Positions 1 through 64,000 of a stretch of DNA of 64,000 nt are shown piece after piece. Location: positions 4,681-68,680 of the forward strand of contig CAZUXW010000005.1 of NCBI GenBank assembly GCA_964624625.1, written 5' to 3'. The notes beneath the pieces were generated by a model. It saw only the letters and a program-made list of their open reading frames with translations. It did not search any database and was not told the DNA's origin. The position numbers were made by a program, and so were the translations under genes. Within the stretch, counting starts at the first letter, position 1. The number at the start of each line of letters is the position of its first letter. Origin of the DNA: an uncultured bacterium. GTDB taxonomy: Bacteria > Oederibacteriota > Muellerivitia > Muellerivitales > Muellerivitaceae.

Positions 1-1
1 C

Positions 2-3000
2 TTGAATCGTTCTTCAAAACTTGGTTTATTGTTATTCCTTTCCCTGCCTTGGCCGGTTCTCGCGGCCGTGACTCCCGATATCCAGGTGGACCAAACCGGG
101 TATGTTTCCACCGAGGCGAAGCTCGCGATGGTCACCAATTCCTCGGCCACCGGAGCCTTTTCAGTCCGGCAGGTTTCCGGTGGGGCGACTGTTTTTTCAG
201 GGACCTTGACCGCTGGGGTTTTGGACAATAACTCGGGGTTGACCATTCAACGGGCCGATTTCTCGTCGGTGACCGCCAGCGGCGACTATTACCTGGACGT
301 GGCAGGTCTGGGACAGAGCTATAACTTCTCGATTGATCCCAATGTTTTTGCCAAGGCCTTTTACCTGGCCACCCGATTTTATTACGGCCAGCGCTGCGGC
401 ACGGCGGTGGATTTGGCTCCCTCTTTCCCAGGCTATACCCATGGGGCTTGCCACACGGCGGACGGGACCTTTCACGCTTCCTCAGGGGTCACCGGAACCA
501 AGACCGCCACGAAGGGATGGCACGACGCGGGGGATTATGGAAAATACGTCGTCAACTCCGGGATTTCCACGGGGGAGTTGCTTTGGACTTATGAGTGGTT
601 CGCCAATCGGATCGGGACCGTCAATCTCCAAATACCGGAATCGGGAAACGGGACGCCGGATCTATTGAACGAGGCCCGGTGGAACCTGGAGTGGATGAGG
701 ACCATGCAGGACACGGACGGAGGAGTGTGGCATAAAGTCTCCACCGCCGCCTTCGACATTTTTGAGATGCCGGAAGTGGACAGCGCTGGAACCAGGTATA
801 TTATCGGCAAGGGCGCCGCGCCCTATAAGACCACTGCCGCCAGCGCGGATTTCGCCGCCGTGATGGCGATCGCGGCCAGGCTCTATCAACCCTATGACGC
901 CGCTTTTTCGGCGGCTTGCTCCCAGGCGGCGGTCACGGCCTGGGGATGGGTGCAGTTGAATCCCAATGTGACCTTTACGGCCAATCCCGCGGGGATTTCC
1001 ACCGGAACCTATGGCGACGGCACCGTGACCGACGAAAGGCTTTGGGCTTCGGCGGAGCTGTTCCGGACCACCGGGGGTGCCGCTTACAACACCTACTTCA
1101 CCGCAAACGCGGGGACATCGCCTTTGATCTCAACCACCGGCTACCCCCAGGATTGGGCCACGGTGAAAAACCTGGCTTTGTGGAGCTATTACTTTTCCTA
1201 CCTTTCGGGAAGGACGCCCTCGGCGGCGGTTTCCACGGCGATCCGGACGGACACCCTCGCGGCAGCCAACGCGGTCACGGTCCGCCAGGCTTCCGACGGC
1301 TATAGGGTCAGTTTATCCACCGCCCATTACATCTGGGGATCCAACGGGGGAGTGGGCAATTTCGGCGTCATGCTGTTAATGGCTAACGCCATGAGTCCGA
1401 GCAATAACTATGTTCAGGCGGTGTTGGACGATATCCATTATTTATTGGGCCGCAACGGCAACAAAATTTCCTTTGTCACCCGTTTGGGGACAACCTTCCC
1501 CCTTCATCCCCACCATCGGCCCAGCGGGTCGGATGCCAACACCCTGCCCTGGCCAGGAATGCTGGTCGGGGGCCCCAATCAAAGCACTTCCGGGGACGGG
1601 ATTACTCCCACTTCGCCTGGAACCAAGCCTGCCTTATGTTACGCCGATATCCAGGGCGCTTATGGTTCCAATGAGGAGGCCATCAATTGGAACGCCCCTT
1701 TGGTTTTTATCCTGGCCGCCAACGTGCCAGTGCCAGGGACGCCCACTCCCACACCCACGTTTTTTTTTACCATGACTCCGACCGTTACGGCCACTGGCAC
1801 CAAAACCGCGACCGCGACCCCCAGCCGGACCGCCACTCCGACCGCAAGCCCGACTCCAACCCTGAGCCCCAGTAACACGGCGACGAGGACGGCGACCCTT
1901 AGCCCTACCGTGACCTCCTCCAACAGTCCGACGAAAACCGCGACCTTTCCGCCGACAGGAACTCCTTCCTCCACCGCGACGTTAACCGCTTCCCGGACTC
2001 CTTCCTCCACGCCGTCCCCAACCGGGACTCCATCGTCCACTCCCTCAAGCTCGCCCACTTCCACCCCATCCAGGACGGCTTCCCCCACCGCCACCAACAG
2101 CCCTTCGCCGTCCCTCACCACCACGCCTACGAAAAGCCCAACCGCAACGGCATCCTTTTCTGTCACGGCCACCTTAACCTCGACGCCAACCCTTAGCGCC
2201 ACAGGAACTGCTTCCCGGACCCCCACCTCCAGCCCAACTCCGACGCCTTCACCAACGACATCGGTGACGCCAACCCCCACGGACACTCCCCTTATTACGG
2301 ATACTCCTTCCAACACGCCGACCAAGACCCTTACCTTCACTCCTTCTCCCTCCGCCACAAGGAGCCCCACCCCCACGGCAACGAATAGTCCCACGGCTTC
2401 ACCAACCAGCACCTCTTCGGACAGCCCTACTCAAACCCCCGCGGCGACCCTCACTCCGACATTAACTTCCACCAAGACCGCCAGCGTTTCGCCCACTTCC
2501 AGCCCCACCTTGACCCCCAGTTCCACTCCTTCCACCAGCCCCACTCACAGTCCCACGCCATCCGCGACGAAAACGGCCAGCCTCACACCAACCCCCACCG
2601 CGACTCGGACTCCCAGCTTGTCTCCGACCTCAACGCCTTCCGACAGTCCAACTTCCTCTCCCGTGAGCACCCCAAGCCAAACAGCCACCTGGTCCCCGAC
2701 CACAACCTTTACTCAAACCCCCACCCCCACACCTTCGAACCCTCCCACTTTTACCCCTACTGTTTTTTCGTCCGGCGTCAGCTTCTCGCCGGCTTATCCC
2801 AATCCTTCCAAGGATGGATCGCCGGTAGTGGTCGACATTAGGGCGCCTGGACCAGCGGTCATCCATTGGGCCGTCTTTACCACGGCCTTCCGTAAAATCA
2901 ACAAGGGGGATTTGGCGATGACGGACCTTGGCCTCTTCCGTTGGGACTTGACCGATAAGCGGGGGGATCCGGCTGCCAGGGGCATTTATTACATCCGCCT

Positions 3001-3058
3001 TGAAGTGTCGGGTCCTTTCGGGAAAGCCTCGAAAATCGTGAAGGTTTTGGTCCTGTAA
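2..3058 (+). CDS. Secreted glycoside hydrolase family 9 endoglucanase: N-terminal signal peptide, CelD_N Ig-like domain, GH9 catalytic domain, ~345-aa Pro/Thr/Ser linker, ~90-aa C-terminal FlgD-Ig / T9SS-type-A-like sorting domain. May start at the TTG at position 2 or upstream of the window.
   Basis: Signal-peptide-like LGLLLFLSLPWPVLAAV at the very start. GH9 signatures RFYYGQRCG and GWHDAGDYGKY. Linker of P/T/S repeats. C-terminal YPNPS...[13 protein letters not shown]...WDLTDKRGDPAARGIYYIRLEV...KIVKVLVL matches the Por_Secre_tail/FlgD_ig pattern. Confidence 0.8.
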   Translation: MNRSSKLGLLLFLSLPWPVLAAVTPDIQVDQTGYVSTEAKLAMVTNSSATGAFSVRQVSGGATVFSGTLTAGVLDNNSGLTIQRADFSSVTASGDYYLDVAGLGQSYNFSIDPNVFAKAFYLATRFYYGQRCGTAVDLAPSFPGYTHGACHTADGTFHASSGVTGTKTATKGWHDAGDYGKYVVNSGISTGELLWTYEWFANRIGTVNLQIPESGNGTPDLLNEARWNLEWMRTMQDTDGGVWHKVSTAAFDIFEMPEVDSAGTRYIIGKGAAPYKTTAASADFAAVMAIAARLYQPYDAAFSAACSQAAVTAWGWVQLNPNVTFTANPAGISTGTYGDGTVTDERLWASAELFRTTGGAAYNTYFTANAGTSPLISTTGYPQDWATVKNLALWSYYFSYLSGRTPSAAVSTAIRTDTLAAANAVTVRQASDGYRVSLSTAHYIWGSNGGVGNFGVMLLMANAMSPSNNYVQAVLDDIHYLLGRNGNKISFVTRLGTTFPLHPHHRPSGSDANTLPWPGMLVGGPNQSTSGDGITPTSPGTKPALCYADIQGAYGSNEEAINWNAPLVFILAANVPVPGTPTPTPTFFFTMTPTVTATGTKTATATPSRTATPTASPTPTLSPSNTATRTATLSPTVTSSNSPTKTATFPPTGTPSSTATLTASRTPSSTPSPTGTPSSTPSSSPTSTPSRTASPTATNSPSPSLTTTPTKSPTATASFSVTATLTSTPTLSATGTASRTPTSSPTPTPSPTTSVTPTPTDTPLITDTPSNTPTKTLTFTPSPSATRSPTPTATNSPTASPTSTSSDSPTQTPAATLTPTLTSTKTASVSPTSSPTLTPSSTPSTSPTHSPTPSATKTASLTPTPTATRTPSLSPTSTPSDSPTSSPVSTPSQTATWSPTTTFTQTPTPTPSNPPTFTPTVFSSGVSFSPAYPNPSKDGSPVVVDIRAPGPAVIHWAVFTTAFRKINKGDLAMTDLGLFRWDLTDKRGDPAARGIYYIRLEVSGPFGKASKIVKVLVL
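1733..2770 (+). repeat. Low-complexity Pro/Thr/Ser-rich linker-coding region (imperfect ACC/CCN/TCN codon repeats) inside the GH9 gene
   Basis: Translation is almost only P, T, S, A over ~345 aa. The antisense frame yields spurious V/G-rich ORFs (1660..2412 -). Confidence 0.7.
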
Positions 3059-3168
3059 GGTCGGTTCGCGTTTATTCCGGTTTTTTCCATCCGGTTTTCA
3101 TTTTCATTGGGACAGTGGCGGGGTTATGATGAACCCAATCTTTGACAAACCTCAAGGCGGAGGGCCTG

Positions 3169-3648
3169 ATGACGATCCGAAAAGAATCCAAAGTCTCCAA
3201 TTTCCTCAAGGAAGTAAACCTGTTTGAGGGGCTTGATAATAAAGTCATCAACCAAATTTTCCGGCTTGGAATCGTGCAAAACTTTAAAAAAGGCGACATG
3301 ATCATCCGGGAAGGGGAACAGGGCGGCAGTTTCCACATCCTCATCAACGGCAAGGCGGAAGTGACCAAATCCTCCAAGGCGAAGGGCTCCCAGAAAAAAT
3401 CCTTGGCGAGAATTTCCAGGGGATCCACTTTCGGGGAAATGAGCGTTTTTGACGGAGCCCCCTATTCGGCCTCGGTCAGGGCGGTCGAGGATTGCGACGT
3501 CCACATTATCCGCGGGACGGACCTCAAGAAGTTTTTCGAGGAAAATCCCCGCGAGGGCGTGGTGATCCTGATGACCTTGATGACCTCGATTTCCAACAGG
3601 CTCCGCCGCGCGAATTTGGCCTTGTCGGTCATGGATAAAAGCCGTTAA
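3169..3648 (+). CDS. Stand-alone cyclic-nucleotide-binding (cNMP, Crp-like effector) domain protein, no DNA-binding domain
   Basis: FGEMSVFDGAPYSASVRAVEDCDV-type cNMP-binding motif. ATG at 3169 preceded by GGCGGAGGG; the ORF could extend to the TTG at 3142. Confidence 0.6.
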   Translation: MTIRKESKVSNFLKEVNLFEGLDNKVINQIFRLGIVQNFKKGDMIIREGEQGGSFHILINGKAEVTKSSKAKGSQKKSLARISRGSTFGEMSVFDGAPYSASVRAVEDCDVHIIRGTDLKKFFEENPREGVVILMTLMTSISNRLRRANLALSVMDKSR

Positions 3649-3657
3649 GAGGCGATT

Positions 3658-4179
3658 GTGTCTTCCACCCTCCAAACCCAAATAGGAAACCTTCTCGTCC
3701 GCAAGGCGAGTTCCGCGGAAAAGGCGGTTGTTTTGGGGATTAAACAGGATGCCGCGCGCTGGCTGGAAGCCAAGGGCATCCACCAATGGGCCGGAATCCT
3801 CATGGCCCAGGGTGAGGATTTTGTCCACAAGCCGGTTCAGGAAGGGGAGTCCTATTTGCTCTTCCAGGGTGACCATCCGATTGGAACCATCACGATCACC
3901 TGGGAGGATTCGGTGAGCTGGGGTGAAAAGGGAAAGGATGGGAAGGCGGGCTATCTCCATGGAATGGCGGTTTTAAGGAAATACGCCGGTAAGGAAATCG
4001 GCAAACAGCTGCTGGACTGGGCGATGGGCGTCATCCGGGCCAAGGGAAAAACCGTCCGGCTGGACTGCATGGCCGAAAATCCCAGGATCAACCGCTACTA
4101 TAGGGATATGGCCTTTGAGTCCAAGGGACAAGCCACGCTCCCCAGCGGCTTTAAGGTCAGCTTGTACGAGAAGGCCTGA
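3658..4179 (+). CDS. GNAT family N-acetyltransferase
   Basis: Acetyl-CoA-binding-like motif in ...GYLHGMAVLRKYAGKEIGKQLLDWAM... GTG start. Confidence 0.6.
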   Translation: MSSTLQTQIGNLLVRKASSAEKAVVLGIKQDAARWLEAKGIHQWAGILMAQGEDFVHKPVQEGESYLLFQGDHPIGTITITWEDSVSWGEKGKDGKAGYLHGMAVLRKYAGKEIGKQLLDWAMGVIRAKGKTVRLDCMAENPRINRYYRDMAFESKGQATLPSGFKVSLYEKA

Positions 4180-4288
4180 CCAGGGCCCCGTCACTGGCCC
4201 CTTTTCCCCGGTTTTCCAGTGAAACTTTTCGGCCTCCGCCCCCGTCCAAAAAGCGTCGGTTGAATTTACTCAATTAAGGAGAAGGACC

Positions 4289-4618
4289 ATGAGAAAAACC
4301 TTGGCGGTTTTAACAGCGTTGTTCGTGGCTGGTTCGGTGGGATTCACTTTCGCCCAGGACGTGAACGGCAATAATCCGGCGATGAGCCCGAAGGCTCGGT
4401 TGGAGCGGCAGCATGACCGGGTTCAGGAGGGGGTCCAAAACGGGTCGATCAGCAAGAAGGAACACCGCAAATTGGCCCGGCAAGGCCGCCACATTAACCG
4501 GGAGCGCAGAAGGGACCTGCGAAAAGACGGCGGTAAATTGACGAACGAGGATAGGGCCAAGCTGGAGCGCCAGGAAAATAGGCGGTCCGGGGAGATTTAT
4601 CAGGACAAGCATAATTAA
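4289..4618 (+). CDS. Small secreted highly charged (R/E/K-rich) hypothetical protein
   Basis: Signal peptide MRKTLAVLTALFVAGSVGFTFAQD. AAGGAGAAGG RBS 6 nt upstream of the ATG. Confidence 0.5.
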   Translation: MRKTLAVLTALFVAGSVGFTFAQDVNGNNPAMSPKARLERQHDRVQEGVQNGSISKKEHRKLARQGRHINRERRRDLRKDGGKLTNEDRAKLERQENRRSGEIYQDKHN

Positions 4619-4638
4619 AAAAGGAAGCTTGATTTTTA

Positions 4639-4676
4639 AAGGGCGGGACTCCAAAGTCCCGCCCTTTTTTTATTTT
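4639..4676. terminator. Bidirectional Rho-independent terminator between convergent genes
   Basis: GGGCGGGAC-tccaaa-GTCCCGCCC stem-loop (4641-4664) followed by TTTTTTT. The complementary strand is also followed by a T/A-rich tract. Confidence 0.65.
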
Positions 4677-4763
4677 TAAAATTGCCCTATCCCTTTGCGG
4701 GAGAGGGAAGTCTTAAAGGTCGAGGGACGCGATCAACAGATCCCCTGCGTTGATTCCGGAACA

Positions 4764-5513
4764 TTACTTCACGAAAACAATATCATCCACCCTCAGGTCG
4801 TAATCCGCCTCGTGGAGTTCCGGAGAAAAGGCCATGTTTTTCACATCGGGAAAGGTGCGGGGATAGGAAGTGCCCCATGTAGGCTGATTGAAACGGTTCA
4901 GGGGAATCTTCACCAGGGTCCATTGCTCAGGGGCGATGAAGTCGGCTTGGAAATCGCAATAGTCCTGCACAACCGCCCTTCTTAAGGTCGTGATGTAATA
5001 TTTTCCATCGCCCTTGGCCGCGAACCAAAGTTCCTTGTAACCGTTCAAGTCCACGGTGCTTCCCTGGCTGTTCAGGTTCGCCTGGAGGTAGGCCCAGGTC
5101 CAAGGAGCCTCGCTGGGGCCCAAGTGGCCCTTCATGCCGGCGCAGAAACCGGGAGAGAGCGGCGACCCGCCCTCCAGCCGCTGGTAGGGATTCGGGAGAA
5201 GAATGGTTCCCATGTTGTTGTGGTCAAACTCAACCGACCAACCGCCGATGCCCGAGGCGGGGGAAGGGCCCTCGAAGTCGTCCAACCTCCAGGAATCCTT
5301 CGGGATTTTCACCGAGTTTTTGCTTTTTATTTCCACCGTGTCGCTCATGCCGAGCTTTTCCCTCAAGTCCTGTATTTCCCGCCTCAGGCGGTAAACTTCC
5401 GCCTTCAACTGGTCGTTGGACCATCCTTTGAGGGACCCTTCCTGGGGGGGGGAGTCGGCCCTCAGAAGGGTCGCGGTAAAAAAAACAGCGAGGAACAGGT
5501 GAAGCCTTTTCAT
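4764..5513 (-). CDS. Secreted protein with coiled-coil segment and C-terminal CIA30-like / carbohydrate-binding beta-sandwich domain
   Basis: Signal peptide MKRLHLFLAVFFTATLLRA. C-terminal ...DYCDFQADFIAPEQWTLVKIPLNRFNQPTWG...DDIVFVK is clearly paralogous to the C-terminus of the GH18 protein (8705..10651). GGGAGG RBS upstream of the ATG at 5513. Confidence 0.55.
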   Translation of the reverse strand: MKRLHLFLAVFFTATLLRADSPPQEGSLKGWSNDQLKAEVYRLRREIQDLREKLGMSDTVEIKSKNSVKIPKDSWRLDDFEGPSPASGIGGWSVEFDHNNMGTILLPNPYQRLEGGSPLSPGFCAGMKGHLGPSEAPWTWAYLQANLNSQGSTVDLNGYKELWFAAKGDGKYYITTLRRAVVQDYCDFQADFIAPEQWTLVKIPLNRFNQPTWGTSYPRTFPDVKNMAFSPELHEADYDLRVDDIVFVK

Positions 5514-5731
5514 AATGCCTCCCGGAAATTAAGGCTCAAACGATAAGACTATTAAACCACCAAGGGCGCCAAGGACGCCAAGAAAAGGGGGGCGATAAGT
5601 ATGATTTGGGCGAAAATGCCGGAAAAAGTTAATTTTTATTTGTCTTTCGGGGTGACCTTGGGGCCCTTGGTGGTTCAAGTGCCCCGGTTAATGCCCTTGT
5701 GGCCCCAGGCAAAAAGGGTTATCCTTTTTTT

Positions 5732-7363
5732 ATGGTCCTTTTCCAAAAAAGGTTTCAAAATTTTTCCTTTTCCCTCCTCGCCCTAATCGCACTGGCTCTG
5801 GGCTCTCCCGGCCTGGCCCAAACCCCAGCCTTGACCTTGGACCAAAAATGCCTCCAGGTTCTCAACCGTTTTACCTTCGGGCCCAAGCCGGGGGATTTGG
5901 AGCTGGTGCGCAAGATGGGGCTGGACGCCTTCCTGAGGGAACAGCTGAATCCGGACATGATCGATGATTCGGCCTGTGAGAAGGACTTGGATCCCTATTC
6001 CACGGTCAAGGAAAGCATCAATTCATTATTGATGGAATATCCCCAGCCGGGAGTCAATATCATGAGGCCGGACCTTCGGAATAAAGCCCTCTCGCCGGCC
6101 CAAAATGAGGAAGCCTACGGCCGTATCTTCAGCATGGTGAATGATTTGGCCGCGGCCAAGTTGACAAGGGCCTTGGTAAGCAGGCGCCAGTTATATGAGG
6201 TGATGGTGGATTTTTGGTTCAACCATTTCAACGTCGCCTTCGACAAGAATGAGGTGGAATGGTGCACCGGGACCTACGAAAGGGAGGTCATCAGGCCCAA
6301 TGCCCTGGGTAATTTCAAGGATCTTTTGATGGCCGTGGCCAAAAGCCCGGCCATGATGGTTTACCTGGATAATAACGACAATTTCGCCGACCCCAACTTC
6401 AAGCCTCTGGCCGATCCCGGCATGACCGGCAAAGGCGGTGGGGCCATGATGATGCAAAGCATGCCGGGCCAGGGCCTGCGCCTCAACGAAAATTACGCCA
6501 GGGAACTATTGGAGCTCCACACCCTGGGGGTGGACGGCGGCTACACCCAAAAGGACGTCGTGGAGACGGCCAGGGTATTCACCGGATGGTCGGTCGGAGG
6601 ACTCCAACCCGATTCGGCGCCGCAGCCCGTGGCCTTCAAGTTCAAGCCCTGGCACCATGACGGCAACCCCAAGTTTATCCTGGGCCATTCCTTCGGGCCC
6701 AACGACGGCGTCAAGGAGGGGGAAGCGGTGTTGGCCATGCTTTCCCGCCGCCCGGAAACAGCCAATAGGATTGCCTTCAAGCTATGCCAGAGGTTCGTGG
6801 CCGACAACCCACCGGCCGCCCTCGTGGAAAGGGTCGCGGCCAAGTTCCTGGAATCGGACTGCGACATCAAGGAAACCCTTCGGGTCATCCTCGATTCGCC
6901 CGAATTTTTCGACCCCCAATATTACCGGGCCAAGGTGAAAACGCCTTTCGAATATGTCGCCAGCGCCATGAGGGCGGTGGACGCGCACCCGGGCGATTGG
7001 AACCCCTCCATCCATGTGCTGGAATCCATGGGCCAGCCCCTTTATCGATGCGAGGCGCCGACCGGTTACCCCCAGACTGCCAACGCCTGGATAAGCTCCG
7101 CCTCGTTGCTGGGACGAACCAATTTCGCGGCAAAACTGTTCGACGCGACGGAGAAGGAGGGGCCGGTCGTAAACCTGGAGCCCTTCGAGAAGGGCGCCGC
7201 GGGGGGAGGCGGGAAGGCCGTTCTTCAAAATGTCTCGAGGATTCTCTTGAACGGCGAAATGTCCCCGAAAACGGAACAGGCGTTGTTGGCGGACCAACCT
7301 TCCCTGGATACCCGCAAATTGGCGGCTTTGGTATTGGCTTCGCCGGATTTTCAGAGGAGATGA
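5732..7363 (+). CDS. DUF1800 family protein (secreted; partner of DUF1501)
   Basis: Signal peptide LLALIALALGSPGLAQ. Large conserved DUF1800-like body. Immediately followed by a DUF1501 gene, the classic pairing. ATG at 5732 with AAAAAGGG RBS; the ORF is open from 5699. Confidence 0.65.
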   Translation: MVLFQKRFQNFSFSLLALIALALGSPGLAQTPALTLDQKCLQVLNRFTFGPKPGDLELVRKMGLDAFLREQLNPDMIDDSACEKDLDPYSTVKESINSLLMEYPQPGVNIMRPDLRNKALSPAQNEEAYGRIFSMVNDLAAAKLTRALVSRRQLYEVMVDFWFNHFNVAFDKNEVEWCTGTYEREVIRPNALGNFKDLLMAVAKSPAMMVYLDNNDNFADPNFKPLADPGMTGKGGGAMMMQSMPGQGLRLNENYARELLELHTLGVDGGYTQKDVVETARVFTGWSVGGLQPDSAPQPVAFKFKPWHHDGNPKFILGHSFGPNDGVKEGEAVLAMLSRRPETANRIAFKLCQRFVADNPPAALVERVAAKFLESDCDIKETLRVILDSPEFFDPQYYRAKVKTPFEYVASAMRAVDAHPGDWNPSIHVLESMGQPLYRCEAPTGYPQTANAWISSASLLGRTNFAAKLFDATEKEGPVVNLEPFEKGAAGGGGKAVLQNVSRILLNGEMSPKTEQALLADQPSLDTRKLAALVLASPDFQRR

Positions 7364-7418
7364 CCCTCCCCCGCCCCTTGGGGGGGAGGGAAGGTTTGCC
7401 AGACCTAAATGACAGGAG

Positions 7419-8651
7419 TTGAGCATGGATCCCCGATACAATCCCAAGTTGTCACGCAGGGACTTTTTTAAAATGACCGGCACCTTGGGCGCGGGACTGG
7501 CCCTTTGGTCCCTGCCGCCCTGGCTGCACGCGGCGGCGAAACTGGCGGCGGGCCCGAACTCGAATTCCAAGACCCTGGTCGTCCTTTTCCAACGGGGAGC
7601 CGCCGACGGTCTCAACACGGTCATTCCTTTCGCTGATCCACTGTACTTGAAAGCCAGGCCGACCATCGGGATCAAGTCCGGCATCCTGGACCTGGACGGC
7701 CGTTTCGGCTTCCATCCCTCACTGGCTCCCCTTTTGCCGTTGTGGAAGGAGGGCCATTTGGCCTTGGTCCACAGCGCCGGATCCCCGGATTCCAGCCGCT
7801 CCCATTTCGACGCGCAAGACTACATGGAAACGGGGACGCCTGGAGTGAAGGGAACCGCGGACGGATGGCTCAACCGGACAGCCGGGTCCTTCCCCAAGGC
7901 TGGACTTGACCCCTTGGCGGCCATCGCCATTTCCGCCAGGCCTCCCAGGATTCTCAGGGGGGAAATCCCCGTGACCTCCATGACCAGCCTGAAGGACTAC
8001 GCCTTCAGCCAGGGGCCCGAGGCGGCCAAGACCTTTGAGGACATGTACTCCGGTTCGGAAGGACTGTTGGGCAAGGCCGGACTCGCCACGGCCGATTCCA
8101 TCAAAAAACTGCAGTCGCTGCTCGGCGCAGCCCGGGGATCTTCCCAGGGGGGTTATGGAAACGGCTATCTAGGCCACGCCCTTTCGGACTTGGCCTCCAT
8201 CCTGAAATCGGGTGCCGGCGTGAAGGTGGCATTCGTGGATATCGGGGGATGGGACCATCACACGGGTGAAAGCTACAGGTTAGGGTCGCTCCTGGAGGAT
8301 TGGGGAAAGGGCCTTTCGGCTTTCTGGAGGGACTTGGGCGATAAGGCGGGGGATGTGGTGGTGGTTTCCATGACGGAGTTTGGGCGAACCGTCGCCGAGA
8401 ACGGGTCCCAAGGCACGGACCACGGCCACGGCAGCGTCATGTTCCTGTTGGGAGGCCCCGTTAAGGGGGGCAGGGTCTATGGCAAGTGGAGCGGGCTGGA
8501 GAGGGAAAATCTGAATGAGGGAAGGGATCTTCCCGTGAACACGGATTTCCGCCAGGTCCTTTGCGAGGCCTTGGGAAAACACCTGGGCGTCAAGAAACAA
8601 TCGGCGATTTTCCCCGGTTTCAGGCCTGGCCCTTCCTTGGGATGGATATAA
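7419..8651 (+). CDS. DUF1501 family (sulfatase-like) protein with twin-arginine (Tat) signal
   Basis: Tat motif SRRDFFKMTGTLGAGLALW. DIGGWDHHTGE motif typical of DUF1501. Confidence 0.75.
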   Translation: MSMDPRYNPKLSRRDFFKMTGTLGAGLALWSLPPWLHAAAKLAAGPNSNSKTLVVLFQRGAADGLNTVIPFADPLYLKARPTIGIKSGILDLDGRFGFHPSLAPLLPLWKEGHLALVHSAGSPDSSRSHFDAQDYMETGTPGVKGTADGWLNRTAGSFPKAGLDPLAAIAISARPPRILRGEIPVTSMTSLKDYAFSQGPEAAKTFEDMYSGSEGLLGKAGLATADSIKKLQSLLGAARGSSQGGYGNGYLGHALSDLASILKSGAGVKVAFVDIGGWDHHTGESYRLGSLLEDWGKGLSAFWRDLGDKAGDVVVVSMTEFGRTVAENGSQGTDHGHGSVMFLLGGPVKGGRVYGKWSGLERENLNEGRDLPVNTDFRQVLCEALGKHLGVKKQSAIFPGFRPGPSLGWI

Positions 8652-8704
8652 AAAAGAGAGGCTTTTATCGGCAGTAAAATATTTCTTATTTTTTTGGGGG
8701 TTTT

Positions 8705-10651
8705 TTGAAAAGGTTCTCCTTCCCGCTATTTGTGCCGATTTTCTATTTTCTGTTTTCCATTCCCGCCATTGCCGGCCCCAACCTGGTTGTTCTCGGTTAT
8801 TCGGCAGTCTGGTTCGACGGCCTTTATCCGCCGGAAAGCTACAATTACGGCGCCCTCACCCACATCGCCAGGGCCTTTCTCACGCCGAAAGCCGACGGTT
8901 CCATAAAGGCGCCGGCGGGATTTTGGGACCCCGATTTGCAAAGGCTTGCCCAGGCCCATGGCGTGAAGTTATTGGCTTCCCTCGGGGGAGCGGCTCCCGA
9001 CGCGAGCCAATGGCTGGCACTGGCCCGCGACCCGAAAGCCTTAAAAGTTTTTTTTGATTCCTTGGAAAAATCCATTGGGGACCACCGTTATGACGGCGTG
9101 GATGTGGATTGGGAGCCTTCCGCCCTGACGGACCAGGATCAGGAAACCTATACCGCCTTTATGAAGGAGCTTCGGGCGCGGTTCCCTAAATGGATCATCA
9201 CCACGGCCTTGGGCGCCAGTGATTATTACGGCAAACATATCGCCTGGGCTGATGTCGCTCGCCAGGTGGATTTTATCAACCTCATGACCTATGACTTCGC
9301 GGGAGATTGGACCGGGCATTCGGGGTATAACGCGAATCTTTACGACTCGAAAAATTCAAAAGTGGCCACCGGATTGAGCGTTGATGAGGCGGTCAAGCGG
9401 TTGGAAGGAAAATACTCGGTGCCCGCCGATAAGATCGTCCTTGGATTGCCCTTTTACGGCCAGCACTTTTTTACCGCCCATATGGGGGATAATTTCACGG
9501 ATGCCGCCAGCAAAGTTGTCTCGGAGATCCAGTTTTATGAGATCGCCCCCCTGGAATTGGACGGGGACTGGAAATTCCGATGGGACGACGACGCGAAGGC
9601 CGATTATCTGGAAAGGGCGGTTGGAAACGGCGTCATTAGTTACGACGACAAGGGGTCTATTCGAATCAAATGCGACTACGCCAAAAACGAGGGGTTGAGG
9701 GGGGTCATGATTTGGAATTTGGGAGCGGACCTGGTTGGGTTGAAAACCCCGCTTTTGGATTCGGTTTGCGGGGCTTTTGGCGCGCGGTCCGTGACCCTGC
9801 CGGCTTCGGGGTTGGCTAGGGCCGCCGCGACTTTCGCGGGCATGGTCCAAGACGCCTTCGGGAAACTTGGGGGCCTCCATGAAAATCTGCTGAAGGCCGG
9901 AAAAATCGAGGAAGCCGGGAGGGCCGTGACTTGGAAGGGCCCGGAGCTCAGCGCGCAAGGCTCGAATCGGGCCGGGGTTTTAGGGAAAGAGATTTGGGAT
10001 TTGCAAAGAACCTTGAGCAAGCTCAATCGAAAACTGGAAGAGGGACAGGCGGTTCTCGATTCCATCCCCGTGACGGTGGTTCAGGGACGAAAAGTGGAAG
10101 CCGATGGCGCCCGGTTATTGGTGGATGATTTTGAGGGAGGGACCCCGGTCAACGCCTTGGGCGGGGCATGGACGGCCGATTTCGACCAGAATAAATTGGG
10201 GACGACGTTAAGTCCCAGCCCCTTCGCTCCCGCGGCCGGGGGGGCGAGGGGATCGGAAAAGTTCGCCGCCCATATCTTCGGCCATTTCGGCAAGAGCATG
10301 GCGCCCTGGCCCTACGCGGAGCTGACGGGGACCCTCAACCAGGCGGGAGCCGCGGCGGATATAAGCGGATTTAAAACCCTGAAATTTTGGGCAAAGGGGG
10401 ATGGCAAGGAATATTCGGCCCTGCTGGGCCGCGCGGCGGTGCGGGATTACTGCAATTTCCGGAGCGATTTCATGGCCCCCATCCCATGGACGGAGGTCGT
10501 TTTGAACCTCCAAGACTTCAAGCAGCCGACCTGGGGAAGGCAGATTCCCCTCAACCTCAGTGATGTTCTTTATATCGAGTTCACCCCATCCGCGTCGTTC
10601 AGTGATGAAGATTTCAACCTTTGGGTGGATGATGTTGTGTTGGGGAAATAG
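8705..10651 (+). CDS. Secreted GH18 chitinase-like glycoside hydrolase with C-terminal CIA30-like/CBM-like domain
   Basis: GH18 catalytic motif YDGVDVDWE. N-terminal signal peptide. C-terminal RDYCNFRSDFMAPIPWTEVVLNLQDFKQPTWG...LWVDDVVLGK is paralogous to 4764..5513. TTG start. Confidence 0.75.
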   Translation: MKRFSFPLFVPIFYFLFSIPAIAGPNLVVLGYSAVWFDGLYPPESYNYGALTHIARAFLTPKADGSIKAPAGFWDPDLQRLAQAHGVKLLASLGGAAPDASQWLALARDPKALKVFFDSLEKSIGDHRYDGVDVDWEPSALTDQDQETYTAFMKELRARFPKWIITTALGASDYYGKHIAWADVARQVDFINLMTYDFAGDWTGHSGYNANLYDSKNSKVATGLSVDEAVKRLEGKYSVPADKIVLGLPFYGQHFFTAHMGDNFTDAASKVVSEIQFYEIAPLELDGDWKFRWDDDAKADYLERAVGNGVISYDDKGSIRIKCDYAKNEGLRGVMIWNLGADLVGLKTPLLDSVCGAFGARSVTLPASGLARAAATFAGMVQDAFGKLGGLHENLLKAGKIEEAGRAVTWKGPELSAQGSNRAGVLGKEIWDLQRTLSKLNRKLEEGQAVLDSIPVTVVQGRKVEADGARLLVDDFEGGTPVNALGGAWTADFDQNKLGTTLSPSPFAPAAGGARGSEKFAAHIFGHFGKSMAPWPYAELTGTLNQAGAAADISGFKTLKFWAKGDGKEYSALLGRAAVRDYCNFRSDFMAPIPWTEVVLNLQDFKQPTWGRQIPLNLSDVLYIEFTPSASFSDEDFNLWVDDVVLGK

Positions 10652-11018
10652 GGGAAGTGGCATCCCGCCCGGATGGGATAAATTCAGGCCGGCAAGGCTG
10701 ACGCCCGTTACTCCTCGCCTAGAAACTCCAAGTTGCACGACGTGGATTCCCGTTTGGCGAATCACATGAAGAGAGTTCATGCCGACCTTAAGGCGGGTCG
10801 TATCACCGTGCCCAACCCGATGCCGAAAGGGTCAAGCAACTGAATGGAAATTAAACCTTTCTAACTTTGGCAAACTTTTCGATGGTCTCCGTAGGTTTCA
10901 GGTTCAACTGAAACTCGTGTAAAAGTTTAGAAAAGTTACCGACAAATCCCAACCCTATTTCAAATTGTGTTAAATTTAACGAGCAATACTCACATCTTCG
11001 AAATAGATCGGTTTTGAA

Positions 11019-14000
11019 GTGACCTTCAAAGTACCTTCTGGAACTCAATTTTCTCCCGGCTCATATCAATTTTCGCTTCTGCTTTCCCTTCTTTTCTTCT
11101 TTATTACATGCCTGCCATTGTCCGCCGCCACCGCCATCCCGGCCCAAGCCTGGAGCAGGGACATCAATGCCGGGGGCTATCAGGACGGGGCTCCGGTGGG
11201 GGGCTTTGGAGCGGGATCCTACACCTGGAATTTTGCCGGGGACTTCTATCTCAGCCGCCTCAATATCGCCGCGGCCCCGACGACCTGGACCAACAACAAT
11301 CCCTATACCCTCGACAACAACTGCCACTTTTATATGTACCAAAAGCCCTCGGGCCAGGCCGCTGTCACCACGAAGCTTAACGCCGCGTCTTTAGGATCCG
11401 GCCAAGCCAACTATTACTCCCTTTTTCCCAAGGCTTGGGTGGATTACTACGGTTCGAAGTTTCCCTGCAAGGCAAGGGTAACCCAATTCACCCCCCTGAT
11501 CCCCGGCGATTACACCAGAAGCAGTTTCCCGGAAGGCATTTACGAATGGGAATTCACGAATAACACCTGCCTCTCCACGGAGGTGGGCATCATGCTGACC
11601 TGGGACAACACCTTTGGGGGGGCCAGCGCGGCGGCCAGCGTCTCGTGGAGCCACACGGGTTTGGTCCTGACCAGGACCGGTGGAAACGCGACTTCCAAAT
11701 CCCAGGGTGAATTCACCCTTGCCGGCAGTTCCGGCGCCGGCGTGACCGTCACCTACCAATCGGCGGCCAGCGTGGCCGCGCTGGAAACTTCTTTCGGGGC
11801 CGCGGGGCTACTGGGCAATAGCGTCGGGAGCAATTCCATCGGCGGAATCGCCTTCAAGGTGACCCTGGCGCCTGGCCAAACCGTGAAAGTTCCCATCGTC
11901 CTGGCTTGGGACATTCCCCTTTGCCAGCCCGGCACCGGCGCCCAATGGTACCGGGAATACACGCGCACCTACGGAAGGACCGGACTCAATTCCTTCGGCA
12001 TCGCCAACGACGCCTTGGCCAATTACCCGAACTGGGAAAGTTCCATCGACAATTGGCAGGGCGCCATCCTAGGCGGGCCCTATCCCGATTGGTTCAAGCA
12101 GATGCTATTTAACGAACTTTATTATTACGCCATCGGGGGCACGATATGGGAGGCGGGGCAATACGGCTCCACCGCCTATGACGCGGGCCCTGACATGTTT
12201 TCCAGTTTGGAATGCTATGTCTACAGTTTTTACGGAACCTCGGACGTGCGCTTTTACAGTTCCTGGGCCCTGGCCGATAACTGGCCCAATATCGACAAGC
12301 AGGAAGTGGAGCAATTCAGCGACAGCGTGGTTGTGAGTCCCTCCCAGGCTTTGCCCAGGCCTGCCGCCATCGGCACCTGCGCCCACGATTTTGGCGGGCT
12401 TAATGACGTCTTCACCCGCTGGAACTCCTACACCTACCGCGATTCCACCACCTGGAAAGACCTCAACTCCAAACTGGTGCTGATGGTTTACCGGGATTGG
12501 GAGATGACGGGGAAGAGCGACGCGGCCTTCCTGAACTATTGCTGGCCCTCGGTGCAGGCCGCCATGACCAAAGTGCACGGCCAATGCGTTTCGGGAGGCG
12601 TTACTTACAACCTTCCCATCTCCAGCGGCATCGATCAGACCTACGACGACCTGGGCCTCACCGGCGAAACGGCCTATTGCGGAAGCCTGTACCTGGCGGC
12701 CTGCGAGGCGGCCAAGGCCATGGCCACCCAGCAGGGCAACGCGGCCTTGGCAACCACCTACAATTCCTGGCTGACCTTGGGACAAGCGGACTTCGAGGGA
12801 AATCTTTGGAACGCCGGGGGGAATTACTACAACATCGACACTGGAAGCGGCGCGGGGGGCGTGACCGGTGTGGCCCGCATCATGAGCGACCAGCTTTGCG
12901 GGCAATGGTACGCCAAGGCCTGCGGGTTGGCCGATGTGGTGCCAACCGCCCACGCGGTGAGCGCCTGGCAGGCGGTGCACGATAACAACTGGGCCAAGTT
13001 CGACGCCGGGGCCCATGGAGTGGTGAATGTCATGACCTCGGCGGGAGCCATTGATACTGGCACCCCCCAAAGCCAGGAAAACTGGGTGGGAACCAGCTGG
13101 GGAGCGGTGGCCGGCATGATCCAACAGGGGATGTTCACCCAGGCTGTTTCCATCGGGAACAGCCTCTACAACACCATTTGGAACACGGGACAGATGTGGT
13201 TCCGGACCCCGGAGGCCTGGCGGACGGGGCTGGGGGGAGTCCGCGCGGCGTACTATATGAGGGCAAACTGTATTTGGGCGGCGAAACACGCCTATGAGGT
13301 AAATTCACCCTGCGGAGGGGCCTCCTGCACGCCCATTCCATCCCTCACCCCTACCTCCACGCCGACCTTGAATTGCCCCACGACGAATACGGCCACGCCA
13401 ACCCCAACCTACACCATTCCCTCCACCGCGACCTGGACCCCCACCCCAACCGCGACCAGGACGGCAACGTCCACACCCTCCCCTAGCGCAACCAGGTCGC
13501 CTTCCCTTACCCCTTCTCCCACGGCAACCAACAGCTTGACCAGGACCGCGACCTCCACCCCCACTAAAAGCCCGACGGCCACCGCGACGGTTTCCCCTTC
13601 GATGACCGCGACGGCTTCGTCTTCGCCAACCAAATCACCTACTTCCACTCAAACTCGAACCGCCACCTCGAGTTCTACCCCAACGGCCACGATCACTTCC
13701 ACGCCATCCAACACCCCGCTTATTACCAATACGGCCAGCCGGACCCCCACCGTTACCCCGACCGATTCAACGACGCCGACTTCTTCGGCTACGCCTGCCG
13801 CTACGGCTTCACCGACCCAGACCGCCACGAGGACCGCAACTTCAACGGCATCGATAACGGCTACGCCATCCCTGACCGCTTCGGCTTCGTCTACGTCGAC
13901 CAGGACCGCAACCTCAACGGCCTCCGCGACCCCTTCCCGGACCCCCAGCCCAAGTCCCACCGCGACCGCCACCCTATCGGCGACTAACTCACCCAGCCCA

Positions 14001-14651
14001 ACGGCAACCAATTCAACGACCCCGACTTCCTCGGCGACGCCCACCGCTACAGCCTCCGCTTCACCCACAAGAACCGCGGCGGCCACCCTTTCACCCTCTT
14101 CGACGAATACCTTCACAGCTTCCGCGACCCCCAGTCCCACGTCCACCGCGACGCCCTCGTTTACGCCGACTCCGTCAGCTACACTCACCACTACGGCTTC
14201 GCCATCTCCCACGAAGACCCCGACCTCAACCGCTTCGAAAACCCCGACAGCAACTCCCACTGTGACGCCTTCCCTTACTCCGACGAGGACCCCGACCCTG
14301 ACCGCTACTACATCCGCGACCAACACGCCCACCCAAACCTTTACCTCCACCGCCGCAACGACGGAAGTGGCCATCTCCTATCCCTATCCCAACCCATCCG
14401 ATGGGCTGATTCCGGTAACGGTGGAAATGAGGACTCCCGGCCAGGCCCAAATCCATTGGGCCGTCTTTACCACGGCCTTCCGGAAAATTCGGGAAGGGGA
14501 TAACACAATCAACGGCCTGGGAATGGTCACCTGGGACCTGAAGGACAAAAAGGGAACACCGGTCGCGGCGGGCTTGTATTACCTGAGGGTCGAGGTCAAA
14601 GGCGATTTTGGGACCACCGGGAAGATCCTGAAGGTTTTAGTGAGGCCTTAA
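11019..14651 (+). CDS. Secreted GH116-like (GBA2 / non-lysosomal glucosylceramidase-type, DUF608 (alpha/alpha)6 barrel) glycoside hydrolase with ~350-aa Pro/Thr/Ser linker and C-terminal FlgD-Ig / T9SS-type-A-like sorting domain
   Basis: Signal peptide. Motifs [42 protein letters not shown] and [15 protein letters not shown] recall GH116/GBA2 (recollection only). PT linker ~aa 768-1118. C-terminal YPYPNPSDG...[13 protein letters not shown]...YYLRVEV...KILKVLVRP. Start codon uncertain (GTG at 11019). Confidence 0.7.
13320..14370 (+). repeat. Low-complexity Pro/Thr/Ser/Ala-rich linker-coding region inside the GH116-like gene
   Basis: Translation is almost only T/P/S/A. Antisense spurious V/G/A-rich ORFs (13409..13648 -, 13649..14374 -). 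Confidence 0.7.
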
Positions 14652-14837
14652 ACCAAAATCTTGTTTCGCCGCCAAGACACCAAGGCACAAAGAAAAAATA
14701 AGAGGGTTCGTTTTGATTTGGATCCTTTTCGAAGGGAGTGTAAAAGGCCCTCCTTGGTGTCTTTGTGTCTTGGTGGTAACCCGCCTTTGTTTATTTCTTC
14801 GCAGATAAAATCCCTTTCTTTTCGATATAATGCCCCC

Positions 14838-15851
14838 ATGAAAAAGAACACCCCCCTACGCATCGGCATCATCGGCCTGGGCCAAATCGCCGAAAAAGCC
14901 CACCTGCCTGGCTACAGCAAGGCCGAAGGCTGCCAAGTGACGGCCCTCTACTCCTCCCGGGAAGCCCACGCCAAACAAATCGCCACCCATTACGGCGTTC
15001 CCCATATTTACAAGGACTGGAACCGCCTGCTGGAGTCCGACCATGTGGACGCGGTTTCCATCTGTACCCCCAATTACACCCATCTTCCCATCGCCTTGAA
15101 GGCTTTCCAGGAAGGGAAGCACGTGATGCTGGAAAAGCCCATGGCTTTGAACCAGATCGAGGGAATGAAGATTATCCAGGCGGCCAAGAAAAGCAAAAGA
15201 ACCTTGATGGTGCACCACAACATGAGGTTTGACCCCGCAGTTCGGACGGCGGAAAAACTGCTCCGGAAAAATTCGATTGGCGAGGTGTTCGCTTTCAAAT
15301 GCTCCTTGACCCACCGGGGCCCCCAAGCTTGGAGTCCGAAAGCCGATTGGTTCTTCAACAAGAAGGAAGCGGGTGGCGGCGCTTTGATGGATCTAGGCCC
15401 CCATGTCTTTGACAGTTTGAGGTTCCTGTTAGGCGACGACGCCTTGATGGCGGGGGCTGTGGCGGCGCAAGCGCCTGGCGCCTCCTCCAAACAGGGGGAA
15501 ATCCACTGTAACTGTCTGCTCCGTTTCAAACGGGGAGCCGTAGGATCGATCACCGTGGGCTGGGCCGATACGGTTTACCAGAACCGGTTTTATTTTTACG
15601 GCACCAAGGGTTCCCTTTCCTTAAACCTGGCCAAAGGCGACCCCATCACCGTGGAATATCGGAACCAGCCGGGAAAGACCTTCCCGCCCCTGGCGAAGGA
15701 CAGCTTTTATCCGACCATATACGAGCATTTTGTCCATTGCGTCAGGCACCAAAAAACCCCATGGGTTTCCGGTGAGGAGGGTTTGAAAACACTGGAGCTG
15801 ATTGACGCGGGCTACCGACTGATTCAGCATGCCGATTCCGCGGCTATTTGA
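14838..15851 (+). CDS. Gfo/Idh/MocA family NAD(P)-dependent oxidoreductase
   Basis: N-terminal Rossmann motif RIGIIGLGQIAEKAHLPGY and the EKP motif (HVMLEKPMA). The 14661..14837 extension of the ORF is an inverted-repeat-rich leader, not coding. Confidence 0.75.
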   Translation: MKKNTPLRIGIIGLGQIAEKAHLPGYSKAEGCQVTALYSSREAHAKQIATHYGVPHIYKDWNRLLESDHVDAVSICTPNYTHLPIALKAFQEGKHVMLEKPMALNQIEGMKIIQAAKKSKRTLMVHHNMRFDPAVRTAEKLLRKNSIGEVFAFKCSLTHRGPQAWSPKADWFFNKKEAGGGALMDLGPHVFDSLRFLLGDDALMAGAVAAQAPGASSKQGEIHCNCLLRFKRGAVGSITVGWADTVYQNRFYFYGTKGSLSLNLAKGDPITVEYRNQPGKTFPPLAKDSFYPTIYEHFVHCVRHQKTPWVSGEEGLKTLELIDAGYRLIQHADSAAI

Positions 15852-17244
15852 AAACAAGGGAGAAAAGTTAACCTCCCCTTTTGATAAGGGGAGGTTATGT
15901 TTCAGCCGAAAAATCTCACTGTTGCTGGCAGTGGAATTGATCGCTTGGATGGCCGCGGGTAGTGGCGCCGCCGCGCCGGACTGCCCCCATTGTCCAACTG
16001 GACAGGCCATGAGCCAGGCGGCCCAGGAACAGGTTTTCCGCTTGGCGGATGACATTTTCCAGGAAGTTTCCAGCTTGAGGGGGCTTCCGATCAAGGATCC
16101 CGTTCTTAAGAAATTCGCCGGCAGGGATTTCTTCAGGGAATATTATTTCCGGAAGCTTCAAGAGCGATATCCCTCCGATAAAAAAAGATCCGTTGAGAAG
16201 GCCTATGTTTTACTGGGGTTCCTTCCGGAAAATACCGACATCATTCAAACCTACCTGGATTCTTTTCTCGCGGAGGCCCAGGGCTTCTATGACCCCCGGT
16301 CCAAAACCCTCTTTATCGCCGATTGGATCGACCAGGATCGGTTGGAGGGAATCCTGGCCCATGAGTTGGACCACGCCCTTCAGGACCAATATTTTGACTT
16401 GGAGGCCTTCCTCCAAGAGGGCGGGAGCCTTTCTTTGGACGCCCAATTCGCCCGAACCAGCGTCATGGAGGGGGAGGCGACGGCGATCGCCTTAAATTAC
16501 TCGCTGGAGGACAAGGCGGAAGATTTTACCCAATTGGTGAACATAGCCGATTGGATGAGGTTGAATCATTTCCTGGAAGAGTCGGGCCAAAGGGCCATGG
16601 GCCGCAGGGTCGTCCTCAACGATGCGATCAACTTTCCCTATGTCTACGGCTCGGCCTTCCTTCAAAATTATGTCAAAGCCTATGGTTGGAACGGCATGGA
16701 GTATCTATTCCAACATCCTCCTACCACGACCCGGCAGATCCTGCATCCGGATGTGTTTTTTCCCCGCCGAGAAAAAACCTTCCGCGTGACCATCGAGGAT
16801 CTTTCCCCGGGGGTTCTCGAGGACTACTCCCTGATTTGGCAGGATAGTTTGGGCGAATACGGCCTCCAACTCCTTCTTCGGCAGTATGTCCCGGAGGAGG
16901 AAGCCCTCAAGGCGGTCGAGGGCTGGCGGGGGGACCGCCTCCAGGTCTATGAGGCCAAGGACCGGAGGGCATCCCTTTTGAACGGCTATGTGGTGTTCGA
17001 CAGCAATTTATCCGCCGAGAAATTTTTAATGGGATACCTATCTCTTTTAAGCGGTAAGTATAAGATTGAATCGGTTCGGCGCTCGGATGGGAATATCTAC
17101 TGGGCGTCTTTGGCCGGAGCCGGGATGGATATTTACGCTGAGAGATTTGGCGCAAGGGTTGTTTTTATTGAAGGTTCGCCACCGTCCTTGACCTCCAAAA
17201 TCCGATCCGCTCTTTGGAACGTGGTGTCCGAGAAGAACAAGTAA
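15829..17244 (+). CDS. Hypothetical secreted protein with HExxH zinc-metallopeptidase motif
   Basis: HELDHALQDQYF contains HExxH. Hydrophobic N-terminal segment LLLAVELIAWMAAGSGAAAP. Start uncertain (overlaps the preceding gene by 23 nt if the ATG at 15829 is used). Confidence 0.45.
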   Translation: MPIPRLFENKGEKLTSPFDKGRLCFSRKISLLLAVELIAWMAAGSGAAAPDCPHCPTGQAMSQAAQEQVFRLADDIFQEVSSLRGLPIKDPVLKKFAGRDFFREYYFRKLQERYPSDKKRSVEKAYVLLGFLPENTDIIQTYLDSFLAEAQGFYDPRSKTLFIADWIDQDRLEGILAHELDHALQDQYFDLEAFLQEGGSLSLDAQFARTSVMEGEATAIALNYSLEDKAEDFTQLVNIADWMRLNHFLEESGQRAMGRRVVLNDAINFPYVYGSAFLQNYVKAYGWNGMEYLFQHPPTTTRQILHPDVFFPRREKTFRVTIEDLSPGVLEDYSLIWQDSLGEYGLQLLLRQYVPEEEALKAVEGWRGDRLQVYEAKDRRASLLNGYVVFDSNLSAEKFLMGYLSLLSGKYKIESVRRSDGNIYWASLAGAGMDIYAERFGARVVFIEGSPPSLTSKIRSALWNVVSEKNK

Positions 17245-17354
17245 CGGCGCCCTCCGCCCTCCGCAACCGACACAAAAAATAGTTGCCATCCTCGGACGTC
17301 GAAAAAGGGTTTTCGGGGGCGGAGGGCGCGGGGCGGACAGCGGGTTTAACCTCC

Positions 17355-17383
17355 TTGACACTCGCTGGGGTGGTACCTACACT
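17355..17383 (+). promoter_or_regulatory. Sigma-70-like promoter upstream of trxA (TTGACA-17-TACACT)
   Basis: TTGACA at 17355-17360 and TACACT at 17378-17383, about 70 nt upstream of the trxA ATG. Confidence 0.35.
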
Positions 17384-17453
17384 TATCCAAGACATAAGGA
17401 AAAAATGTAACTTTTGACCTGTTTGAGGGTTACTTACTTAACGGAGGAAGACG

Positions 17454-17783
17454 ATGGGAATGGCTCAGGCAACAACCGACGCGGATTTTAAGAAGGATGT
17501 CCTGGATTCCAAGGTCCCGGTGCTGGTGGATTTTTGGGCCGAATGGTGCGGCCCCTGCAAGATGGTGGCTCCGGTCCTGGATGAATTAGCCAAGGAATAT
17601 GACGGAAAAATAAAGATCGCCAAGGTGAATGTGGACGAGAACCAGCAGGTTTCCATGGAATTCCATATCCGCAGTATTCCGACCCTGCTTTTCTTTAAGA
17701 ACGGTCAAATGGTCAAGCAATTGGTGGGTGCCCATCCCAAGTCGAAGCTGGTCACGGAAATCCAGGAAGTTATTGGGGGATAA
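17454..17783 (+). CDS. trxA: Thioredoxin
   Basis: WCGPC active site. 109 aa of canonical length. GGAGGAAGA RBS. Confidence 0.85.
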
Positions 17784-17784
17784 T

Positions 17785-18333
17785 TTGGCTGAAAAGAACA
17801 CGGGTGTCTGGGTCTATTTGACGCTGGTGGGAATTGTTGTTTTGGTGGGGGCCGTTTCATTCTGGAAGCAGCGGGCGTCCTTGGAGGGTGTTTCCCAGGC
17901 CCAGGCGGCCCAGCCCGAACCCCAGCAAGCCGCCCAGCATCAGGCTCCTTCTGTCCCTGTTCCCGCGGGAAATCCCCTGGTGAAAAACTTGTTTGACGGA
18001 ACTTTTTCCAAGGAAGTCGTGAAGTCCGGCAAACCGGTCTTGGTGGATTTTTGGGCCACTTGGTGCGGCCCCTGCCGCATGTTCGGCCCCATCGTGGATC
18101 AAGTGGCGGAGGATTATAAGGGGCGGTTGAAAGTTTGCCGCGTGGACGTGGACCAAAATCCGGGACTCTCCCAGACTTTTCAGGTCAGGGCTATTCCCAC
18201 CTCGATTTTGTTCAAGAACGGGAAAGTGGTGAAGATGTGGGTAGGACTCGTGTCGGGGGAAGACCTCAAGGTGGAGATCGATAAGGTCCTCAAAAAAGCG
18301 AAACAGCCCAAATCCAAAGCCGTTAAAACGTAA
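17785..18333 (+). CDS. Membrane-anchored thioredoxin-domain protein (N-terminal TM helix, Q/A/P-rich linker, thioredoxin fold with WCGPC)
   Basis: TM segment VWVYLTLVGIVVLVGAVSFW. WATWCGPCRMFGPIVD. TTG start proposed immediately after the trxA stop; the ORF is open from 17629 but overlaps trxA. Confidence 0.55.
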   Translation: MAEKNTGVWVYLTLVGIVVLVGAVSFWKQRASLEGVSQAQAAQPEPQQAAQHQAPSVPVPAGNPLVKNLFDGTFSKEVVKSGKPVLVDFWATWCGPCRMFGPIVDQVAEDYKGRLKVCRVDVDQNPGLSQTFQVRAIPTSILFKNGKVVKMWVGLVSGEDLKVEIDKVLKKAKQPKSKAVKT

Positions 18334-18443
18334 CCTCTTCCTTTCAAAATTCCGCAGGTTAAGCAGGGTTGGTCCGAGAACTGCCCTCGTTGATTCATCG
18401 GTTTCGGCCCCCAAGCTTCCTTTCCCGAGGGGACAGTCATTGC

Positions 18444-18473
18444 TTGACAGTTTTTCGCCCTTTTCCTTATACT
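18444..18473 (+). promoter_or_regulatory. Sigma-70-like promoter upstream of secD (TTGACA-18-TATACT)
   Basis: TTGACA 18444-18449, TATACT 18468-18473. Confidence 0.4.
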
Positions 18474-18515
18474 GCCTCGGCTTTTACACCCTAACTCCCT
18501 GTTGAAAGGCTTTCA

Positions 18516-19820
18516 GTGACTTTCCAAAAGTGGATGGCCCTCATCGTTATCGCCCTCATCGGCGCCTGTGTATACGGCGTCTACCCCCCGGATAAAAAAC
18601 TGAAGATGGGCTTGGATATCAAGGGCGGGCTCCAAATGAACCTGGAAGTCGACTTGGATAAGCTCCAAGGCAAGACCGAGAAGGAGATCTCCGACGCCGC
18701 CGACCGGGCCTTGGAAATCCTCCGCAACCGCGTGGACGGCTTAGGAATCAGCGAGCCTGTCCTGCAGCGGGAAGGGGCCTACGGCATCGTCATCCAACTT
18801 CCCGGCTTGACGGAAGTCAAAAGGGCCAGGGACATCATCCTCTCCACCGCCCAGCTGGAATTCCGCATGGTTTCCACCAGCTACCACTTGACCGATTACA
18901 TGGATAAAGACAACAAGGTCGACACCTCCAAGCTTCCCGCCGACATCACTTATTTCCCCGGCAAGGAAAAGAGCGAGTATCTTTGCGAAAAAGTGCTCTT
19001 GACCGGAGAGTCCCTGGTGGACGCCCAGGTTGAAACCGACAGTTACGGTCGCCCCATGGTTGGATTCAAGCTGAACGCCGAGGGCGGAAAAAGGTTCGGC
19101 ATCATCACCGGGGACAATATCGGCCGCAACCTGGCGATTATTCTGGACTCCAAGGTCTATTCGGCCCCGACGATCCAAGGACGCATCCCGGGCGGGTCCG
19201 GCGTCATCACGGGGAGCTTCAGCGACGAGGAAGCCAGGGACTTGGCGCTGGTCCTAAGGGCGGGAGCCTTGCCGGCCCCCTTGAAGGTCACCAGCCAATT
19301 CGTGGTGGGCCCCACCTTGGGCGCCGATTCGGTCCGCAAGGGAACCGTCGCCGCGGCTTACGGCCTCCTGCTGGTCCTGCTTTTCATGGCCATTTACTAC
19401 CGGGTTTCCGGCATCATCGCCAACCTGGGCCTGCTGGTGAACATGATCTTCCTTTTGGGAATGCTCGCCTACCTTAAGGTGACCGTGACCCTTCCCGGCA
19501 TCGCTGGCATCATCCTGACGCTCGGATTGTCCGTGGATTCCAACGTTCTGATCTTCGAGAGAATCAGGGAAGAACTCAAGATCGGCAAGACCGTCCGGGC
19601 CGCGATTGAGGCCGGCTACCGCCGGGCCTTGGTGGCCATCATTGATACCCATGTGACGACGCTCATCTCGGCGGCGGTCCTTTTCCAATTCGGCACAGGC
19701 CCCATCAAGGGCTTCGCGGTCAACCTGAGCTTGGGCGTGGCCTTGAGCTTGTTCACCGCCGTGGTAATTACGAAGATGATTTTTGACGCCCGCAAGGAAT
19801 ACCAAGGTTTAAGTATTTAA
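18516..19820 (+). CDS. secD: Protein translocase subunit SecD
   Basis: N-terminal TM helix followed by LGLDIKGG. C-terminal TM bundle typical of SecD. Followed by secF. Confidence 0.85.
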   Translation: MTFQKWMALIVIALIGACVYGVYPPDKKLKMGLDIKGGLQMNLEVDLDKLQGKTEKEISDAADRALEILRNRVDGLGISEPVLQREGAYGIVIQLPGLTEVKRARDIILSTAQLEFRMVSTSYHLTDYMDKDNKVDTSKLPADITYFPGKEKSEYLCEKVLLTGESLVDAQVETDSYGRPMVGFKLNAEGGKRFGIITGDNIGRNLAIILDSKVYSAPTIQGRIPGGSGVITGSFSDEEARDLALVLRAGALPAPLKVTSQFVVGPTLGADSVRKGTVAAAYGLLLVLLFMAIYYRVSGIIANLGLLVNMIFLLGMLAYLKVTVTLPGIAGIILTLGLSVDSNVLIFERIREELKIGKTVRAAIEAGYRRALVAIIDTHVTTLISAAVLFQFGTGPIKGFAVNLSLGVALSLFTAVVITKMIFDARKEYQGLSI

Positions 19821-19964
19821 CCGGAGGTTAAATGCTTAAACCCAATGAATAATTGGCAATTAGGAATTAGTAATTTTGGAATTTTTTCAACCGGGTCCCG
19901 GTTGAAAAACATACGGTCACTGCGGACTTCGAACGGCGGACTACGAACTTTTAAGGGGTTGAAC

Positions 19965-20900
19965 ATGTTTCGTTGGTTTAATGAGCCCAAAATAGATTTC
20001 ATGAAGCCCCGCCGGTTTTTCCTGGCGCTGTCGGCCCTTGGTTGCCTGGCGGGCCTCTATGCCTGCGTGCTGTTGTGGCAGGGCAAGGCCAAGTTGGGAA
20101 CGGATTTCGGCGCCGGCGTGATGCTCCGCATGTCATCCTCCACGGACGTGGGGATTGATAAAATCCGCGAAACCCTCAAGCAGGAGGGCTTTCCCGAGGC
20201 CGTTATCCAAGAGGTCAAGGACGACAACGGCAAGGGCTTCAACTTAGTCATCAAGATCAAGCATGACCCCTCCAAGGCTGTCGGAAGCATCGGGGACGAG
20301 GTTTTAGCCGCTTTCACCAAGAATTTCGCCGACGCCAAATTCAAACTGGAAGGCAGCGACGAGGTGGGGCCCGCCGTTTCCCAGAAACTCAGGGACGACG
20401 CTTTTAAGGCCTTCATCATCGCCATGATCGGCATTCTGCTTTATATCGCCTTCCGCTTCGATTTCCGCTTCGGCGTGGCGGCGATTATTACCACCGTCCA
20501 TGACATCCTGGTCATTGTGGGTATCGTGATTTTAACCGGGAGGGAATTCAACCTCCTTCAGGTGACGGCGCTGCTGACCTTGGCCGGTTATTCCCTGAAT
20601 GACACGGTCGTGACCTTCGACCGGATCCGTGAGAACCTGAAATTCCTCCTGAAGGACCAAACCTACACGGGCCTCATCAATTTAAGCGTCAATGAGACTT
20701 TGAGCCGGACCATCAACACCAGCGGCACGGTCTTTTTGACCCTCCTGCCCCTCTGCGTGATGGGCGGGGATACCCTGAAGGATTTCGCCTTTACCCTTTT
20801 GCTGGGCGTGGTGGTGGGAACCTATTCCTCCATTTTCGTGGCCAGCCCCATCCTGGTGGAGTGGAACCTGATGTCGGGTCCCAAAAGCCAGAACAAATAA
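19965..20900 (+). CDS. secF: Protein translocase subunit SecF
   Basis: FDFRFGVAAIITTVHDILVIVGIVILTGREFNLLQVTALLTLAGYSLNDTVVTFDRIRE, a hallmark of SecF. ATG at 19965 with AAGGGG RBS. Confidence 0.85.
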   Translation: MFRWFNEPKIDFMKPRRFFLALSALGCLAGLYACVLLWQGKAKLGTDFGAGVMLRMSSSTDVGIDKIRETLKQEGFPEAVIQEVKDDNGKGFNLVIKIKHDPSKAVGSIGDEVLAAFTKNFADAKFKLEGSDEVGPAVSQKLRDDAFKAFIIAMIGILLYIAFRFDFRFGVAAIITTVHDILVIVGIVILTGREFNLLQVTALLTLAGYSLNDTVVTFDRIRENLKFLLKDQTYTGLINLSVNETLSRTINTSGTVFLTLLPLCVMGGDTLKDFAFTLLLGVVVGTYSSIFVASPILVEWNLMSGPKSQNK

Positions 20901-20945
20901 TCAATCCGTCTTTAAATTCTCCCTTGTTTACCGGACAATAACTCC

Positions 20946-21638
20946 ATGTCCCAATCCCATCAAATCGCCGAATCCGTTCAAGAGGTCCGGGGCCGGATCG
21001 GCGAAGCCGCGGTTCGATCCCATCGAAAGCCGGAAGACGTAAGCCTTCTGGTTGTCACTAAAACCTTGCCGGTTCAAACGCTCCAAACAGCTTATGACGC
21101 CGGTTTGCGGGATTTTGGGGAAAACCGGGTCCAGGAAGCCCTGGAAAAAATGGCAACACTTCCATTTGATATTCGCTGGCATCTGATCGGCCAGCTTCAA
21201 ACCAATAAAATCAATAAAGCGCTTGGAAGGTTCACCCTGATTCATTCCATCGATTCGCTTCATCTGGCCGGGGCATTGTCGTCGAGGATCAAGGGGGAGG
21301 ATCAGGACGTCCTTTTGGAGGTCAACACCTCCGGCGAAGACAGCAAGTCGGGAATGGTTCCCCAGGAAGCGGTACCGGCGGCGGAAACCATGTCCAAGCT
21401 TCCCGGTCTTCGGTTAAGGGGTTTGATGACGGTGGGTCCCTTGACGGAGGACGTCCAAAAACAGCGAGAATCTTTCAAAAAACTCAAGGGTTTGTTCGAG
21501 GACATCCGCCGGAGAGGATGGGCCGGCCAGGATTTTTCAATCCTCTCGATGGGAATGAGCGGGGATTTCGAGGCCGCCATCGAGGAAGGGTCGACTCTGG
21601 TCCGGGTGGGGACCGCGATCTTCGGTCCAAGGCCTTGA
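20946..21638 (+). CDS. yggS: YggS family pyridoxal-phosphate homeostasis protein
   Basis: PLP-binding-barrel motifs (LLVVTKT..., HLIGQLQTNK). Conserved yggS-proC-yggT neighbourhood. Confidence 0.8.
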   Translation: MSQSHQIAESVQEVRGRIGEAAVRSHRKPEDVSLLVVTKTLPVQTLQTAYDAGLRDFGENRVQEALEKMATLPFDIRWHLIGQLQTNKINKALGRFTLIHSIDSLHLAGALSSRIKGEDQDVLLEVNTSGEDSKSGMVPQEAVPAAETMSKLPGLRLRGLMTVGPLTEDVQKQRESFKKLKGLFEDIRRRGWAGQDFSILSMGMSGDFEAAIEEGSTLVRVGTAIFGPRP

Positions 21639-21700
21639 AAAAAGGTTTCAGAACAACCCCTTCCCCCTTAAAATAAACGGACTTCGGAAAGGGAACTGGC

Positions 21701-22522
21701 ATGAAAGTAAAACAAAAAACCGTCATTTTCGGCATCGGCGCCATGGGAGGCGCCCTGGTCAAGGGCTGGATCTCCTCCAAAATGATTCCGCCTTCCAACA
21801 TTACCGCCGTGGACCTGGATCTTGAAAAATGCAAAAAGATGGCCAAGCAGTACAAAATTAAAACGACCGCTGAACCAACCAAAGCCCTCAAGGGCGCCGG
21901 CCTCATCCTTTTAGCCGTAAAGCCCCAGCAAATGACCGAACTCCTCATGGGAGCCGGGGCTTTATTCCCGAAAAATGCCCTCGTGGTTTCCATCGCGGCA
22001 GGCGTCTCAACGGCCCAAATTGAAAAAAATCTTCCCCAGGGATGTCCCGTGGTCCGGGTGATGCCCAATACCCCGGCCCTATTGGGAGCCGGCATGGCGG
22101 CGGTGGCGCCGGGGGGGCGGGCGAAAAATCCCCACGTGAAATTGGTTTTATCCCTCTTCGCGGCGGTGGGGAAATCGGTCCAGGTGACGGAGGGTCAAAT
22201 GGATATGGTGACGGCCGTATCAGGCAGCGGCCCCGCCTACATCTTCCATATGATTGAGGCCATGAACGAGGCGGCGGTAAAGGGCGGGTTGGAGCCTAAG
22301 ATCGCCCAAGAGTTGGTCGCCCAGACCGTTTATGGCGCCGCCCGGATGGTTTTAGAAACCGGCAAGAGCCCCGAGGAATTGCGGGTTCAAGTCACATCCC
22401 CCGGCGGTACGACCCAAGCCGCCTTGGCCATGATGGCCGAAAAGGGCTTTAGGGAAACCATCCAAGCCGCCATTGAGGCGGCGGCCAGGCGAAGCGTCGA
22501 ATTAAGGGAAGGGAAGAAATAA
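21701..22522 (+). CDS. proC: Pyrroline-5-carboxylate reductase
   Basis: IFGIGAMGGALVKGW Rossmann motif. PNTPALLGAGM and SGSGPAYIF motifs. Confidence 0.85.
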   Translation: MKVKQKTVIFGIGAMGGALVKGWISSKMIPPSNITAVDLDLEKCKKMAKQYKIKTTAEPTKALKGAGLILLAVKPQQMTELLMGAGALFPKNALVVSIAAGVSTAQIEKNLPQGCPVVRVMPNTPALLGAGMAAVAPGGRAKNPHVKLVLSLFAAVGKSVQVTEGQMDMVTAVSGSGPAYIFHMIEAMNEAAVKGGLEPKIAQELVAQTVYGAARMVLETGKSPEELRVQVTSPGGTTQAALAMMAEKGFRETIQAAIEAAARRSVELREGKK

Positions 22523-22523
22523 A

Positions 22524-22817
22524 ATGGGCTTCTTCATCACGGATATGGCTTATCTCCTGGCGCTGTTGTTGAACCTGGCGGCTTTTCTCCTTTTCGCGGA
22601 ATGGCTGGTTCATTCCCTGCCCGGCGCCGGGCTCAACGGGATCCGTAAATTATTGTTTGAGGCTTCTTTTCCTTTATTGAGGTGGAGCGATTCATTTTTA
22701 TCCGTTACGGGCCGGGCATTTCATTCCAGGGGGCTCTTGACCGGGCTTTTGTTGTTAATGATTGAGCATTACGCCGTGCCTTGGCTGGTCATCCTAAGCT
22801 ACTCCCTGCGGGGTTGA
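22524..22817 (+). CDS. yggT: YggT family membrane protein
   Basis: 97 aa, two hydrophobic helices. Position right after proC as in the conserved ylmG/yggT cluster. Confidence 0.6.
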   Translation: MGFFITDMAYLLALLLNLAAFLLFAEWLVHSLPGAGLNGIRKLLFEASFPLLRWSDSFLSVTGRAFHSRGLLTGLLLLMIEHYAVPWLVILSYSLRG

Positions 22818-22821
22818 TTTC

Positions 22822-23142
22822 GTGGGGCCCCTGGAAATTAAGGAATCCCTTGAGGGATGCTCCTTTGCCTTGAGGGTCGCCCCCCGGTCCCAGAGGAATG
22901 AGGCGGTTGGAATCGAAAATGGGGTTTTGAAATTAAGGATCCAAGCCCCGCCGGCGGAAGGCGCCGCCAATGAGGCGGTTATAGCCTTCCTGGCGGGCCT
23001 CGTAAAGAGGCCGAAAAGCTCGATCAAGGTTTTCCGCGGATTAAAGTCCCGGAACAAAGCGGTCAGGATCCAAGGCATCAAGGCGCTGGAATTAAAAAAA
23101 CTGTTTGAAAATAACATGTCCAAAGGGGAAAACCATGGCTGA
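22822..23142 (+). CDS. DUF167 (YggU-like) protein
   Basis: LKLRIQAPPAEGAANEAVIAFLAGLV...KSRNKAVRI matches the DUF167 pattern (V..APP.DGKAN..L..FLA). GTG start. Confidence 0.55.
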   Translation: MGPLEIKESLEGCSFALRVAPRSQRNEAVGIENGVLKLRIQAPPAEGAANEAVIAFLAGLVKRPKSSIKVFRGLKSRNKAVRIQGIKALELKKLFENNMSKGENHG

Positions 23143-23962
23143 ATTATTTGACCAGATCCAGGAATCGGCAAAGGAGATCCGCAAATCGGCTCCAGCCGCC
23201 CCGAAGGTGGGGATTATTCTGGGAACGGGACTGGGAGCATTGGCCCACGAAATCAAGGATCAGACCGTCATCCCCTACGGCAAAATACCCCATTTCCCCC
23301 TCTCCACGGTGGAGTCGCACGCCGGGGAGCTGGTGTTTGGCAAGCTGGGAAACACCCCTGTCGTGGCCATGAAAGGCCGCTTTCACAGGTACGAGGGCTA
23401 TACGCTTCAACAGGTGACCTTCCCGGTGAGGGTCATGAAGGCTCTGGGGATACAATATTTATTGGTATCCAACGCCTGCGGCGGGATGAACCGCGCCTAT
23501 AACCCGGGCGATTTAATGATCATCGAGGACCATGTGAACCTGATGGGGGACAACCCCTTAATCGGGAAAAATGATGACCGTTTGGGGCCCCGCTGGCCCG
23601 ATATGGTCGAGCCCTATTCCAGGGAACTGATCGCCTTGGCCGAAAAGATCGCTTGGGAAAAGCGGATCGCCGTGCAAAAGGGGGTCTATGTGGCTGTGAC
23701 GGGGCCGAATTTGGAAACGAGGGCCGAGTACCGGTGGCTTTCCACCTTCGCCGACGTGGTGGGCATGTCCACCGTGCCGGAGGTGGTGGTGGCGGTTCAC
23801 GAGGGCCTCAAGGTTTTAGGGATATCGGTGGTCACGGACAAGTGCGTGGCGGACCTGCTGGAGCCGGCGGACATTCAAAAAATCATCAAGCACGCCCAGG
23901 AAGCCGAGCCTAAATTGACCATCCTGATGAAGGAAGTCGCCATGGCCCTGGAGAAAAAATAA
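23135..23962 (+). CDS. Purine nucleoside phosphorylase / 5'-methylthioadenosine phosphorylase family (PNP/MTAP type)
   Basis: GIILGTGLG phosphate-binding loop, VVAMKGRFHRYEGY, SNACGGMN. Adjacent to mtnA, suggesting methionine salvage. Confidence 0.8.
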   Translation: MAELFDQIQESAKEIRKSAPAAPKVGIILGTGLGALAHEIKDQTVIPYGKIPHFPLSTVESHAGELVFGKLGNTPVVAMKGRFHRYEGYTLQQVTFPVRVMKALGIQYLLVSNACGGMNRAYNPGDLMIIEDHVNLMGDNPLIGKNDDRLGPRWPDMVEPYSRELIALAEKIAWEKRIAVQKGVYVAVTGPNLETRAEYRWLSTFADVVGMSTVPEVVVAVHEGLKVLGISVVTDKCVADLLEPADIQKIIKHAQEAEPKLTILMKEVAMALEKK

Positions 23963-23965
23963 AAG

Positions 23966-25027
23966 ATGACACCGAAATTAAGGCCGATCCTGTGGAAAAA
24001 AAATCAGCTCCTCCTTTTGGAGCAAAGGCTCCTGCCGTTTAAGGAAATTTGGGTCCGCTGCGACACGGTGGAAAAGGTGGCCAAAGCCATCGAGGAGATG
24101 ACCGTCCGGGGTGCCCCCGCCATCGGGATCACGGCGGCCTACGGCGTGGCCCTGGCGGCGGTAAAATCCCGAGCGAAAAACCCCGAGGCTTTTGCCCGCG
24201 AGGTTGGGAAGGCGATTATCCGGCTTCGGAAAACCAGGCCCACCGCCGTCAACCTTTTTTGGGCCCTGGACCGGATGGGGGACCACCTCCGATCCATGGA
24301 AGGCCTGCCGGTACTTGAGCAAAAAAAACTCATGGAAAAAGAAGCGGTCCAGATCCATTTGGATGACGAGGCCCTTTGTTCCAGGCTGGGTTACTTTGGC
24401 TCCCAACTTTTGAAAAATTGCCGCAATGTCCTAACCCATTGCAACACGGGAGCCCTGGCCACGGGTGGGGACGGTACGGCCCTGGCCGCAATTACGGAAG
24501 CGGCCAAGCGCAACCAGAAGCTTCACGTCTGGGTAGACGAGACGCGGCCCTACCTCCAGGGAGCCCGCTTGACCGCCTATGAGGTGGCCCATGCGGGCAT
24601 TGATTTCCACCTGATCACGGACAATATGTCAGCCTCATTGATGAAACTGGGAAAAGTGGACGCCGTCATCGTGGGAGCGGACCGGATCGTGGCCAATGGG
24701 GACACGGCGAATAAAATCGGCACCTACGCCTTGGCGGTCTTGGCCAAGTCACACCATATTCCATTTTACGTTTCGGCACCCACGACGACCCTTGATTTGA
24801 CCATGAAAACAGGCGGGGAAATCGTCATCGAACAGCGAAATTCAAGGGAAGTGACCCATCCCCAGGGAATTGCCATTGCCAAAGCCGACTATCCGGTGTA
24901 TAACCCCGCCTTCGATGTGACTCCGGGGTCCTTGATTACCGCGATCATCATGGAAACAGGCGTTTGCCGTCCGCCCTATGGGCGGTCGCTTAAGGCGGCT
25001 TTGGCCGCCGGGCATTACTCGCGATGA
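23966..25027 (+). CDS. mtnA: S-methyl-5-thioribose-1-phosphate isomerase
   Basis: eIF-2B/MtnA family motifs: RGAPAIGITAAYGVALA, THCNTGALAT, VIVGADRIVANGDTANKIGTY. Confidence 0.8.
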   Translation: MTPKLRPILWKKNQLLLLEQRLLPFKEIWVRCDTVEKVAKAIEEMTVRGAPAIGITAAYGVALAAVKSRAKNPEAFAREVGKAIIRLRKTRPTAVNLFWALDRMGDHLRSMEGLPVLEQKKLMEKEAVQIHLDDEALCSRLGYFGSQLLKNCRNVLTHCNTGALATGGDGTALAAITEAAKRNQKLHVWVDETRPYLQGARLTAYEVAHAGIDFHLITDNMSASLMKLGKVDAVIVGADRIVANGDTANKIGTYALAVLAKSHHIPFYVSAPTTTLDLTMKTGGEIVIEQRNSREVTHPQGIAIAKADYPVYNPAFDVTPGSLITAIIMETGVCRPPYGRSLKAALAAGHYSR

Positions 25028-25434
25028 GCCAGGAAACAACCCTCTTCGAGGATGACCGCTATTGCCTTTGTTGCGGGGAAAAGAACCCCCTGGGCTTCAA
25101 GATGAGGTTTCGCTTTGAGGAAGGGAAGATTTTATCGGAAACGGTCATCCCGAAGGAGTACCAGGGTTTCGCCGGGGTGGTCCATGGAGGGATCCTGGGA
25201 ACACTGTTGGACGAGGTGATGGTCAACCTCTATTGGCTGAGGGGTGAAAAGGCAGTAACGGCCGAATATCAAGTCAGGCTCAAGGCCCCCTGTCCGGTGG
25301 ATCAAAAGGTCTTCTTGTCGGCTTGGCGCACGGAGTCGAAAGGCAAACTTCATCTCACCGCGGCGGAAGCCAGGTTGGGGGATGGAACGGTCGTGGCTGA
25401 GGCCACGGCTAAGTGCATGAAGATAAAATCGTAA
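25024..25434 (+). CDS. Hotdog-fold acyl-CoA thioesterase (PaaI/YbgC-like)
   Basis: GVVHGGILGTLLDEVM motif of PaaI-type thioesterases. CxxC N-terminal pair. Confidence 0.7.
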   Translation: MSQETTLFEDDRYCLCCGEKNPLGFKMRFRFEEGKILSETVIPKEYQGFAGVVHGGILGTLLDEVMVNLYWLRGEKAVTAEYQVRLKAPCPVDQKVFLSAWRTESKGKLHLTAAEARLGDGTVVAEATAKCMKIKS

Positions 25435-25520
25435 TGCTGTTGCGGTAAACGGGTTTCCTGTTAAACTGTGGTGCGAAAAGAGGCCGTTGACGGCCCAATT
25501 CTTATTTGGAGGATTTTCGA

Positions 25521-25625
25521 ATGCCTTGTGGTAGAAAACGCCATCGTCAAAAGATTAAAACCCATAAGCGTAAAAAGCACCGTAAAAAGATGCGGGCCTT
25601 GCTGCGGCGGCAAGGCAGGCTCTAA
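25521..25625 (+). CDS. Unannotated 34-aa extremely basic peptide (MPCGRKRHRQKIKTHKRKKHRKKMRALLRRQGRL); possibly a bS22-like (AURKAIP1/mS38 DUF1713-type) ribosomal protein
   Basis: Strong GGAGG SD 8 nt upstream of the ATG. 19 of 34 residues are K/R/H. Sits in an otherwise gene-free 190-nt gap, too short for the ORF track. Composition resembles mycobacterial bS22. Confidence 0.4.
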   Translation: MPCGRKRHRQKIKTHKRKKHRKKMRALLRRQGRL

Positions 25626-25631
25626 GCTGAC

Positions 25632-27785
25632 TTGGCGCTGGTGAGCCCGGTTTCCTGGTTTTCAAACCAAAAAGCCCTTAAGTGGCTCGCCCTTAGCGTC
25701 ATTGCGGCAGGGTTGCTCCTAGCCGGAAGCGGTATCTGCATAAACCATCCAATCGAAAATACCGGTTGGATGGTTTTTTCTTGGTTGCTAACCTTCCTTT
25801 GGTTTTTCCTCTTAATCCGCTTCAAAATTTTATCAGGCCCGAACCGCGTTTTTTTCCTGTTGGGAACCATTGTCGCGCTCAATTTGCTGGCACAAAGCAC
25901 GGGCCGGGAACAATCGCCCCTTGTTTTGGCGGTTTTTTTACTGATGGGGATCGCTTCCTGGGAAGGGGACGCCAAATATGGTTTTTGGGTGGCGATTCTA
26001 TTCAGCCTATTAGAGGCCTTCTATCCCCAGGAAGATTACTCCCTCCAAAGGCATTCCAACCTGGTGCTTTACCTGCGGTGGGCCACTTTCCTGGTCTCGG
26101 CCTTTTTTTTAGCCAGGGTGGTCAAAACGCGGAAAGAAAAAGAACAATTGGACCATCATTTGGAATCCCTCAAAAACGAGGCGGTCCAGCTGGCCAGCGA
26201 CGCCGAACCTTCCTCTTTCAACGTGCCCAAGGACAAGCTTTTAATGGAGGAGGGCCGCCTCTCGGCGCGAATGGGAACCGTGATGGAATTGGAAGAGTCC
26301 CTGACCCGCCAATTGACCCTTTTCCAGAAAACCCTTCCGGTCCATACAGCGGTGTTTTTCCTGCTGACCACCGTGGGCGAAAAGAAGGCGCTGCGCCTCA
26401 GGGCTTTCTCCAGCGAATCCGATTCGGTGGCTTCTGACGTGACGATCCTGCCGGGCGAAACCCTCATCGGCCTGGCCGCCAAGGAAGGACGCAAGGTACT
26501 GTTGAACCAGATGCCGGTGGAAAGCGCCAAAGCCCTTCCTTATTACTTGAAACCCAGTACGGTCGGTTCCTTCCTGGCTTATCCCATTTACCTGGACCAA
26601 GCCCAATCCGACCCTCGGTTGGGGGGCGAGTCGGAACTGGTAGGCGTCCTGGTCTTGGACCATCCGGGGGAGGAATATTTTAGCGAGCCCAAAATCGGTT
26701 TGGTGGAGCGGTTTGGGAAATTGTTGGCGGATACGATCCACGGCGCCAGGGTGATGCATTTCTCAAAGACGAAAACTAGGAATTTACACGCCCTCTACGA
26801 GGTCTCCCACTCATTTTCCACCTTGCTGGAGATGGGTCCGGTTTTGGAAACGGCCTTGAAGACGGCCAAGGAAATATCCCCCTGTGATTCGGCCTATATT
26901 GCCCTGGTGGAAGGGGACGGGAAGAAGTTCCGCATCATCGGCAGGTGGGACAAAGTCGCGGCCAGGGAAAAAGCCGATTTCTTGGAGGATGATTTGGCCG
27001 CCTGGGTGCTGGAAAACAAAAGACCCATCAGGTATACGAGGGGCCAGAAGGATAAAAGCCTCCTGGCTTTTTCGAAAAAGGAGGGCATGCTGGGTTCGAC
27101 CCAATCCTTTCTTTTGACGCCACTGCTGGTAGGGGAGGATGTTTTGGGGGTCATCCGGCTCAACAGCCAAACGCAGGATGCCTACCAGGAATACGACCAA
27201 GATGTCTTGATGACCCTGGGCAACCAAACAGCGATGGCCTTGAAGAACGCTTGGAATGTGCAGGACATCCAGGACATGGCGACCCGCGATGGGTTGACCG
27301 GCGTTTATAACCACAGGTATTTCCAGGAAAAACTTGGGGAGGAATTGGCCAAGGCGGAGCGTTACAACAAGGATCTAAGCCTGGCGCTGCTGGACGTGGA
27401 TCATTTTAAAAAGTTCAACGATAGCTACGGGCACCAAGAAGGCGATAAGGTCCTTAAAATTGTTTCCCAGATCATCCAAAATACCATAAGAAATAAAGTC
27501 GACACCGTGGCCCGATATGGGGGAGAGGAATTCGCCATCGTCCTCCCGGAGGCCGACGGCAATGTCGGGAGGGAACTGGCGGACCGGGTCCGAAAAAACA
27601 TCGAGAGCCATCTTTTCGAGAATAACGGAAAGACCCTCTATCGAGTGACGGTTTCCATCGGTGTTGCTTCCTATCCCTTTGATGCCAGGGAACAAAAGAG
27701 TTTGATTCAATTGGCCGATAAGGCCCTCTACCAATGTAAAGCGGACGGACGAAACTGTGTCCGAAAGTTTACGGCGCAGGATTAA
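25632..27785 (+). CDS. Membrane-anchored sensor diguanylate cyclase (N-terminal multi-TM domain, two GAF-like domains, C-terminal GGDEF)
   Basis: About 5 hydrophobic helices in the first 170 aa. C-terminal RDGLTGVYNHRYF...LDVDHFKKFNDSYGHQEGD...RYGGEEFAIVLPE is a GGDEF active site. Confidence 0.8.
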   Translation: MALVSPVSWFSNQKALKWLALSVIAAGLLLAGSGICINHPIENTGWMVFSWLLTFLWFFLLIRFKILSGPNRVFFLLGTIVALNLLAQSTGREQSPLVLAVFLLMGIASWEGDAKYGFWVAILFSLLEAFYPQEDYSLQRHSNLVLYLRWATFLVSAFFLARVVKTRKEKEQLDHHLESLKNEAVQLASDAEPSSFNVPKDKLLMEEGRLSARMGTVMELEESLTRQLTLFQKTLPVHTAVFFLLTTVGEKKALRLRAFSSESDSVASDVTILPGETLIGLAAKEGRKVLLNQMPVESAKALPYYLKPSTVGSFLAYPIYLDQAQSDPRLGGESELVGVLVLDHPGEEYFSEPKIGLVERFGKLLADTIHGARVMHFSKTKTRNLHALYEVSHSFSTLLEMGPVLETALKTAKEISPCDSAYIALVEGDGKKFRIIGRWDKVAAREKADFLEDDLAAWVLENKRPIRYTRGQKDKSLLAFSKKEGMLGSTQSFLLTPLLVGEDVLGVIRLNSQTQDAYQEYDQDVLMTLGNQTAMALKNAWNVQDIQDMATRDGLTGVYNHRYFQEKLGEELAKAERYNKDLSLALLDVDHFKKFNDSYGHQEGDKVLKIVSQIIQNTIRNKVDTVARYGGEEFAIVLPEADGNVGRELADRVRKNIESHLFENNGKTLYRVTVSIGVASYPFDAREQKSLIQLADKALYQCKADGRNCVRKFTAQD

Positions 27786-27941
27786 CGGTAAAAGTCGGCA
27801 ATTCCCGTGAAAAAAGAGGGGGAGCCCCATATGTGGTAGGGTTGGGTTAGGCCCTACCAAAAAGTGTGGCCCTGATCAAAAAAATAGATGGAACCACCGA
27901 AGTCATTCATTCTTTCTTTCCTAAATTTTCATTCTTCTTAC

Positions 27942-27956
27942 AATGACACTGTCATT
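27942..27956. promoter_or_regulatory. Perfect 15-bp palindrome AATGACAcTGTCATT upstream of the MerR-like gene (candidate operator)
   Basis: Read directly at 27942-27956. Same half-site (TGTCAT/ATGACA) as the palindrome in the flgB promoter. Confidence 0.45.
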
Positions 27957-27999
27957 GAGCTTAGCGGGGTATTGTCAACCTCCTGTTAAAAGGAATGAA

Positions 28000-28260
28000 A
28001 TGATCCTGACGATAAGAGAAATCGCGACAAAGCTTGGTGTCCATGAGCAAACCCTCCGCAACTGGGAACGCCTAGGTTTATTAAAGATTTCACGCTTTGG
28101 CGGAAATCGAACCCGTATTTACAACGAAAAAGACCTCCTGCTTTGCAAAAAAATAGCGAGCTTTTCCGGCCAGGGAATCAACCTGCGCGGAATAAAGGTC
28201 TTGCTTGCTCGTGAAAAAAATGAAAAACCGAAGTTGGTTGGAGCGAATCACCGACATTAA
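28000..28260 (+). CDS. Small MerR-family HTH transcriptional regulator (DNA-binding domain only)
   Basis: MILTIREIATKLGVHEQTLRNWERLGLL...RTRIYNEKDLLL matches the MerR N-terminal HTH. AAGGAATGAA RBS. Located immediately upstream of the flagellar operon. Confidence 0.65.
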   Translation: MILTIREIATKLGVHEQTLRNWERLGLLKISRFGGNRTRIYNEKDLLLCKKIASFSGQGINLRGIKVLLAREKNEKPKLVGANHRH

Positions 28261-28342
28261 AGTTTGAAAACCGTGTCAAGAATTAAACGAAGGAGGTGGC
28301 CGTAAAGACCAGGAAAATGAAGGGTTTTTGAGAGGTTAGTTC

Positions 28343-28374
28343 TTGACAGAGGTAAAAGCTTTGTCATAATGACA
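28343..28374 (+). promoter_or_regulatory. Sigma-70-like promoter for the flgB operon (TTGACA-16-CATAAT) overlapped by the 13-bp palindrome TGTCATaATGACA
   Basis: TTGACA 28343-28348. CATAAT 28365-28370. Palindrome 28362-28374 overlaps the -10 element. Confidence 0.45.
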
Positions 28375-28440
28375 CTAATTTTTCGCCGCTGACGGAATTT
28401 TGAACTTCATTTTTCTCTTCGATTGGGCCGCCTCAGATTC

Positions 28441-28454
28441 GCTTTTGCAAAAGC
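28441..28454. promoter_or_regulatory. Perfect 14-bp palindrome GCTTTTGCAAAAGC in the flgB 5' leader
   Basis: Read directly, about 50 nt upstream of the flgB GTG start. Confidence 0.3.
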
Positions 28455-28505
28455 AGTCCGAATGTAAAATTGCGCTTGGAATAAAAATCTCCAACAGGAG
28501 TTAGC

Positions 28506-28928
28506 GTGGTCAACCCAATCAGCTTTATTGATCCCTTGGCGGTTTTGCAAAAAGGCCTCGACGCCCTCGCCACCCAACACGAAGTCATCGCCAACAATTT
28601 ATCCAATTTGGATACCCCGCAATTCAAACGTTCGGTGGTTTCCTTCCAGGACAAACTAAAGGCCGCGATCAACATTAACGAGCCATCGCCTTTATGGCGG
28701 ACCCATCCCATGCATTTTCCGATCGATAAAAAAGTGTCCCTGGATAATTTCAAGCCCGATGTCCGAACCATCACCGAAACCATCGGACGAAATGACGGCA
28801 ATAACGTGGATCTGGAAATGGAATCCGGTTTGCTTGCGGAAAACAACCTTCTTTATAACAGCATGGCGGATGTCACCAGCCGCTACATGGCCAATCTTCG
28901 GCACGCGATCTCGGAAGGGAGGCAATAA
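28506..28928 (+). CDS. flgB: Flagellar basal-body rod protein FlgB
   Basis: N-terminal rod motif LDALATQHEVIANNLSNLDTPQFK. AGGAG RBS. First gene of the cluster. Confidence 0.85.
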   Translation: MVNPISFIDPLAVLQKGLDALATQHEVIANNLSNLDTPQFKRSVVSFQDKLKAAININEPSPLWRTHPMHFPIDKKVSLDNFKPDVRTITETIGRNDGNNVDLEMESGLLAENNLLYNSMADVTSRYMANLRHAISEGRQ

Positions 28929-28931
28929 TCC

Positions 28932-29390
28932 ATGGGCGCACTATCGGGAGTTTTCGCCCCTTTTTCGATAACGGCCTCCGCCTTGACGGCGGAACGCCTC
29001 CGGATGGATGTCATTTCGAATAACATCGCCAACGCCAACACCACGAGAACCATGGAAGGCGGACCCTATATCCGCCAACGAGTTGTTTTCGCGCCGCGTT
29101 TTGACCCCACTCCGGCTTTCGCGCCGGTGGAGGCCTTGATGACCCCGGAGGGGCTGCCGGTCGGGGTGAGAGCGGTGGGTATCACCAAAGATCCTTCCGC
29201 ACCCCGGATGGTTTATGACCCGGGTCATCCGGATGCGAATACCGAAGGCTATGTGGCATATCCCAACGTGAATATCGTGAACGAAATGGTTGATATGATC
29301 TCGGCGACGCGGGCCTATGAGGCGAATATCACGGTTTTTAACGCCACGAAATCCATGGCCCTTCAAGCCTTGAATATCGGCAAAGCTTAA
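28932..29390 (+). CDS. flgC: Flagellar basal-body rod protein FlgC
   Basis: ITASALTAERLRMDVISNNIANANTTRT. C-terminal ISATRAYEANITVFNATKSMALQAL. Confidence 0.9.
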   Translation: MGALSGVFAPFSITASALTAERLRMDVISNNIANANTTRTMEGGPYIRQRVVFAPRFDPTPAFAPVEALMTPEGLPVGVRAVGITKDPSAPRMVYDPGHPDANTEGYVAYPNVNIVNEMVDMISATRAYEANITVFNATKSMALQALNIGKA

Positions 29391-29439
29391 TTTAAATGAA
29401 TTGAATTTTCGATAGAACCAAAATCGATTTAAAGGTACT

Positions 29440-29769
29440 TTGATGCAAATTCAGCCGGTTCAAATGCCCGTCTCGATGACCCAAGGGGCCATTTTGCCGA
29501 TTCAACCGATCGCCTTGGACGCTGCCCAGAACGCGGCGGAAGTTTCGCCGGCGAATTTTAAGGATTTGATGAAAAAGGCTTTAACGGACCTGAATGTGAG
29601 CCAGGTGGGGGCGAACGACGCCATCAAGAGTTTGGCGACAGGCGGCGAGGAAAACCTTCATGACATCATTATCTCGATGGAAAAAGCCAGCATGACGCTG
29701 CAGTACGCTATTCAGATTCGTAACAAATTGTTGGAGGCTTACCAGTCGGTTATTCAAATGCAGATCTAG
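29440..29769 (+). CDS. fliE: Flagellar hook-basal body complex protein FliE
   Basis: C-terminal LQYAIQIRNKLLEAYQSVIQMQI, typical of FliE. Position flgB-flgC-fliE. Confidence 0.8.
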   Translation: MMQIQPVQMPVSMTQGAILPIQPIALDAAQNAAEVSPANFKDLMKKALTDLNVSQVGANDAIKSLATGGEENLHDIIISMEKASMTLQYAIQIRNKLLEAYQSVIQMQI

Positions 29770-29828
29770 GGTTAGCCGCGAGCGGTGAAGACTGAATTGA
29801 GGATTGATCCTATTTTCACGAGGAAAGA

Positions 29829-31481
29829 TTGAAAAACTTTTTCGAACAACTCATACAGCAGTTCAAGGATGTTTGGAGCCGTTTTAACCGGGTCCAGAGG
29901 ATCCTCATTGTGGCTATTCCCTTGTCCTTGTTCTTGGGGCTTTTGCTCTTCATTCTCCTTTCCTCGCGCTCCCGGTTCGAGGTTTTGTATTCCAACTTGG
30001 AGCAAAAGGACGCCGCGGAAGTGACGGCCGAACTCAAAAAGGAAAATATTCCCTACCGGTTGGCGACCAAGGACAAGATGGTCATGGTTTTGGTCCCCTC
30101 GGAAAAGGTTTATGACACGCGCTTAACCTTGGCGGGCCAAGGGTTGCCGAAGGGAACGGGCGTGGGGTATGAGATTTTTGACCAGCCCAAATGGGGCTCG
30201 ACCGACTTTACCCAGAAAGTAAATTATAAGAGGGCACAGGAAGGGGAGCTGCAAAGAACGATCGGCAGCCTCCAGCAAATCCAAGGGGCCCGCGTCAGTA
30301 TCGTCATTCCGGAGCCGGAGCTGTTCACGGAGAAGGAAAAGCCCACCACCGCTTCCGTGGTGTTGGAGTTGAAGTCGGATACCCAGCTGAAGCGGGAACA
30401 GGTCCGTGGAATCGTGCATATGGTTTCCTCCAGCGTGGAGGGTCTGAAGCCCGAGAATGTCAATGTCATCGACAGCAAAGGCAACATTCTTTCGGCTTTT
30501 ATCCAGGAAGAGCAGCAGGACAACAATCAGGACCCCTTGAACGGCGGAAGCATGCTGACCCAGCAGGCCAAGTTGACGCTGCACCAGATGGAAGTTCAAC
30601 AAAGCTTCGAGAAGGATTTGGAGCGAAAAGTCAATGTCATGTTGACCAAGGTGCTGGGCGGCAACAGCCGTTTCGCCGTTTCCGTATCCGCGGAGCTTAA
30701 TTTTGACAAGACGGAAAACGACTCCGAGACTTTCGAGCCGGTGGTGGATGGGCAGGGCATCGCCCGCTCCAGCCAAACGAAGAAGGAGCAGTATGTCGGC
30801 GACGGGGGATTTCCCACGAGCGTGGTGGGCGGCGTTCCCGGAACAGACTCCAATATCCCCGGCTATCAAGCGGTTGCGGGAGCGAATTCCCAATATTCTA
30901 AAGAAGAGAACACCACGAATTATGAGATCAACCGAACGGTCAAGCATAACGTTGTGGCGCCAGGTTCTCCGAAACGAATTTCAGTAGGGGTGTTTGTGGA
31001 TAACCTCCAGCCCCAACAGGTGGAGGCGATTAAGTCGGCGGTTGTGGCGGCGGCTGGTATGGATATCAACCGGGGTGACCAAGTGGCGGTCGAAAATATG
31101 CCGTTTGACAACACCCAGGCTTTGGCGAGTTTGAAGGAGACTCAGATGGAAACCCAACAGAATTTTTATATGACGTTAGGAAAAATCGGCCTGTTGGTAT
31201 TGATGGCCTTCGGGGTTTTGCTCTTCCTCAGATCGCTCTTGAAACCCAAGAAGGAAAAGCAGTACGTGGATACGGTGGACGATTTGATGGAGGAGCCGGC
31301 CATGATGCCTCAAGTCGAGGACATCATCACGACGGATATCACCGCGGAAGACTTGGCTCGTGCTGAAGCGGCTCGGGACGCTAAAAAGCGTCAAGCGGTT
31401 CGTGAGGAAGTTTTTGAGATGGCAAATAAGAATCCTGAAAATGTCGCCCAAATCATTAAGAAATGGCTCTCTGAGGAGTAG
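29829..31481 (+). CDS. fliF: Flagellar M-ring protein FliF
   Basis: 550 aa. N-terminal TM after RILIVAIPLSLFLGLLLFIL, central ring-building motifs, second TM GLLVLMAFGVLLFL near the C-terminus. Confidence 0.9.
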   Translation: MKNFFEQLIQQFKDVWSRFNRVQRILIVAIPLSLFLGLLLFILLSSRSRFEVLYSNLEQKDAAEVTAELKKENIPYRLATKDKMVMVLVPSEKVYDTRLTLAGQGLPKGTGVGYEIFDQPKWGSTDFTQKVNYKRAQEGELQRTIGSLQQIQGARVSIVIPEPELFTEKEKPTTASVVLELKSDTQLKREQVRGIVHMVSSSVEGLKPENVNVIDSKGNILSAFIQEEQQDNNQDPLNGGSMLTQQAKLTLHQMEVQQSFEKDLERKVNVMLTKVLGGNSRFAVSVSAELNFDKTENDSETFEPVVDGQGIARSSQTKKEQYVGDGGFPTSVVGGVPGTDSNIPGYQAVAGANSQYSKEENTTNYEINRTVKHNVVAPGSPKRISVGVFVDNLQPQQVEAIKSAVVAAAGMDINRGDQVAVENMPFDNTQALASLKETQMETQQNFYMTLGKIGLLVLMAFGVLLFLRSLLKPKKEKQYVDTVDDLMEEPAMMPQVEDIITTDITAEDLARAEAARDAKKRQAVREEVFEMANKNPENVAQIIKKWLSEE

Positions 31482-31486
31482 TCTTC

Positions 31487-32506
31487 ATGGCGGATACCAA
31501 GAAAAAAGCTGCGTTAACGGGTGAGCAAAAAGCTGCCGCTCTTCTCATTTCGCTGGGCCCGGAACTCGCGGCCAAGATTTATCAGCATTTGAAAGAAGAG
31601 ACGGTGGAGCAGGTCACCCTGCAAATCGCCAATTTGAGAAAAATCACCCCGGATGAAAAAGACTCGGTGATGCAGGAAGTTCTCAATATTGCCGCGGCCC
31701 AGGAATATATCTCGCAGGGCGGCGTGGAATACGCCCACGAAATCCTGGAAAAGGCCTTGGGCGCCAACAAGGCCATGGAAATCATCAACCGCCTTCAGGG
31801 ATCCCTGCAGATGACGCCTTTTGACTACATCAAAAGGACGGATCCCCAGCAGCTTTTGAACTTTATTCAAGCGGAGCACCCCCAAACGATCGCCTTGATC
31901 CTGGCCCATTTAACGCCGGAACACGCCGCCATCATATTGGGAGCCCTTCCGGGCGACGTCCAAGTGGACGTGGCGACCCGCATCGCGATCCTCGACCGGG
32001 CCGCCCCGGACGTTGTCATGGAAATCGAGAGAGTTTTGGAGAGGCGCATATCCTCCATCTTTACCCAGGAATTCACCGCCGCCGGCGGAGTGAGATCCTT
32101 GGCCGAGGTGTTGAACCGGGCCGACCGTTCCACGGAAAAGGCCATTATGGAAAAGTTGGAAGAGTCCAATCCCGAATTGGCCGAGGAAGTCAAGCGGCTC
32201 ATGTTCGTCTTTGACGACTTGATCAACCTGGATAACAGGACGATCCAGCAAATCCTCCGTGAGGTGGACGCCAAGGACTTGGCGCTGGCCTTGAAGGGCT
32301 GCAAGGACGAGGTCAAGGAGCATATCCTGAAGAACATGTCGAGCCGCGCGAAAGCCATGATCCAGGAGGACATGGAAGTCATGGGGCCCGTCCGGTTGAA
32401 GCACGCTGAGGAAGCGCAGCAGAAAATCATCAATGTGGTTCGTCAGCTGGAGGAAATGGGCGAGATTGTCGTGGCGCGCGGCGGTGAAGAAGAGGTTATG
32501 ATCTAG
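31487..32506 (+). CDS. fliG: Flagellar motor switch protein FliG
   Basis: TGEQKAAALLISLGPELAAKIYQHL. ARM-repeat architecture. C-terminal torque helix region. Confidence 0.9.
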   Translation: MADTKKKAALTGEQKAAALLISLGPELAAKIYQHLKEETVEQVTLQIANLRKITPDEKDSVMQEVLNIAAAQEYISQGGVEYAHEILEKALGANKAMEIINRLQGSLQMTPFDYIKRTDPQQLLNFIQAEHPQTIALILAHLTPEHAAIILGALPGDVQVDVATRIAILDRAAPDVVMEIERVLERRISSIFTQEFTAAGGVRSLAEVLNRADRSTEKAIMEKLEESNPELAEEVKRLMFVFDDLINLDNRTIQQILREVDAKDLALALKGCKDEVKEHILKNMSSRAKAMIQEDMEVMGPVRLKHAEEAQQKIINVVRQLEEMGEIVVARGGEEEVMI

Positions 32507-32522
32507 GCCTTTTTAAGGTGGA

Positions 32523-33431
32523 GTGAACATGAGCCGCGAAGTTCTATCGAGCCGGGATTACCAGCAGTTGGAGCAGGGGTATTTGGTCGACAACGGCCCC
32601 TGGCAGGAAGAGATTAAAAAAAGGCTGAGGCAGCAGGCGGTGGTTAAAATCACCGAGACGCGGCCGACCCTGGGGCCGGAGGAGTTCCAGCCCCTGTTCC
32701 TGGCGGAAACGCCGGAAGCGGTGGAGGAAGTCAAGCCTCCTGAGCCGACCCCGGAAGAAATTCTGGAAAAGGCCAAGTTGGACGCCGAGGAAACGGCGAA
32801 GACCATCGAACAGGCGGCCCGCAAAAGCGCCTTTGACGTGGTGGAACAGGCCCGCTGGGAAGCCAACGACATCCTCGCGAAGGCGAAGGAAGAGGCCGAG
32901 AAAGAAGTGCAGCAGTTGAAGGACGCCGCGGCTGAGGAAGGCCGCAAAGAAGGGCTGGCGAAGGGCCTGGAAGAAGGCTTCGTGAAGGGCCGGACGGAAG
33001 GCAACCAGGAATACTCGGCTTCCGTCAAAAAATGGAATGAGCTTTTCGAAAAGACTTTGGCGGAACGCAAGGCCGCCATGGGAGACCTGCAGCCGATGCT
33101 GGTGGAGCTGGTGGGGGATTGCCTTTACCGCTGTTTGAAGGATGAGAGCCAGAAAAGCGGCCAAGTGGCGGTAGAGTTCGTCAAGGAAGCCTTGTCGAAA
33201 GCGCAGGACCGGATTCATTTGAAGCTGCATTTAAATCCCGGGGATGTGGAGGAAGTGAACGCCCAGAAGGAACGGCTTCAGCTGTCGGTGGGAGCCGGGC
33301 AGATGGAATTGGTTTCGGACGCCAGGATTGAAAAGGGCGGATGTGTGCTGGAGACGGAGGCGGGATCCGTGGATGTTCGTTTGTCCACCGTGGTTGCCCA
33401 AGTCAAAGATTCGTTGAGCGCGGGGCAGTAA
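32523..33431 (+). CDS. fliH: Flagellar assembly protein FliH
   Basis: E/K/A-rich coiled coil followed by a FliH C-terminal domain. Between fliG and fliI. Confidence 0.75.
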   Translation: MNMSREVLSSRDYQQLEQGYLVDNGPWQEEIKKRLRQQAVVKITETRPTLGPEEFQPLFLAETPEAVEEVKPPEPTPEEILEKAKLDAEETAKTIEQAARKSAFDVVEQARWEANDILAKAKEEAEKEVQQLKDAAAEEGRKEGLAKGLEEGFVKGRTEGNQEYSASVKKWNELFEKTLAERKAAMGDLQPMLVELVGDCLYRCLKDESQKSGQVAVEFVKEALSKAQDRIHLKLHLNPGDVEEVNAQKERLQLSVGAGQMELVSDARIEKGGCVLETEAGSVDVRLSTVVAQVKDSLSAGQ

Positions 33432-33443
33432 CGGCTCGAGCGG

Positions 33444-34802
33444 TTGACCGGGGAGATAAACGTGAATCCAGTTTTGGGCGACATCATTCCACCCCTGGAT
33501 CATTATAAAAAAAAGATCAGTGAAGCCGAGATCGCGCGGGTGAACGGAAAAGTCGAGCAGGTGGTGGGGCTGGTCATTGAATCCTCGGGGCCCACGGCCT
33601 CGGTGGGGGAAGCCTGCTGGATCACGGCGGCGGACGGCGCTGGACAGCCGATTTTGGCCGAAGTGGTGGGGTTTAGGCAGCACCATGTATTACTCATGCC
33701 GTTGGCCGAAATGAGGGGCCTTGGCCCCGGCAGTGAAGTGGTTAAAACAGGGGAACCTTTTAAGATTCCAGTGGGGAAAAACCTGCTGGGCAGGGTCATT
33801 GACGCGATGGGCAAGCCCTTGGACGGCAAAGGGCCCTTGGGTCCGATGGAAGAAAAATATCCCATCCACCGGGAACCGCCGCCGGCGATGGAACGGCGCC
33901 GAATCGAGATGCCGGTGTCGACGGGTGTTCGGGCTATCGACTCGGTTTTGACTTTGGGCGAAGGGCAACGTTTGGGAATCTTCGCCGGGTCGGGCGTTGG
34001 GAAAAGTACGCTTCTGGGAATGATCGCCAGAAATACCGTGGCGGACGTCAATGTGATCGCTTTGGTGGGTGAGCGCGGCAGGGAGGTCAGGGACTTTTTA
34101 GAAAGGGATCTGGGAGAGAAAGGGCTGGAGCGAAGCGTGGTCGTGGTGGCCACTTCGGACCAACCTTCCCTCGTCCGGATCCAAGCGGCGCTGGTGGCGA
34201 CCGCGGTGGCGGAATATTTCCGCGACCAAGGGAAGCGGGTCATGCTGATGATGGATTCCATCACCCGGTTCGCGATGGCGCAAAGGGAAGTGGGTCTGGC
34301 GATTGGGGAGCCGCCGACGACCAAGGGTTACACCCCCTCGGTTTTCGCGTTATTGCCCAAACTGCTGGAAAGGGCCGGGACCACCGCCCACCAGGGGAGT
34401 ATTACAGGACTCTATACCATCCTGGTGGAAGCGGACGACATGAACGAACCGGTGGCGGATGCTTGCCGGGCAATTTTAGACGGACACGTGGTTTTGTCGA
34501 GGGATCTGGCGGCGCAGAATCATTACCCCGCCATTGATGTGCTCAACAGCGTTTCCCGCGTGATGAGGGACATCGTCAGCGCCGAGCAGGCGGAAGGAGC
34601 CGCGAAGATCCGCTCCGTTTTGGCGACGTTTAAAAGCGTCGAGGATTTAATTTCGATCGGGGCCTATGTCAAGGGCAGCAACCCGAAGGTGGACCAGGCT
34701 TTGACAAGGCTGGAGGCGGTTCAAGTTTTCTTGCGGCAGGGACGCGAGGAGAACGCGCTTTGGAAGGACACCCTTCAACGAATGAAGGGCTTTCTTAATT
34801 AA
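33444..34802 (+). CDS. fliI: Flagellum-specific ATP synthase FliI
   Basis: Walker A GIFAGSGVGKSTLLGMI. Walker B MLMMDSITRFA. The start may be the GTG at 33462. Confidence 0.9.
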   Translation: MTGEINVNPVLGDIIPPLDHYKKKISEAEIARVNGKVEQVVGLVIESSGPTASVGEACWITAADGAGQPILAEVVGFRQHHVLLMPLAEMRGLGPGSEVVKTGEPFKIPVGKNLLGRVIDAMGKPLDGKGPLGPMEEKYPIHREPPPAMERRRIEMPVSTGVRAIDSVLTLGEGQRLGIFAGSGVGKSTLLGMIARNTVADVNVIALVGERGREVRDFLERDLGEKGLERSVVVVATSDQPSLVRIQAALVATAVAEYFRDQGKRVMLMMDSITRFAMAQREVGLAIGEPPTTKGYTPSVFALLPKLLERAGTTAHQGSITGLYTILVEADDMNEPVADACRAILDGHVVLSRDLAAQNHYPAIDVLNSVSRVMRDIVSAEQAEGAAKIRSVLATFKSVEDLISIGAYVKGSNPKVDQALTRLEAVQVFLRQGREENALWKDTLQRMKGFLN

Positions 34803-34810
34803 GAGGGGAC

Positions 34811-35308
34811 ATGGCAAAAAAGTTTGAATTCCGGCTCGAACAGGTTTTGGGCTTGAGGAAACAAGTGGAAGAGGTGAGGGTCCGGGAATTGTCCCAGGCC
34901 AAGGGGAAACTGCTGGAAATTGAAAAGAATCTGAAGGAGCATGCCGAGTCGGAATCCCGGTTTTTAGGGACTTACGGCGAGTTTGAAAAGACGGGGCAGT
35001 TTAACTCCGACCAAGTGATGGCTTATTGCGAGTATCAAGATTGGCTCCTGAGGCAGGAAAAGGAGTTCCGCCGCCAGGAAAGGGAATGGGCCGAAGAGGT
35101 TGAGCGCCGCCGGCAAAAGGCCGTGAAGGCGTCGCGGGAGAAAAAGCTCCTGGAAAATTTGAGGGAAAAGAAAAAATCGGTTTACGCCAAGGAAGTCTCG
35201 GCTGAGGAACAACGTTTCTTGGATGAAATTTCGTCGATCGCTTTTGTTAGGCGCGACCGGGCGCAAAGCGCCGTGAACGCCGCTTTAGAACTAAATTCGG
35301 GGAGGTGA
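34811..35308 (+). CDS. fliJ: Flagellar export chaperone FliJ
   Basis: 165-aa all-coiled-coil protein (MAKKFEFRLEQVLGLRKQVEE...) directly after fliI. Confidence 0.7.
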   Translation: MAKKFEFRLEQVLGLRKQVEEVRVRELSQAKGKLLEIEKNLKEHAESESRFLGTYGEFEKTGQFNSDQVMAYCEYQDWLLRQEKEFRRQEREWAEEVERRRQKAVKASREKKLLENLREKKKSVYAKEVSAEEQRFLDEISSIAFVRRDRAQSAVNAALELNSGR

Positions 35309-35312
35309 TTTT

Positions 35313-36128
35313 GTGGATACAGCAACGGTTCTAGGATTATTCTTGGGGTTTCTGGGGGTTCTTGGGGGTTCCTTGATCGAAGGAGTTCACCCTGGCGTTT
35401 TGTTCAAGTTTTCCGCTTTCATGATCGTCGCCGTGGGTTCGGCCGGAGCGACCATCATGAGCTTTCCGATCGACAACGTTAAAGAGTTCATCCCGGTTTT
35501 GAAAAAAGCCTTCAAAAAACAGGAACTGGATCCAGCCGCGATTGTGACCCAGCTGGTCGGCTTCGCCACAAAGGCCCGCCGGGAAGGTTTGTTGGGTTTG
35601 GAAGAGGAAGCGGAGTCGATTCAAGATCCCTTCCTGAAAAAGGGCTTGCAGCTGGTCGTTGACGGTACGGACATCGAAATGATCCGTAATATCATGGAAA
35701 CCGATATCGCCTTTTTGGAATCCCGCCATAAAGTGGGTGAGAGCATTTTTGGAACCTTCGGGGGGTTCACGCCGACACTGGGAATCATCGGAACCGTCTT
35801 GGGCCTGGTTCACGCCTTGGGTTCCATGGGAGAAGGCGCCAGCGACGCCAAGGACCTGGTCGCCGCCATCGCCACGGCCTTCATCGCGACTTTTTATGGA
35901 ATCTCCTTCGCCAATATCATCTTTCTTCCGCTTTCGTTTAAGTTAAAGCAAAACAGCCAGCAGGAAGTCCTTTTAAGGGAAGTAATGCTGGAAGGAATCT
36001 TGGCGATTTCGGCCGGGGATAATCCCCGTATCGTTGAGGAAAAATTGAAAGCCTTCTTGCCGCCCAAAATGAAGTTGGATATGGAAGCCCAAAAGGGACA
36101 GGGCGAGGATAAGGAAAAAGAAGAATAG
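35313..36128 (+). CDS. motA: Flagellar motor stator protein MotA
   Basis: MotA/TolQ/ExbB family: MDTATVLGLFLGFLGVLGGSLIEG, four TM helices, GTVLGLVHALG plug region. Confidence 0.85.
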   Translation: MDTATVLGLFLGFLGVLGGSLIEGVHPGVLFKFSAFMIVAVGSAGATIMSFPIDNVKEFIPVLKKAFKKQELDPAAIVTQLVGFATKARREGLLGLEEEAESIQDPFLKKGLQLVVDGTDIEMIRNIMETDIAFLESRHKVGESIFGTFGGFTPTLGIIGTVLGLVHALGSMGEGASDAKDLVAAIATAFIATFYGISFANIIFLPLSFKLKQNSQQEVLLREVMLEGILAISAGDNPRIVEEKLKAFLPPKMKLDMEAQKGQGEDKEKEE

Positions 36129-36168
36129 TTAAAAATCCCCCAGGGGAATTTGAATTGGAGAACGAGTA

Positions 36169-36930
36169 ATGCCAAAACGTAAAAAAGGAGGCCATGAGGC
36201 GGGGCTTGAAATGGAGTCCGGCGGTATGATGCGCTGGCTGTTGACTTACGCCGACTTGATCACCCTGCTCCTGGCCCTTTTTATTATTCTTTACGCTCTT
36301 TCGGCCTCGAAAAGCACGGTGGTATTGCAGGAAATGATGGCTCAGTTCCGGGCGGTTTTTGGACCGATCCCGGGCAATACCACCATTCTTCCTTCGCAAA
36401 GCTCCAACCCGGGCGAGCACTACAAAATCATCCCTGGCGAGCCGCAAGAGGGTGGTCCGGGAGGGCCCGCGAAGCCAAAGGCCGTTGATGTTGGAAGGGT
36501 TAAAAATATTTTCCAGAAGGAATTGGGCGCCAATAAGGTTAGCATCCGGAAAGAGGCGCGGGGGTTGGTCATCAGCCTCATGACCGACAAGGTTTTGTTC
36601 GATTTGGGTGAATATAAGATTAAGCCTGAGATGAAGGAAGTGCTGAACGATGTGGCCAAACTATTGAAGCAAAACCCTGACAAGCAAATTGTCGTGGAAG
36701 GGCACACGGACGACTTGGCGATTCAAACAAGCAAATTGCCGGGTAATTGGGAGCTTTCAGCTTTGCGGGCGACCTCCGTGGTAAAGTATTTAGTGACGGA
36801 AAAGGGCTTGGATCCGAGCCGGTTTTCCGCGTCGGGCTATGGGGAGTATCAACCGTTGGTACCCAACATCAGCGAGGCAAACCGACGGATTAACCGCCGG
36901 GTTGACATAGTCATCATGAAGTTAGATTAA
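36169..36930 (+). CDS. motB: Flagellar motor stator protein MotB (OmpA-like peptidoglycan-binding C-terminus)
   Basis: N-terminal TM WLLTYADLITLLLALFIIL with conserved Asp. C-terminal VVEGHTDD...NRRINRRVDIVI OmpA-like domain. Confidence 0.85.
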   Translation: MPKRKKGGHEAGLEMESGGMMRWLLTYADLITLLLALFIILYALSASKSTVVLQEMMAQFRAVFGPIPGNTTILPSQSSNPGEHYKIIPGEPQEGGPGGPAKPKAVDVGRVKNIFQKELGANKVSIRKEARGLVISLMTDKVLFDLGEYKIKPEMKEVLNDVAKLLKQNPDKQIVVEGHTDDLAIQTSKLPGNWELSALRATSVVKYLVTEKGLDPSRFSASGYGEYQPLVPNISEANRRINRRVDIVIMKLD

Positions 36931-36946
36931 TAAAGGAGGGGTGAAA

Positions 36947-37423
36947 ATGGCAGATCAAGGCGATAAGGGCACAAAGGGGTTGCTGAGTCTTTTGCTGGCG
37001 TTAAGCGTACTGAGTGTTTTGGGGATCATTACCCTGGCCCTGGGAATGTTCATGGGGTGGGGAGCCAAAACCGAGACGGCGAAAGAAGCCAAAGTTATTG
37101 AACAAAAGCCCGAACCGGGAAAAGTTTATGACTTGGGAACATTCATCGTGAACTTAGCCGATGAAGAGGCTTCCCGGTATATCCGAACTGATATTCAGTT
37201 GGAATACAGCAAGGTGAATTTGGAACTGGATAAGGAAATCAAGGAAAGGGATCCCCAGTTCAAAGATCTGGTCAACACCCTTTTGAACGACCGCAAGGCC
37301 GCTGAGTTGTCGACCTCGGAAGGCAAGGAACGCTTTCGCAGGGAACTTCAGCTCAAAATCAACAATTCTTTGAAGTATGGAGCCGTGACCAACGTGTTTT
37401 TAACCCTATTCGCGATCCAGTAG
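36947..37423 (+). CDS. fliL: Flagellar basal body-associated protein FliL
   Basis: Single N-terminal TM. VYDLGTFIVNLADEEASRYIRTDIQLEY FliL motif. AAGGAGG RBS before the ATG at 36947. Confidence 0.8.
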   Translation: MADQGDKGTKGLLSLLLALSVLSVLGIITLALGMFMGWGAKTETAKEAKVIEQKPEPGKVYDLGTFIVNLADEEASRYIRTDIQLEYSKVNLELDKEIKERDPQFKDLVNTLLNDRKAAELSTSEGKERFRRELQLKINNSLKYGAVTNVFLTLFAIQ

Positions 37424-37463
37424 TCTGAGGGATAAATTTTAGTGAGGGAAGGGAGGGAGACAA

Positions 37464-38495
37464 ATGGATGACTTATTATCTGACGGCGAGGTAAGCGCTC
37501 TACTTTCCGAACTAGACGTGGATATGACCGGTTCCGGCGGTTCTGACTCCTCGGGATCATCGGTGTCGGCTCCCGAAGCCGGCATTACGGTTGATGAGAT
37601 GGGCCGCAAAATCAAAACCTATGACTTCAACCGGCCGAATCGTTTCTCCAAAGACCATATGAGGACCTTGGAGATGCTCCATGAGATATTTTCCCGCGGT
37701 TTTACCGCCTCGGTGGCGGCCTATTTAAGAACCGTGGCTGAGATCAAGGTTGTGTCCGTGACGCAGCTGCCGTTCCGTGAATACACCATGTCGCTTCCCC
37801 GTCCGGATTGTATTTTCGTCTTGAAAATGGAACCCCTCGACGGTGCCTTCCTCCTGGAGATCAACCCGGAATTGGTCTTGACCCTGATTGACCGAATCCT
37901 GGGAGGGCCAGGGAAAGCGCCGACCGCCACCCGGGAGCTCACCCTCATCGAGCAATCCGTCATCGAAAAAATCGTCAACCGCGGATTGGAAGCCCTTCAG
38001 GAAGCTTGGTTGAAAGTAGGCCATTTCCAGCCAAAATTAACCGGCTATGAAACCACCGCTCAGTTTGTCCAGGTCGTCGCGCCCAGCGAAATTACCGCGG
38101 TCATCGAGTTCGAGGTGAAAGTGAATGAGGTGACCGGCAAAATGTCGATGTGTATTCCTTATGTGGTGCTGGAACCGATCATCGGCGACTTGTCCGCTCA
38201 AAAATGGTTCACGGTCGGGAAGAAAGAGTCCACCGCGGAGACGGTGGAGAGCCTCACGAAGGTCATGAGGGAAACCAGCGTTCCCATCGTCGTCCGGGCC
38301 GGGGCGACCCAAATCACGGTCCAGGAAATGCTCCGCCTCAAAGCCGGGGATGTGATTCGTTTGAACACCAGTCCCCATCAAGAGATTGATGTCTTGATCG
38401 AGAATTTAGTCAAGTTGAAGGGCCGGCCGGGAGTTTCGTCCAAAAAGAAAGCCCTTCAAGTAACCAAAGTTTGTTCGTTAGATAACAAATCATAG
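37464..38495 (+). CDS. fliM: Flagellar motor switch protein FliM
   Basis: YDFNRPNRFSKDHMRTLEMLHE (FliM N-region). CheC-like middle. C-terminal SpoA domain. Confidence 0.9.
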   Translation: MDDLLSDGEVSALLSELDVDMTGSGGSDSSGSSVSAPEAGITVDEMGRKIKTYDFNRPNRFSKDHMRTLEMLHEIFSRGFTASVAAYLRTVAEIKVVSVTQLPFREYTMSLPRPDCIFVLKMEPLDGAFLLEINPELVLTLIDRILGGPGKAPTATRELTLIEQSVIEKIVNRGLEALQEAWLKVGHFQPKLTGYETTAQFVQVVAPSEITAVIEFEVKVNEVTGKMSMCIPYVVLEPIIGDLSAQKWFTVGKKESTAETVESLTKVMRETSVPIVVRAGATQITVQEMLRLKAGDVIRLNTSPHQEIDVLIENLVKLKGRPGVSSKKKALQVTKVCSLDNKS

Positions 38496-38513
38496 TTTCG
38501 CCAAAGGGTCTTC

Positions 38514-39464
38514 GTGGATATCAATAAACTTCAAAACTTTGGCGAGGCGGCGGCTGTTGGTTTAGCCCAAACCTTAACCGCTTTGATGGGCCGGGATGTG
38601 CTGGTTTCATTATCCCGGGTTTCCAACGAGGATACGAAATCGGTGGCTTCGGGCCTGGATTCCTCGTATCTTGTTGCGGCTTTGAAGGGGTCCGGCGGGG
38701 TGGATGGGACGGCGCTTTTGTTGACGAAGGAAAAAAACTCGTCGGTTTTGGCCGATTTGTTGATAGGCCAGGATGGGACGAGCGCTCCCGAAAAGATGAC
38801 GGAACTTCATTTATCCGCTTTTGGCGAGGTGCTTCACCAAATGGCGGAGGTTTTTACGACGGAGGGAAAGAAAGTCGGTGGTTCGAAGGTTCTTTGGGAG
38901 GCGGGCGAGCCTTCCACCATGGAATCTTCCTCGTTGGACCGCCAGTTATCCCAGTTGGGCGTGACATTAACGGTTTTCAATTTCGCCTTTAATGTCCAAG
39001 ATTTATTGACGGGTGAGTTTTTATTTTGTCTTCCCGAATCGGTTGCTTCTCGTTTTTCGACCGGGGCGGGAAAACCAGCTGCCCCTGTGGCTTCTGGAAA
39101 TGTTCAATCCGGTGTTTCGACTGTAAACACCCAATCGCGAGCGGGAGGTGCTTCTGTGCAACAATTAGAAAATGAATTCTCGGGTTCGGCTCGACCGACT
39201 GGGGGAAACATCGGGCTTTTACTGGATGTTCCCTTGAAACTGACCGTCGAACTTGGCCGGACGACGAAATTGGTGAAGGAAATTTTGGCCTTGGCGCCTG
39301 GTTCCGTGGTGGAGCTGGACAAGTTGGCGGGTGAGGCTGTTGACATATTGGTCAACGAGAAGCTGATCGCCAAGGGAGAAGTGGTCGTGATCGACGAGAA
39401 TTTCGGGGTCCGCATCACTGAGATCATCAATCCCGAAGAACGGTTGCACGCGGTTCAGGCTTAA
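38514..39464 (+). CDS. fliN: Flagellar motor switch protein FliY/FliN (CheC-like N-domain plus C-terminal SpoA/FliN domain)
   Basis: N-terminal EAAAVGLAQTLTALMGRDV CheC-like. C-terminal LLDVPLKLTVELGRTTKLVKEILALAPGSVVELDKLAGEAVDILVNEKLIAKGEVVVID is a SpoA domain. Confidence 0.8.
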   Translation: MDINKLQNFGEAAAVGLAQTLTALMGRDVLVSLSRVSNEDTKSVASGLDSSYLVAALKGSGGVDGTALLLTKEKNSSVLADLLIGQDGTSAPEKMTELHLSAFGEVLHQMAEVFTTEGKKVGGSKVLWEAGEPSTMESSSLDRQLSQLGVTLTVFNFAFNVQDLLTGEFLFCLPESVASRFSTGAGKPAAPVASGNVQSGVSTVNTQSRAGGASVQQLENEFSGSARPTGGNIGLLLDVPLKLTVELGRTTKLVKEILALAPGSVVELDKLAGEAVDILVNEKLIAKGEVVVIDENFGVRITEIINPEERLHAVQA

Positions 39465-39492
39465 TTAAGGCATTGAGGACTCGTAAAGTTCC

Positions 39493-40191
39493 ATGCCCAT
39501 GACCTGTTCCAACCACGAGAACCCTTGGATACTAAATACCCTCATCGGTTTAGTTCTAGGGGTTTGTCTATTTCTGCCGGTTAATCCTCCTGGCGCTTGG
39601 GCGATTGATTCCAACAGCGCCCTGTTTGAAAAAAACCAAAGCGCAGCCCCTGGGGAAAAGGAAAAAAACAGCCAGCCCTTGGCCCTTCCCGAGGAAACCC
39701 CCAATCCCTCCCCCGGAATATTCTCGACCCTGGCAAGGATTTTCCTCGCCCTTTTCCTCATTGTGGGCCTGATCATTTTAACGGTTTGGGGCGTGAAGTT
39801 TGTTTGGGAAAAACAAGGGTGGAATAACCTGAGCGAGACGGGGAAGCCCATCAAGGTTTTGACCTCGACCTACCTGGCTCCCCGAAAAGCGATTCATTTA
39901 ATCGAGGTCGGCAAACGGCTTTTAGTGGTGGGAGTGGGTAAGGATGAGATGAGTTGTTTCGATGTCATCGCGGACCCGGATGAAATTGAGTCCTTGCGCC
40001 AGGCCGCCCAGCAGGGATTCCCGAAAATATTCTCGAAAATCATGAATAAGCATGAGGCGGTGCAGGATGAGGCCGAGGCCAAAAGAATCATCGCGGAAAG
40101 CAACGAGCTGGTGGGTGGTTACGTGGAAAAATTAAAAGGGATTACCAAGAACAAGAAAAATCCGGTCCGCGGGAAGGGTGAACATTCATGA
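39493..40191 (+). CDS. fliO: Flagellar biosynthesis protein FliO (FliZ-type)
   Basis: Position between fliN and fliP. Single TM IFLALFLIVGLIILTVWGV. LAPRKAIHLIEVGKRLLVVGV motif typical of FliO. Confidence 0.6.
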   Translation: MPMTCSNHENPWILNTLIGLVLGVCLFLPVNPPGAWAIDSNSALFEKNQSAAPGEKEKNSQPLALPEETPNPSPGIFSTLARIFLALFLIVGLIILTVWGVKFVWEKQGWNNLSETGKPIKVLTSTYLAPRKAIHLIEVGKRLLVVGVGKDEMSCFDVIADPDEIESLRQAAQQGFPKIFSKIMNKHEAVQDEAEAKRIIAESNELVGGYVEKLKGITKNKKNPVRGKGEHS

Positions 40192-40943
40192 GGCGAAACT
40201 TCTTTTGGCTGGCGGGGTTTTCCGCCCTTCTCTTGTGGGCGACCGCCGGGGCTTCCGCCGCCGCGGATATTCCCTTTCCCTCCATAAAGTTGGGCGTGGA
40301 CCAAGCCAAAACACCGCAAGACGTCGCCATGAGCATTCAAATTATTTTGGTGCTGACGGTCTTGTCGCTCGCCCCGGCGATCCTGATCATGACCACCTCC
40401 TTTACCAGGATCGTTATTGTCCTGGCCTTTTTGCGCCAGGGGCTGGGAACCCAACAGGTGCCCCCAAACCAGGTCTTGATCAGCCTCGCGTTGTTTCTCA
40501 CCTTTTTCGTGATGAAGCCGACGTTTGAAAAAATCGACCAGGACGCCCTCACGCCTTACCTGGCCGGGAAGATGTCGACCGCGGAGGCTTTTAAAAAAGC
40601 CGAGGATCCGATGAGGCAGTTCATGTTTAAACAAACCAGGGAAAAGGACCTGGCGCTGTTCGTCGCCCTATCCAAATCCAGCCGCCCCCGCACCCCCGCG
40701 GACATCTCGACCTTTGTTTTAATCCCCGCCTTCGTGATCGGGGAGCTGAAAAAATCCTTTGAGATGGGGTTTATTATTTTCATTCCGTTCCTCATCATTG
40801 ATATGGTGGTGGCTTCGGTTTTGATGTCCATGGGAATGCTCATGCTTCCGCCCGTGCTTATCTCGCTGCCCTTTAAAATTTTGCTCTTCATCATGGTGGA
40901 TGGCTGGAACCTGATTGTCCGGTCGATCGCCCTGAGTTTTTGA
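40188..40943 (+). CDS. fliP: Flagellar biosynthesis protein FliP
   Basis: Signal peptide, then IPAFVIGELKKSFEMGFIIFIPFLIIDMVVASVLMSMGMLMLPP, a hallmark of FliP. Confidence 0.9.
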   Translation: MRRNFFWLAGFSALLLWATAGASAAADIPFPSIKLGVDQAKTPQDVAMSIQIILVLTVLSLAPAILIMTTSFTRIVIVLAFLRQGLGTQQVPPNQVLISLALFLTFFVMKPTFEKIDQDALTPYLAGKMSTAEAFKKAEDPMRQFMFKQTREKDLALFVALSKSSRPRTPADISTFVLIPAFVIGELKKSFEMGFIIFIPFLIIDMVVASVLMSMGMLMLPPVLISLPFKILLFIMVDGWNLIVRSIALSF

Positions 40944-40966
40944 CTTTTTGAAATGAGGATTTAGAA

Positions 40967-41236
40967 ATGACGGTAGAATTTATCGCTGACTTGGCGAATC
41001 GGGCCCTTTGGATCACCCTTCTTATTTCCGCCCCGATCCTGGGATTGGGACTGGCGGTGGGTGTGGCGGTTTCCATTTTCCAGGCCGTCACGCAGATACA
41101 GGAAATGACCTTAACCTTTATCCCGAAAATCATCGCCATTTTTTTCGCCATTCTTGTGTTCGGGAAATGGATGATGCTGGTTTTATTGAACTTCACTTCC
41201 AACCTTTGGATTAACCTTCCGAATTACTCGAAGTGA
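40967..41236 (+). CDS. fliQ: Flagellar biosynthesis protein FliQ
   Basis: 89 aa, two TM helices, FQAVTQIQEMTLTFIPK motif. Confidence 0.9.
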   Translation: MTVEFIADLANRALWITLLISAPILGLGLAVGVAVSIFQAVTQIQEMTLTFIPKIIAIFFAILVFGKWMMLVLLNFTSNLWINLPNYSK

Positions 41237-41243
41237 GGGCGCT

Positions 41244-42029
41244 TTGCCAACCAATCCCTTTCAATTCGATCCCAAAGATGTGGTGGCCTTTGTCCTGGTT
41301 CTGATGAGGATGGCCGGTGTTTTTTTAACGGCGCCTGTCTTTGCCAGCCGGAATATCCCCGTCATGGTCAAGGCCTCCTGGATACTCCTGATTTCGTTCC
41401 TGATATTTCCTGTGGTGGATTTCAAGGCTGATTTGCTCCCTGGCTCCGGATTACCCCTGGCCTTGGGCGTGGTCCGGGAATTGCTGATCGGTTTTTGCGT
41501 TGGTTTAGGCGCCACCTTGGTTTTTACAGGCATCCAATTGGCGGGCCAGATCGTGGATATTCAAATGGGGCTGGGGATGGTGAATATCATCGATCCCATC
41601 ACGAGCACCCAAATATCCGTCATGGGACAGTATTATTATTTGATCGCGACGCTGGTATTCCTGTCGGTGGACGGCCATCACCTTCTGTTGCGGGCCTTGG
41701 CGGACAGCTTTACCCTGGTTCCGCTGGGCCAGGCTCATTTCACCGCGGCCCTGGGGACGAAAATGATGGCGATGTTCTCCCAAATATTTTTCATCGCCTT
41801 TCGGGTCGGGGCGCCGGTCATCGGGGCGCTGTTTATCACCAACATGGCCTTGGGCGTGGTGGCCCGCACCGTTCCCCAAATGAACGTGTTTATCGTGGGA
41901 ATGCCGTTGAATTTGGCGGTCGGATTCATGATTACCGCCCTCTCGATGAGCTTTTTTGTCTTCGTCCTACAGGGTTTGTTCAAGGGAATGGTCCGGGATT
42001 TGGCGGTTTTGATTCAAGCCTTGCGGTAG
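41244..42029 (+). CDS. fliR: Flagellar biosynthesis protein FliR
   Basis: 261-aa polytopic membrane protein following fliQ. GLGMVNIIDP motif. Confidence 0.85.
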   Translation: MPTNPFQFDPKDVVAFVLVLMRMAGVFLTAPVFASRNIPVMVKASWILLISFLIFPVVDFKADLLPGSGLPLALGVVRELLIGFCVGLGATLVFTGIQLAGQIVDIQMGLGMVNIIDPITSTQISVMGQYYYLIATLVFLSVDGHHLLLRALADSFTLVPLGQAHFTAALGTKMMAMFSQIFFIAFRVGAPVIGALFITNMALGVVARTVPQMNVFIVGMPLNLAVGFMITALSMSFFVFVLQGLFKGMVRDLAVLIQALR

Positions 42030-42100
42030 GGCCGTCGCCAAAAACCGGTTGGAATGGCCTTTGGCGGTGGACCCTAAATAATTGATTACGAGGATGAACG

Positions 42101-43171
42101 ATGGCGGATCCGGGACGCACCGAAAAAGCGACGCCGAAAAGGCGGGAAGAGGCTCGCGAAAGGGGACAGGTTCCCCGTTCCGTCGAGGTTAATTCGGCGC
42201 TGATTTTGCTGACAGCGCTTTTGACTTTTCGATACGCGGGCCCCTATATGGTCGACTCCATGAATCAGGTGGCGGTTTTTTCCTACCAAAACATGAATAT
42301 GACATTGGGGATGGAGAGCGTCTACACCCTGGGTTTGTTTTACATGTGGCAAATTTTTAAGATTATCGCCCCTGTTTTGGGCATGGTTTTGCTGGTGGGG
42401 TTGATCGCGAATTATTTTCAAGTGGGCGTTTTATTCAGCTTGAAGCCGCTCGTTCCGAAGTTCAGCAACGTCAACCCCATGTCCGGGTTCCAAAAACTAT
42501 TTTCGCGCCGGTCCGCGATTGAGTTTGTCAAATCCCTGTTGAAACTTTCCCTGATCAGTTGGATCGTTTACAAGGGAGTCAAGACGGCCCTTCCTGAACT
42601 GGTCCCGACCATGGATATGCCCGGCACGGAAGCTTTGAGGTTTGTGGGGATGTTGACCATGAAAATTTTGAACACGGCTATTTTGGCCCTCGCCGCTTTG
42701 GCTGTGTTTGATTATTTCTATCAACGGTGGGAGTACGAGGACGGCCTTAAAATGACGAAACAGGAAGTTCGGGATGAATACCGTCAATCCGAGGGCGACC
42801 CGATGATCAAGGCCCGGATCCGGCAGATTCAAAGGGAGATGGCGCGCCGCCGAATGTTCGAATCGATCCCCAAGGCGGATGTGGTGATAACCAATCCCAC
42901 CCACGTGGCAGTGGCCCTGGAATATAAAGAGGGCATGTCGGCTCCCGTTGTTTTGGCCAAGGGCGAGAGGGTCGTCGCGGAAAAAATCAAGGAAATGGCG
43001 AAAAAAAACTTTATTCCGATCGTGGAAAATCCCCCTCTGGCGAGGGCGCTTTTAAAACAATGCCCGGTGGGAGCGCCTATTTCCCCCGATCTATTCGAGG
43101 CCGTGGCTGAAATTTTGGCCTTCGTCTACCGTGTGAATAAACAAAAGGGCGCTTCGAAAGCCGCTGGATAA
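42101..43171 (+). CDS. flhB: Flagellar biosynthesis protein FlhB
   Basis: MADPGRTEKATPKRREEARERGQVPRS. NPTH autocleavage site (VITNPTHVAVAL). Confidence 0.9.
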   Translation: MADPGRTEKATPKRREEARERGQVPRSVEVNSALILLTALLTFRYAGPYMVDSMNQVAVFSYQNMNMTLGMESVYTLGLFYMWQIFKIIAPVLGMVLLVGLIANYFQVGVLFSLKPLVPKFSNVNPMSGFQKLFSRRSAIEFVKSLLKLSLISWIVYKGVKTALPELVPTMDMPGTEALRFVGMLTMKILNTAILALAALAVFDYFYQRWEYEDGLKMTKQEVRDEYRQSEGDPMIKARIRQIQREMARRRMFESIPKADVVITNPTHVAVALEYKEGMSAPVVLAKGERVVAEKIKEMAKKNFIPIVENPPLARALLKQCPVGAPISPDLFEAVAEILAFVYRVNKQKGASKAAG

Positions 43172-43304
43172 TCCCGGTGTTTTTCCCGCGATTGGAGCTG
43201 ATTGTTTTAAGTTAAGGGCCGCAGGGAAACGTGAAAATAAAGGAATTTAAGCTTTTTGTGGGGCCTCATTTAGTGTTGGGGTAGTAACGAATCCTCCTGC
43301 TACA

Positions 43305-45428
43305 ATGTCGGTTTCTGACATGCTGGAACGAAAGGCTTTTCTAATGGCTGAAGCGACGACCATTAACACCATCCAAAAAAACAGCGATCTCTTCTTCGCC
43401 TTTGCCGTGGTGATGGCGATCATTATGGTGGTGATTCCACTTCCTCCTTTCCTATTGGACATCCTCATTTCCCTGAATATCACCATGGCGTTGGTCGTGG
43501 TCCTGATCACCATGTATACCTTGGAGCCCCTGCACTTTTCCATTTTTCCGACTTTGCTCCTGATCACGACTTTGTTCCGTCTTGCCCTGAGTATTTCCGC
43601 CACCCGGTTAATCCTTCTGCATGGCACCGACGGGTCCCAAGCCGCCGGCAAGGTTATCGAATCCATTGGAACGGTCGTGGTGGGCGGAAGCTATTGGGTT
43701 GGGTTTGTGGTATTTCTTATTTTGATCATCATCCAATTCGTGGTGATTACCAGCGGCGCCCAGCGCGTGGCGGAAGTGGCGGCCCGGTTCACCTTGGACG
43801 CCATGCCGGGAAAACAAATGGCCATCGACGCGGACCTCAATTCGGGCCTGGTGACCGATGACCAAGCCCGCCAGAGGCGCAAGGACGTGGAGCGGGAGGC
43901 TGATTTTTACGGGGCCATGGATGGAGCCAGCAAATTTGTCCGTGGGGACGCCATCGCGGCCATCGTGATTATCGTCATCAACGTGTTGGGCGGGTTCGGG
44001 GTCGGTTTTTGGAGCCAAAGCATGACTTGGGAGGAGGTGCTGCAGCGCTACACGCTTCTTTCCATCGGGGACGGGTTGGCAACGCAGATTCCGGCGTTAC
44101 TGCTTTCCATGGCGACCGGTATCGTGGTGACCCGGGCGGCATCGGACAGCAATTTGGGGACGGACTTAGTGCGGCAAATCACGGCCCATCCAAAGGCCCT
44201 TTGGATCGCCGCCGGCGTGCTTTTCGTGTTGGGCCTCGTTCCTGGTATGCCCTGGGCCTTCCTCTTTATCTCCATTTTGACCGGGGTCCTGGCTTATTTT
44301 ATCGACACGACGGTCCGCCGCGAGACGGAGGACGCCGTTGAAAAGGCCAAGGGTCAAGCGGCCCCGGACAAGAAAAAAGAGCCCGAGAACGTCTCGTCCC
44401 TTCTCCAGGTGGACCATTTGGAGGTTGAGATCGGCTACAGCCTCATTCCCTTGGTGGACGAAGCCCAGGGCGGGGACCTGTTGGAGCGGATCACAGGGAT
44501 CCGGCGGCAAATGGCCACCGATTTGGGCCTGGTCGTACCGCCCATCCGCATTCGGGACAATATGCAGCTTCAACCCTCGGAATATTTGATCAAGATCAAG
44601 GGCGTGGAGGTATCGCGCTGGAAAATCATGCCGGGCCACCTATTGGCGATGGCCACGGGGACCGACATGGTCAAAATTCAGGGCATCGAGACCAAGGAAC
44701 CAACCTTTAATTTGACGGCCTATTGGATAACCGATGAGGAAAAATCCATGGCGGAACAAGCGGGATATTCGGTCGTGGACGCCTCGACCGTCATCGCGAC
44801 CCACTTAACGGAGGTCATCCGCAATCACGCCCACGAGTTCTTGACCCGGCAAAGCGTTTCGAAGCTATTGGATGGGGTCAAAAAAGAATCGCCGGCGGTG
44901 GTGGAGGAGCTCGTTCCGGGGCACCTGCCCATCGGGGATTTGCAGAAAATCCTGCAAAACCTTTTGAAAGAGCATATTCCCATCCGTGACCTGGAAAGCA
45001 TTCTGGAGTCGGTCGCGGATCACGTTCGCGAAACGAAGGACGTTCAATTGCTGACCGAGTACGCCAGAAAATCCCTTTCGCGTTCCATCACCAAACTCCA
45101 CCAGGCGGCCGACGGGAAAGTCTACGCCCTCACACTCGACCCGAGGTTTGAAAAAACCATCCTGGATTCGGTGCAGGCGGCGGAAAGCGGGTCCGCCACC
45201 GCCTTGGATCCAAGGGTTTTACAGCAAATGTTCAGGAGCCTTTCGGCTGGGATCGAAAAAATGGCCGCGGCCAACCGGCAGCCTTTGGTTTTGTGCTCGC
45301 CCGGGGTTCGTCCCTATTTCAAGAAATTGATTGAGCGGTTCATTCCACATTTAACCGTTCTTTCCTTCAGCGAACTTCTGCCGCGGACCGAAATCCAATC
45401 CATCGGCGTGATCGAGGCGGGTGAATGA
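43305..45428 (+). CDS. flhA: Flagellar biosynthesis protein FlhA
   Basis: 8-TM N-domain (DLFFAFAVVMAIIMVVIPLP...) and large cytoplasmic C-domain. The ATG at 43344 is an alternative start. Confidence 0.9.
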   Translation: MSVSDMLERKAFLMAEATTINTIQKNSDLFFAFAVVMAIIMVVIPLPPFLLDILISLNITMALVVVLITMYTLEPLHFSIFPTLLLITTLFRLALSISATRLILLHGTDGSQAAGKVIESIGTVVVGGSYWVGFVVFLILIIIQFVVITSGAQRVAEVAARFTLDAMPGKQMAIDADLNSGLVTDDQARQRRKDVEREADFYGAMDGASKFVRGDAIAAIVIIVINVLGGFGVGFWSQSMTWEEVLQRYTLLSIGDGLATQIPALLLSMATGIVVTRAASDSNLGTDLVRQITAHPKALWIAAGVLFVLGLVPGMPWAFLFISILTGVLAYFIDTTVRRETEDAVEKAKGQAAPDKKKEPENVSSLLQVDHLEVEIGYSLIPLVDEAQGGDLLERITGIRRQMATDLGLVVPPIRIRDNMQLQPSEYLIKIKGVEVSRWKIMPGHLLAMATGTDMVKIQGIETKEPTFNLTAYWITDEEKSMAEQAGYSVVDASTVIATHLTEVIRNHAHEFLTRQSVSKLLDGVKKESPAVVEELVPGHLPIGDLQKILQNLLKEHIPIRDLESILESVADHVRETKDVQLLTEYARKSLSRSITKLHQAADGKVYALTLDPRFEKTILDSVQAAESGSATALDPRVLQQMFRSLSAGIEKMAAANRQPLVLCSPGVRPYFKKLIERFIPHLTVLSFSELLPRTEIQSIGVIEAGE

Positions 45429-46633
45429 GAATCAAGCGATATGAAGCTCCCACGATCCAAGAGGCCCTCATGAAAGTGAAGAAGGATTTGGGGCCGGAAG
45501 CGGTTATCCTCTACACGAAGACCTTCCGTAAGGGAGGTATGCTGGGAATGTTTGGGAAGCTGATGGCTGAAATCACCGCCGGGGTTGATTTGAACCTGAT
45601 GGATGATATGGCCAAGCGAAGGGGACCGGCCCCGGCCGTCCCGCCGATCCTGGACCGCGGGGAGGCCCTCCTCAAAAAGAATCCCGCCGCGCCGCAGCCT
45701 GCCGCGGGCCCCTTGACCCCCATGGGATCGCTTGATCCGGCCCGGGCGAAGGTGAAAGCCCTTCAGCGGGAATTGAACGAAATGAAGACCTCCAGCGTCG
45801 CCAACGTTTTGAGGGATTTGAATCAAGTCGACACCGCGGCCCTCTTGTCGGAGGGCTTCTCCAAAATCAGGAAGAAGCTGGTGCGCCAAGAAGTCGAGGA
45901 CTTTTTAATCCAAAAAATGATCAAGGGGATGATTTCCGAAAAGATTGACCCCGAAAAAAACGAGGAAGTATTCCAGTGGATCGACCGATATGTGAGGGGC
46001 GTGGTTAAAATCGCGCCGGCCGCCTCCCCGACGAACTTCCAGAAGGTCATCGCGTTTGTGGGACCCACGGGCGTTGGAAAGACAACCACCTTGGCCAAGC
46101 TCGCGGCCCGATTCAGCCTCATCGAGCGGAAAAAAGTGGCGATGATCACGGCGGATACCTATCGAATCGCCGCGACCGAACAGCTGAAAACCTACGGAAA
46201 AATCATGGGCATTCCCGTTGATGTGGCCGACTCGTCGGAGGAAATCGTGAATATCCTGGCCAAATACAAAAACATGGATTTGGTTTTGGTGGATACGGCC
46301 GGGAGAAGCCCCTCCAGCGACGAGCAACTGGAAGAGCTGAAAGAATTCATCGCCAGGAGCCAGGCGGACGAGATTCACCTGGTTTTATCCGCGACGACGA
46401 AATATTTCGACATGCTTCGAATCATCGAGCGGTTCGGCGTGGCGGTGCCGATCAACCGCATGATCTTCACTAAATTGGATGAGACCAGGTTTTACGGGGC
46501 GTTTTTAAACCTGATGAATAATTTCCAGATCCCGTTGTCGTTTTACGCGACGGGGCAAAATGTCCCGGACGATTTGGAAGTTCCGGAGACGAATTCACTT
46601 TCCGAGAGAATCACCAAGGCGCTACTGGCTTAA
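45425..46633 (+). CDS. flhF: Flagellar biosynthesis SRP-type GTPase FlhF
   Basis: G1 motif IAFVGPTGVGKTTTLAKLA. DTAGR G3 motif. N-terminal basic domain. Confidence 0.85.
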   Translation: MRIKRYEAPTIQEALMKVKKDLGPEAVILYTKTFRKGGMLGMFGKLMAEITAGVDLNLMDDMAKRRGPAPAVPPILDRGEALLKKNPAAPQPAAGPLTPMGSLDPARAKVKALQRELNEMKTSSVANVLRDLNQVDTAALLSEGFSKIRKKLVRQEVEDFLIQKMIKGMISEKIDPEKNEEVFQWIDRYVRGVVKIAPAASPTNFQKVIAFVGPTGVGKTTTLAKLAARFSLIERKKVAMITADTYRIAATEQLKTYGKIMGIPVDVADSSEEIVNILAKYKNMDLVLVDTAGRSPSSDEQLEELKEFIARSQADEIHLVLSATTKYFDMLRIIERFGVAVPINRMIFTKLDETRFYGAFLNLMNNFQIPLSFYATGQNVPDDLEVPETNSLSERITKALLA

Positions 46634-46642
46634 GGGGGATTT

Positions 46643-47548
46643 GTGCAGGATCAAGCTGAACGGCTTCGGCAATTGGTGGGGCGGCTGAATAATCCCCTGG
46701 GATTGGAAACGCCCAAACCGGCGTCTTCCCAATGCCGCGTGATGACGGTTACCAGCGGCAAGGGAGGGGTGGGGAAAACCAATCTTTCCGTTAATTTCGC
46801 CTTGGCCATGGCGGCCAGGGGCAAAAATGTCCTTTTGTTTGACGCGGATATGGGTTTGGCCAACGTGGATGTGATGCTGGGAATGATTCCCCAATACACG
46901 CTTTTAAACGTGCTGAACGGCCAAAAAAGCCTATCGGAGATTGTCTTGGAGGGCCCGGGGGGCATCCGGTTGGTGGCCTCGGGATCGGGCGGGGTCCAGG
47001 AACTGGCGGATTTAAACGAGGGGCAAAGGGCAAAGTTCTTGGAAGCCCTCTTAGAACTTCAAAACCAATCGGATGTCATTCTCATCGATACGGGGGCGGG
47101 TCTTCACCGGAACGTTTTGGCCTTCGTAATCGCCGCGGAAGAGGTCGTGATTGTGACCACTCCGGAGCCGACGGCTTTGATGGACGCCTATGGTATGATC
47201 AAAATACTTTTTCGTGAAAAGCATAATCCCGTTATCAACATTGTGGTGAACATGGCGGCCAATCAAACCGAGGCGGATGAGGCGGGGAAGAAGCTGGTGA
47301 TCCTTTCCAAAAGGTTCTTGGGACTGGAGATCGAGTATCTGGGCTTTGTACCGAGGGATCCTGCCATGATTAAGGCCGTCCGCGAGCAAAAACCGGTTTT
47401 TCTTTCCGCGCCTCTTTGTCCGGCGGCGGTCAGCATGAACCGTTTGGCGGATATGCTGATGACGGGAAAGGACCAAAGGTCCGAGGGGAATTTAATCAAT
47501 TTTTTCAAAAAAGTGACGCAGATTTTCGGAAGCAAGCAGCGGGGTTGA
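46643..47548 (+). CDS. flhG: MinD-type ATPase FlhG (FleN/YlxH)
   Basis: Deviant Walker A TSGKGGVGKT. Follows flhF. Confidence 0.85.
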   Translation: MQDQAERLRQLVGRLNNPLGLETPKPASSQCRVMTVTSGKGGVGKTNLSVNFALAMAARGKNVLLFDADMGLANVDVMLGMIPQYTLLNVLNGQKSLSEIVLEGPGGIRLVASGSGGVQELADLNEGQRAKFLEALLELQNQSDVILIDTGAGLHRNVLAFVIAAEEVVIVTTPEPTALMDAYGMIKILFREKHNPVINIVVNMAANQTEADEAGKKLVILSKRFLGLEIEYLGFVPRDPAMIKAVREQKPVFLSAPLCPAAVSMNRLADMLMTGKDQRSEGNLINFFKKVTQIFGSKQRG

Positions 47549-47615
47549 GCCTGGCAGGGATGGAGAATGAGGGCGGCGGCTTCTTGAGCCGGGATTAAAA
47601 ATTCGGGGGAACCAG

Positions 47616-48026
47616 ATGGCTAAAAAAGAAAAAGACCGGTTGTACTATGAGATCACGAAGGAAAAGCCCTATGGCAACTTCCAAATGCTGATGGTGGGAG
47701 GGTCCGCGGGATCGGTTTTGGGCTTCCTGATCATTTCCCTGGTGGGAGCTTACGAGGGAATGGAGATGGATAGCCTGGTTCTCGCTTTTTTGGTCGCGAG
47801 TTTTCTCGGGTTTTTCTTCGGCCTGCTCATCATGTGGATCGTGATTACTTATCTCGAAAAAATGATACCTGGATCCGCCCTCATGGGGGGACTGCCCCAA
47901 TCGGCCGGGCCGGCCGTCACCGAGCCGGTGATGGAAGCCGAAACGGTTCCGGCGGCGGAAACCGAGGAAGCCAAGGGGAAATCCGTTGATTTTGTTTTTC
48001 CGGAACTTTCTCCCGATAACCAGTAG
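47616..48026 (+). CDS. Hypothetical small membrane protein (two TM helices, acidic C-terminal tail) between flhG and fliA
   Basis: Hydrophobic segments MLMVGGSAGSVLGFLIISLVGAY and LVLAFLVASFLGFFFGLLIMWIVITYL. No recognisable family. Confidence 0.4.
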   Translation: MAKKEKDRLYYEITKEKPYGNFQMLMVGGSAGSVLGFLIISLVGAYEGMEMDSLVLAFLVASFLGFFFGLLIMWIVITYLEKMIPGSALMGGLPQSAGPAVTEPVMEAETVPAAETEEAKGKSVDFVFPELSPDNQ

Positions 48027-48031
48027 AAAGT

Positions 48032-48877
48032 ATGGCGCTCGATAGGAGCCTGATCTCCCTTTGGTCCAGCTTTTTGAAAAAGAAAAAGGACTTAGCGGCA
48101 AGAGATGCCTTGGCAAAGCATTATTTTTTTTTAGTGGAGGCTGAGTCGAGAAGGCTGCTGGCCCGGCTGCCGGTCAGGGCCTATTGGGAAAAAAAAGATG
48201 ATTTGGGCTCGGCGGGCGTGATCGGACTTTTACAGGCCCTGGACCATTTTACGCCGCCGCAGGACAAGCGCGACGATCCGGGGCGGGCTTTTGAAGCTTA
48301 CGCTCGATACCGAATCCGCGGGCAGATGGTTGACGAGCTCCGGAGCCTGGATTTTGCCAGGCGGAATTTGCGTAAACAGGCCAGGGCGATTCAGGAAGCC
48401 GAAAAAAAGCTGGAAACCCGTTTGGGCAGGCAGCCCAGGGTTGAGGAAACCGCAAAAGCCTTAGCTATTCCGCTGGATGAGCTTTATGATTGGATCGCTG
48501 AGATTAACATGCTGAACCTTTTATCCCTCGACGCGGAAATGGGCGAAAACGGGGGAGGGGGAGCATCCTGGGCCGATGTTTTGCCCGACTCAAGGGCCGA
48601 GAATCCCCTTGATAAAGTTGAGAAACAGGAGAAAATTGAGCAGGTTACGGAAGCCTTGAAGGATTTAGGCGGGGCGGAACAAAAAGTCCTTCATTTGTAT
48701 TATGTTGAGACCTTAACCTTCAAGGAAATCGGAAAGGTCTTAAAGGTGAGCGAGTCAAGGGTTTGTCAGATCCACCACTTGGCGGTGTTTCGGCTCCAGG
48801 AACTTGTGGATGAGGGCAGGAAGCGCGGCGGGGGCCGCGGTCTGGAAAGGTTACGGGACCGTCATTTGAGAAAATGA
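48032..48877 (+). CDS. fliA: Flagellar sigma factor FliA (sigma-28)
   Basis: Region 2 GLLQALDHF...YARYRIRGQMVDELR. Region 4 LTFKEIGKVLKVSESRVCQIHHLAVFRLQ. Confidence 0.85.
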   Translation: MALDRSLISLWSSFLKKKKDLAARDALAKHYFFLVEAESRRLLARLPVRAYWEKKDDLGSAGVIGLLQALDHFTPPQDKRDDPGRAFEAYARYRIRGQMVDELRSLDFARRNLRKQARAIQEAEKKLETRLGRQPRVEETAKALAIPLDELYDWIAEINMLNLLSLDAEMGENGGGGASWADVLPDSRAENPLDKVEKQEKIEQVTEALKDLGGAEQKVLHLYYVETLTFKEIGKVLKVSESRVCQIHHLAVFRLQELVDEGRKRGGGRGLERLRDRHLRK

Positions 48878-48954
48878 TGGGTGCGGATGGAATGGTGGAT
48901 TGGGCTCGGCCCTTCGATAAGCCTCGGAAATCGATTACGTAAAGGCGGGAAAGT

Positions 48955-50406
48955 ATGCAAGAACTGGTATTTGTTGAAATAGCCGATAATGAAATGCAGG
49001 CGAAAGTAACCGTTGTCCCCCCCCAAGCCGAAACCGACCGATTCTCAACTATTGACGATGTTCGTGACGCGCTCAAACGCCGGAATGTGGTTTACGGAAT
49101 CGACGAAACCCGCCTGGCTGAAATTTCCGCTAAACTTTCCCAATTCGCCGCCTCCAAAAACATCAATGAACCCATTGAAATGGACGTCGCCTTTGGAACC
49201 CCCCTCGCGAATGGCGAGGATGCCAGGGTCGAATATCTTTACAAGAAAAGCGAGGAAGAGGTCCCCGAAGTTCCCGTCGTTGAGGATGAGGAGGGCCGGG
49301 TGGATTACAAGGCCGCCCATAAAATTGACAACATCCTGAAAGGGACACTGCTGGCCCGGAAGATCCCCCCGACCAAGGGCATGAAGGGAATGACGGTTAC
49401 CGGTAAAGCGACGGAAGCCAAGGACGGGACGGACATTGAGGTTAAATTGGGAAAGGGAGTGGTTGTTTCCCCCACTAATCCGGACGAATACCTGGCCGAC
49501 GCGGATGGCCAAGTCATTGTTAAAGACAACAAAATTTCCGTCCTGGCCCTCTATGAGGTCGCCGGAGACGTCAACCTTTCCACGGGTAATATCGACTTTA
49601 TCGGGACCGTCGTGGTTCGAGGCGACGTGAAAGACGGGTTTAAGGTCTACGCGGGAGAAGACATCATCGTGAACGGCGTGGTGGAAGGGGCCGAAATTAA
49701 ATGCGGCGGTAAATTGACCATCGGGGGCGGCGTCAGCGGAAATGACAAGGCGAAAATCATCTGCCCCGGCGACGCCGCGATCAAGTATATCCGTAACGCC
49801 GAGGTGAACGTGGGAGGCAGCCTCACGACCGCCCAGGCCATCATGCATAGTAAAGTGACCGTCGGCAATAAAGTGACGGTCGCCGGTAAGAAGGGCGTTA
49901 TCGTCGGGGGACAGGTAATCGCAGGACGGGAAGTCTTTGCCGCCTCCATGGGATCCAATTTCGCCACTCCGACCGAAGTGATCGTGGGTGAGGCGGTGGG
50001 GTTGCGGGATGAATTGCAAAAAATGGATGTCGAACTCAAGGCGGCGGTTGAGAATCTGGATAAAACCAAAAAGGGAATCCAATTCCTCAAGGATCTGGCG
50101 GTGAAAATGGGCGGCACCTTGCCGCCTGACAAGAAAGAACTGTTGACCAAATTAACCAGGGCCCAGTTCGCCCTGATGGCTTCCACCAAGTCCCTGGCTG
50201 AAAAGAAACAAGATTTGGAAAAGAAAGAACAGGAAGGCGCGGATGACCGCCGCCGGCACGCCAAGGTCATGTGCATGGGAGTCATTCACACCGGCGTGAA
50301 GATCACCATCAATAAAGCGTCCCGTCAAATTTCGGAAGAGCTGAAATATTGCACCTTGACCGAGTCCGATGGTGAAGTCAAAGTTGGACCCTTCAAGGGT
50401 AATTGA
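48955..50406 (+). CDS. FapA family (DUF342) flagellar assembly protein, beta-helical
   Basis: N-terminal MQELVFVEIADNEMQAKVTVVPP...VYGIDE. Repetitive G-x-V/I beta-helix region. C-terminal coiled coil. Confidence 0.65.
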   Translation: MQELVFVEIADNEMQAKVTVVPPQAETDRFSTIDDVRDALKRRNVVYGIDETRLAEISAKLSQFAASKNINEPIEMDVAFGTPLANGEDARVEYLYKKSEEEVPEVPVVEDEEGRVDYKAAHKIDNILKGTLLARKIPPTKGMKGMTVTGKATEAKDGTDIEVKLGKGVVVSPTNPDEYLADADGQVIVKDNKISVLALYEVAGDVNLSTGNIDFIGTVVVRGDVKDGFKVYAGEDIIVNGVVEGAEIKCGGKLTIGGGVSGNDKAKIICPGDAAIKYIRNAEVNVGGSLTTAQAIMHSKVTVGNKVTVAGKKGVIVGGQVIAGREVFAASMGSNFATPTEVIVGEAVGLRDELQKMDVELKAAVENLDKTKKGIQFLKDLAVKMGGTLPPDKKELLTKLTRAQFALMASTKSLAEKKQDLEKKEQEGADDRRRHAKVMCMGVIHTGVKITINKASRQISEELKYCTLTESDGEVKVGPFKGN

Positions 50407-50416
50407 GCGGTTTGGA

Positions 50417-50752
50417 ATGAGGGGACTTGACGGAAATTATCTGAACACCCAGGGAGACGCTTCGGCCCGGATGCAGGTAAATTACCAGGCGGAAATCAAC
50501 CGCCAGCAACTCATGGCGCAGCTCGAGGGCGTGGAATCCCTTCGAAAACTGCGGGAGCAAGTCAATCAGGCCGAAAAGCAGGGGTCCTCGCCGGGTCCGC
50601 GGCAAGTGGCGGAAGACCAGGGATCCGAAGCCAGAGACGGAGATCGGGAACAAAATTCCGCCAAGCGGAAGAGTGAAAAGCCGAAAGAAGAATCAGCTGG
50701 CACCGAGCCGGCCGACAAAGCGACGAAGTCTCATATTGATATAAGGGTTTAA
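50417..50752 (+). CDS. Hypothetical coiled-coil protein with acidic/basic C-terminal tail (flagellar-cluster gene)
   Basis: ATG at 50417. The ORF is open from 50369 but that part overlaps fapA. No family recognised. Confidence 0.4.
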   Translation: MRGLDGNYLNTQGDASARMQVNYQAEINRQQLMAQLEGVESLRKLREQVNQAEKQGSSPGPRQVAEDQGSEARDGDREQNSAKRKSEKPKEESAGTEPADKATKSHIDIRV

Positions 50753-50753
50753 A

Positions 50754-51419
50754 ATGGATTTATTTTTCATTCTTCAAATTCTTTTTGACGCCGTCTTTTT
50801 ATTCGGCGTTTTATTCCTGTTTCACTACACGGTGAACCATTCCCAAAAGAAGAAGGAAGAGTCGGAGATATTGAAAAATGTCCAAGTCCAAGAGATTAAG
50901 GAAAATCTACAGGAGCTGTTGTTGACGCTGAAACAACTCGGCAGGGAAGTTTCCGAAAACATCCAGGAACAGGTAAGGGAAGCGGAGGAAAAAACCGAGG
51001 TCTTTAAGAAGGTCCTTCAGAGGCTTCAAAAGGACTTAAGCCGGGCCCGGGACCTGGCGGAAGAAGTGAGCGATGAAAAGACCAGGTTGGAAGCGAAGGT
51101 TAAGGTCATTCAAACCGCGAAGAAAAGAAGCCCTAAAAAAAACATCGAAAGGGAAATGGACTCGGATCCATCGCTGATGGAAAAGGGCGGGACGGAGCCG
51201 GGCCTCGCGGAAACAAGTTTGGAGAAGCCGGTTAAAAAGGGAAAGACCTTTGACCGGGTCGGAACCATTGGGTTCTCCTCGGCGCTCGTGAGGGAAGTTT
51301 ACCGTTTGGTGGACTCCAACATGGGCGTGAATGAGATTATCAAGCAAACCCGGTTGAGCCGCGCCGAAGTGCAGTTAATCTTAAATTTACGCGACAACCG
51401 TTTTACGACACCCAATTAA
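50754..51419 (+). CDS. Hypothetical membrane-anchored coiled-coil protein with C-terminal HTH-like segment
   Basis: N-terminal TM LFFILQILFDAVFLFGVLFLF. Long K/E-rich coiled coil. C-terminal VREVYRLVDSNMGVNEIIKQTRLSRAEVQLILNL resembles a sigma-region-4/LuxR-type HTH. Confidence 0.4.
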   Translation: MDLFFILQILFDAVFLFGVLFLFHYTVNHSQKKKEESEILKNVQVQEIKENLQELLLTLKQLGREVSENIQEQVREAEEKTEVFKKVLQRLQKDLSRARDLAEEVSDEKTRLEAKVKVIQTAKKRSPKKNIEREMDSDPSLMEKGGTEPGLAETSLEKPVKKGKTFDRVGTIGFSSALVREVYRLVDSNMGVNEIIKQTRLSRAEVQLILNLRDNRFTTPN

Positions 51420-51434
51420 AAAAAGTTTGGGCTG

Positions 51435-52121
51435 TTGATTTTTAGGCCGTGGTCAAGGGTGTGGGTTATGGAGCAGGTTTATCCAACGGAGGGCGGGGCC
51501 TCGTCGTTGTGGAGCGGTAAAAACCAAGGAAAGAGTTCATCCCAGGCTCCGGTTTACCCCCTGGGGGTTGTTGAAAAGGCCGTGGGGTCCGGAAATTTTT
51601 TGGTGGTTTTGGAAGATGGAAGCCGGATTGAGGTCAGGGGTTCTTCGGAATTGAAGCCGGGGAGCCGGGTTCGTTTATCGCCTCCCCCGGGCCGTTTGAC
51701 CGGAGGGGATTCGGCTCCCGGAGTGGAGGTCCCCCCGGGGGAAACGGCGGAAGGTCTTCAATGGCTTATTTTGATTCCCTTGGCCTTTGGGGGGGAGAAC
51801 GCCTCGGGCCGCCTGGAGGTTTTTGTTGAGAGGCAAAAAGAGGGACTGGGCTCCAAGCCGGAGGTCGCGACTTATTTTGTTTTTACGGTTCAAACGGACG
51901 CCAACGGCGAGGTTCAGTGGAGCATCTATCTGAAGGGGCGTCAAATCGCCCTTCAGGTTTTTTCTCAGGGCCCCAAGGGCGATAAGGAATCCTTGAAGCG
52001 ATTATTGGAAAGTGTTGAAGAGGCCTTGAAAAAGGGCGGATTTGTGATCATGGCGCCGGGAGTCTTGTTGAGCCGTCCTTTCAAGGTTCCGGCGGGTTTT
52101 CGTTTGAATGTCCAAGGGTGA
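51435..52121 (+). CDS. Putative FliK-like hook-length control (Flg_hook domain) protein
   Basis: LQWLILIPLAFGGENASGRLEVFVERQ...FTVQTDANGEVQWSIYLKGRQIALQVF...LKRLLESVEEALKKGGF follows the Flg_hook pattern L.P.eLG.v.v.l...v.l.a...L...L...G. Followed by an FlhB-C-like gene, a common pairing. Confidence 0.35.
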   Translation: MIFRPWSRVWVMEQVYPTEGGASSLWSGKNQGKSSSQAPVYPLGVVEKAVGSGNFLVVLEDGSRIEVRGSSELKPGSRVRLSPPPGRLTGGDSAPGVEVPPGETAEGLQWLILIPLAFGGENASGRLEVFVERQKEGLGSKPEVATYFVFTVQTDANGEVQWSIYLKGRQIALQVFSQGPKGDKESLKRLLESVEEALKKGGFVIMAPGVLLSRPFKVPAGFRLNVQG

Positions 52122-52428
52122 TGGAATGAGTCCTCCGGAGGAATCGCCGAAAAGAAGGGGCCAGCGGAAAACGGCCGTGGCGATACAATATGACCGGGCG
52201 ACAATGCCGGCCCCCCAGATGGTGGCGAAGGGAAGGGGCGTGGTCGCTGAAAAACTGATCGCGATGGCCAGGGAAAACGGCATTCCGATCGTGGAAAATA
52301 AGCTTCTGGTGGAAATGCTGGATAAATTGAATTTAAACCAGCAGATTCCTGGCGAGTTGTACCAAGTGGTGGCCGAGATTTTAGTCGCTGTTTATAAGGC
52401 TGAGGCTGGGATGAAAAAGAAATCTTGA
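52108..52428 (+). CDS. FlhB C-terminal domain protein (FlhX / YlqH-like, EscU/YscU/HrcU family)
   Basis: AVAIQYDRATMPAPQMVAKGRGVVAEKLIAMARENGIPIVENKLLVEMLDKL aligns closely with FlhB residues [49 protein letters not shown] in this same window. Confidence 0.75.
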   Translation: MSKGDGMSPPEESPKRRGQRKTAVAIQYDRATMPAPQMVAKGRGVVAEKLIAMARENGIPIVENKLLVEMLDKLNLNQQIPGELYQVVAEILVAVYKAEAGMKKKS

Positions 52429-52461
52429 TGGATTTAACAGCGTTGGATCAACGCGAGAAGG

Positions 52462-54612
52462 GTGACGGCAACGGTGCGAAATAACTACCTCAATAACAAT
52501 ATTTTATCCCCCGGCTACAGGCGGTTTTTGGGAGGCCTGGCTTTGGGTCTCCAGGTTTTTCTAATGTCCGCGGCTTGGGCCAACGCCCAGTCCGGCATCG
52601 TGACGAGGCCGGTTTTCGACCGTAAGGAGACCTTCGGGATCGGGCCCAGGGCCATGGGGATGGGCGGAGCCTTCACCGCGGTGGCGGATGATTCCTCGGC
52701 GGTCTATTGGAACGTGGCGGGGTTGGCCCAGCTCTCGGCCTATGAAATATCCATTTCCAGCGCGCCGGTTTATTTCCGGGATAAGGTGGGCACGGCGGAC
52801 GCCTTCGGGTTTCCCTGGTTCGCGTCCCTGCAGTTCATGATGCCGATCGCCAATGACAATACCTTCGGCATCTCCTATTTCCGGCCCTTTCATCCCCAGA
52901 GGGATTTTTACGCGGGGGACACCACCATGTCCCAGGGCAACCGGGAAGAGGGAAGCTACTTTCAAAACCCGAGCTTCCAGCAGGACGAATTGATATTGTC
53001 CTACGCGGCGAGATTCTCGTCGGTCAAGAATTTTTCCATCGGCGTCAACGTGAAGCGGATCACGAACGACCCCTATTACATCCGTTTTTTGGGAGATTCC
53101 CAATCCGAGACCCTGATCGCCCAACAGTTACAAAGCCCCGTCCGGGTGGTGGGCTTTGGCGTGGACTTGGGGCTTTTGTACCGAATCCCCATCACCAAGT
53201 ATTCGGAGGAGTTCCGGATCGGATTGTCCTTGAAGGACATGGTGACCACCGCCACCTACTCGAACGGTTTCAAATTGACCGATCCCGGCGCCAACATTTT
53301 ATTCGACGAGGGAACCGGCGATATCCCCGTCGCCCCGGAAATTACCCTGGGCCTCGCCTACAAGAATAATTTTCTCTTCAAGGTCCGCAACATCACGGCT
53401 TTTGATTTCGACCAGATATCCTCGCCCAATGTTTCCGACGCGGAAAATAAGATCCTCCGGTTTGGAACGGAGTTTTGGCTTTTCAAGGACGTACTGGGCC
53501 TTAGGACCGGCTATTCGACCTTCTTAAGCCGTCCCGGGTTCATTCATCTGGGGTTAAGCGTCCGGGCCCTCAACGGCGATTTCCAAACGGACGTGGCCTA
53601 CATCATGCCGGTCGCTCCCTCGGCCAGCGTCTCGGAAGGATCCCAGACCGGCTACATCAATACTGGCGGGATTAACTTCGAGCCTTTCCACATCGGGATT
53701 TCCTATCGGTTCGGCGGCGGGGAAGAAGTTCCACCGGCGAAGGTTAAAGCCTTTGTCCGTCCTGCTTCCTTCACGCCTTCCCAGGGCGAGAAGGCCGGTT
53801 TTTATCTCGACACCACTGAGGATGTTTCCATCAACCGTTGGAGCGTCTTGATCTATGACTCCTCCAATCACCTGGTGAGGGGATTGCGCGGAAAAGGCTC
53901 CCCCCCGACGAAACTGCTTTGGAGCGGGGAGAATGACCAGTACGAGCCCTTGCCTCCCGGTGTTTATACTTGGGCCTTTCAAGTCCTCGACCAATTGGAC
54001 CATGTCGGCTCCACCCCGGTGCAAACGGTCGAGATTTTAGGGCCTTCCTCGGCGGACACCCTGAAGGATCCCGGCAAATTGCTGGCGATTCGCCAGCAGC
54101 AAGCGGAACTTTTGGCCCAAGAACGCCAACAGTTGACGGCCCTGGCCCAAGAAAACCTCAAAAAACTGCTGGGTGTCCCGGAAGCGACCCCCACGACAGC
54201 CAACGCGGCCCAGACCCCCGTGGAAGCCAATGGCAACACCTTGGTACCGGAAGCCGGTACGGTTCCCGCCTTGGGCTTTAATAACGTGGCAAAAGACCAG
54301 GTTTTAAACACCCACTTCGATAAAAACCCCGAGGGGGACACGATTATCGTGGTGAGCTACAGGTCAAACCTCACTTTTGTGCCCTATCTTTACCAGGAAG
54401 CGGCGGAAGTGATCAAAACAAGCGTAAATTCGGTCGGAACAGGTTTAAAAGGGATATCAACTCGTGTATATTATGGCAAAAATGAGCTTACCCTGGAGAC
54501 AACGACGCAGGCGGCGGCGAACTTTGCCTCGGGGAAAATTGACCAGATGAAATTATTGCAATTGTCCGATATTAAAATAAACGGTGCGAAGGTAGGCCCG
54601 AATGGTTACTAG
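52462..54612 (+). CDS. Outer-membrane beta-barrel protein with PorV/PorQ/FadL-like N-terminal signature, fused to a FlgD-Ig-like domain and a Gln-rich C-terminal region
   Basis: Signal peptide. IGPRAMGMGGAFTAVADDSSAVYWNVAGLA (PorV-family hallmark). Alternating amphipathic beta-strands over ~400 aa. Then SVLIYDSSNHLVRGL...LLWSGENDQYEPLPPGVYTWAFQV (FlgD_ig-like). Confidence 0.55.
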   Translation: MTATVRNNYLNNNILSPGYRRFLGGLALGLQVFLMSAAWANAQSGIVTRPVFDRKETFGIGPRAMGMGGAFTAVADDSSAVYWNVAGLAQLSAYEISISSAPVYFRDKVGTADAFGFPWFASLQFMMPIANDNTFGISYFRPFHPQRDFYAGDTTMSQGNREEGSYFQNPSFQQDELILSYAARFSSVKNFSIGVNVKRITNDPYYIRFLGDSQSETLIAQQLQSPVRVVGFGVDLGLLYRIPITKYSEEFRIGLSLKDMVTTATYSNGFKLTDPGANILFDEGTGDIPVAPEITLGLAYKNNFLFKVRNITAFDFDQISSPNVSDAENKILRFGTEFWLFKDVLGLRTGYSTFLSRPGFIHLGLSVRALNGDFQTDVAYIMPVAPSASVSEGSQTGYINTGGINFEPFHIGISYRFGGGEEVPPAKVKAFVRPASFTPSQGEKAGFYLDTTEDVSINRWSVLIYDSSNHLVRGLRGKGSPPTKLLWSGENDQYEPLPPGVYTWAFQVLDQLDHVGSTPVQTVEILGPSSADTLKDPGKLLAIRQQQAELLAQERQQLTALAQENLKKLLGVPEATPTTANAAQTPVEANGNTLVPEAGTVPALGFNNVAKDQVLNTHFDKNPEGDTIIVVSYRSNLTFVPYLYQEAAEVIKTSVNSVGTGLKGISTRVYYGKNELTLETTTQAAANFASGKIDQMKLLQLSDIKINGAKVGPNGY

Positions 54613-56179
54613 AGTCCTAGTAGCGACCCTTTTACTTTTTTCGCTTGGCGCATCCAAGGGTTTCGCTGCGTTTGATAAAGGGGGAGTTTCGGGTTTAGGG
54701 GCCCGTCCTTTGGGTATGGGCGGGGCCTTCTCCACTATCGCGGATACGGGCGACGCCATATTTTATAATCCCGCGGGATTGGTCCAGGTATTAAGGCCTG
54801 AGGTTTCCGGCATGGGCGCTGTTCTTTTAAACGGAAAAGAAGACTTGTTTGACTTGGCCTATGTCCAGCCCTTTGGGGATCAAATGGCTTGGGCCCTGGC
54901 GACCCAGCAGTTGTTCTTCACCGATGGTTCCGAAAATGAGAGGATTTATTACGGAACCTTTGCCGCCCCATTGGCCATTGATAAATCGATATCCTTTGGC
55001 TTGAACATCAAGCTTTTCACCGTTGATTCGGCGACCCAGCCTGGGCAACAGGCCAGCGGCATCGGGTTGGATATGGGTTTTCTCTACCACATCCCCATCC
55101 TCAACCCCCGTTACGGAAAACAGCTTAATATCGGCTTGTCCGCGGAGGATTTGGACACCAAAATCCGCTACCAAGCCGGCAATGAGGATCCCATCCCCTT
55201 GAGGGTCCGCGGCGGGTTTAGCTATCAATTTACCGACGACTTGGTGACGGCGTTTGAGTTTTCCGATTTCAACGACCCGAACCTGGGCTCCCATCACACT
55301 TTGCTCTTGGCCGGAATTGAAGGCTGGTTTTTTGAGGATCAATTGGGATTGCGGACGGGATATACGGGCTTCCAAACCTTGGACGGCCAATTTACCGCCG
55401 GTATCAGCTACAGGTCCAAGACCTGGGGGATCGACTACGCCTACATCGGCCATGCCCAATTCCTCGGTTCTTCCCACCGCATCTCGGCCAATTGGCGTTT
55501 TGGCGATTCCTTCCTAGGCAAGGTCAAGAGCTTCATCCCGGAGGGCGTGACGGCTTATGTGGAGGGGGATATTATTACCTTGCGGTGGAATAACTCACCC
55601 TCGCTTTCCCTGGCTGGTTACAACGTTTATTTCAGCAAAACCACCGGGAGCGGCTATGTCAAGATCAACCAAAAGGCCGTTAAGGCCAACTATTATTCCC
55701 TCCGGGGCCTCGAGAAGAACACCAAGTATTATTTCGTGGTGAGTTCCGTCACCAACACGATTCCTCCGGTGGAGAGCCAATTTTCCCGCGAGATTTACGC
55801 GGGAACGACCGCCGCTCCCGGCGCTCCCGTGGTGGTCCAGAGCGATGTTCAAAATGAGGGCGTGATCGATATCGCCAAACAAGTGGGGATGGCCGGATTC
55901 CCGGATCCCGCCAAGAATAACCTGAAGGGTTATAATATTTACGTTTCCGAGGTATCGGGAGGCCGCGAGGACAAGATCAACGTCCAACCCCTCGCTAATT
56001 TGCCGACCTACCTGGTCCGGAAGCTGAAGGTTGGCCAGAAATATTTCTTTACCTTTACCTCGGTTGGATTGGATGGATCCGAAAGCGCCCATTCCAAGGA
56101 GTCGGGCGTGGTAGCCTTGCCATTCAGCGCGGTGATGCAGCCGGCCGGTACAAGTGTTAATCAACCTGCGACCAAATAA
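54602..56179 (+). CDS. Outer-membrane beta-barrel protein (PorV/PorQ/FadL-like signature) with two C-terminal fibronectin type III domains
   Basis: Signal peptide. LGARPLGMGGAFSTIADTGDAIFYNPAGL. Barrel ~300 aa. FN3 repeats (ITLRWNNSPSLSLAGYNVYFSK...KYYFVVSSV; LKGYNIYVSE...KYFFTFTSV). Confidence 0.55.
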   Translation: MVTRVLVATLLLFSLGASKGFAAFDKGGVSGLGARPLGMGGAFSTIADTGDAIFYNPAGLVQVLRPEVSGMGAVLLNGKEDLFDLAYVQPFGDQMAWALATQQLFFTDGSENERIYYGTFAAPLAIDKSISFGLNIKLFTVDSATQPGQQASGIGLDMGFLYHIPILNPRYGKQLNIGLSAEDLDTKIRYQAGNEDPIPLRVRGGFSYQFTDDLVTAFEFSDFNDPNLGSHHTLLLAGIEGWFFEDQLGLRTGYTGFQTLDGQFTAGISYRSKTWGIDYAYIGHAQFLGSSHRISANWRFGDSFLGKVKSFIPEGVTAYVEGDIITLRWNNSPSLSLAGYNVYFSKTTGSGYVKINQKAVKANYYSLRGLEKNTKYYFVVSSVTNTIPPVESQFSREIYAGTTAAPGAPVVVQSDVQNEGVIDIAKQVGMAGFPDPAKNNLKGYNIYVSEVSGGREDKINVQPLANLPTYLVRKLKVGQKYFFTFTSVGLDGSESAHSKESGVVALPFSAVMQPAGTSVNQPATK

Positions 56180-56189
56180 GGAGCCTTGA

Positions 56190-56975
56190 ATGCCCAGTGG
56201 ACTTTACATAGCGGCTTCGGGAATGGATTCCACCATTACCCGGGAAAACGTCATCTCGAACAACCTGGCCAATTTAAGCACGGTTGGGTTTAAGCAAAAC
56301 CGGGCGGTGGACGTCGCTTTTCCAACCTATTTGATCGCGCGGCTGCACGACCAGAAGATGAAGGTGATGGATGGAACCGCCGAGCTTCGGCCCAACATCG
56401 GTTTCATGGGCGGAGGCGTCATCCCGCAGGAAGTCGCGACGGATTATTCCCAAGGTTCAAGGCTGGAAACCAAGAATCCGCTGGATTTCGCCCTGACGGG
56501 CCCAGGTTTTTTCTCGGTTTTGTCGCCGGAGGGGAAGACCTACTTGACCAGGGCCGGAAGTTTCAGCCTGGATTCCAACGGGCGCCTGGTGACTTCGGAC
56601 GGCCTGCCGGTTTTGGGCCATAACGGGGAGATCTATATCGACGGTTCCAAGGTCACGGCGGATGAGGAAGGCAACCTGACGGTGGATGGAAAAGCCCAGG
56701 ACCAGCTGTTGATCGTCAAGGTGAAAGACGAGAACCAACTGTTCAAAGTGGGGCATTCCCTGTTTCAGGCCACGCCCCAAAACAAGATCGACATGTCCCC
56801 GGATGGCATTCAGGTTCAACAGGGCTTTTTGGAACAGTCCAACGTGAACGCCATCCAGGAGATGGTCAATATGATTGAGGTTTCCAGGTCTTATGAGCTG
56901 AACGCGAAAATTGTTTCGCTGTACGACCAAGTTTTGGGAGAAGCTTCATCCCAAATTGGCGCTTTGAGGGCTTAG
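56190..56975 (+). CDS. flgF: Flagellar basal-body rod protein FlgF
   Basis: MPSGLYIAASGMDSTITRENVISNNLANLSTVGFK. C-terminal GFLEQSNVNAIQEMVNMIEVSRSYE. Confidence 0.8.
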   Translation: MPSGLYIAASGMDSTITRENVISNNLANLSTVGFKQNRAVDVAFPTYLIARLHDQKMKVMDGTAELRPNIGFMGGGVIPQEVATDYSQGSRLETKNPLDFALTGPGFFSVLSPEGKTYLTRAGSFSLDSNGRLVTSDGLPVLGHNGEIYIDGSKVTADEEGNLTVDGKAQDQLLIVKVKDENQLFKVGHSLFQATPQNKIDMSPDGIQVQQGFLEQSNVNAIQEMVNMIEVSRSYELNAKIVSLYDQVLGEASSQIGALRA

Positions 56976-57134
56976 TGGTTGTGGGCCTGGCGGGCCTTGA
57001 GCTTGCCGGGGTAGTGGTAAAACGGCCGGACTGCAATGCGGAGGCCGTTCTCACCGCCGAATGATGGACGCGGTGAAAAAATCGGGAGCAAAAGCCCCAG
57101 CGGGCCGATAGTCCCCGAATCTTGAGGAGGCATT

Positions 57135-57923
57135 ATGCAGTCTTTGTACACGGCAGCAACCGGCATGCAAGCTCAGAGCATGAACATTGATACCATTTCC
57201 AACAACCTGGCCAACGTCAGCACCAACGGCTTCAAGAAACAAAGGGTGGACTTCCAGGATTTGTTGTATCTCAACCTGAAACCGGCCGGCACCCCGACTT
57301 CCCCCGAGACGAATGTTCCGGTGGGGATTCAAATCGGCGAAGGCGTCAAGCCGGTCGACACCAAGCGCATCTTCACCCAAGGCACCATTTCCAACACCAA
57401 TAATCCCCTGGACCTGCTCATCGAGGGCGACGACAGTTTCTTTAAGGTTGTCCGGCCCGACGGCGAGATCGTCTATACCAGGGACGGCTCCTTTAACCGG
57501 GACGGCAACGGCAACGTGGTGAACGCGGACGGTTATTTCATGGATCCGCCGGTTCAAATCCCCGCGGACGCCTCGCAGGTGCAAATCACGCTCGACGGGC
57601 GGATCATGGTCACGACTTCCGGCCAAACCCAGCCGGCCCAAGTGGGGCAATTGGAACTGGCCAGGTTCGTGAACACCGCAGGGCTCTCGGCCCTGGGGCA
57701 CAATAATTTCCAGACCACGGCCGCTTCCGGAGACCCCATCGAGGGAACCCCCGGTTCCGTTGGTTTTCCGCAGGTCCAGCAGGGCTCGTTGGAATTGTCC
57801 AACGTGGATGTGGTCACGGAGATGGTCAATATGATCGTCGCCCAACGCTCTTATGAAATGAATTCCAAGGCAGTGACGACGGCGGACCAGATGCTTCAAA
57901 CCGCCGCGCAATTGATCAGGTAA
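57135..57923 (+). CDS. flgG: Flagellar basal-body distal rod protein FlgG
   Basis: MQSLYTAATGMQAQSMNIDTISNNLANVSTNGFK. C-terminal GSLELSNVDVVTEMVNMIVAQRSYE. Confidence 0.9.
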   Translation: MQSLYTAATGMQAQSMNIDTISNNLANVSTNGFKKQRVDFQDLLYLNLKPAGTPTSPETNVPVGIQIGEGVKPVDTKRIFTQGTISNTNNPLDLLIEGDDSFFKVVRPDGEIVYTRDGSFNRDGNGNVVNADGYFMDPPVQIPADASQVQITLDGRIMVTTSGQTQPAQVGQLELARFVNTAGLSALGHNNFQTTAASGDPIEGTPGSVGFPQVQQGSLELSNVDVVTEMVNMIVAQRSYEMNSKAVTTADQMLQTAAQLIR

Positions 57924-57933
57924 CCTAAAGTTA

Positions 57934-58917
57934 GTGAAACGAAAAATTTTTAATTTGGTGATGGCGCTTTTTTGCGGCATGGGTTCCCTGGGGGCCGCCG
58001 CCGAGAATCAAGGGGTTCTGATCCGGCTGCCGGAGAGGGCAACCGTGGTGGGGCCGGAGATTGTCCTGGGACAAGTCGCCGAGGTCATCGGCGACAACAA
58101 GGCGGTGCTGGAAAAGGTCCGCCGCCTGCGTTTGGGAAGCGCGGCGCCTGCCGGCAAAAACCTGAAAGTGACCCTGGGATATATCAAGGTCGCCCTCCGC
58201 CGCGAAGGCTACTCGTTGAAGGATTTTTCGTTTGAGGGCGTGGAAACGTCCGATGTGTTGACCCAGAGCAGGGAATTGGCGACCGGGGACCTGGTTCCGG
58301 AGGTGAAGGACTTCATCGTAAAAGGGTTGAGGGAATCCCCGGAAAACGTGGAAGTGAAGCTGGCGGGGCCCGAGAAAAAAATCCTGCTGCCCGCGGGGGA
58401 TTTAAAAGCGACATTTCGGCCGCCTCTTTCGGGGAAGTACGAGGGGACGCTCCTGCTGACGAGCGAGTTGGAAGTGGACCGCCGGCTGGTGAAGGTGATG
58501 CCCCTGAGGGTCGTGGTGGAGGTTTTTCATCCGGTGGTGGTCGCCCGCCGCAAGGTTGAAAAGGGGGATAAGTTCACCCCGGAAAACGTGGCGCTGGTCC
58601 GGAAACCGAGTTCCGCCTTAATCGCGGGATCGATCAGCCAGTTGGCCAGCGTGATGGGCCGGACGGCCTCCGCCCCCATACCGGCCGGAACGATCCTCCG
58701 GATGACAGAGTTTTATGATCCCCCCATGGTCAAAAGGGGGGCGGTCCTGCAGGCCGTGGTAAGGCGGGGTAATGTGGAGATTTCGGTCCAGGTGAGGGCG
58801 TCGGAAGAGGGAAAGGCCGGAGACACGATCCGGGTTGAGAACACGGACACGCACAAGGTTCTGCGTGGAAAAGTATTGGATGAAAAAACGGTCTTGGTGG
58901 ATCAGGACAAGCCTTAG
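57934..58917 (+). CDS. flgA: Flagellar P-ring assembly chaperone FlgA
   Basis: Signal peptide. C-terminal SAF domain (PAGTILRMTEF...GNVEISVQVRASEEGKAGDTIRVEN). Precedes flgH-flgI. Confidence 0.8.
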   Translation: MKRKIFNLVMALFCGMGSLGAAAENQGVLIRLPERATVVGPEIVLGQVAEVIGDNKAVLEKVRRLRLGSAAPAGKNLKVTLGYIKVALRREGYSLKDFSFEGVETSDVLTQSRELATGDLVPEVKDFIVKGLRESPENVEVKLAGPEKKILLPAGDLKATFRPPLSGKYEGTLLLTSELEVDRRLVKVMPLRVVVEVFHPVVVARRKVEKGDKFTPENVALVRKPSSALIAGSISQLASVMGRTASAPIPAGTILRMTEFYDPPMVKRGAVLQAVVRRGNVEISVQVRASEEGKAGDTIRVENTDTHKVLRGKVLDEKTVLVDQDKP

Positions 58918-58924
58918 TTAAGGG

Positions 58925-59551
58925 ATGGGGGTCGGTATGATGACAAATAAAACGATGATATTTTTCCTGGGTTTGGCGGTTTTCGCTTCCTGCCAAACGC
59001 TGGTGGCGGATTCGCTGTTCCCCGTGGAGGGGTCCAGCTCCATTTACACCGAGAAACGCGCCCGCCGGGTGGGCGACGTCATCACCGTCATGATCCAGGA
59101 AGTAAACCAGGCGACCAACGCCGCCAGCAGCCAGGACCAGAAATCGGGAAGCGTGGTGGTGGGGGCCGGCAACGGCTTTTTAGGGTCCGCCAATTTCCTC
59201 AACAACAACATTAATAATAATATCGGCTTGGGCGGCGGCACCTCCCATCAGGGGCAGGGCACCTCCAGCCGGAGTTCCAAGGTGACGGGCCAAATGACGG
59301 CTAAAATCATATCGGTTCTGCCCAGCGGGAATTATTTGATCGAGGGAAGCCGCTATGTCGAGGTGAACGACGAGAAGCAAACGATCGACGTCACGGGCGA
59401 GATCCGCCCCGACGATATTTCCAGCGATAATACGGTCCTTTCCACCAGGGTGGCCAACGCGAGGATCAAGTTCACGGGAACCGGGCCTGCGTCGGAAACG
59501 GCGAAACCGGGCCTTTTGACAAGGGTCATGAGCTGGCTGGGTCTCTTCTAA
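58925..59551 (+). CDS. flgH: Flagellar L-ring protein FlgH
   Basis: Lipoprotein-like signal with Cys (LAVFASCQ). SLFPVEGSSSIYTEKRARRVGDVITVMIQE hallmark. Confidence 0.85.
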   Translation: MGVGMMTNKTMIFFLGLAVFASCQTLVADSLFPVEGSSSIYTEKRARRVGDVITVMIQEVNQATNAASSQDQKSGSVVVGAGNGFLGSANFLNNNINNNIGLGGGTSHQGQGTSSRSSKVTGQMTAKIISVLPSGNYLIEGSRYVEVNDEKQTIDVTGEIRPDDISSDNTVLSTRVANARIKFTGTGPASETAKPGLLTRVMSWLGLF

Positions 59552-59568
59552 AAAAGACGGGGGTTTGA

Positions 59569-60687
59569 ATGATGATGAAAAACAATAAGATGAAATGGAT
59601 GGCCGCCCTTTTCTTTCTCCTGGCCGCTGGATCTTCGGACGCCGCCCAAGTCCGCCTGAAAACCATCGCGAAAGTGAAGGGGGTCCGTGAAAACCAATTG
59701 ATCGGATACGGCCTGGTGGTGGGACTTCAGAGAACCGGGGATACCCAGAGGGTCGTTTCGACGCTGCAAAGCATCACCAATATGCTGTCCCAATTCGGCA
59801 TCGCCATCAGCCCCGCCCAGATCCGGACCCAAAATGTGGGCGCGGTCATGGTGACCGCCCAACTTCCGGCGTTATTGAAGTCCGGCGATAAAATCGACGT
59901 GACCGTCTCTTCCATCGGCGACGCCCGCAGCCTTCAAGGCGGAACCCTCCTGATGACCCCGCTCCAAGGCCCTGATGGCCAGGTTTACGCCGTGGCCCAA
60001 GGCCCCCTGGCGGTCGGCGGCTTCAGCGATAACTCCGGCGAGTTTCCCCTTATTCAAGTCAACCACACGACCGCTGGCCGCGTTCCCAATGGGGCCTTGG
60101 TCGAAAGGGAAGTGCCCTCCACTTTCGTGGACAACGACAATATTTCCATCCTTTTGAACAAACCCGATTTTGGCCAGGCCTCCATGGCAGCCCAGGCCTT
60201 GAACCAGCAATTCGGCGAGCCGGTGGCCAAGGCGGTGGATGGAGGACAAATCGACGTGAAGATACCCCATAACTACCGGGATAATGTCGTTGAATTTGTC
60301 GCCGCGGTGGAAGACACGGCCGTGATGACGGACGCCCCTTCCAACCGCGTGGTGATCAACGAAAGGACCGGAACGGTGGTCATGGGCCAGGATGTCCGGA
60401 TTGACGGACTGGCGATCGCCCACGGTAACCTTAGGCTGGTCATCAAAAAAACGACCCAAGTCAGCCATGACGCGGTCTTCGGCCATGACGAGCTGACCCA
60501 CTCCACGACGGTTTCGGTGGATGACTCGGGCAAAAAGGGAAACTTGGTGGTCCTGCCTGAGGGCGCCACCTTGGTGGACGTGGTGGAGGCGATCAACGCG
60601 GTGGGAGCCACTCCCCGGGATTTGATCTCCATCCTCCAGGCCATCAAAGAAGAAGGCGCCTTGCACGCTGAGCTGGACATTATTTAA
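59569..60687 (+). CDS. flgI: Flagellar P-ring protein FlgI
   Basis: Signal peptide. RLKTIAKVKGVRENQLIGYGLVVGLQRTGD. Confidence 0.9.
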   Translation: MMMKNNKMKWMAALFFLLAAGSSDAAQVRLKTIAKVKGVRENQLIGYGLVVGLQRTGDTQRVVSTLQSITNMLSQFGIAISPAQIRTQNVGAVMVTAQLPALLKSGDKIDVTVSSIGDARSLQGGTLLMTPLQGPDGQVYAVAQGPLAVGGFSDNSGEFPLIQVNHTTAGRVPNGALVEREVPSTFVDNDNISILLNKPDFGQASMAAQALNQQFGEPVAKAVDGGQIDVKIPHNYRDNVVEFVAAVEDTAVMTDAPSNRVVINERTGTVVMGQDVRIDGLAIAHGNLRLVIKKTTQVSHDAVFGHDELTHSTTVSVDDSGKKGNLVVLPEGATLVDVVEAINAVGATPRDLISILQAIKEEGALHAELDII

Positions 60688-60700
60688 CCAGGACGAATTC

Positions 60701-61162
60701 ATGAGCATGCCCCTTCAACCCATTTCCATGATGCCCCTCCCTCAATCGATTGAGTCGAAGGGCTTTTCCGCGGCATCGCTTCAACAAGCGTTGGCCTTGG
60801 AGGGTTCTTTAGGATCCCAGGCGGCTGGTCAGGCGATGGGCGGGTCGAATGCCCTTCTCCCCTTGGATAAGTCTTCCCTGCTCAATCCCTTGAGCGGCCC
60901 GGCCCAGCACACGGACGCCCAGTTGAGGGAAGTTTCCAAGAATTTTGAGTCCATCTTCATGCGGATGCTCTTTAAGGAAATGCGCAATACCGTTGAAAAA
61001 TCCAACGCCTTGGGCAACTCCCGCTCCATGGAATTTTTCGAGAATATGAGGGACGAGCAGTTATCCGACAGCCTCGCTTCCGCTGGCGGCATCGGCATCG
61101 GCAAAATGATTTACCAGAAATTAAAGGAGACGACTTTACCCCACCAGAAAATGTTTAAATGA
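60701..61162 (+). CDS. flgJ: FlgJ-like rod-binding domain protein (no muramidase domain)
   Basis: REVSKNFESIFMRMLFKEMRNT...GGIGIGKMIYQKL matches the Rod-binding (PF10135-like) pattern. Only 153 aa. Confidence 0.6.
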   Translation: MSMPLQPISMMPLPQSIESKGFSAASLQQALALEGSLGSQAAGQAMGGSNALLPLDKSSLLNPLSGPAQHTDAQLREVSKNFESIFMRMLFKEMRNTVEKSNALGNSRSMEFFENMRDEQLSDSLASAGGIGIGKMIYQKLKETTLPHQKMFK

Positions 61163-61581
61163 AGCTGGCCAATTGTTCCCGCTGCAATAGGGTTTACACG
61201 TCCGTTCCCGGGGGCAGGGACATCTGCCAATCCTGCATGAGGGAAGAGGACGATAACTACCGCAAAATCTTCAACTTTCTCTCGACCCGCCCCGCCGCCA
61301 CAGCCCAAGAAATCGCCCAAGCCACCGACATCGACGTTAAGGACATCTACCGTTATGTCCGCGAGAACCGTTTGAGGCTGGTCCAGGGTGATACGGGCCT
61401 GACTTGCGAAGGATGCGGGATACCCATAGCCCAGGGCAAGATTTGCGATAAATGCCGGCAAAAGCTATCGGAAGACCTCAAAAATGACATAGATAAATCC
61501 CGGCCCCTCAAGCCACAGAACCCCTCGGGCCGGCGTGAGGAGCCCCCAGACCCCAAGTATTTGAAGGATCGACGGGGCTAG
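61159..61581 (+). CDS. Flagellar operon zinc-ribbon protein, YvyF family (TIGR03826-like)
   Basis: MKLANCSRCNRVYTS...CQSCMREEDDNYRKIFNFL with a second CxxC pair (CEGCG...CDKC). Position immediately upstream of flgM as in Bacillus. Confidence 0.55.
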   Translation: MKLANCSRCNRVYTSVPGGRDICQSCMREEDDNYRKIFNFLSTRPAATAQEIAQATDIDVKDIYRYVRENRLRLVQGDTGLTCEGCGIPIAQGKICDKCRQKLSEDLKNDIDKSRPLKPQNPSGRREEPPDPKYLKDRRG

Positions 61582-61767
61582 TCTCATTTCTCTGAAAACC
61601 CTATTAAATAAGCCTTTTTAGCGGTGAATTGACCCAAAACCCCATTTTTATTGGCTTTTTCACCCCTTCTTACCCTCCGGGGGCCTTTTCGACCCCCTCC
61701 CATGGATTTTCCTCAAGTTTTCTTGAGCCTGGCCGTTAGGTTTTATAGAAAACCAAAGGAGTTTGTT

Positions 61768-62061
61768 ATGCGCATCGATGGATTCCAAAATATTCCCGCC
61801 GTGCTTCAATCGTTCAAGGTTGATAAATCCCTCTCGTCGAATTCCGAAAACGAATCATCCTCGTCATCCTCGTCCGTTTCCCTCAGCGCCTTTGGCGAAG
61901 TTTTGCAATCCCTGCAAAGGGAATCGGCCCAAACGGCCAAGCTTCGAAGCGCCAAGGTGGATCAATTGGCGAAAGAAGCGCAGTCCGGGGATCTGGATGT
62001 GGACATGGTGAAGCTGGCGACCAGCCTCATCAACCTGCAGGTTATCGATACCAAAGGATAA
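61768..62061 (+). CDS. flgM: Anti-sigma-28 factor FlgM
   Basis: 98 aa. C-terminal RSAKVDQLAKEAQSGDLDVDMVKLATSLINL is the FlgM sigma-28-binding helix pattern. AAAGGAG RBS. Confidence 0.7.
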   Translation: MRIDGFQNIPAVLQSFKVDKSLSSNSENESSSSSSSVSLSAFGEVLQSLQRESAQTAKLRSAKVDQLAKEAQSGDLDVDMVKLATSLINLQVIDTKG

Positions 62062-62064
62062 GCC

Positions 62065-62550
62065 GTGATCGAATTTTTCCAATCCCTTATCACTTGCTTG
62101 AATGAAGAGGCGGGGCGTTACCGCCACTTGAAGACTTTGGCGGAAAAACAAAAGGAACTTCTGGTGGCGGGGAAGACCGATGTGCTTCCGGAAAACGTCA
62201 GGCTGGAAGAAAAAGAAGTTTTTGCCCTGGGTCCGATCATCGCCCAAAGGAATGAATGGCTGGGAAAGCTGGCCAAGGGCTACGGCTTGAAGACCTTAAG
62301 CTTGAACGAGGCCCTCAAGCGGGCTCCCGTGGAAATCATCGAGGAGTTGAAAAAGTCGATGATTGAGTTGATCCAATCAGCCAAGGCTTTGGAAGAAACC
62401 AACCAGAGCAACGAGAAATTATTGCAAAACGCCCTGGCTTACGTGAACTTCACCTTGAAGGTCATCGCCAACGGCGGAAAAAAACAGGCTTTCGCGCCCT
62501 CGGTCAAAACGGAAGAGAGCAGTTCTTCTTTCGTTAACCGAATCGTTTGA
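62065..62550 (+). CDS. flgN: Flagellar export chaperone FlgN
   Basis: 161-aa helical protein between flgM and flgK. LITCLNEEAGRYRHLKTLAEKQKELLVAG matches the FlgN pattern. Confidence 0.55.
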   Translation: MIEFFQSLITCLNEEAGRYRHLKTLAEKQKELLVAGKTDVLPENVRLEEKEVFALGPIIAQRNEWLGKLAKGYGLKTLSLNEALKRAPVEIIEELKKSMIELIQSAKALEETNQSNEKLLQNALAYVNFTLKVIANGGKKQAFAPSVKTEESSSSFVNRIV

Positions 62551-62560
62551 GGAGGCATAC

Positions 62561-64000
62561 ATGTTAAACAGTTTTTTAAGCATGGAAACAGTCACCCGGG
62601 GATTGTTCATACAACAACTGAATCAGGATGTCCTTGCCTCAAATTTGGCCAAAACCTATCAAGATTCCAACGGTTATTTAATCAACAGCCGTCAGCGGTT
62701 GGATGTCGTGGAAGGCTCCCCCCTGCTTTTTGGAAGTGGAGCTGCCGGAATGTTGAATGTGGGAACAGGCCCCCTGGTCCAACAAATCACCCGCCTGCGT
62801 AATTCCTTTTTGGACTCCCAAATCCAACAAGCGAGCACGGTGGTTGGCAAGGCGGAGATCATAAACAGCGTTTTGAGCCAAGTGAACAATATCTTAAATG
62901 GTTCTGCCGGAACCTTGGACGCGGCCGTCACCACCCTGGCCAACGCCTTCACGGCCTTGTCCGCAAGTCCAACCAGTGTCGCCTTGCGGTCAACCGTCGT
63001 GAATGACGGCATCGCGTTTGCCGATCTGGCCCGCAATCAGTACAACCAAATTCAAAATCTTCAAACGAATCTGAATGGGCAAGTCAATGGGACAGTCAGC
63101 CAAATTAACGCGATCCTTCAGCAGTTGGCCTCGGTGAACAACCAGTTGTTGGGCTCCTCGGGAGGCAACCAGAATGATCTGCTCGATGCCAGGGACTACG
63201 CTTTGGATCGGCTCGGACGGCTCATCAATATCCAAGCCAACTTTGGAACAGCTGGAACGGTCAACGTCTTTTTGGGCAACAGCAGCATCTCCCTCGTGGA
63301 TGGGTCGGGCGCTTCCATTCTCCAGGCGAACGACATGAATCCTCACAACCCAGGCTTGTCCAACATCACCATACAATCATCCCAAGGGACTTTAACCTTG
63401 CCGGACGCGACGAATTGGATTACAGGCGGAAATTTAGGAGGGGAGCTTCAGGCCCGGGACGTCGTGTTGGAATCCTATAAGGACCAGGTGGATCAGATCG
63501 CCACCTCGGTCATGAATATCACCAATATTTTGCATGAGGCGGGCTACGCGGCGGATGGGGTGACGACGGGTACGGCATTCTTTACGGGTACGGGAGCCCA
63601 GGACATCAACGTGAACGCATCCTTGGTGGTGGATGCCACCCGGAAATTACTGGCGACATCAAGCACGCCTTTTATCGTTCCGGCGGCGGGGGACGGCATG
63701 GTCGCCCAATTCCTTGGCGATCTCCCTAAGCTGTTGGCCAATAATTACATTGCCAGCCAACCGTCGATCGGCGCCGGAATTGATCCAACCAAGGCCCTCA
63801 ATACCCAACCCATCGCCTTGGCGCCGACACCGGGACCAAGTTCCTTTACGGTCAATGGACAAACGATCAATTACGACCCGGCGGTGGATTCCATCGACAG
63901 CATTATCACCCAAATTCACACCAAGGTTCCCAATGTGGACGCGGTTTTTGACGCCACGACCCAAGCTTTTTATATGCTTTCAAATAATCCCATCGCCATC
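62561..64000 (+). CDS. flgK: Flagellar hook-associated protein 1 FlgK (3' end truncated by window end)
   Basis: GAGGAGG RBS then ATG at 62561. The frame is open to the window end (not in the ORF track, no stop). NDLLDARDYALDRLGRLINI and GGNLGGELQARDVVLESYKDQVDQ are FlgK hallmarks. Confidence 0.8.
   Translation, partial: MLNSFLSMETVTRGLFIQQLNQDVLASNLAKTYQDSNGYLINSRQRLDVVEGSPLLFGSGAAGMLNVGTGPLVQQITRLRNSFLDSQIQQASTVVGKAEIINSVLSQVNNILNGSAGTLDAAVTTLANAFTALSASPTSVALRSTVVNDGIAFADLARNQYNQIQNLQTNLNGQVNGTVSQINAILQQLASVNNQLLGSSGGNQNDLLDARDYALDRLGRLINIQANFGTAGTVNVFLGNSSISLVDGSGASILQANDMNPHNPGLSNITIQSSQGTLTLPDATNWITGGNLGGELQARDVVLESYKDQVDQIATSVMNITNILHEAGYAADGVTTGTAFFTGTGAQDINVNASLVVDATRKLLATSSTPFIVPAAGDGMVAQFLGDLPKLLANNYIASQPSIGAGIDPTKALNTQPIALAPTPGPSSFTVNGQTINYDPAVDSIDSIITQIHTKVPNVDAVFDATTQAFYMLSNNPIAI

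Follow-up and report, generated by a model that had tools for sequence, protein, structure and literature searches.

The window analysed here, a 64,000-nt stretch of DNA from an uncultured soil and peat bacterium, carries two glycoside hydrolase genes of the same design together with a flagellar cluster (Table 1). The host belongs to the candidate phylum FCPU426 and, as predicted, is a flagellated organism outside the Bacteroidia. FCPU426 lies outside the FCB superphylum, and the phylum has been linked to cellulose degradation. Both enzymes, one of family GH9 and one of family GH116, consist in the same order of a signal peptide (signal-peptide-like N-termini were judged by eye), a catalytic module, a linker of about 355 residues rich in Pro, Thr and Ser (68-73% P/T/S), and a terminal domain (CTD) of about 93 residues. 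Pfam assigned Glyco_hydro_9 (E 8.7e-85) and CelD_N (E 3.5e-19) to GH9 and DUF608/GH116 (E 2.8e-87) and Glyco_hydr_116N (E 1.4e-45) to GH116, and no recognisable carbohydrate-binding module (CBM) was found by Pfam in either protein. The GH9 start codon may lie just 5' of the window, where the source contig holds small ORFs only, none with a recorded Pfam match. The two CTDs share 57% of their residues and 63% of their nucleotides (264 aligned nt), which bears out the prediction of a common terminal domain of about 90 residues on two PT-linker hydrolases. Searches with a 2-sequence and a 97-sequence HMM detected no further copy in the window.

Table 1. Positions of the features discussed within the 64,000-nt window.
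Feature	Position	Strand	Description
GH9 endoglucanase-type gene	2..3058	+	signal peptide, CelD_N Ig-like aa 24-104, catalytic aa 116-571, PT/S linker, CTD
GH9 linker	1721..2776	+	Pro/Thr/Ser-rich, 352 aa; P 20%, T 33%, S 20%
GH9 CTD	2777..3055	+	'FTTAFRK' class; aa 926-1018, ends at stop codon
32-nt core, copy 1	2861..2892	+	in GH9 CTD; aligns with strand beta3 / loop beta3-beta4 / strand beta4 of T9SS CTDs
GH116 gene	11019..14651	+	signal peptide, GH116 N-terminal domain aa 57-339, catalytic region aa 394-754, PT/S linker, CTD
GH116 linker	13296..14366	+	Pro/Thr/Ser/Ala-rich, 357 aa
GH116 CTD	14367..14648	+	'FTTAFRK' class; aa 1117-1210
32-nt core, copy 2	14451..14482	+	in GH116 CTD
716-aa outer-membrane protein	52462..54612	+	N-terminal PorV/PorQ-like barrel aa 59-384; NF033709 73.7 bits (cut-off 90)
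525-aa protein	54602..56179	+	PorV/PorQ-like barrel aa 33-299 and fn3 domains; NF033709 83.6 bits (cut-off 90)

The same domain recurs widely, almost exclusively within FCPU426. A peptide-pattern scan yielded 95 confirmed stretches from FCPU426-type MAGs, and between 1 and 13 copies per genome were recovered from 24 species genomes, numbers that represent a lower bound. A database search with a single sequence returned 7 fragments only and an alignment-based search was needed. Among 1.84 billion representatives, 970 match at a limit of E<=1e-10, a number that rises to 50,587 at E<=1e-3. The position of the domain is strict: nearly all of 115 terminal domains in the collected loci end 0-3 residues from the stop codon, and the best 150 database matches are C-terminal without exception (150/150). 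The architecture is invariable as well, running from signal peptide through cargo and PT linker to CTD, with the linker always present and 100-950 residues long. The cargo is dominated by polysaccharide-degrading enzymes (GH5 x9, GH74-like x9, GH116 x8, GH18 x7, GH9 x6, GH8 x4), with GH28, GH16, GH64, GH43, GH12, expansins, S8 and M12 peptidases and beta-propellers also represented. At least two CTD genes are present in 26/76 loci, often as tandem arrays. Conservation is focused on two elements, the loop V-F-T-T-A-F-R-K and the last strand K-x-L-V-x-R.

The original prediction had placed the tail in the Por_Secre_tail/FlgD_ig pattern. As far as the two window tails themselves are concerned, the match stays below the curated cut-offs: with TIGR04183 (cut-off 23 bits) the GH116 tail scores 17.7 and the GH9 tail gives no match, with FlgD_ig PF13860 (cut-off 27 bits) they reach 18.4 and 12.4, respectively, over profile positions 48-76 only, and PF18962 is not reported for either at E<=10. 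The assignment nonetheless holds at the level of the family. Among 97 members, 56 match TIGR04183 (E<=1e-3, best 2.9e-7), 26 the PorU tail, 11 the PorZ tail and 13 FlgD, and a precomputed PF18962 match is present on about 24 of 120 database relatives. Searched against the PDB, the 97-member profile finds the PorU CTD (E 1e-4), PorZ (0.014) and FlgD (1.4), in addition to the T9SS substrate CTDs 8glk/8glj and the mirolase CTD. The AlphaFold model of the GH116 CTD (pLDDT 95.5) gave a similar picture with Foldseek, the top match being the PorU CTD 6za2 (E 3e-5, TM 0.70-0.72), with PorZ 5m11 also found; FlgD (3osv and 3c12), C5a-peptidase Fn3 domains and a porphyran-binding CBM were matched too, the Ig-like fold being generic and not exclusive to CTDs. 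Taken from profile comparison and the predicted model, these data support homology of the tail to the T9SS type A/FlgD-Ig class of CTDs, nearer to T9SS type A than to FlgD.

Likeness to the type A CTDs of PorU, PorZ and RgpB of P. gingivalis and of T. forsythia mirolase extends from the beta-sandwich of about 80-95 residues at the extreme C-terminus of Sec-exported proteins to the N-terminal 'YPNP' strand, the Lys of the last strand, the many paralogous cargo proteins per genome and the presence of PorV/PorQ-family barrels in the genomes. The host is of course another, the PT linker is a constant companion of the FCPU426 tail, and V-F-T-T-A-F-R-K stands in place of the 'iyD..Gr.v' loop. In the profile alignment the invariant Phe of 'TAFRK' lies opposite the Gly of PorU 'FTGRL', in the loop beta3-beta4 or at the start of beta4. 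This Gly is required for export, and a G699R substitution at the position stops RgpB secretion in P. gingivalis (PMC11285876). The family retains a near-invariant Lys within the 'K-[IV]-L-[VI]-x-R' of its last strand; in T9SS CTDs, a Lys of the C-terminal strand makes up 'motif C-t.', which is functional (PMC11285876). The same genomes also encode paralogues whose motif is the canonical 'iYT.aGe.V'; these keep the loop Gly and form a bridge to standard CTDs. With the Ig-like domain of the FlgD hook cap (PF13860) the tail shares its fold class and the pattern 'W-D-x-x-D-x-x-G ... G-x-Y', but it differs in scoring below the gathering cut-off, in its terminal placement on enzymes outside any hook-cap context and in its profile match (E 1.4 vs 1e-4 for PorU).

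Could the tail be a passive module of Ig-like fold with no part in secretion, whether spacer, adhesin or binder of carbohydrate or cell wall, on enzymes that are exported in some other way, for instance by type II secretion? We consider this rather improbable. The generic fold, with the porphyran-binding CBM and Fn3 domains among its matches, would suit such a role, as would the sub-threshold scores of the window tails and the lack of a recognisable CBM in the window GH9 and GH116. FlgD_ig-type domains moreover occur as internal repeats in some FCPU426 proteins, where some of these paralogues pass the FlgD_ig cut-off (33-54 bits). However, more than 100 proteins and each of the best 150 database matches have the tail strictly at their end, and it is borne by unrelated cargo, proteases and propellers included, some of which has a CBM3 besides the tail. 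Conservation of the tail is concentrated in the loop and the last strand, both of which have a function in T9SS signals, and its closest sequence matches are secretion tails rather than CBMs.

The original prediction had further taken PorV-like barrels at 52-56 kb as implying T9SS-like secretion. The two barrels do resemble PorV in HMM comparison and fold, with scores below the cut-off on the PorV-PorQ family model NF033709 (Table 1) and of 23 and 30 bits on the PorV model NF033710 (cut-off 250). The AlphaFold model of the second protein (pLDDT 90) has F. johnsoniae PorV (8gl6_F / 6h3i_F) as its best match with E 1e-12, ahead of FadL/TodX. A phmmer search of the PorV-like proteins against the PDB gave TPR/fn3 matches or none and is too insensitive to serve as a negative test. 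Both genes are located between FapA/FlhB-like genes and FlgF/G/A/H/I, an arrangement that is the same in a 77%-identical species. This conserved flagellar setting makes the window barrels weak evidence for T9SS. The first of them is probably unconnected to the CTD, and its FlgD-like insert has no match to the CTD HMMs.

Other barrels of this kind lie next to CTD genes. Two related loci encode PorV/PorQ-TPR proteins above the NF033709 cut-off of 90 (L073:2387-3727, 118.6 bits; L026:3603-4943(-), 109.3 bits); neither reached the PorV and PorQ equivalog models. They are placed directly after a pectate lyase with a TIGR04183-positive CTD (28 vs 23 bits) and beside FTTAFRK-CTD genes. The product of the gene preceding the PorV/Q-TPR gene was weighed as a piece of machinery and rejected: made up of a pectate lyase and malectin, it is cargo. 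In Elusimicrobia, too, a CTD protein is followed by a PorV-type barrel, and one operon there brings together a giant surface protein, parts resembling PorP, PorZ and PorQ, and a FliG-like/MotA/MotB set. Two PorV/Q genes were seen among 78 loci, near chance frequency, and the weight of the link is carried only by operon-like adjacency to CTD genes and recurrence across lineages. A precedent for such gene pairs is offered by type B CTDs, which are anchored on PorP/SprF-like barrels (PG1035-PorP, SprB-SprF; PMC9143113). Likewise, a CTD gene adjoins a FadL/PorV-class barrel gene in the loci L073, L026, L084 and L087, and by analogy anchorage could be non-covalent. Unlike in the type B systems, the tails of these pairs resemble type A, their barrels are of a PorV/PorQ-like kind with frequent fusion to TPR repeats, and the pairing is known from gene adjacency.

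Given what the tail is homologous to, how it folds, its placement strictly at the C-terminus, its cargo spectrum and its adjacency to PorV/PorQ barrels in relatives, we consider it probable that the tail is a lineage-specific ('FTTAFRK') beta-sandwich of the T9SS type A/FlgD-Ig kind, by which the extracellular degradative enzymes of FCPU426 are tagged for sorting at the outer membrane and/or for anchoring at the surface. The N-terminal signal peptide would take the enzyme across the inner membrane via Sec. The folded CTD would then be recognised at the outer membrane through the loop V-F-T-T-A-F-R-K and the last strand K-x-L-V-x-R, with PorV/PorQ-family barrels as likely receptors, and the enzyme would end up exposed on the surface or released from it. 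The linker of about 355 residues could form a long stalk, probably glycosylated, that keeps the catalytic module off the cell. Contact between CTD and barrel, and with it a sorting or anchoring role, is what we infer from these observations. Counted against this explanation are the scores of the window tails under every curated cut-off, the Phe at the position of the loop Gly and the generic nature of the Ig-like fold, as well as the outcome of the machinery search that follows and the reported restriction of T9SS genes to the FCB superphylum (PMC11285876).

A canonical T9SS was sought in the window and in related loci. No T9SS core gene was present among the window genes scanned, about 28 ORFs located for the most part outside 29-48 kb. 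The screen of related loci was confined to SprA-sized ORFs and, among CTD cargo, to PorU/PorZ matches. Neither the window nor some 0.84 Mb of related FCPU426 loci (<1% of each genome) contained an SprA-sized ORF; the large ORFs of these loci encode only repeat proteins and an S53 peptidase that bears NHL propellers. Nor did 84 CTD proteins and 8 'canonical-tail' proteins include any cargo resembling PorU or PorZ. A literature search on T9SS or PorV in FCPU426, Goldbacteria and Elusimicrobia returned nothing relevant.

In light of these results, we find it possible, though on balance doubtful, that FCPU426 has the complete canonical system (SprA, PorK/L/M/N, PorU, PorV) and that the tail is a divergent type A signal, cleaved by PorU, after which the cargo would be placed on a surface glycolipid. 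All the sequence and fold ties of the tail to type A CTDs speak for this reading, as do the joint occurrence in the same genomes of TIGR04183-positive cargo and NF033709-positive PorV/PorQ proteins and a cargo spectrum like that of cellulolytic and chitinolytic Bacteroidota. It is opposed by the negative screen within its small genomic share, by the substitution of the recognition-loop Gly, by the flagellar context of the window PorV-like barrels and by the reported absence of the core genes outside the FCB phyla (PMC11285876). The nearest functional parallels are Cel9A of Cytophaga hutchinsonii, ChiA of Flavobacterium johnsoniae and enzymes of Fibrobacter succinogenes, where glycoside hydrolases including GH9 carry a C-terminal Ig-like signal and make up a cell-associated polysaccharide-degrading secretome. 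In these three organisms, which are gliding or without flagella, the T9SS machinery has been experimentally defined (PMC11285876); the FCPU426 lineage, on the other hand, is flagellated with L and P rings, and its tail is known from sequence.

A bolder and unlikely extension of the preferred sorting-tag explanation is that FCPU426 and neighbours such as Elusimicrobia sort and anchor proteins by a CTD/PorV-PorQ pathway, a relative of T9SS that does not depend on the canonical FCB machinery, with FTTAFRK as a private recognition code and barrels coupled to flagellar-type parts instead of PorLM. The Elusimicrobia operon and the PorV-like pair fixed in the FCPU426 flagellar cluster hint at coupling of the flagellar type. 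If true, this pathway would stand outside the FCB superphylum as the sister of T9SS, or as the system from which T9SS evolved.

T9SS, like the C-terminal signals that go with it, is regarded as a defining trait of the FCB phyla, Bacteroidota among them. In the present case, dozens of cellulases, chitinases, xyloglucanases, pectinases and proteases per genome bear a tail of T9SS type that has an invariant motif of its own, and their host is a flagellated candidate phylum outside that group. By its sequence the tail offers an easy means of recognising the extracellular enzymes of FCPU426. It also makes testable whether CTD/PorV-type sorting is older than the canonical T9SS or reached beyond it, and by which translocon it is served in FCPU426.

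The two window CTDs also share a 32-nt core, ATCCATTGGGCCGTCTTTACCACGGCCTTCCG, which is exact in both copies; a third match was absent from the window at <=3 mismatches, and shuffles expect 0. The core codes for an 11-residue peptide, the most conserved of the CTD family. Across both CTDs the same codon is used at 27 of 51 identical degenerate residues, nine of them consecutive inside the core. The chance of a run of at least 32 nt was estimated at P 0.00055 by independent codon draws and at 0.004 by permuting same/different-codon labels, so the run exceeds what amino-acid conservation alone predicts.

Strong constraint and recent gene conversion had been put forward as causes of this identity. 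The former, as family-wide nucleotide constraint, was rejected: across 96 family members the motif codons are as variable as those at other conserved sites. Recent short-tract conversion between GH9 and GH116 in this genome appears quite improbable. The nine same codons in series against a 63%-identical background would fit such an event, and in the closest 10-sequence subclade codon homozygosity at four-fold sites is 0.53-0.75 in the core vs 0.18-0.47 elsewhere. The same core codons, however, are already present in orthologues from other MAGs (GH9 in L005; GH116 in L001 and L002), so the core identity is older than this genome, and the flanks are saturated directly up to the core edge. Old or recurrent micro-conversion, or local codon selection in the subclade, is a possible source.

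Finally, the PT linkers break gene prediction and leave orphan "proteins" of about 90 residues, with the result that CTD genes are mis-called in metagenomes. In the window, the antisense strand of the GH9 linker contains a spurious 250-aa ORF (1660..2412), which public records annotate as a gene, and that of the GH116 linker two further spurious ORFs (12105..13289 and 13649..14374).

The GH9 and GH116 enzymes of the window have the layout that the original prediction had described, i.e. catalytic domains followed by a PT linker and a common terminal domain. Both proteins also start with a hydrophobic, signal-peptide-like N-terminus, and Pro, Thr and Ser make up 68-73% of their linkers. Identity between the two terminal domains (hereafter the tail, or CTD) is 57% at the protein level and 63% at the DNA level, and an HMM search detected no further copies within the window. 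The window sequence itself is identical to public contigs, such as ENA ERZ27245396 k141_1114267 (90,185 bp).

Coordinates of features in the window and in related loci (L numbers) from other genomes or contigs
Feature	Locus	Position (strand)	Details
GH9 enzyme ORF	window	2..3058	CelD_N E 3.5e-19; Glyco_hydro_9 E 8.7e-85
GH9 linker	window	1721-2776	352 aa
GH9 terminal domain	window	2777-3055	~93 aa
GH116 enzyme ORF	window	11019..14651	Glyco_hydr_116N E 1.4e-45; catalytic region E 2.8e-87
GH116 linker	window	13296-14366	357 aa
GH116 terminal domain	window	14367-14648	~93 aa
Antisense ORFs	window	1660-2412 (-), 12105-13289 (-), 13649-14374 (-)	
Antisense ORFs, public contigs	L089	13102-13854	
Antisense ORFs, public contigs	L090	1140-1865, 2225-3409	
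GH18 / small secreted protein, CIA30-type	window	4764-5513 (-) and 8705-10651 (+)	
DUF1800/DUF1501 pair	window	5699-8651	between CIA30-type genes
PorV/PorQ-like barrel ORF	window	52462-54612	E 2e-20; 73.7 bits, cut-off 90
PorV/PorQ-like barrel ORF, second	window	54602-56179	E 2e-23; 83.6 bits, cut-off 90
ECF sigma, anti-sigma, pectate lyase + malectin, PorV/PorQ-TPR module	L026; L073	3603-8013 (-); 9-3727 (+)	conserved order
Internal FlgD_ig repeat proteins	L042; L050; L051; L073; others	6612-10733; 1-3078; 6604-11253; 6331-9225	
Operon-like cluster, Elusimicrobia	L087; L088	1-11852 (L087)	ENA ERZ4902932 k141_225066; GCA_001800455.1

Scanning 185,579 species genomes with the pattern [VM]FT[TAL]AFRK[IV] yielded 95 confirmed relatives. 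MAGs named candidate division FCPU426 account for nearly all of them; the few others carry the labels Firestonebacteria, 'proteobacterium' or 'bacterium'. The NCBI taxonomy lists FCPU426 as a candidate phylum that does not belong to the FCB group, in agreement with the non-Bacteroidia host initially proposed; 16S data place it with Goldbacteria, which are flagellated and cellulolytic and have Firestonebacteria and Elusimicrobia as their closest neighbours in genome trees (PMC7031533). An HMM search of related loci recovered 115 terminal domains in 24 genomes, with 1-13 copies per genome as a lower bound. In almost all cases, only 0-3 residues separate the domain from the stop codon; the proteins are 600-1,800 aa long and run from a signal peptide through the cargo and a PT linker of 100-950 aa to the tail. 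The dominant cargo comprises GH5, GH74-like, GH116, GH18, GH9, GH8, GH28, GH16, GH64, GH43 and GH12 enzymes, joined by expansins, S8 and M12 peptidases, malectin domains and beta-propellers, and the genes frequently form tandem arrays. Among 1.84 billion representative proteins, 970 matched the tail at E<=1e-10 and 50,587 at E<=1e-3, and in all of the best 150 the match lay at the C-terminal end. A purely passive tail, with an Ig- or CBM-like role, seems quite improbable given its strictly terminal position, its unrelated cargo and its motif pattern. Most database matches are orphan 'proteins' of ~90 aa, because the DNA coding for PT linkers yields long antisense ORFs which public gene calls take in place of the real genes. 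The GH9 gene is uncalled in the source contig, GH116 is cut to 344 aa in another sample, and the GH116 gene of the related ENA contig L001 is split into products of 988 and 80 aa.

[quoted passage not shown] Scanned alone, the window tails reached 18.4 (GH116) and 12.4 bits (GH9) with FlgD_ig (PF13860; cut-off 27), TIGR04183 matched only the GH116 tail (17.7 bits, cut-off 23) and no PF18962 match was reported for either. Beyond these, they had weak matches with the tails of PorU and PorZ and with that of a T9SS-dependent protease. The type A kinship originally suggested is borne out at the level of the family, but both window tails stay under all cut-offs. A 97-sequence family profile matched the CTDs of PorU (E 1e-4) and PorZ (0.014) in PDB, as well as mirolase and the Flavobacterium johnsoniae substrate CTDs 8glk and 8glj, with FlgD only at E 1.4. 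TIGR04183 was matched by 56 of the 97 members at E<=1e-3, the PorU tail by 26, the T9SS-dependent M6 protease tail by 24, FlgD by 13 and the PorZ tail by 11; precomputed PF18962 and/or PF13860 assignments exist for many of the relatives in databases. The AlphaFold model of the tail (125-sequence alignment, pLDDT 95.5) is a beta-sandwich, for which Foldseek ranked the PorU CTD first (E 3e-5, TM 0.72), ahead of generic Fn3/Ig domains, FlgD and PorZ. Same-genome paralogues with 'iYT.aGe.V' and 'vwNasGqfV' motifs, some of them above the TIGR04183 or PF13860 cut-offs, form a bridge to canonical tails. Porphyromonas gingivalis CTDs have two functional motifs, a last-strand Lys and a Gly starting strand beta4 (PMC11285876). 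The FCPU426 tail similarly keeps the Lys but, unlike those CTDs, has an invariant Phe for the Gly, within V-F-T-T-A-F-R-K. In a second class of FCPU426 proteins, 2-3 internal FlgD_ig repeats, spaced by ~100 aa and often accompanied by DUF11, precede a terminal tail of canonical appearance; one fold therefore serves both as repeat and as terminal tag.

The V-F-T-T-A-F-R-K segment with its substituted Phe is encoded by the 32-nt core, ATCCATTGGGCCGTCTTTACCACGGCCTTCCG, which is present at 2861-2892 and 14451-14482 as an exact match, as first reported; no third site was found in the window with up to 3 mismatches (shuffle expectation 0). The GH9 and GH116 tails use the same codon at 27 of 51 aligned identical degenerate residues, 9 of them consecutive and inside the core. 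A run of at least 32 nt has P = 0.00055 when codons are drawn independently for both genes from window usage, and P = 0.004 when the identical residues have their labels (same or different codon) permuted, so the run exceeds what protein conservation predicts. The recent gene conversion proposed as one cause does not fit, since the same codons occur in the GH9 orthologue L005 and the GH116 orthologues L001 and L002 (the last with one change), all from other MAGs. Across 96 family members, codon variability at the motif equals that of other conserved positions. Only among the ten nearest sequences do four-fold sites of the core stand out as unusually uniform (codon homozygosity 0.53-0.75 versus 0.18-0.47 elsewhere). 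The run may stem from micro-conversion that is old or recurrent, or from codon selection acting locally.

Next to tail cargo, we found PorV/PorQ barrels in two other FCPU426 genomes. In both, a gene for a 446-aa PorV/PorQ-TPR protein (118.6 and 109.3 bits, above the NF033709 cut-off) directly follows a pectate lyase-malectin gene with a TIGR04183-positive tail (28 bits). Genes for an ECF sigma factor and for an anti-sigma protein whose periplasmic part has a FlgD-Ig-like domain lie upstream, and cargo genes with the FTTAFRK-type tail adjoin the module. For the anchoring of a tail on a barrel encoded by the neighbouring gene, type B CTDs with PorP/SprF provide a precedent (PMC9143113). We consider it rather probable that the tail represents a T9SS type A/FlgD-Ig-like CTD in a form specific to this lineage; it would mark the extracellular enzymes for sorting at the outer membrane and/or for anchoring on the surface, PorV/PorQ-family barrels would probably read it, and the PT linker would be a long stalk. 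A full canonical T9SS in FCPU426 appears somewhat unlikely. T9SS genes are reported to be absent outside FCB phyla (PMC11285876), and the literature that we searched is silent on this system in FCPU426, Goldbacteria and Elusimicrobia. No SprA-size ORF was present among ~28 window ORFs scanned and ~0.84 Mb of related loci (<1% of each genome), nor any PorU/PorZ-like cargo in the window or the same loci; the search of the loci was confined to these components.

These modules are more relevant to the tail than the tandem barrels of the window, one with a long C-terminal extension and the other with two fn3 domains. The PorV resemblance initially noted for the window barrels stands: both score with the PorV/PorQ family, albeit under the family cut-off and far under the PorV equivalog cut-off, and the AlphaFold model of the second (pLDDT 90) is nearest to F. 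johnsoniae PorV (8gl6_F and 6h3i_F; E 1e-12, TM 0.71-0.75), followed by FadL and TodX. They are weak evidence for the implied T9SS, given the flagellar cluster. In the window and in loci L079 and L092, the pair is flanked by FapA/FlhB-C-like genes and FlgF/FlgG/FlgA/FlgH/FlgI, a placement shared by two FCPU426 species, that of the window and one at 77% identity; it is therefore a feature of the flagellar cluster, not evidence for CTD secretion, and may represent an outer-membrane flagellar accessory derived from a PorV-type barrel. In a more distant relative (L083, GCA_975905565.1), the pair instead adjoins DUF11/CLIPPER proteins and a 1831-aa FlgD_ig protein.

The pairing of a CTD protein with a following PorV-type barrel recurs in Elusimicrobia, which were reported to be without flagellar genes (PMC7031533). 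One operon-like cluster there encodes a giant surface protein (5,954 aa), a 132-aa FlgD_ig/Por_Secre_tail-like protein, a PorP/SprF-like barrel with TPR repeats, a FliG_C-like protein (473 aa), MotA, two MotB/OmpA-like proteins, a protein of 692 aa with a tail similar to the PorZ CTD (E 4e-15) and a PorV/PorQ-family barrel (184.9 bits, cut-off 90). Its gene content gives the impression of a flagellar-type stator joined to T9SS attachment-type parts. That a T9SS-related pathway exists outside FCB, lacking the canonical core and perhaps tied to flagellar-type components, is a speculative and unlikely reading.

Elsewhere in the window, a CIA30-type domain forms the C-terminus of both a GH18 chitinase-type enzyme and a small secreted protein. 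Neither has the CTD, so the tail is not used by all secreted glycoside hydrolases of the locus. Finally, window positions 11019-25027 are syntenic with L001, the shared order being GH116-CTD, GFO/IDH/MocA oxidoreductase, DUF8575/DUF6782 metallopeptidase-like, thioredoxin, SecD, SecF, YggS-like, P5C reductase and, further along, purine nucleoside phosphorylase and an MtnA-like gene of the IF-2B family.

Follow-up and report, generated by a model that had tools for sequence, protein, structure and literature searches.

A conserved MerR/HspR-like winged-helix gene and the flgB promoter beside it: a candidate autoregulated repressor at the flagellar super-operon of FCPU426

Genes at the flagellar locus and their conservation

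The DNA examined here, a stretch of 64,000 nt from the uncultured bacterial candidate division FCPU426 and referred to as the window, carries a gene for a small, stand-alone MerR/HspR-like protein directly upstream of a flagellar super-operon of ~34 kb (Table 1), as a preliminary description of the same DNA had proposed. The operon begins with flgB, flgC and fliE and runs through fliF, fliG, fliH, fliI, fliJ, motA, motB, fliL, fliM, fliN, fliO, fliP, fliR, flhB, flhA, flhF, flhG, fliA and fapA to flgG, flgA, flgH, flgI, flgJ, flgM, flgN and others, so that both fliA and flgM lie within it. The fla/che operon of Bacillus subtilis is likewise one long operon starting at flgB, with a housekeeping (sigma-A) promoter and the sigma-28 gene, sigD, inside. 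Unlike fla/che, however, the array described here includes flgM, flgN and the L- and P-ring genes in the same direction, and the B. subtilis regulators SwrA/DegU and CodY are unrelated to the small protein.

Table 1. Features of the regulator–flgB region and its flanks (window coordinates)
Feature	Position	Strand	Remarks
Membrane GAF-GAF-GGDEF (GGEEF) diguanylate cyclase gene	25632..27785	+	Pfam GGDEF 1.4e-48, GAF_2 8e-21
P_merR, predicted promoter of the regulator gene	27878..27944	+	Conservation-based; A-tract 27878-84; weak -35-like TTTCCT 27917-22; 16-nt spacer; -10 TACAAT 27939-44
Palindrome 1, AATGACAcTGTCATT	27942..27956	.	Left arm begins in the -10; right arm at the predicted start site
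HAIR-like 7-N7-7 element, GCTTAGC-GGGGTAT-TGTCAAC	27959..27979	.	Right arm invariant
Anti-SD-like CCTCC	27979-83	+	Precedes SD AAGGA
SD AAGGA	27990-94	+	5' of the regulator start
MerR/HspR-like winged-HTH gene	28000..28260	+	86 aa; Pfam MerR_1 E = 4.7e-14
TGTCAAG	28274..28280	+	Just 3' of the regulator stop codon; matches paralog operator right arm
GAAAATGAAGGGTTTTT box	28313..28329	+	~-64 to -48 from the predicted start
P_flgB core promoter	28342..28377	+	Promoter scan 11/12 with TG; CTTGACAG -35 (28342-49), TTGACA 28343-48; spacer with AAAGCTTT; TG extended -10 (28362-63); CATAAT -10 (28365-70); GACACT discriminator; predicted start near A28377
Palindrome 2, TGTCATaATGACA	28362..28374	.	Positions -15 to -3 of P_flgB
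Small hairpin, TTTCG-N7-CGGAA	28381..28397	+	5' end of the flgB leader; weak support
Flagellar super-operon, ~34 kb	28506..62550	+	Co-directional ORFs, small gaps; Pfam assignments

The position of the regulator gene is strongly conserved. The order MerR-like gene, ~240 nt, flgB was found in all 24 genome loci and in 24 of 25 FCPU426-like metagenome flgB loci, and it is also kept in loci L028-31; four distant flgB loci lack the MerR-like gene and the promoter motif alike. The two genes stay adjacent down to 58–60% protein identity, each with its own conserved promoter. Directly 5' of the regulator gene, the cyclase gene is present in 18 of the 21 loci with enough flank (missing in L015, L016 and L018), and the same order recurs in L028 and L030. 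A transcription factor gene immediately upstream of a single operon usually regulates that operon, and because the adjacency is essentially invariant, a regulatory link from this gene to the flagellar operon is plausible. No terminator was called between the regulator gene and flgB, so read-through from P_merR into flgB is possible. Among the window ORFs checked, which lie beyond the first 17 kb, there was no FlhDC-, FleQ- or CtrA-type gene. The literature yielded no MerR-type regulator placed at flgB; LafI of Vibrio, considered as a possible example, proved to be LuxR-type.

An 86-residue winged helix and its relatives

The open reading frame has the boundaries first described, but encodes 86 rather than 87 residues. 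Its assignment as a MerR-type helix-turn-helix protein without an effector domain held up well: the MerR_1 score is 52.7 bits against a cutoff of 21.6 (Pfam; MerR superfamily PF13411/PF00376), and the AF2 model (pLDDT 84) consists of helices 5-12, 16-24, 43-57 and 62-75 plus a wing, followed by a disordered tail at residues 77-86 (pLDDT < 50). The model is thus a four-helix winged HTH only, in which the coiled coil (alpha-5) and any effector domain are absent, and the HTH begins at residue 3 with no N-terminal extension. Nearly all of 109 homolog clusters, at 60–99% identity and 78–95 aa in length, start with MILTI. We rejected a 105-aa frame from an ATG at 27943, within palindrome 1, because homologs start with MILTI and the Shine-Dalgarno sequence lies upstream of 28000; the stretch between the two starts is not conserved as protein. 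Since the protein has neither an effector nor a dimerisation domain, its signal would have to come via a partner protein.

Searches of Pfam and NCBIfam returned MerR/HTH families only, with no homology to FlhDC, FleQ/FlrA, CtrA or SwrA. The best NCBIfam family is HspR (NF047375, an equivalog), at 51.9 bits and below its cutoff of 105; BldC (NF033787) scores 17.2 bits, below a cutoff of 77, and a GlnR HMM matches at 1.5e-6. Foldseek matches include DNA complexes of MerR-family proteins, and among the proteins matched are GlnR, TnrA, RacA, HiNmlR and MtaN. The closest in size and shape is the GlnR-DNA structure (TM 0.79, rmsd 1.0), along with TnrA and RacA; the individual matches include 4r4e_B (TM 0.78/0.79, rmsd 1.0) and 4r22_B (TM 0.76/0.79).

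A paralog family is informative about the sites that such a protein might read. Its members share with the regulator the invariant recognition helix VH(E/Q)QTLRNWE, carry ~22 extra N-terminal residues and are encoded in one operon with ComFB, a recently recognised c-di-NMP receptor family; we know of no established output for most ComFB members. In 11 of 12 loci, the paralog promoters contain a palindrome with 8–9 of 10 pairs, CTTGACAAT-N3-ATT(G/A)TCAAG, inside a perfect TTGACA-18-TATAAT promoter. The resulting 21-bp operator (CTTGACAATACTATTRTCAAG) is HAIR-like, of the form CTTGACA-N7-TRTCAAG. A tblastn search of the window and the FCPU426 loci found no ComFB near the flagellar locus.

Each of the systems closest to the 86-aa protein resembles it in part. 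HspR, the best family match, is an autoregulated repressor whose sites overlap or flank sigma-70 promoters (PMC6102357). Its HAIR element, CTTGAGT-N7-ACTCAAG, shares its 7-7-7 geometry and its outer bases (CTTGA/TCAAG) with the paralog operator, and the arms of HAIR-like elements in H. pylori are likewise poorly conserved. However, the 86-aa protein lacks the C-terminal region past helix 4, its neighbours are the GGDEF gene and flgB rather than chaperone genes (a dnaK or cbpA operon), and the window has one conserved arm only and no HAIR-type site at P_flgB.

TnrA and GlnR of Bacillus have the same size and fold (Foldseek TM 0.76-0.79, rmsd 1.0-1.5), also lack a coiled coil and share the short disordered C-terminal tail, which in TnrA and GlnR takes the signal from a partner protein (PMC5859096). 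The sequences TGTCA and TGACA fit the half-sites of their box, TGTNA-N7-TNACA, but in palindrome 2 (TGTCA-N3-TGACA) these lie 3 nt apart rather than 7. The N-terminal extension that TnrA and GlnR use for dimerisation on DNA is not found in the 86-aa protein, the nitrogen-metabolism context is absent here, and in sequence only the domain is similar (E ~1e-6). BldC is a 68-aa, three-element winged HTH without dimerisation or effector domains that binds head to tail on direct repeats, in non-palindromic arrays of variable length (PMC5859096). It resembles the present protein in standing alone. In the regulator leader, the two T(G/A)TCA elements are direct repeats lying 22-23 nt apart. However, the 86-aa protein has a full four-helix MerR N-domain, BldC falls outside the top 50 Foldseek matches, and no repeats of the BldC pattern AATTXXXX(C) were identified.

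Two promoters and the palindromes upon them

Both palindromes lie where the preliminary description had placed them. Palindrome 1 is perfect in the window, and palindrome 2 overlaps the -10 of P_flgB; both are built upon promoter -10 regions. Perfect 6-N1-6 palindromes are common in the window (38, against ~16-17 in shuffles), but only three of the 38 are intergenic, and two of these are palindromes 1 and 2, with the same hexamers 420 nt apart. The exact 13-mers occur once each in the window, whose intergenic DNA has no other copy of the two palindromes and none of the paralog operator. A 445-nt segment contains the pentamers TGTCA/TGACA seven times, where their density in the window predicts 0.41, a 17-fold enrichment; they exceed background in every locus, although the anchors used explain part of this excess.

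The promoter of the regulator gene is the less conspicuous of the two. Its prediction rests on conservation, because it reaches only 8/12 against the consensus and the promoter scan gave no call. In an ungapped hexamer-anchored alignment, TACAAT is present in 20 of 24 loci (the others have AACAAT, TAAAAT or TAAAGT), with TTT(T/C)CA-like bases 16 nt upstream of the -10 and an A-run fixed at -55..-60. Palindrome 1 does not share this conservation. Of 40 distinct orthologous contexts, two keep all seven pairs and a further five keep six, with a median of 3-4/7. Its right arm, TGTCA (27950-54), is T(G/A)TCA across loci and ~100% conserved, with the purine exactly 7 nt past the TACAAT hexamer, whereas left-arm positions are conserved at 22-70%. 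With arms so asymmetric, the proposal of a dyad element is not supported; judged from these alignments, palindrome 1 is a lineage-specific coincidence between a TACAAT -10 and the conserved T(G/A)TCA where transcription is predicted to start.

The better candidate for an autoregulatory site, and the best that we found, is the HAIR-like element just downstream. Its right arm, TT(G/A)TCAAC (TTGTCAAC at 27972-79), is invariant, with TCAAC in 25 of 25 loci, and matches the right arm of the paralog palindrome, ATT(G/A)TCAAG. The left arm is degenerate and conserved as GcTTAG. A fuller palindrome occurs in L015 (8/10), L016 (7/10) and L013 (8/11); other loci have 3-5/10 pairs, and the window's own element has 3/10, with the right arm only. 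Conservation of the TGTCAAG past the regulator stop codon does not extend beyond the subclade of the window (~10 of 25 loci). At -80..-84 from the -35, the HAIR-type scan gave matches in L001, L003, L006, L007, L010, L012 and L014, none of which on its own exceeds shuffles.

The claim of a near-consensus sigma-70 promoter in front of flgB is supported. P_flgB is the sole sigma-70-like match of the promoter scan in 27500-28800 and is conserved in all 25 genome loci and 45 distinct contexts, unlike the rest of the regulator–flgB intergenic region, which is unalignable. Every main-clade locus has a spacer of 16 nt between TTGACA and CATAAT (17 nt to ATAATG), and a divergent clade has one that is 1 nt longer. 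Upstream, the AAGG(G/A)TTT of the GAAAATGAAGGGTTTTT box is kept in all loci, including the divergent clade, and may be an UP-element-like sequence or another factor's site. By eye, neither palindrome site has a sigma-54 (TGGCAC-N5-TTGC) or sigma-28 (TAAA-N15-GCCGATAA) pattern. The case for reading the -35 and its flanks, CTTGACAG, as a half-site of the regulator was weakened by two unrelated window promoters that also read CTTGACA(G), which makes these flanks generic to the genome. Three TGTCA-type sites occur at P_flgB, with spacing and orientation that differ from the paralog operator. P_flgB has no conserved HAIR-type site: the best 7-N(6-8)-7 arrangements there score 9-11/14, as in shuffles (mean 9.7, maximum 12). 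The lone 13/14 match, which belongs to L020, lacks conservation, and we rejected such an operator.

Each locus has a single copy of palindrome 2 across 453 kb of retrieved DNA. Among the 45 contexts, it is perfect in 23, has five of six pairs in 13 and four of six in three, and appears in the remaining six as a broken or 1-nt displaced variant (GTCAATAATGACA, GTTAATAATGACA). As a clean operator it is not supported, because it is inseparable from the extended -10, the -10 and the discriminator; sigma-70 contacts do not account for the C at -12, the T at -13 or the GACA at -6..-3. One doubtful but substantial alternative is that both palindromes are by-products of the -10, start and discriminator sequences, with P_flgB essentially constitutive or controlled otherwise and the protein serving autoregulation or distant genes, or kept by flgB for read-through co-expression. 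Such a view accommodates the poor conservation of palindrome 1, the reduction of palindrome 2 to TGn, CATAAT, G and four further bases, the abundance of single 6-N1-6 palindromes, the missing terminator call and the lack of a HAIR-type site at P_flgB. It also fits the history of the arms: no change in either arm of palindrome 2 has a compensating change in its partner; the divergent clade, which retains the regulator gene, has a shifted or broken left arm; and in L068 the regulator ORF is apparently decayed, yet the P_flgB element is intact. However, it does not explain why C at -12 and GACA, which sigma-70 does not require and which two other window promoters lack, are conserved, nor the near-absolute adjacency of two genes with separate conserved promoters, and it runs against the usual role of a transcription factor gene so placed. 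We retain palindrome 2 as a candidate repressor site over the -10.

If palindrome 2 is an operator, it could belong to a FleQ-like or other c-di-GMP-responsive factor encoded elsewhere, which would read GTCA-(A/T-rich)-TGAC, while the MerR-like protein would serve some other function. The FleQ box GTCaNTAAAtTGAC, a string that occurs in PMC6120874 and PMC8125075, likewise has these arms around an A/T-rich centre, the inverted GTCA...TGAC survives a 1-nt insertion in L020, L022 and L024, and the neighbouring cyclase gene is conserved. We consider this improbable: the arms are 3-4 nt apart here and 6 nt apart in the FleQ box, L030 reads GTTA for GTCA, no FleQ-like or c-di-GMP-responsive regulator was found in the window, and so short a resemblance could be chance.

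An RNA element in place of DNA sites was also considered and rejected, since RNAalifold found no consensus structure in either leader. Single-sequence folds of the two leaders are no better than shuffles (z = -0.85 and, for the flgB leader, +0.99). In the 5-bp hairpin of the flgB leader, 88% of cells are paired and two pairs are doubly changed (TTTCC/GGAAA, TTAAG/CTTAA), which is weak covariation. A c-di-GMP riboswitch precedes flgB in C. difficile; no Rfam match was found in 27700-28600 even at E <= 1, and hence no such riboswitch.

A partner-dependent repressor as the favoured reading

The preliminary description envisaged one MerR-type dimer bound to both palindromes, acting as an autoregulator and as the master regulator of the flagellar operon, here taken as an activator. 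Both palindromes are real and share their hexamers, the regulator gene is conserved in position, and no FlhDC-, FleQ- or CtrA-type gene appeared among the ORFs checked. Nonetheless, we regard this model as very unlikely. The palindromes are mirror arrangements, ATGACA-n-TGTCAT in palindrome 1 and TGTCAT-n-ATGACA in palindrome 2, and because their half-site order is opposite they are not equivalent dimer sites; what they have in common on one strand is the 9-mer AATGACACT, the end of a -10 hexamer plus GACACT. Half-site centres are 6 bp apart in palindrome 1 and 8 bp in palindrome 2, whereas those of the TnrA/GlnR box and HAIR are 12 bp apart, and the first palindrome is rarely perfect or symmetric in related loci.

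The activator part of this model fares no better. Classical MerR-family activators (MerR, CueR, SoxR, BmrR) have a homologous N-terminal winged HTH, but they also have the alpha-5 coiled coil for dimerisation and a sensor domain, both of which the 86-aa protein lacks. They act on 19-20-bp spacers with the dyad inside the spacer, whereas P_flgB has 16-17 nt and a palindrome centred on the -10. With such a spacer and near-consensus hexamers, P_flgB needs no activator, and MerR-type activation has nothing to correct. On the sequence evidence, the protein is probably not a spacer-twisting activator in the style of MerR, and a protein sitting on -15..-3 would instead repress.

The reading that we favour, with a probability of about one half, is that the 86-aa protein is a repressor that controls its own gene, depends on a partner and probably acts at P_flgB as well, within a cassette conserved across FCPU426. 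The cassette comprises the GAF-GGDEF cyclase gene, the 86-aa winged-HTH gene, a strong housekeeping-type promoter and the ~34-kb flagellar operon. The protein would recognise half-sites of the T(G/A)TCA(A) type; the ComFB-linked paralogs appear to read such half-sites in their HAIR-like operator. It would repress its own gene from the invariant TT(G/A)TCAAC and T(G/A)TCA elements at ~+1 to +30, and would probably repress P_flgB too by sitting on TGTCA/TGACA at -15..-3 and perhaps also at the -35. A signal would reach it via a partner protein, as DnaK serves HspR and glutamine synthetase serves TnrA and GlnR. The favoured reading must be weighed with the facts that TG, CATAAT and the following G account for most of palindrome 2 and that the leader element is mostly a lone half-site.

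A broader version of this reading is possible, though more tentative: an effector-less MerR/HspR-like winged HTH may be the phylum-wide gatekeeper of a single flagellar super-operon, bound, as a monomer or loose oligomer, to T(G/A)TCA-type sites that cover the -35, the -10 and the start region, with its signal fed by a partner. In this version the partner might be linked to c-di-GMP, given the conserved GAF-GGDEF neighbour and the paralog's co-operonic c-di-NMP receptor, ComFB. Top-level flagellar control is known for few lineages (FlhDC, FleQ/FlrA, CtrA, SwrA/DegU), which to our knowledge do not include FCPU426, Firestonebacteria or their relatives, none of them with a cultured member. Should the protein not bind P_flgB, what remains is a small autoregulated transcription factor of ordinary type encoded beside a strong promoter. 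The sister family pairs the same DNA-reading head with ComFB, and sequence comparison reveals a clear 21-bp operator in that family. A strictly syntenic 86-aa protein and a deeply conserved promoter together provide a concrete hypothesis that involves one small protein and ~450 bp of DNA. If the gatekeeper reading is true, the protein would represent a type of top-level flagellar regulator not seen before, and the pairing of a MerR-like protein with ComFB would be new as well.

The regulator and its place beside flgB

The gene upstream of the flagellar operon does encode a MerR-type protein, as the preliminary description held (Pfam MerR_1, E = 4.7e-14), although its length is 86 residues and not 87. 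Its AlphaFold2 model (mean pLDDT 84) comprises helices at residues 5–12, 16–24, 43–57 and 62–75, a beta wing at about 31–41 and a disordered tail at 77–86; an alpha-5 coiled coil and a sensor domain are absent from the model, in agreement with the earlier statement that the protein has no effector domain. Foldseek searches with the model returned MerR-family DNA complexes, the closest in size being GlnR–DNA (TM 0.78/0.79, rmsd 1.0), TnrA–DNA and the RacA DNA-binding domain, and a profile search of PDB sequences returned MtaN, the CarA N-domain and GlnR at about 1e-6 to 1e-7. Because the NCBIfam scores for HspR, the top match (51.9 bits, cutoff 105), and BldC (17.2, cutoff 77) fall under their cutoffs, the protein lies within the MerR superfamily and outside every curated subfamily. 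Its invariant features include the recognition helix VHEQTLR(N/H)WE, wing residues RTR-Y and Cys49 (motif LCKKI), the last invariant in flagellar and ComFB-linked families alike; most main-clade members also end in HRH (residues 84–86). Cys49 and HRH may serve in redox sensing or contact a metal or a partner protein.

Homologs form a tight family (109 clusters, 60–99% identity), with only four representatives at E < 1e-30 in a 50%-clustered database of 1.8 billion proteins. A scan with one genome per species found 27 loci: 24 belong to candidate division FCPU426 or to bins labelled Firestonebacteria, 'proteobacterium' or uncultured, and three to Goldiibacteriota. The flgB start lies 210–300 nt past the regulator stop codon in all 24 non-Goldiibacteriota loci, and the same order occurs in the most divergent member looked up (61% identity). 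Searching in reverse, from FlgB in metagenomes, recovered the regulator in 24 of the 25 FCPU426-like loci that had 520 nt or more of upstream sequence; four distant flgB loci (28–31% identity) had neither the regulator gene nor the motif of P_flgB, the promoter before flgB. The diguanylate cyclase gene on the other side is missing from one clade (L015, L016 and L018); its conservation elsewhere suggests a possible c-di-GMP input to flagellar control. The hairpin that follows it has no T-run after the stem; neither strand reads as a canonical terminator.

After the regulator gene come flgB, flgC and fliE. They open an array whose products include the rod, MS-ring, C-ring, export apparatus, stator, FlhF/FlhG and sigma-28, together with FapA, FlgG, FlgA, FlgH, FlgI, FlgJ, FlgM and FlgN. 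Because this closely spaced array, sigma-28 gene included, lies downstream, P_flgB is the top-level promoter of the flagellar system. In the Bacillus fla/che arrangement, a top-level promoter likewise stands ahead of the flagellar operon. Six ORFs within the operon, one of them between flhG and fliA, lack a confident Pfam or NCBIfam family; for the products of 716 and 525 aa, the only matches are a weak one to UPF0164 and one to fn3. These six may be lineage-specific flagellar components.

Features of the regulator–flgB region, the flagellar array and the paralog loci
Feature	Position	Remarks
Membrane GAF-GAF-GGDEF (GGEEF) diguanylate cyclase gene	25632–27785	Immediately 5' of regulator in 18 of the 21 loci whose flank is long enough
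Hairpin GGTAGGG-N10-CCCTACC	27838–27862	3' of GGDEF stop codon; then AAAAA
A-tract	27878–27884	Fixed distance, 55–60 nt, 5' of TACAAT; kept across loci
Polypyrimidine run TTCTTTCTTTCC	27905–27922	Fixed distance 5' of TACAAT; kept across loci
P_merR (predicted regulator promoter) -10, TACAAT	27939–44	In 20/24 loci
Palindrome 1, AATGACAcTGTCATT	27942–56	Before regulator gene
TT(G/A)TCAAC	27972–79	Regulator leader; TCAAC in 25/25 loci
CCTCC, then SD AAGGA	27979–27994	CCTCC directly after invariant TCAAC, 7–10 nt 5' of SD
Regulator gene	28000–28260 (+)	
Box GAAAATGAAGGGTTTTT	28313–28329	About -64 to -48 of P_flgB; kept in all loci, divergent clade too
P_flgB block 1, AAGG(G/A)TTT		About 20 nt 5' of -35
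P_flgB block 2, (C/G)TTGACAG		Near-invariant across aligned loci
P_flgB block 3, AAAGCTTTGTCATAATGACAnnAATTTTTC		Near-invariant across aligned loci
P_flgB -35 TTGACA and -10 CATAAT	28343–48, 28365–70	
Palindrome 2, TGTCATaATGACA	28362–74	On P_flgB -10
5-bp hairpin TTTCG...CGGAA	28381–28397	5' end of flgB leader; 88% of cells paired
Flagellar array	28506–62550 (+)	Co-directional ORFs, small gaps
Sigma-28 gene	48032–48877	Inside flagellar array
Family-less ORFs (Pfam, NCBIfam)	47616–48026, 50369–50752, 50754–51419, 51435–52121, 52462–54612, 54602–56179	
Paralog loci	L025:5838–5870, L027, L032, L034–L041 (L036 ~2370–2400)	

The regulator leader and its ComFB-linked counterparts

Both palindromes are present as described, and yet the model in which one dimer binds both is mostly not borne out. 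They are not equivalent dimer sites, the order of their half-sites being opposite (ATGACA-n-TGTCAT versus TGTCAT-n-ATGACA). Neither palindrome is statistically striking alone, because the window holds 38 perfect 6-N1-6 palindromes (about twice the 16–17 of shuffles). Only three of these are intergenic, most of the 38 being GC-rich and within ORFs; palindromes 1 and 2 are two of the three, with identical hexamers 420 nt apart. TGTCA/TGACA occurs seven times in 445 nt against 0.41 expected, and the single-strand word common to both palindromes is AATGACACT, in which GACACT follows the last bases of a -10 hexamer.

We aligned the regulator upstream regions without gaps, anchored on the -10 hexamer. 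P_merR is predicted from conservation; the promoter scan did not call it (8/12 match). TACAAT is preceded at 16 nt by a weak TTT(T/C)CA-like -35, and the purine of the T(G/A)TCA downstream falls exactly 7 nt past the hexamer, at the expected start site. The polypyrimidine run and A-tract may serve as a weak -35, UP element or activator site. Palindrome 1 starts at the AAT of the hexamer and is not conserved as a palindrome: in 40 distinct contexts it keeps 7/7 pairs in two and 6/7 in five (median 3–4/7), and its right arm TGTCA is conserved at nearly 100%, with left-arm G, A, C and A at 70, 50, 70 and 22%. Because a dyad operator would hold both arms to equal constraint, palindrome 1 is, on this conservation pattern, a lineage-specific coincidence that arose about two elements which are themselves conserved. 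The leader also conserves G(C/T)TTAG further 3'. Its CCTCC resembles the 16S rRNA 3' end (an anti-SD mimic) and pairs with the SD in the minimum-energy fold, which is no better than shuffles (z = -0.85).

The three Goldiibacteriota matches, at about 52% identity, are not beside flgB, and neither are their relatives from other phyla, one of them in a Spirochaetia-labelled bin. Their operons also contain a gene for a ComFB-domain protein and genes for very large proteins; the paper that recently described ComFB as a c-di-NMP receptor family makes no mention of MerR. No ComFB gene occurs in the window or the FCPU426 loci. These paralogs share the recognition helix VH(E/Q)QTLRNWE, but their wing is shorter by two residues and their N-terminus longer by about 22. 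Their promoter, a perfect TTGACA-18 nt-TATAAT in 11 of 12 loci, carries a 21-bp palindrome, CTTGACAAT-AC(T/C)-nTT(G/A)TCA(A/G)G (8–9/10 pairs), in short form CTTGACA-N7-T(G/A)TCA(A/G)G. In its 7-N7-7 geometry and its outer bases this palindrome agrees with the HAIR operator of HspR, CTTGAGT-N7-ACTCAAG (PMC6102357). FCPU426 leaders have a counterpart to its right arm, ATT(G/A)TCAAG, in their invariant ATT(G/A)TCAAC, G/A alternation included; the matching left arm there is degenerate (3–5/10 pairs), except in L015 (8/10), L016 (7/10) and L013 (8/11). In FCPU426 the lost dyad symmetry coincides with the missing N-terminal extension. Given that the corresponding extension of TnrA/GlnR mediates dimerisation on DNA (PMC5859096), the two may be linked.

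The flgB promoter and palindrome 2

The near-consensus sigma-70 promoter of the preliminary description was recovered as the sole sigma-70-like match in 27500–28800 by the promoter scan (11/12, 16-nt spacer, TG at -15/-14). With a promoter already near consensus and a spacer of 16–17 nt, a MerR-type activation mechanism is ruled out. The regulator–flgB intergenic region is mostly unalignable across loci, with three near-invariant blocks; the box upstream of the promoter may act like an UP element or bind another factor.

Palindrome 2 coincides with the extended -10 TG, the hexamer after it and bases -6 to -3: CATAAT plus G supplies the inner three pairs, and TG pairs with CA at -4/-3. RNA polymerase contacts do not account for four bases (T -13, G -6, A -5 and C -4), and the non-consensus C at -12 is also kept. 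Of 45 distinct promoter contexts, 23 carry the perfect palindrome, 13 keep 5/6 pairs and three keep 4/6; the remaining six, from a divergent clade, carry a 1-nt insertion (GTCAATAATGACA) or GTTAATAATGACA. Variation centres on two symmetry-related positions, 3 (T to C or A) and 11 (A to G), and a compensating change in the opposite arm never occurs in these contexts. In 453 kb of locus DNA there is exactly one copy of the 13-mer per locus. Two other good promoters in the window (17355 and 18444) share only CTTGACA(G), with no TGTC before and no GACA after the -10, so the -35 flanks are generic to the genome and the bases around the -10 specific to P_flgB. Judged by this conservation, palindrome 2 is a real, selected sequence, a promoter first of all and plausibly also a protein site. 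A protein bound there would be a repressor, because it would cover -15 to -3 of a near-consensus promoter.

Several points weigh against a role of the regulator at P_flgB. The site arrangement is unlike the paralog operator, and a scan for the HAIR-type 7-N(6–8)-7 pattern at P_flgB gave nothing above shuffle level. The divergent clade does not maintain the left arm of palindrome 2, and in one metagenome locus, L068, the regulator ORF is seemingly decayed with P_flgB and flgB intact, an anecdote from one low-coverage contig. There (L068:236–995) the GGDEF gene end is followed by about 760 nt without an intact MerR-like ORF, then the P_flgB motif and flgB; remnants are TACAAT, ATTGTTCGAAACCTCC and faint ...KSIAKQGFSCGLNLDR similarity. 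The regulator may have been lost naturally here, or the contig may contain an error of assembly or sequencing.

RNA-level explanations were tested and rejected; the one weak hairpin left over, in the flgB leader, has double changes in two loci (TTTCC/GGAAA and TTAAG/CTTAA) and was not called by RNAalifold.

Proposed repression and its control

The most likely reading is that the regulator is a small repressor. It would autoregulate through TRTCA and TTRTCAAC, which lie roughly between +1 and +30 in the region of its own transcript. Probably it would also repress P_flgB by way of the TGTCA/TGACA sites that overlie the -10, and the -35 and TGTCAAG at 28274–80 might contribute. Because it has no effector domain, control would have to come from a partner or from changes in its own abundance. 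A precedent for partner control is HspR with DnaK. Another is TnrA/GlnR with glutamine synthetase (PMC5859096). A possible c-di-GMP link is attractive because the GGDEF neighbour is conserved and the paralogs are partnered with ComFB.

In its proposed action the regulator is most like HspR or TnrA/GlnR, as a small MerR-type repressor whose inverted or degenerate repeat overlies a housekeeping promoter, but it does not qualify as a member of HspR, BldC, TnrA/GlnR or the classical MerR activators. Searches of the literature turned up neither a MerR-type regulator located at flgB nor any account of regulation in FCPU426. The conserved cassette and its ComFB-linked sister family merit experiment.

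What the first reader, a model, noticed from the sequence alone, without database searches (positions are those of the whole stretch)
52462..56179. Two PorV/PorQ-like outer-membrane beta-barrel genes embedded inside the flagellar operon, fused to FlgD-Ig-like and FN3 domains
Between the FlhB-C-like gene (ends 52428) and flgF (starts 56190) sit two tandem, slightly overlapping genes of 716 and 525 aa. Both have signal peptides and the N-terminal motif G-x-G-x-R-x-x-GMGGAF-x-x-x-AD-x-x-x-A-x-x-x-N-x-AGL. That motif characterises PorV/PorQ/PorP-type T9SS beta-barrels and the wider FadL-like superfamily. The first adds a FlgD-Ig-like domain (VLIYDSSNHLVRGL...LLWSGENDQYEPLPPGVYTWAFQV). It is the same fold as the C-terminal sorting domains on the glycoside hydrolases in this window and as the hook-cap FlgD Ig domain. 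The second adds two FN3 domains. Gene spacing (34 nt before, 10 nt after, 11 nt overlap between them) implies co-transcription with the rod, ring and export genes. No canonical flagellar component has this architecture. They may be novel outer-membrane parts of the flagellum (collar, disk or sheath, analogous to Vibrio H/T-ring or Campylobacter FlgP/FlgQ), or a T9SS PorV-type shuttle genetically coupled to motility.
Basis: partly seen in the sequence, partly recalled or inferred. Interest (0 to 1): 0.85.

Follow-up and report, generated by a model that had tools for sequence, protein, structure and literature searches.

The report
Outer-membrane barrel pair heading flagellar ring operon
Two neighbouring genes for outer-membrane barrel proteins with extra domains that probably hang into the periplasm sit directly in front of the flagellar rod and ring genes in about fifty uncultured bacterial species, so they are probably an undescribed outer-membrane part of the flagellar motor.

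The parts
52462..54612 (+). Gene A, 716 aa: predicted outer-membrane barrel with periplasmic extension (whole gene including stop)
   Evidence: ORF; NF033709 at E 1.9e-20; about 75 full-length or fragmentary orthologs; model at pLDDT 72.8
52462..52587 (+). A residues 1-42: putative signal peptide (RR, hydrophobic core, AWA/ANA site; no Cys)
   Evidence: Read from the sequence; helix 17-43 in the model; no dedicated predictor was run
52627..52740 (+). A residues 56-93: conserved N-terminal motif GxGxRxxGMGGAF...N(P/V)AGL, interpreted as the FadL-type hatch
   Evidence: Most conserved segment of A: 53% identity to distant orthologs against 30% for the barrel; pLDDT 88-91
52741..53712 (+). A residues 94-417: 14-stranded beta-barrel
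53734..54042 (+). A residues 425-527: FlgD-Ig-like beta-sandwich domain
   Evidence: Pfam FlgD_ig at E 0.0025-0.011 in the window protein and 8e-6 / 2e-5 in distant orthologs; the family profile hits FlgD 3osv at E 0.067; beta-sandwich at pLDDT ~89
54070..54291 (+). A residues 537-610: single long helix (537-569), then a Pro/Thr/Ala-rich low-confidence linker
   Evidence: Model secondary structure, with pLDDT below 50 for residues 572-603; present in all orthologs though poorly conserved
54292..54609 (+). A residues 611-716: family-specific alpha/beta C-terminal domain (conserved VYYGKNEL and INGxKVGPN)
   Evidence: Model pLDDT 82-91; no significant PDB sequence match; only 38 representatives among 1.84 billion proteins, mostly A-family
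54602..54612 (+). 11-nt overlap of the A stop with the B start (ATGGTTACTAG)
   Evidence: the same -11 overlap in 14 of the 17 distinct close-clade loci where both ORFs were resolved; -4 to +59 nt elsewhere
54602..56179 (+). Gene B, 525 aa: predicted outer-membrane barrel with two FN3 domains (whole gene including stop)
   Evidence: ORF; NF033709 at E 1.9e-23; orthologs down to 36% identity; model at pLDDT 75.6
54668..54799 (+). B residues 23-66: conserved N-terminal motif with YNPAGL, after a 22-residue putative signal peptide (54602-54667)
   Evidence: 61% identity to distant orthologs, the most conserved part of B; sequence
54800..55501 (+). B residues 67-300: compact 14-stranded beta-barrel with short loops
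   Evidence: 14 strands; Foldseek top hit PorV 6h3i_F at E 2.7e-10, TM 0.63 on the target; the family profile hits the PorV sequence at E 6e-4; paralogous to the A barrel at 28% identity over 332 aa, E 7e-29
55529..55816 (+). B residues 310-405: first FN3 domain
   Evidence: Pfam fn3 at E 1.2e-8; the profile matches tandem FN3 of titin and fibronectin; model
55844..56125 (+). B residues 415-508: second FN3 domain
   Evidence: Two fn3 stretches; the profile covers positions 331-525 on tandem FN3 structures; model
52108..52428 (+). Upstream neighbour: stand-alone FlhB C-terminal-domain protein (106 aa)
   Evidence: PF01312 at E 3.7e-21, profile positions 261-335 only; conserved upstream of A in the FCPU426 clade
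56190..60687 (+). Downstream block always linked to A-B: flgF (56190-56975), flgG (57135-57923), flgA (57934-58917), flgH (58925-59551), flgI (59569-60687)
   Evidence: Pfam assignments; synteny counts

Best explanation
A and B are a paralogous pair of integral outer-membrane proteins that act with the flagellar basal body of candidate division FCPU426 and its relatives labelled Goldbacteria and Coatesbacteria. Each is anchored in the outer membrane by a 14-stranded FadL/PorV-type barrel. Each hangs beta-sandwich domains into the periplasm: A carries an Ig-like domain, a roughly 5-nm helix, a flexible linker and a family-specific alpha/beta domain; B carries two FN3 domains. They are made together with the distal rod (FlgF, FlgG), the P-ring chaperone FlgA, the L ring (FlgH) and the P ring (FlgI). 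I propose they assemble, probably as A-B hetero-oligomers, around the L/P-ring bushing. There they would tie it to the outer membrane and provide a periplasmic scaffold, doing the job that lipoprotein rings (Vibrio H-ring FlgO/FlgP/FlgT, Campylobacter basal disk) do elsewhere. Shown here: the genes, their folds, their paralogy, the conserved gene order, the tight spacing and the matching rate of divergence. Inferred: outer-membrane location, periplasmic orientation of the extra domains, physical association with the motor, and ring formation.
Against: There is no experimental, expression or imaging evidence; every organism concerned is uncultured. One locus (L002) has A-B followed by a cluster of DUF11-domain surface-protein genes instead of flgF, although a second B-like gene lies at the contig end. 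Non-flagellar relatives of the barrels sit beside genes for large proteins that end in, or carry weak hits to, Ig-type sorting-like domains. The ancestral role of the barrel may therefore be binding such domains at the cell surface rather than scaffolding. The periplasmic orientation is inferred, not shown. The models have only moderate confidence (pLDDT 73-76). FlgH here has a normal lipobox (FASC), so no anchoring defect is evident that A and B would need to compensate.
Confidence: 0.55

Rival explanations
1. A and B are transient assembly factors rather than permanent motor parts. On this view they locally organise or open the outer membrane, or dock the Ig-domain-bearing hook cap FlgD, so that the L ring can insert and the rod-to-hook transition can cross the outer membrane.
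For: They are co-transcribed with the P-ring chaperone FlgA and the ring proteins. Relatives of the barrels are partnered with FlgD_ig-like domains, and FlgD itself carries that fold (the A-family profile hits FlgD 3osv at E 0.067). From general knowledge, FadL-type barrels have a lateral opening into the membrane.
Against: B is as conserved as the rod protein FlgF, and the elaborate multi-domain periplasmic extensions are kept in all orthologs. That fits a stoichiometric structural part at least as well. No known flagellar system needs such a factor, and FlgH here looks standard.
Confidence: 0.15
2. A and B are PorV/PorP-like receptors or anchors of a T9SS-like sorting pathway. On this view they hold proteins with Ig-type C-terminal domains, such as the window's cellulases or DUF11 adhesins, at the cell surface, and are only co-regulated with motility.
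For: PorV is the best structural match for both proteins. Both hit NF033709 at E 1e-20 to 1e-23. GH9 and GH116 in the window share a C-terminal YPNP...G(I/L)YY domain (57% identity, E 5e-41). Relatives P0232, P0228 and P0116 each lie directly downstream of the gene for a large protein; two of those end in such a domain and the third has weak FlgD_ig and CHU_C hits. DUF11 surface-protein clusters adjoin A-B in L002, L041 and L048.
Against: Scores against the T9SS equivalogs are far below cutoff: PorV 23 and 30 bits against 250, PorQ 18 against 220, PorV2 49 against 325. No SprA, PorK-N, PorU or PorZ gene lies near A-B in about 55 loci, whereas flgF-flgI always do. The hydrolase tails are not called as T9SS sorting domains by Pfam or NCBIfam at E up to 1. 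A carries its Ig domain internally and in cis, not as a cleavable C-terminal signal. The barrel-Ig-OmpA paralogs indicate that this Ig domain is periplasmic.
Confidence: 0.12
3. A and B are ordinary FadL-type uptake channels or general outer-membrane structural proteins. On this view they merely ride in the flagellar operon and have no role in the flagellum.
Against: Hitch-hiking does not explain an identical position at 22-40% identity with four or more different upstream contexts. It does not explain translational coupling or a FlgF-like divergence rate. No fatty-acid or aromatic catabolic genes are adjacent. The periplasmic Ig, FN3 and orphan domains have no counterpart in transport FadL proteins.
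Confidence: 0.08
4. The C-terminal domains are exported to the cell surface in the manner of an inverse autotransporter. On this view they form an external collar or an adhesive structure at the flagellar exit.
Confidence: 0.05

Closest known systems
PorV (T9SS outer-membrane shuttle; PDB 6h3i chain F, 8gl6 chain F)
   Same: It is the best structural match for both barrels. It is a 14-stranded FadL-fold barrel with a conserved N-terminal segment, and it works as a partner subunit of a larger outer-membrane machine. Both window proteins hit the broad PorV/PorQ family HMM at E 1e-20 to 1e-23.
   Different: A and B fail the PorV, PorQ and PorV2 equivalog cutoffs by roughly ten-fold. They carry large C-terminal multi-domain extensions that PorV lacks. 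They occur as a tandem paralogous pair. Their conserved neighbours are flagellar rod and ring genes, not T9SS genes.
FadL / TodX / TbuX hydrophobic-substrate channels
   Different: No catabolic gene context. Extra periplasmic Ig, FN3 and alpha/beta domains. B has a minimal barrel with very short loops. Transport was not tested.
BamG, the FadL-like subunit of the Bacteroidota BAM complex (PDB 9n2d chain B, 9hjm chain F, 9hj3 chain F)
   Different: It belongs to a different machine and a different phylum, has no C-terminal periplasmic domains, and partners with BamA and surface lipoproteins.
Vibrio H-ring (FlgO, FlgP, FlgT) and Campylobacter basal disk (FlgP, FlgQ)
   Same: These are lineage-specific, outer-membrane-associated additions around the L/P rings, and they are encoded in flagellar clusters. 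The role proposed here is analogous.
   Different: FlgO and FlgP are small lipoproteins anchored by an N-terminal lipidated cysteine (bioRxiv 10.64898/2025.12.02.691832). A and B have no lipobox cysteine, are integral barrels, and show no sequence relationship to those proteins. No Pfam or NCBIfam flagellar family matches A or B apart from the sub-threshold FlgD_ig hit.
Barrel-FlgD_ig-OmpA paralogs in the same phylum (P0081-P0083; locus L056)
   Same: Same barrel family and the same barrel-then-Ig order. A aligns to P0083 through both regions at E 4e-16.
   Different: They end in a peptidoglycan-binding OmpA domain where A has its helix, linker and orphan domain. They lie among general envelope genes, not flagellar genes.
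GltA/GltB and NfsA/NfsB outer-membrane barrel pairs of Myxococcus motility and spore-coat machines (from my own knowledge, not checked here)
   Same: Paired paralogous outer-membrane barrels that are dedicated parts of an envelope-spanning motility machine.
   Different: Different barrel family and a non-flagellar machine. No homology was tested.

Membership tests
PorV/PorQ family (NCBIfam NF033709, subfamily model) | Whole-protein score at or above the curated cutoff of 90 bits | tested here: not met
   A scores 73.7 bits and B 83.6 bits. Both are highly significant (E 1.9e-20 and 1.9e-23) but below the cutoff. Some orthologs are named 'PorV/PorQ family protein' by NCBI (P0034, P0192, P0213).
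T9SS PorV (NF033710) / PorQ (NF033711) / PorV2 (NF052325) equivalogs | Score at or above the equivalog cutoff (250 / 220 / 325 bits) | tested here: not met
   PorV: 23.0 bits (A) and 30.2 bits (B). PorQ: 17.9 bits (B). PorV2: 48.8 bits (A) and 28.8 bits (B).
T9SS PorV (functional system) | Co-occurrence with T9SS core genes (SprA/Sov, PorK-N, PorU, PorZ) and with cargo bearing a recognised T9SS C-terminal domain | tested here: inconclusive
   No such genes appear in the window or within about 10 kb of A-B in the loci examined. GH9 and GH116 carry a shared Ig-type C-terminal domain that Pfam and NCBIfam do not call as a T9SS sorting domain. Whole genomes could not be searched.
FadL/TodX outer-membrane transport family (Pfam PF03349, FadL fold) | 14-stranded barrel | tested here: met
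FadL/TodX outer-membrane transport family (Pfam PF03349, FadL fold) | N-terminal hatch with a conserved NPA motif | tested here: inconclusive
   B has YNPAGL. The window's A has WNVAGL, while the A-family consensus is WNPAGL. This segment is the most conserved in both proteins. Whether it plugs the lumen was not examined in coordinates.
FadL/TodX outer-membrane transport family (Pfam PF03349, FadL fold) | Transport of hydrophobic substrates | not testable with these tools
No catabolic genes lie nearby.
Flagellar outer-membrane accessory rings (FlgO/FlgP/FlgQ/FlgT type) | Sequence homology to FlgP, FlgO, FlgQ or FlgT, and an N-terminal lipoprotein anchor | tested here: not met
   No such Pfam or NCBIfam hits. 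Neither leader has a lipobox cysteine. FlgO and FlgP are lipoproteins.
Flagellar outer-membrane accessory rings (functional class) | Encoded within the flagellar gene cluster and conserved there across species | tested here: met
   50 of 51 loci have flgF next to B, and 42 of 43 have FlgG, FlgH and FlgI downstream. In distant lineages A heads the operon.
Flagellar outer-membrane accessory rings (functional class) | Physical location around the L/P rings | not testable with these tools
   This needs cryo-ET, purification of basal bodies, or multimer modelling.
Inverse autotransporters (intimin/invasin) | 12-stranded barrel with a pore-traversing linker and a surface passenger | tested here: not met
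OmpA-like outer-membrane-to-peptidoglycan tethers | C-terminal OmpA (PF00691) peptidoglycan-binding domain | tested here: not met
   Absent from A and B. Present in the paralogs P0079 and P0081-P0083.

The most novel reading that the evidence does not exclude
A and B are the first integral beta-barrel structural subunits of a bacterial flagellar motor. In this reading a hetero-oligomeric ring of FadL/PorV-type barrels is embedded in the outer membrane around the L ring. Its periplasmic Ig, FN3 and orphan domains reach the P ring, the peptidoglycan or the stators. The module would have evolved from barrels that bind Ig-type C-terminal sorting-like domains, linking the evolution of a T9SS-like surface-anchoring module to flagellar motor elaboration.
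Probability: 0.4. Interest if true: 0.85.

Novelty: new variant of a known kind. Interest (0 to 1): 0.68.

Why it matters
Flagellar motors differ between lineages mainly in the accessory structures added around a conserved core. Every outer-membrane-associated accessory characterised so far, as far as I know and as far as six literature searches showed, is a lipoprotein or a periplasmic protein. A conserved, translationally coupled pair of integral FadL/PorV-type barrels at the head of the rod/L-ring/P-ring operon would be a different way of coupling the motor to the outer membrane. It would also be a third case, after PorV-SprA and BamG-BamA, of this transporter fold being reused as a subunit of an outer-membrane machine. 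It gives a concrete, gene-level prediction for cryo-ET of candidate phyla (FCPU426 and Goldbacteria, which include cellulose degraders from peat and soil) whose cell biology is unknown. It also marks a barrel family that databases currently label 'PorV/PorQ family' or 'hypothetical', which invites wrong inference of type IX secretion.

Tried and rejected
1. Scans for sigma-28 and sigma-54 promoter motifs upstream of A, in lineages where A heads the operon, found nothing consistent. The generic sigma-70 and terminator scan in the window was at chance level.

3. The mention of FadL in the H. pylori FapH paper concerns an unrelated suppressor mutation in hp0839.

4. TPR-fused barrel relatives (P0116, P0119) are not in flagellar contexts.

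5. The 692-aa and 829-aa genes upstream of the barrels in L060 and L059 looked like A homologs by size. They match A only in a C-terminal Ig-type domain.

6. T9SS sorting-domain models do not recognise the glycoside hydrolase tails.

7. Literature searches combining PorV, PorQ, FadL or UPF0164 with flagellar terms, and searches on FCPU426 and Goldbacteria, found no description of these genes.

8. Searches failed because of a frame error and were repeated.


Full report
OBSERVATION. The two ORFs exist as described: A at 52462..54612 (716 aa) and B at 54602..56179 (525 aa). They overlap by 11 nt. A starts 33 nt after a 106-aa protein that consists only of the FlhB C-terminal domain (PF01312, E 3.7e-21). 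B ends 10 nt before flgF. Both proteins carry the quoted N-terminal motif. Both match NCBIfam NF033709 (PorV/PorQ family) at E 1.9e-20 and 1.9e-23, with 73.7 and 83.6 bits against a cutoff of 90. B has two FN3 domains. A has a FlgD-Ig-like domain that is below threshold in the window protein (E 0.0025-0.011) and scores better in distant orthologs. The rest of the window confirms a complete flagellar cluster: fliF, fliG, fliH, fliI, motA, motB, fliM, fliN, fliR, flhB, flhA, flhF, flhG-like, fliA, fapA, the flhB-C-like gene, A, B, flgF, flgG, flgA, flgH, flgI, a rod-binding flgJ-like gene, flgM and flgN.

ORGANISM. The closest relatives are MAGs labelled candidate division FCPU426. Copies at 36-40% identity to B occur in MAGs labelled Goldbacteria/Goldiibacteriota, Coatesbacteria, 'uncultured Spirochaetia' and a few others. 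A published study places FCPU426 16S sequences with Goldbacteria. It describes the group as cellulolytic and flagellated, and reports that flagellar genes are absent from the sibling clades Firestonebacteria and Elusimicrobia (PMC7031533). The window's GH9, GH18 and GH116 genes fit that picture.

SYNTENY. This is the key result. I compared 55 loci by tblastn: 51 from one genome per species, plus four found by exact-protein look-up. Three of the 55 are the same organism. flgF directly follows B in 50 of 51 loci with room downstream. An A-like gene directly precedes B in 48 of 48 loci with room upstream. FlgG, FlgH and FlgI all follow in 42 of 43 loci with at least 5.5 kb downstream. A further JGI contig shows the same order. 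In the FCPU426 clade the upstream genes are also flagellar. In the distant lineages the gene before A is a housekeeping gene of at least four different kinds: pyruvate kinase, the DUF4416 gene that follows miaA, a DUF4130 gene next to a radical-SAM gene, or an HATPase-domain gene. A there begins the operon A-B-flgF-flgG-flgA-flgH-flgI. The linkage is therefore specifically to the distal rod and the L and P rings, the part of the machine that crosses the peptidoglycan and the outer membrane. Spacing is tight throughout: A to B is -11 to +59 nt, with the same 11-nt overlap in 14 of the 17 distinct close-clade loci where both ORFs were resolved, and B to flgF is mostly 0-77 nt. The window shows no excess of promoter-like or terminator-like sites. 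B has diverged at the rate of FlgF: mean identity 77 against 74 in the close clade and 38 against 40 in the distant clade. A evolves faster, at 65 and 27. All domains are retained in all orthologs, and the N-terminal motif is the most conserved part of both proteins.

THE EXCEPTION. In L002, A-B are followed by seven genes with DUF11 domains, including an 1831-aa protein, and then by another B-like gene at the contig end. In two Coatesbacteria-like loci the same kind of DUF11 cluster lies upstream of A-B-flgF. This looks like a lineage-specific insertion rather than a loss of linkage, but the contig end prevents proof.

ORIENTATION. FadL-fold barrels have an even number of strands, so from general knowledge both termini should be periplasmic. 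Independent support comes from paralogs in the same phylum. P0081, P0082 and P0083 are ordered barrel, FlgD_ig, OmpA. A aligns to P0083 through the barrel and into the Ig domain at E 4e-16. The OmpA domain binds peptidoglycan and so must be periplasmic. By homology, A's post-barrel domains should be periplasmic as well. That paralog lies among general envelope genes (SurA, TPR and PD40-repeat genes), not flagellar ones. The barrel is thus a widely reused outer-membrane anchor module in this phylum, and A and B are its flagellum-linked members.

A COMPLICATION THAT KEEPS A RIVAL ALIVE. The more distant, non-flagellar relatives of these barrels each sit immediately downstream of the gene for a large protein. 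These relatives are P0228 (barrel plus FN3), P0232 (barrel only, labelled Elusimicrobia) and P0116 (TPR plus barrel). The partners of P0228 and P0232 end in an Ig-type C-terminal domain, and the partner of P0116 has weak FlgD_ig and CHU_C hits. From my own knowledge, this resembles the cargo-plus-PorP/SprF gene pairing of T9SS organisms. GH9 and GH116 in the window share such a tail, YPNP...G(I/L)YY, at 57% identity and E 5e-41. The ancestral activity of this barrel family may therefore be to bind Ig-type domains. In A that kind of domain is fused in cis and is internal, which suggests that B's barrel or A's own barrel may bind it.

MECHANISM PROPOSED (confidence 0.55). A and B insert into the outer membrane and form hetero-oligomers at the flagellar base. 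Their periplasmic Ig and FN3 domains, together with A's helix-linker-domain arm, contact the L/P-ring bushing, the peptidoglycan or the stators. This would tie the motor to the outer membrane and scaffold it, as the lipoprotein-based H-ring and basal disk do in other lineages. PorV on SprA and BamG on BamA are precedents for FadL-fold barrels used as fixed subunits of outer-membrane machines (PMC12578637). Rivals: a transient assembly factor for outer-membrane penetration (0.15); a T9SS-like receptor for C-terminal Ig-type domains that is co-regulated with motility (0.12); a hitch-hiking transporter or general outer-membrane protein (0.08); and a surface-exposed passenger (0.05).

NOVELTY. Six literature searches and five papers that I checked gave no description of a barrel-type flagellar accessory or of these genes. 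I rate it a new variant of a known kind: a lineage-specific flagellar motor accessory, built from a different class of protein. Interest is 0.68. The genomic case is unusually clean, but the function rests on context and predicted folds, in uncultured organisms.

Noticed in passing
window 2..3058 (GH9) and 11019..14651 (GH116), last ~100 codons of each: The two glycoside hydrolases end in a shared C-terminal domain after a Pro/Thr linker (57% identical, pairwise E 5e-41), with motif YPNP...W-D-L-x-D-x-x-G...G(I/L)YY. GH18 (8705..10651) lacks it. Pfam and NCBIfam do not call it a T9SS sorting domain; the only hit is FlgD_ig at E 0.02. It resembles the C-terminus of the 692-aa protein next to a PorV-like barrel in L060 (pairwise E 2e-5). 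It may be an unrecognised sorting or anchoring signal in this phylum.
   Followed up: partly
L060:1-7852: On a contig whose PorV-like barrel protein (P0232) is labelled Elusimicrobia, eight tightly packed + strand genes lie in this order: a TPR-plus-barrel protein, a 473-aa protein with only a FliG_C domain, MotA/ExbB, two OmpA-domain proteins, a 692-aa protein ending in an Ig-type C-terminal domain, the 395-aa PorV-like barrel P0232, and a TPR/LysM protein. No other flagellar gene lies within 13 kb, and a published study reports Elusimicrobia as lacking flagellar genes. This may be a non-flagellar MotAB/FliG-like machine coupled to an outer-membrane barrel. The same barrel protein was seen on 24 contigs, and 23 similar places were not shown.
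   Followed up: partly
L002:11687-21361; L041:279-3306; L048:37-3852: Clusters of small DUF11 (PF01345) proteins plus a giant DUF11-repeat protein (1831 aa, with a FlgD_ig-like segment) lie directly next to the A-B pair in a Coatesbacteria-like lineage. They are downstream of A-B in L002 and upstream of A-B-flgF in L041 and L048.
   Followed up: partly
L056:8001-9746: The same FCPU426 contig that carries locus L013 also encodes a paralog ordered barrel, FlgD_ig, OmpA (P0082). It lies next to SurA-like, TPR and PD40-repeat genes, with another small UPF0164-like barrel nearby. PorV-like barrels seem to be this phylum's general outer-membrane anchor module.
   Followed up: partly
window 52108..52428: A stand-alone 106-aa protein consists only of the FlhB C-terminal (autocleavage) domain. 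It is present in addition to the full-length flhB at 42101..43171 and is conserved directly upstream of A throughout the FCPU426 clade.
   Followed up: partly
window 50369..52121: Three ORFs with no family assignment (127, 221 and 228 aa; the 221-aa one has a weak DUF2802 hit) lie between fapA and the flhB-C-like gene. The 221-aa and 228-aa ORFs are conserved at the same position in FCPU426 loci, so they may be further lineage-specific flagellar genes.
   Followed up: partly
window 61159..61581: A 140-aa cysteine-rich protein with weak zinc-ribbon hits lies between the rod-binding flgJ-like gene and flgM. A gene of similar size with no Pfam hit holds the same position in L003.
   Followed up: no
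proteins P0254, P0255, P0257, P0261 (not in the window): Giant proteins (1100-2900 aa) with FG-GAP or cadherin-like domains and Por_Secre_tail or CHU_C sorting domains contain 6-13 tandem copies of an unassigned unit of about 55 residues. The unit matches the first half of A's C-terminal domain.
   Followed up: partly
L059:21-6523: The most divergent B-like protein (P0228, 28% identity, barrel plus FN3) is preceded by an 823-829-aa protein that ends in an Ig-type C-terminal domain. It is followed by a GAF-HD signalling protein and not by flgF. This seems to mark the edge of the flagellar association.
   Followed up: partly
L008, L024, L029, L034, L038-L040, L042, L051, L052: Records labelled 'uncultured proteobacterium', 'uncultured Spirochaetia' or 'Candidatus Methylomirabilis' carry the same A-B-flgF-flgG-flgA-flgH-flgI operon as FCPU426 and Goldbacteria MAGs, so these taxonomic labels are probably unreliable.
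   Followed up: no
window 25632..27785: A 717-aa GAF-GAF-GGDEF diguanylate cyclase lies about 2 kb upstream of fliF, and a PilZ protein sits between the flhG-like gene and fliA in the related locus L003. This hints at c-di-GMP control of this flagellar cluster.
   Followed up: no
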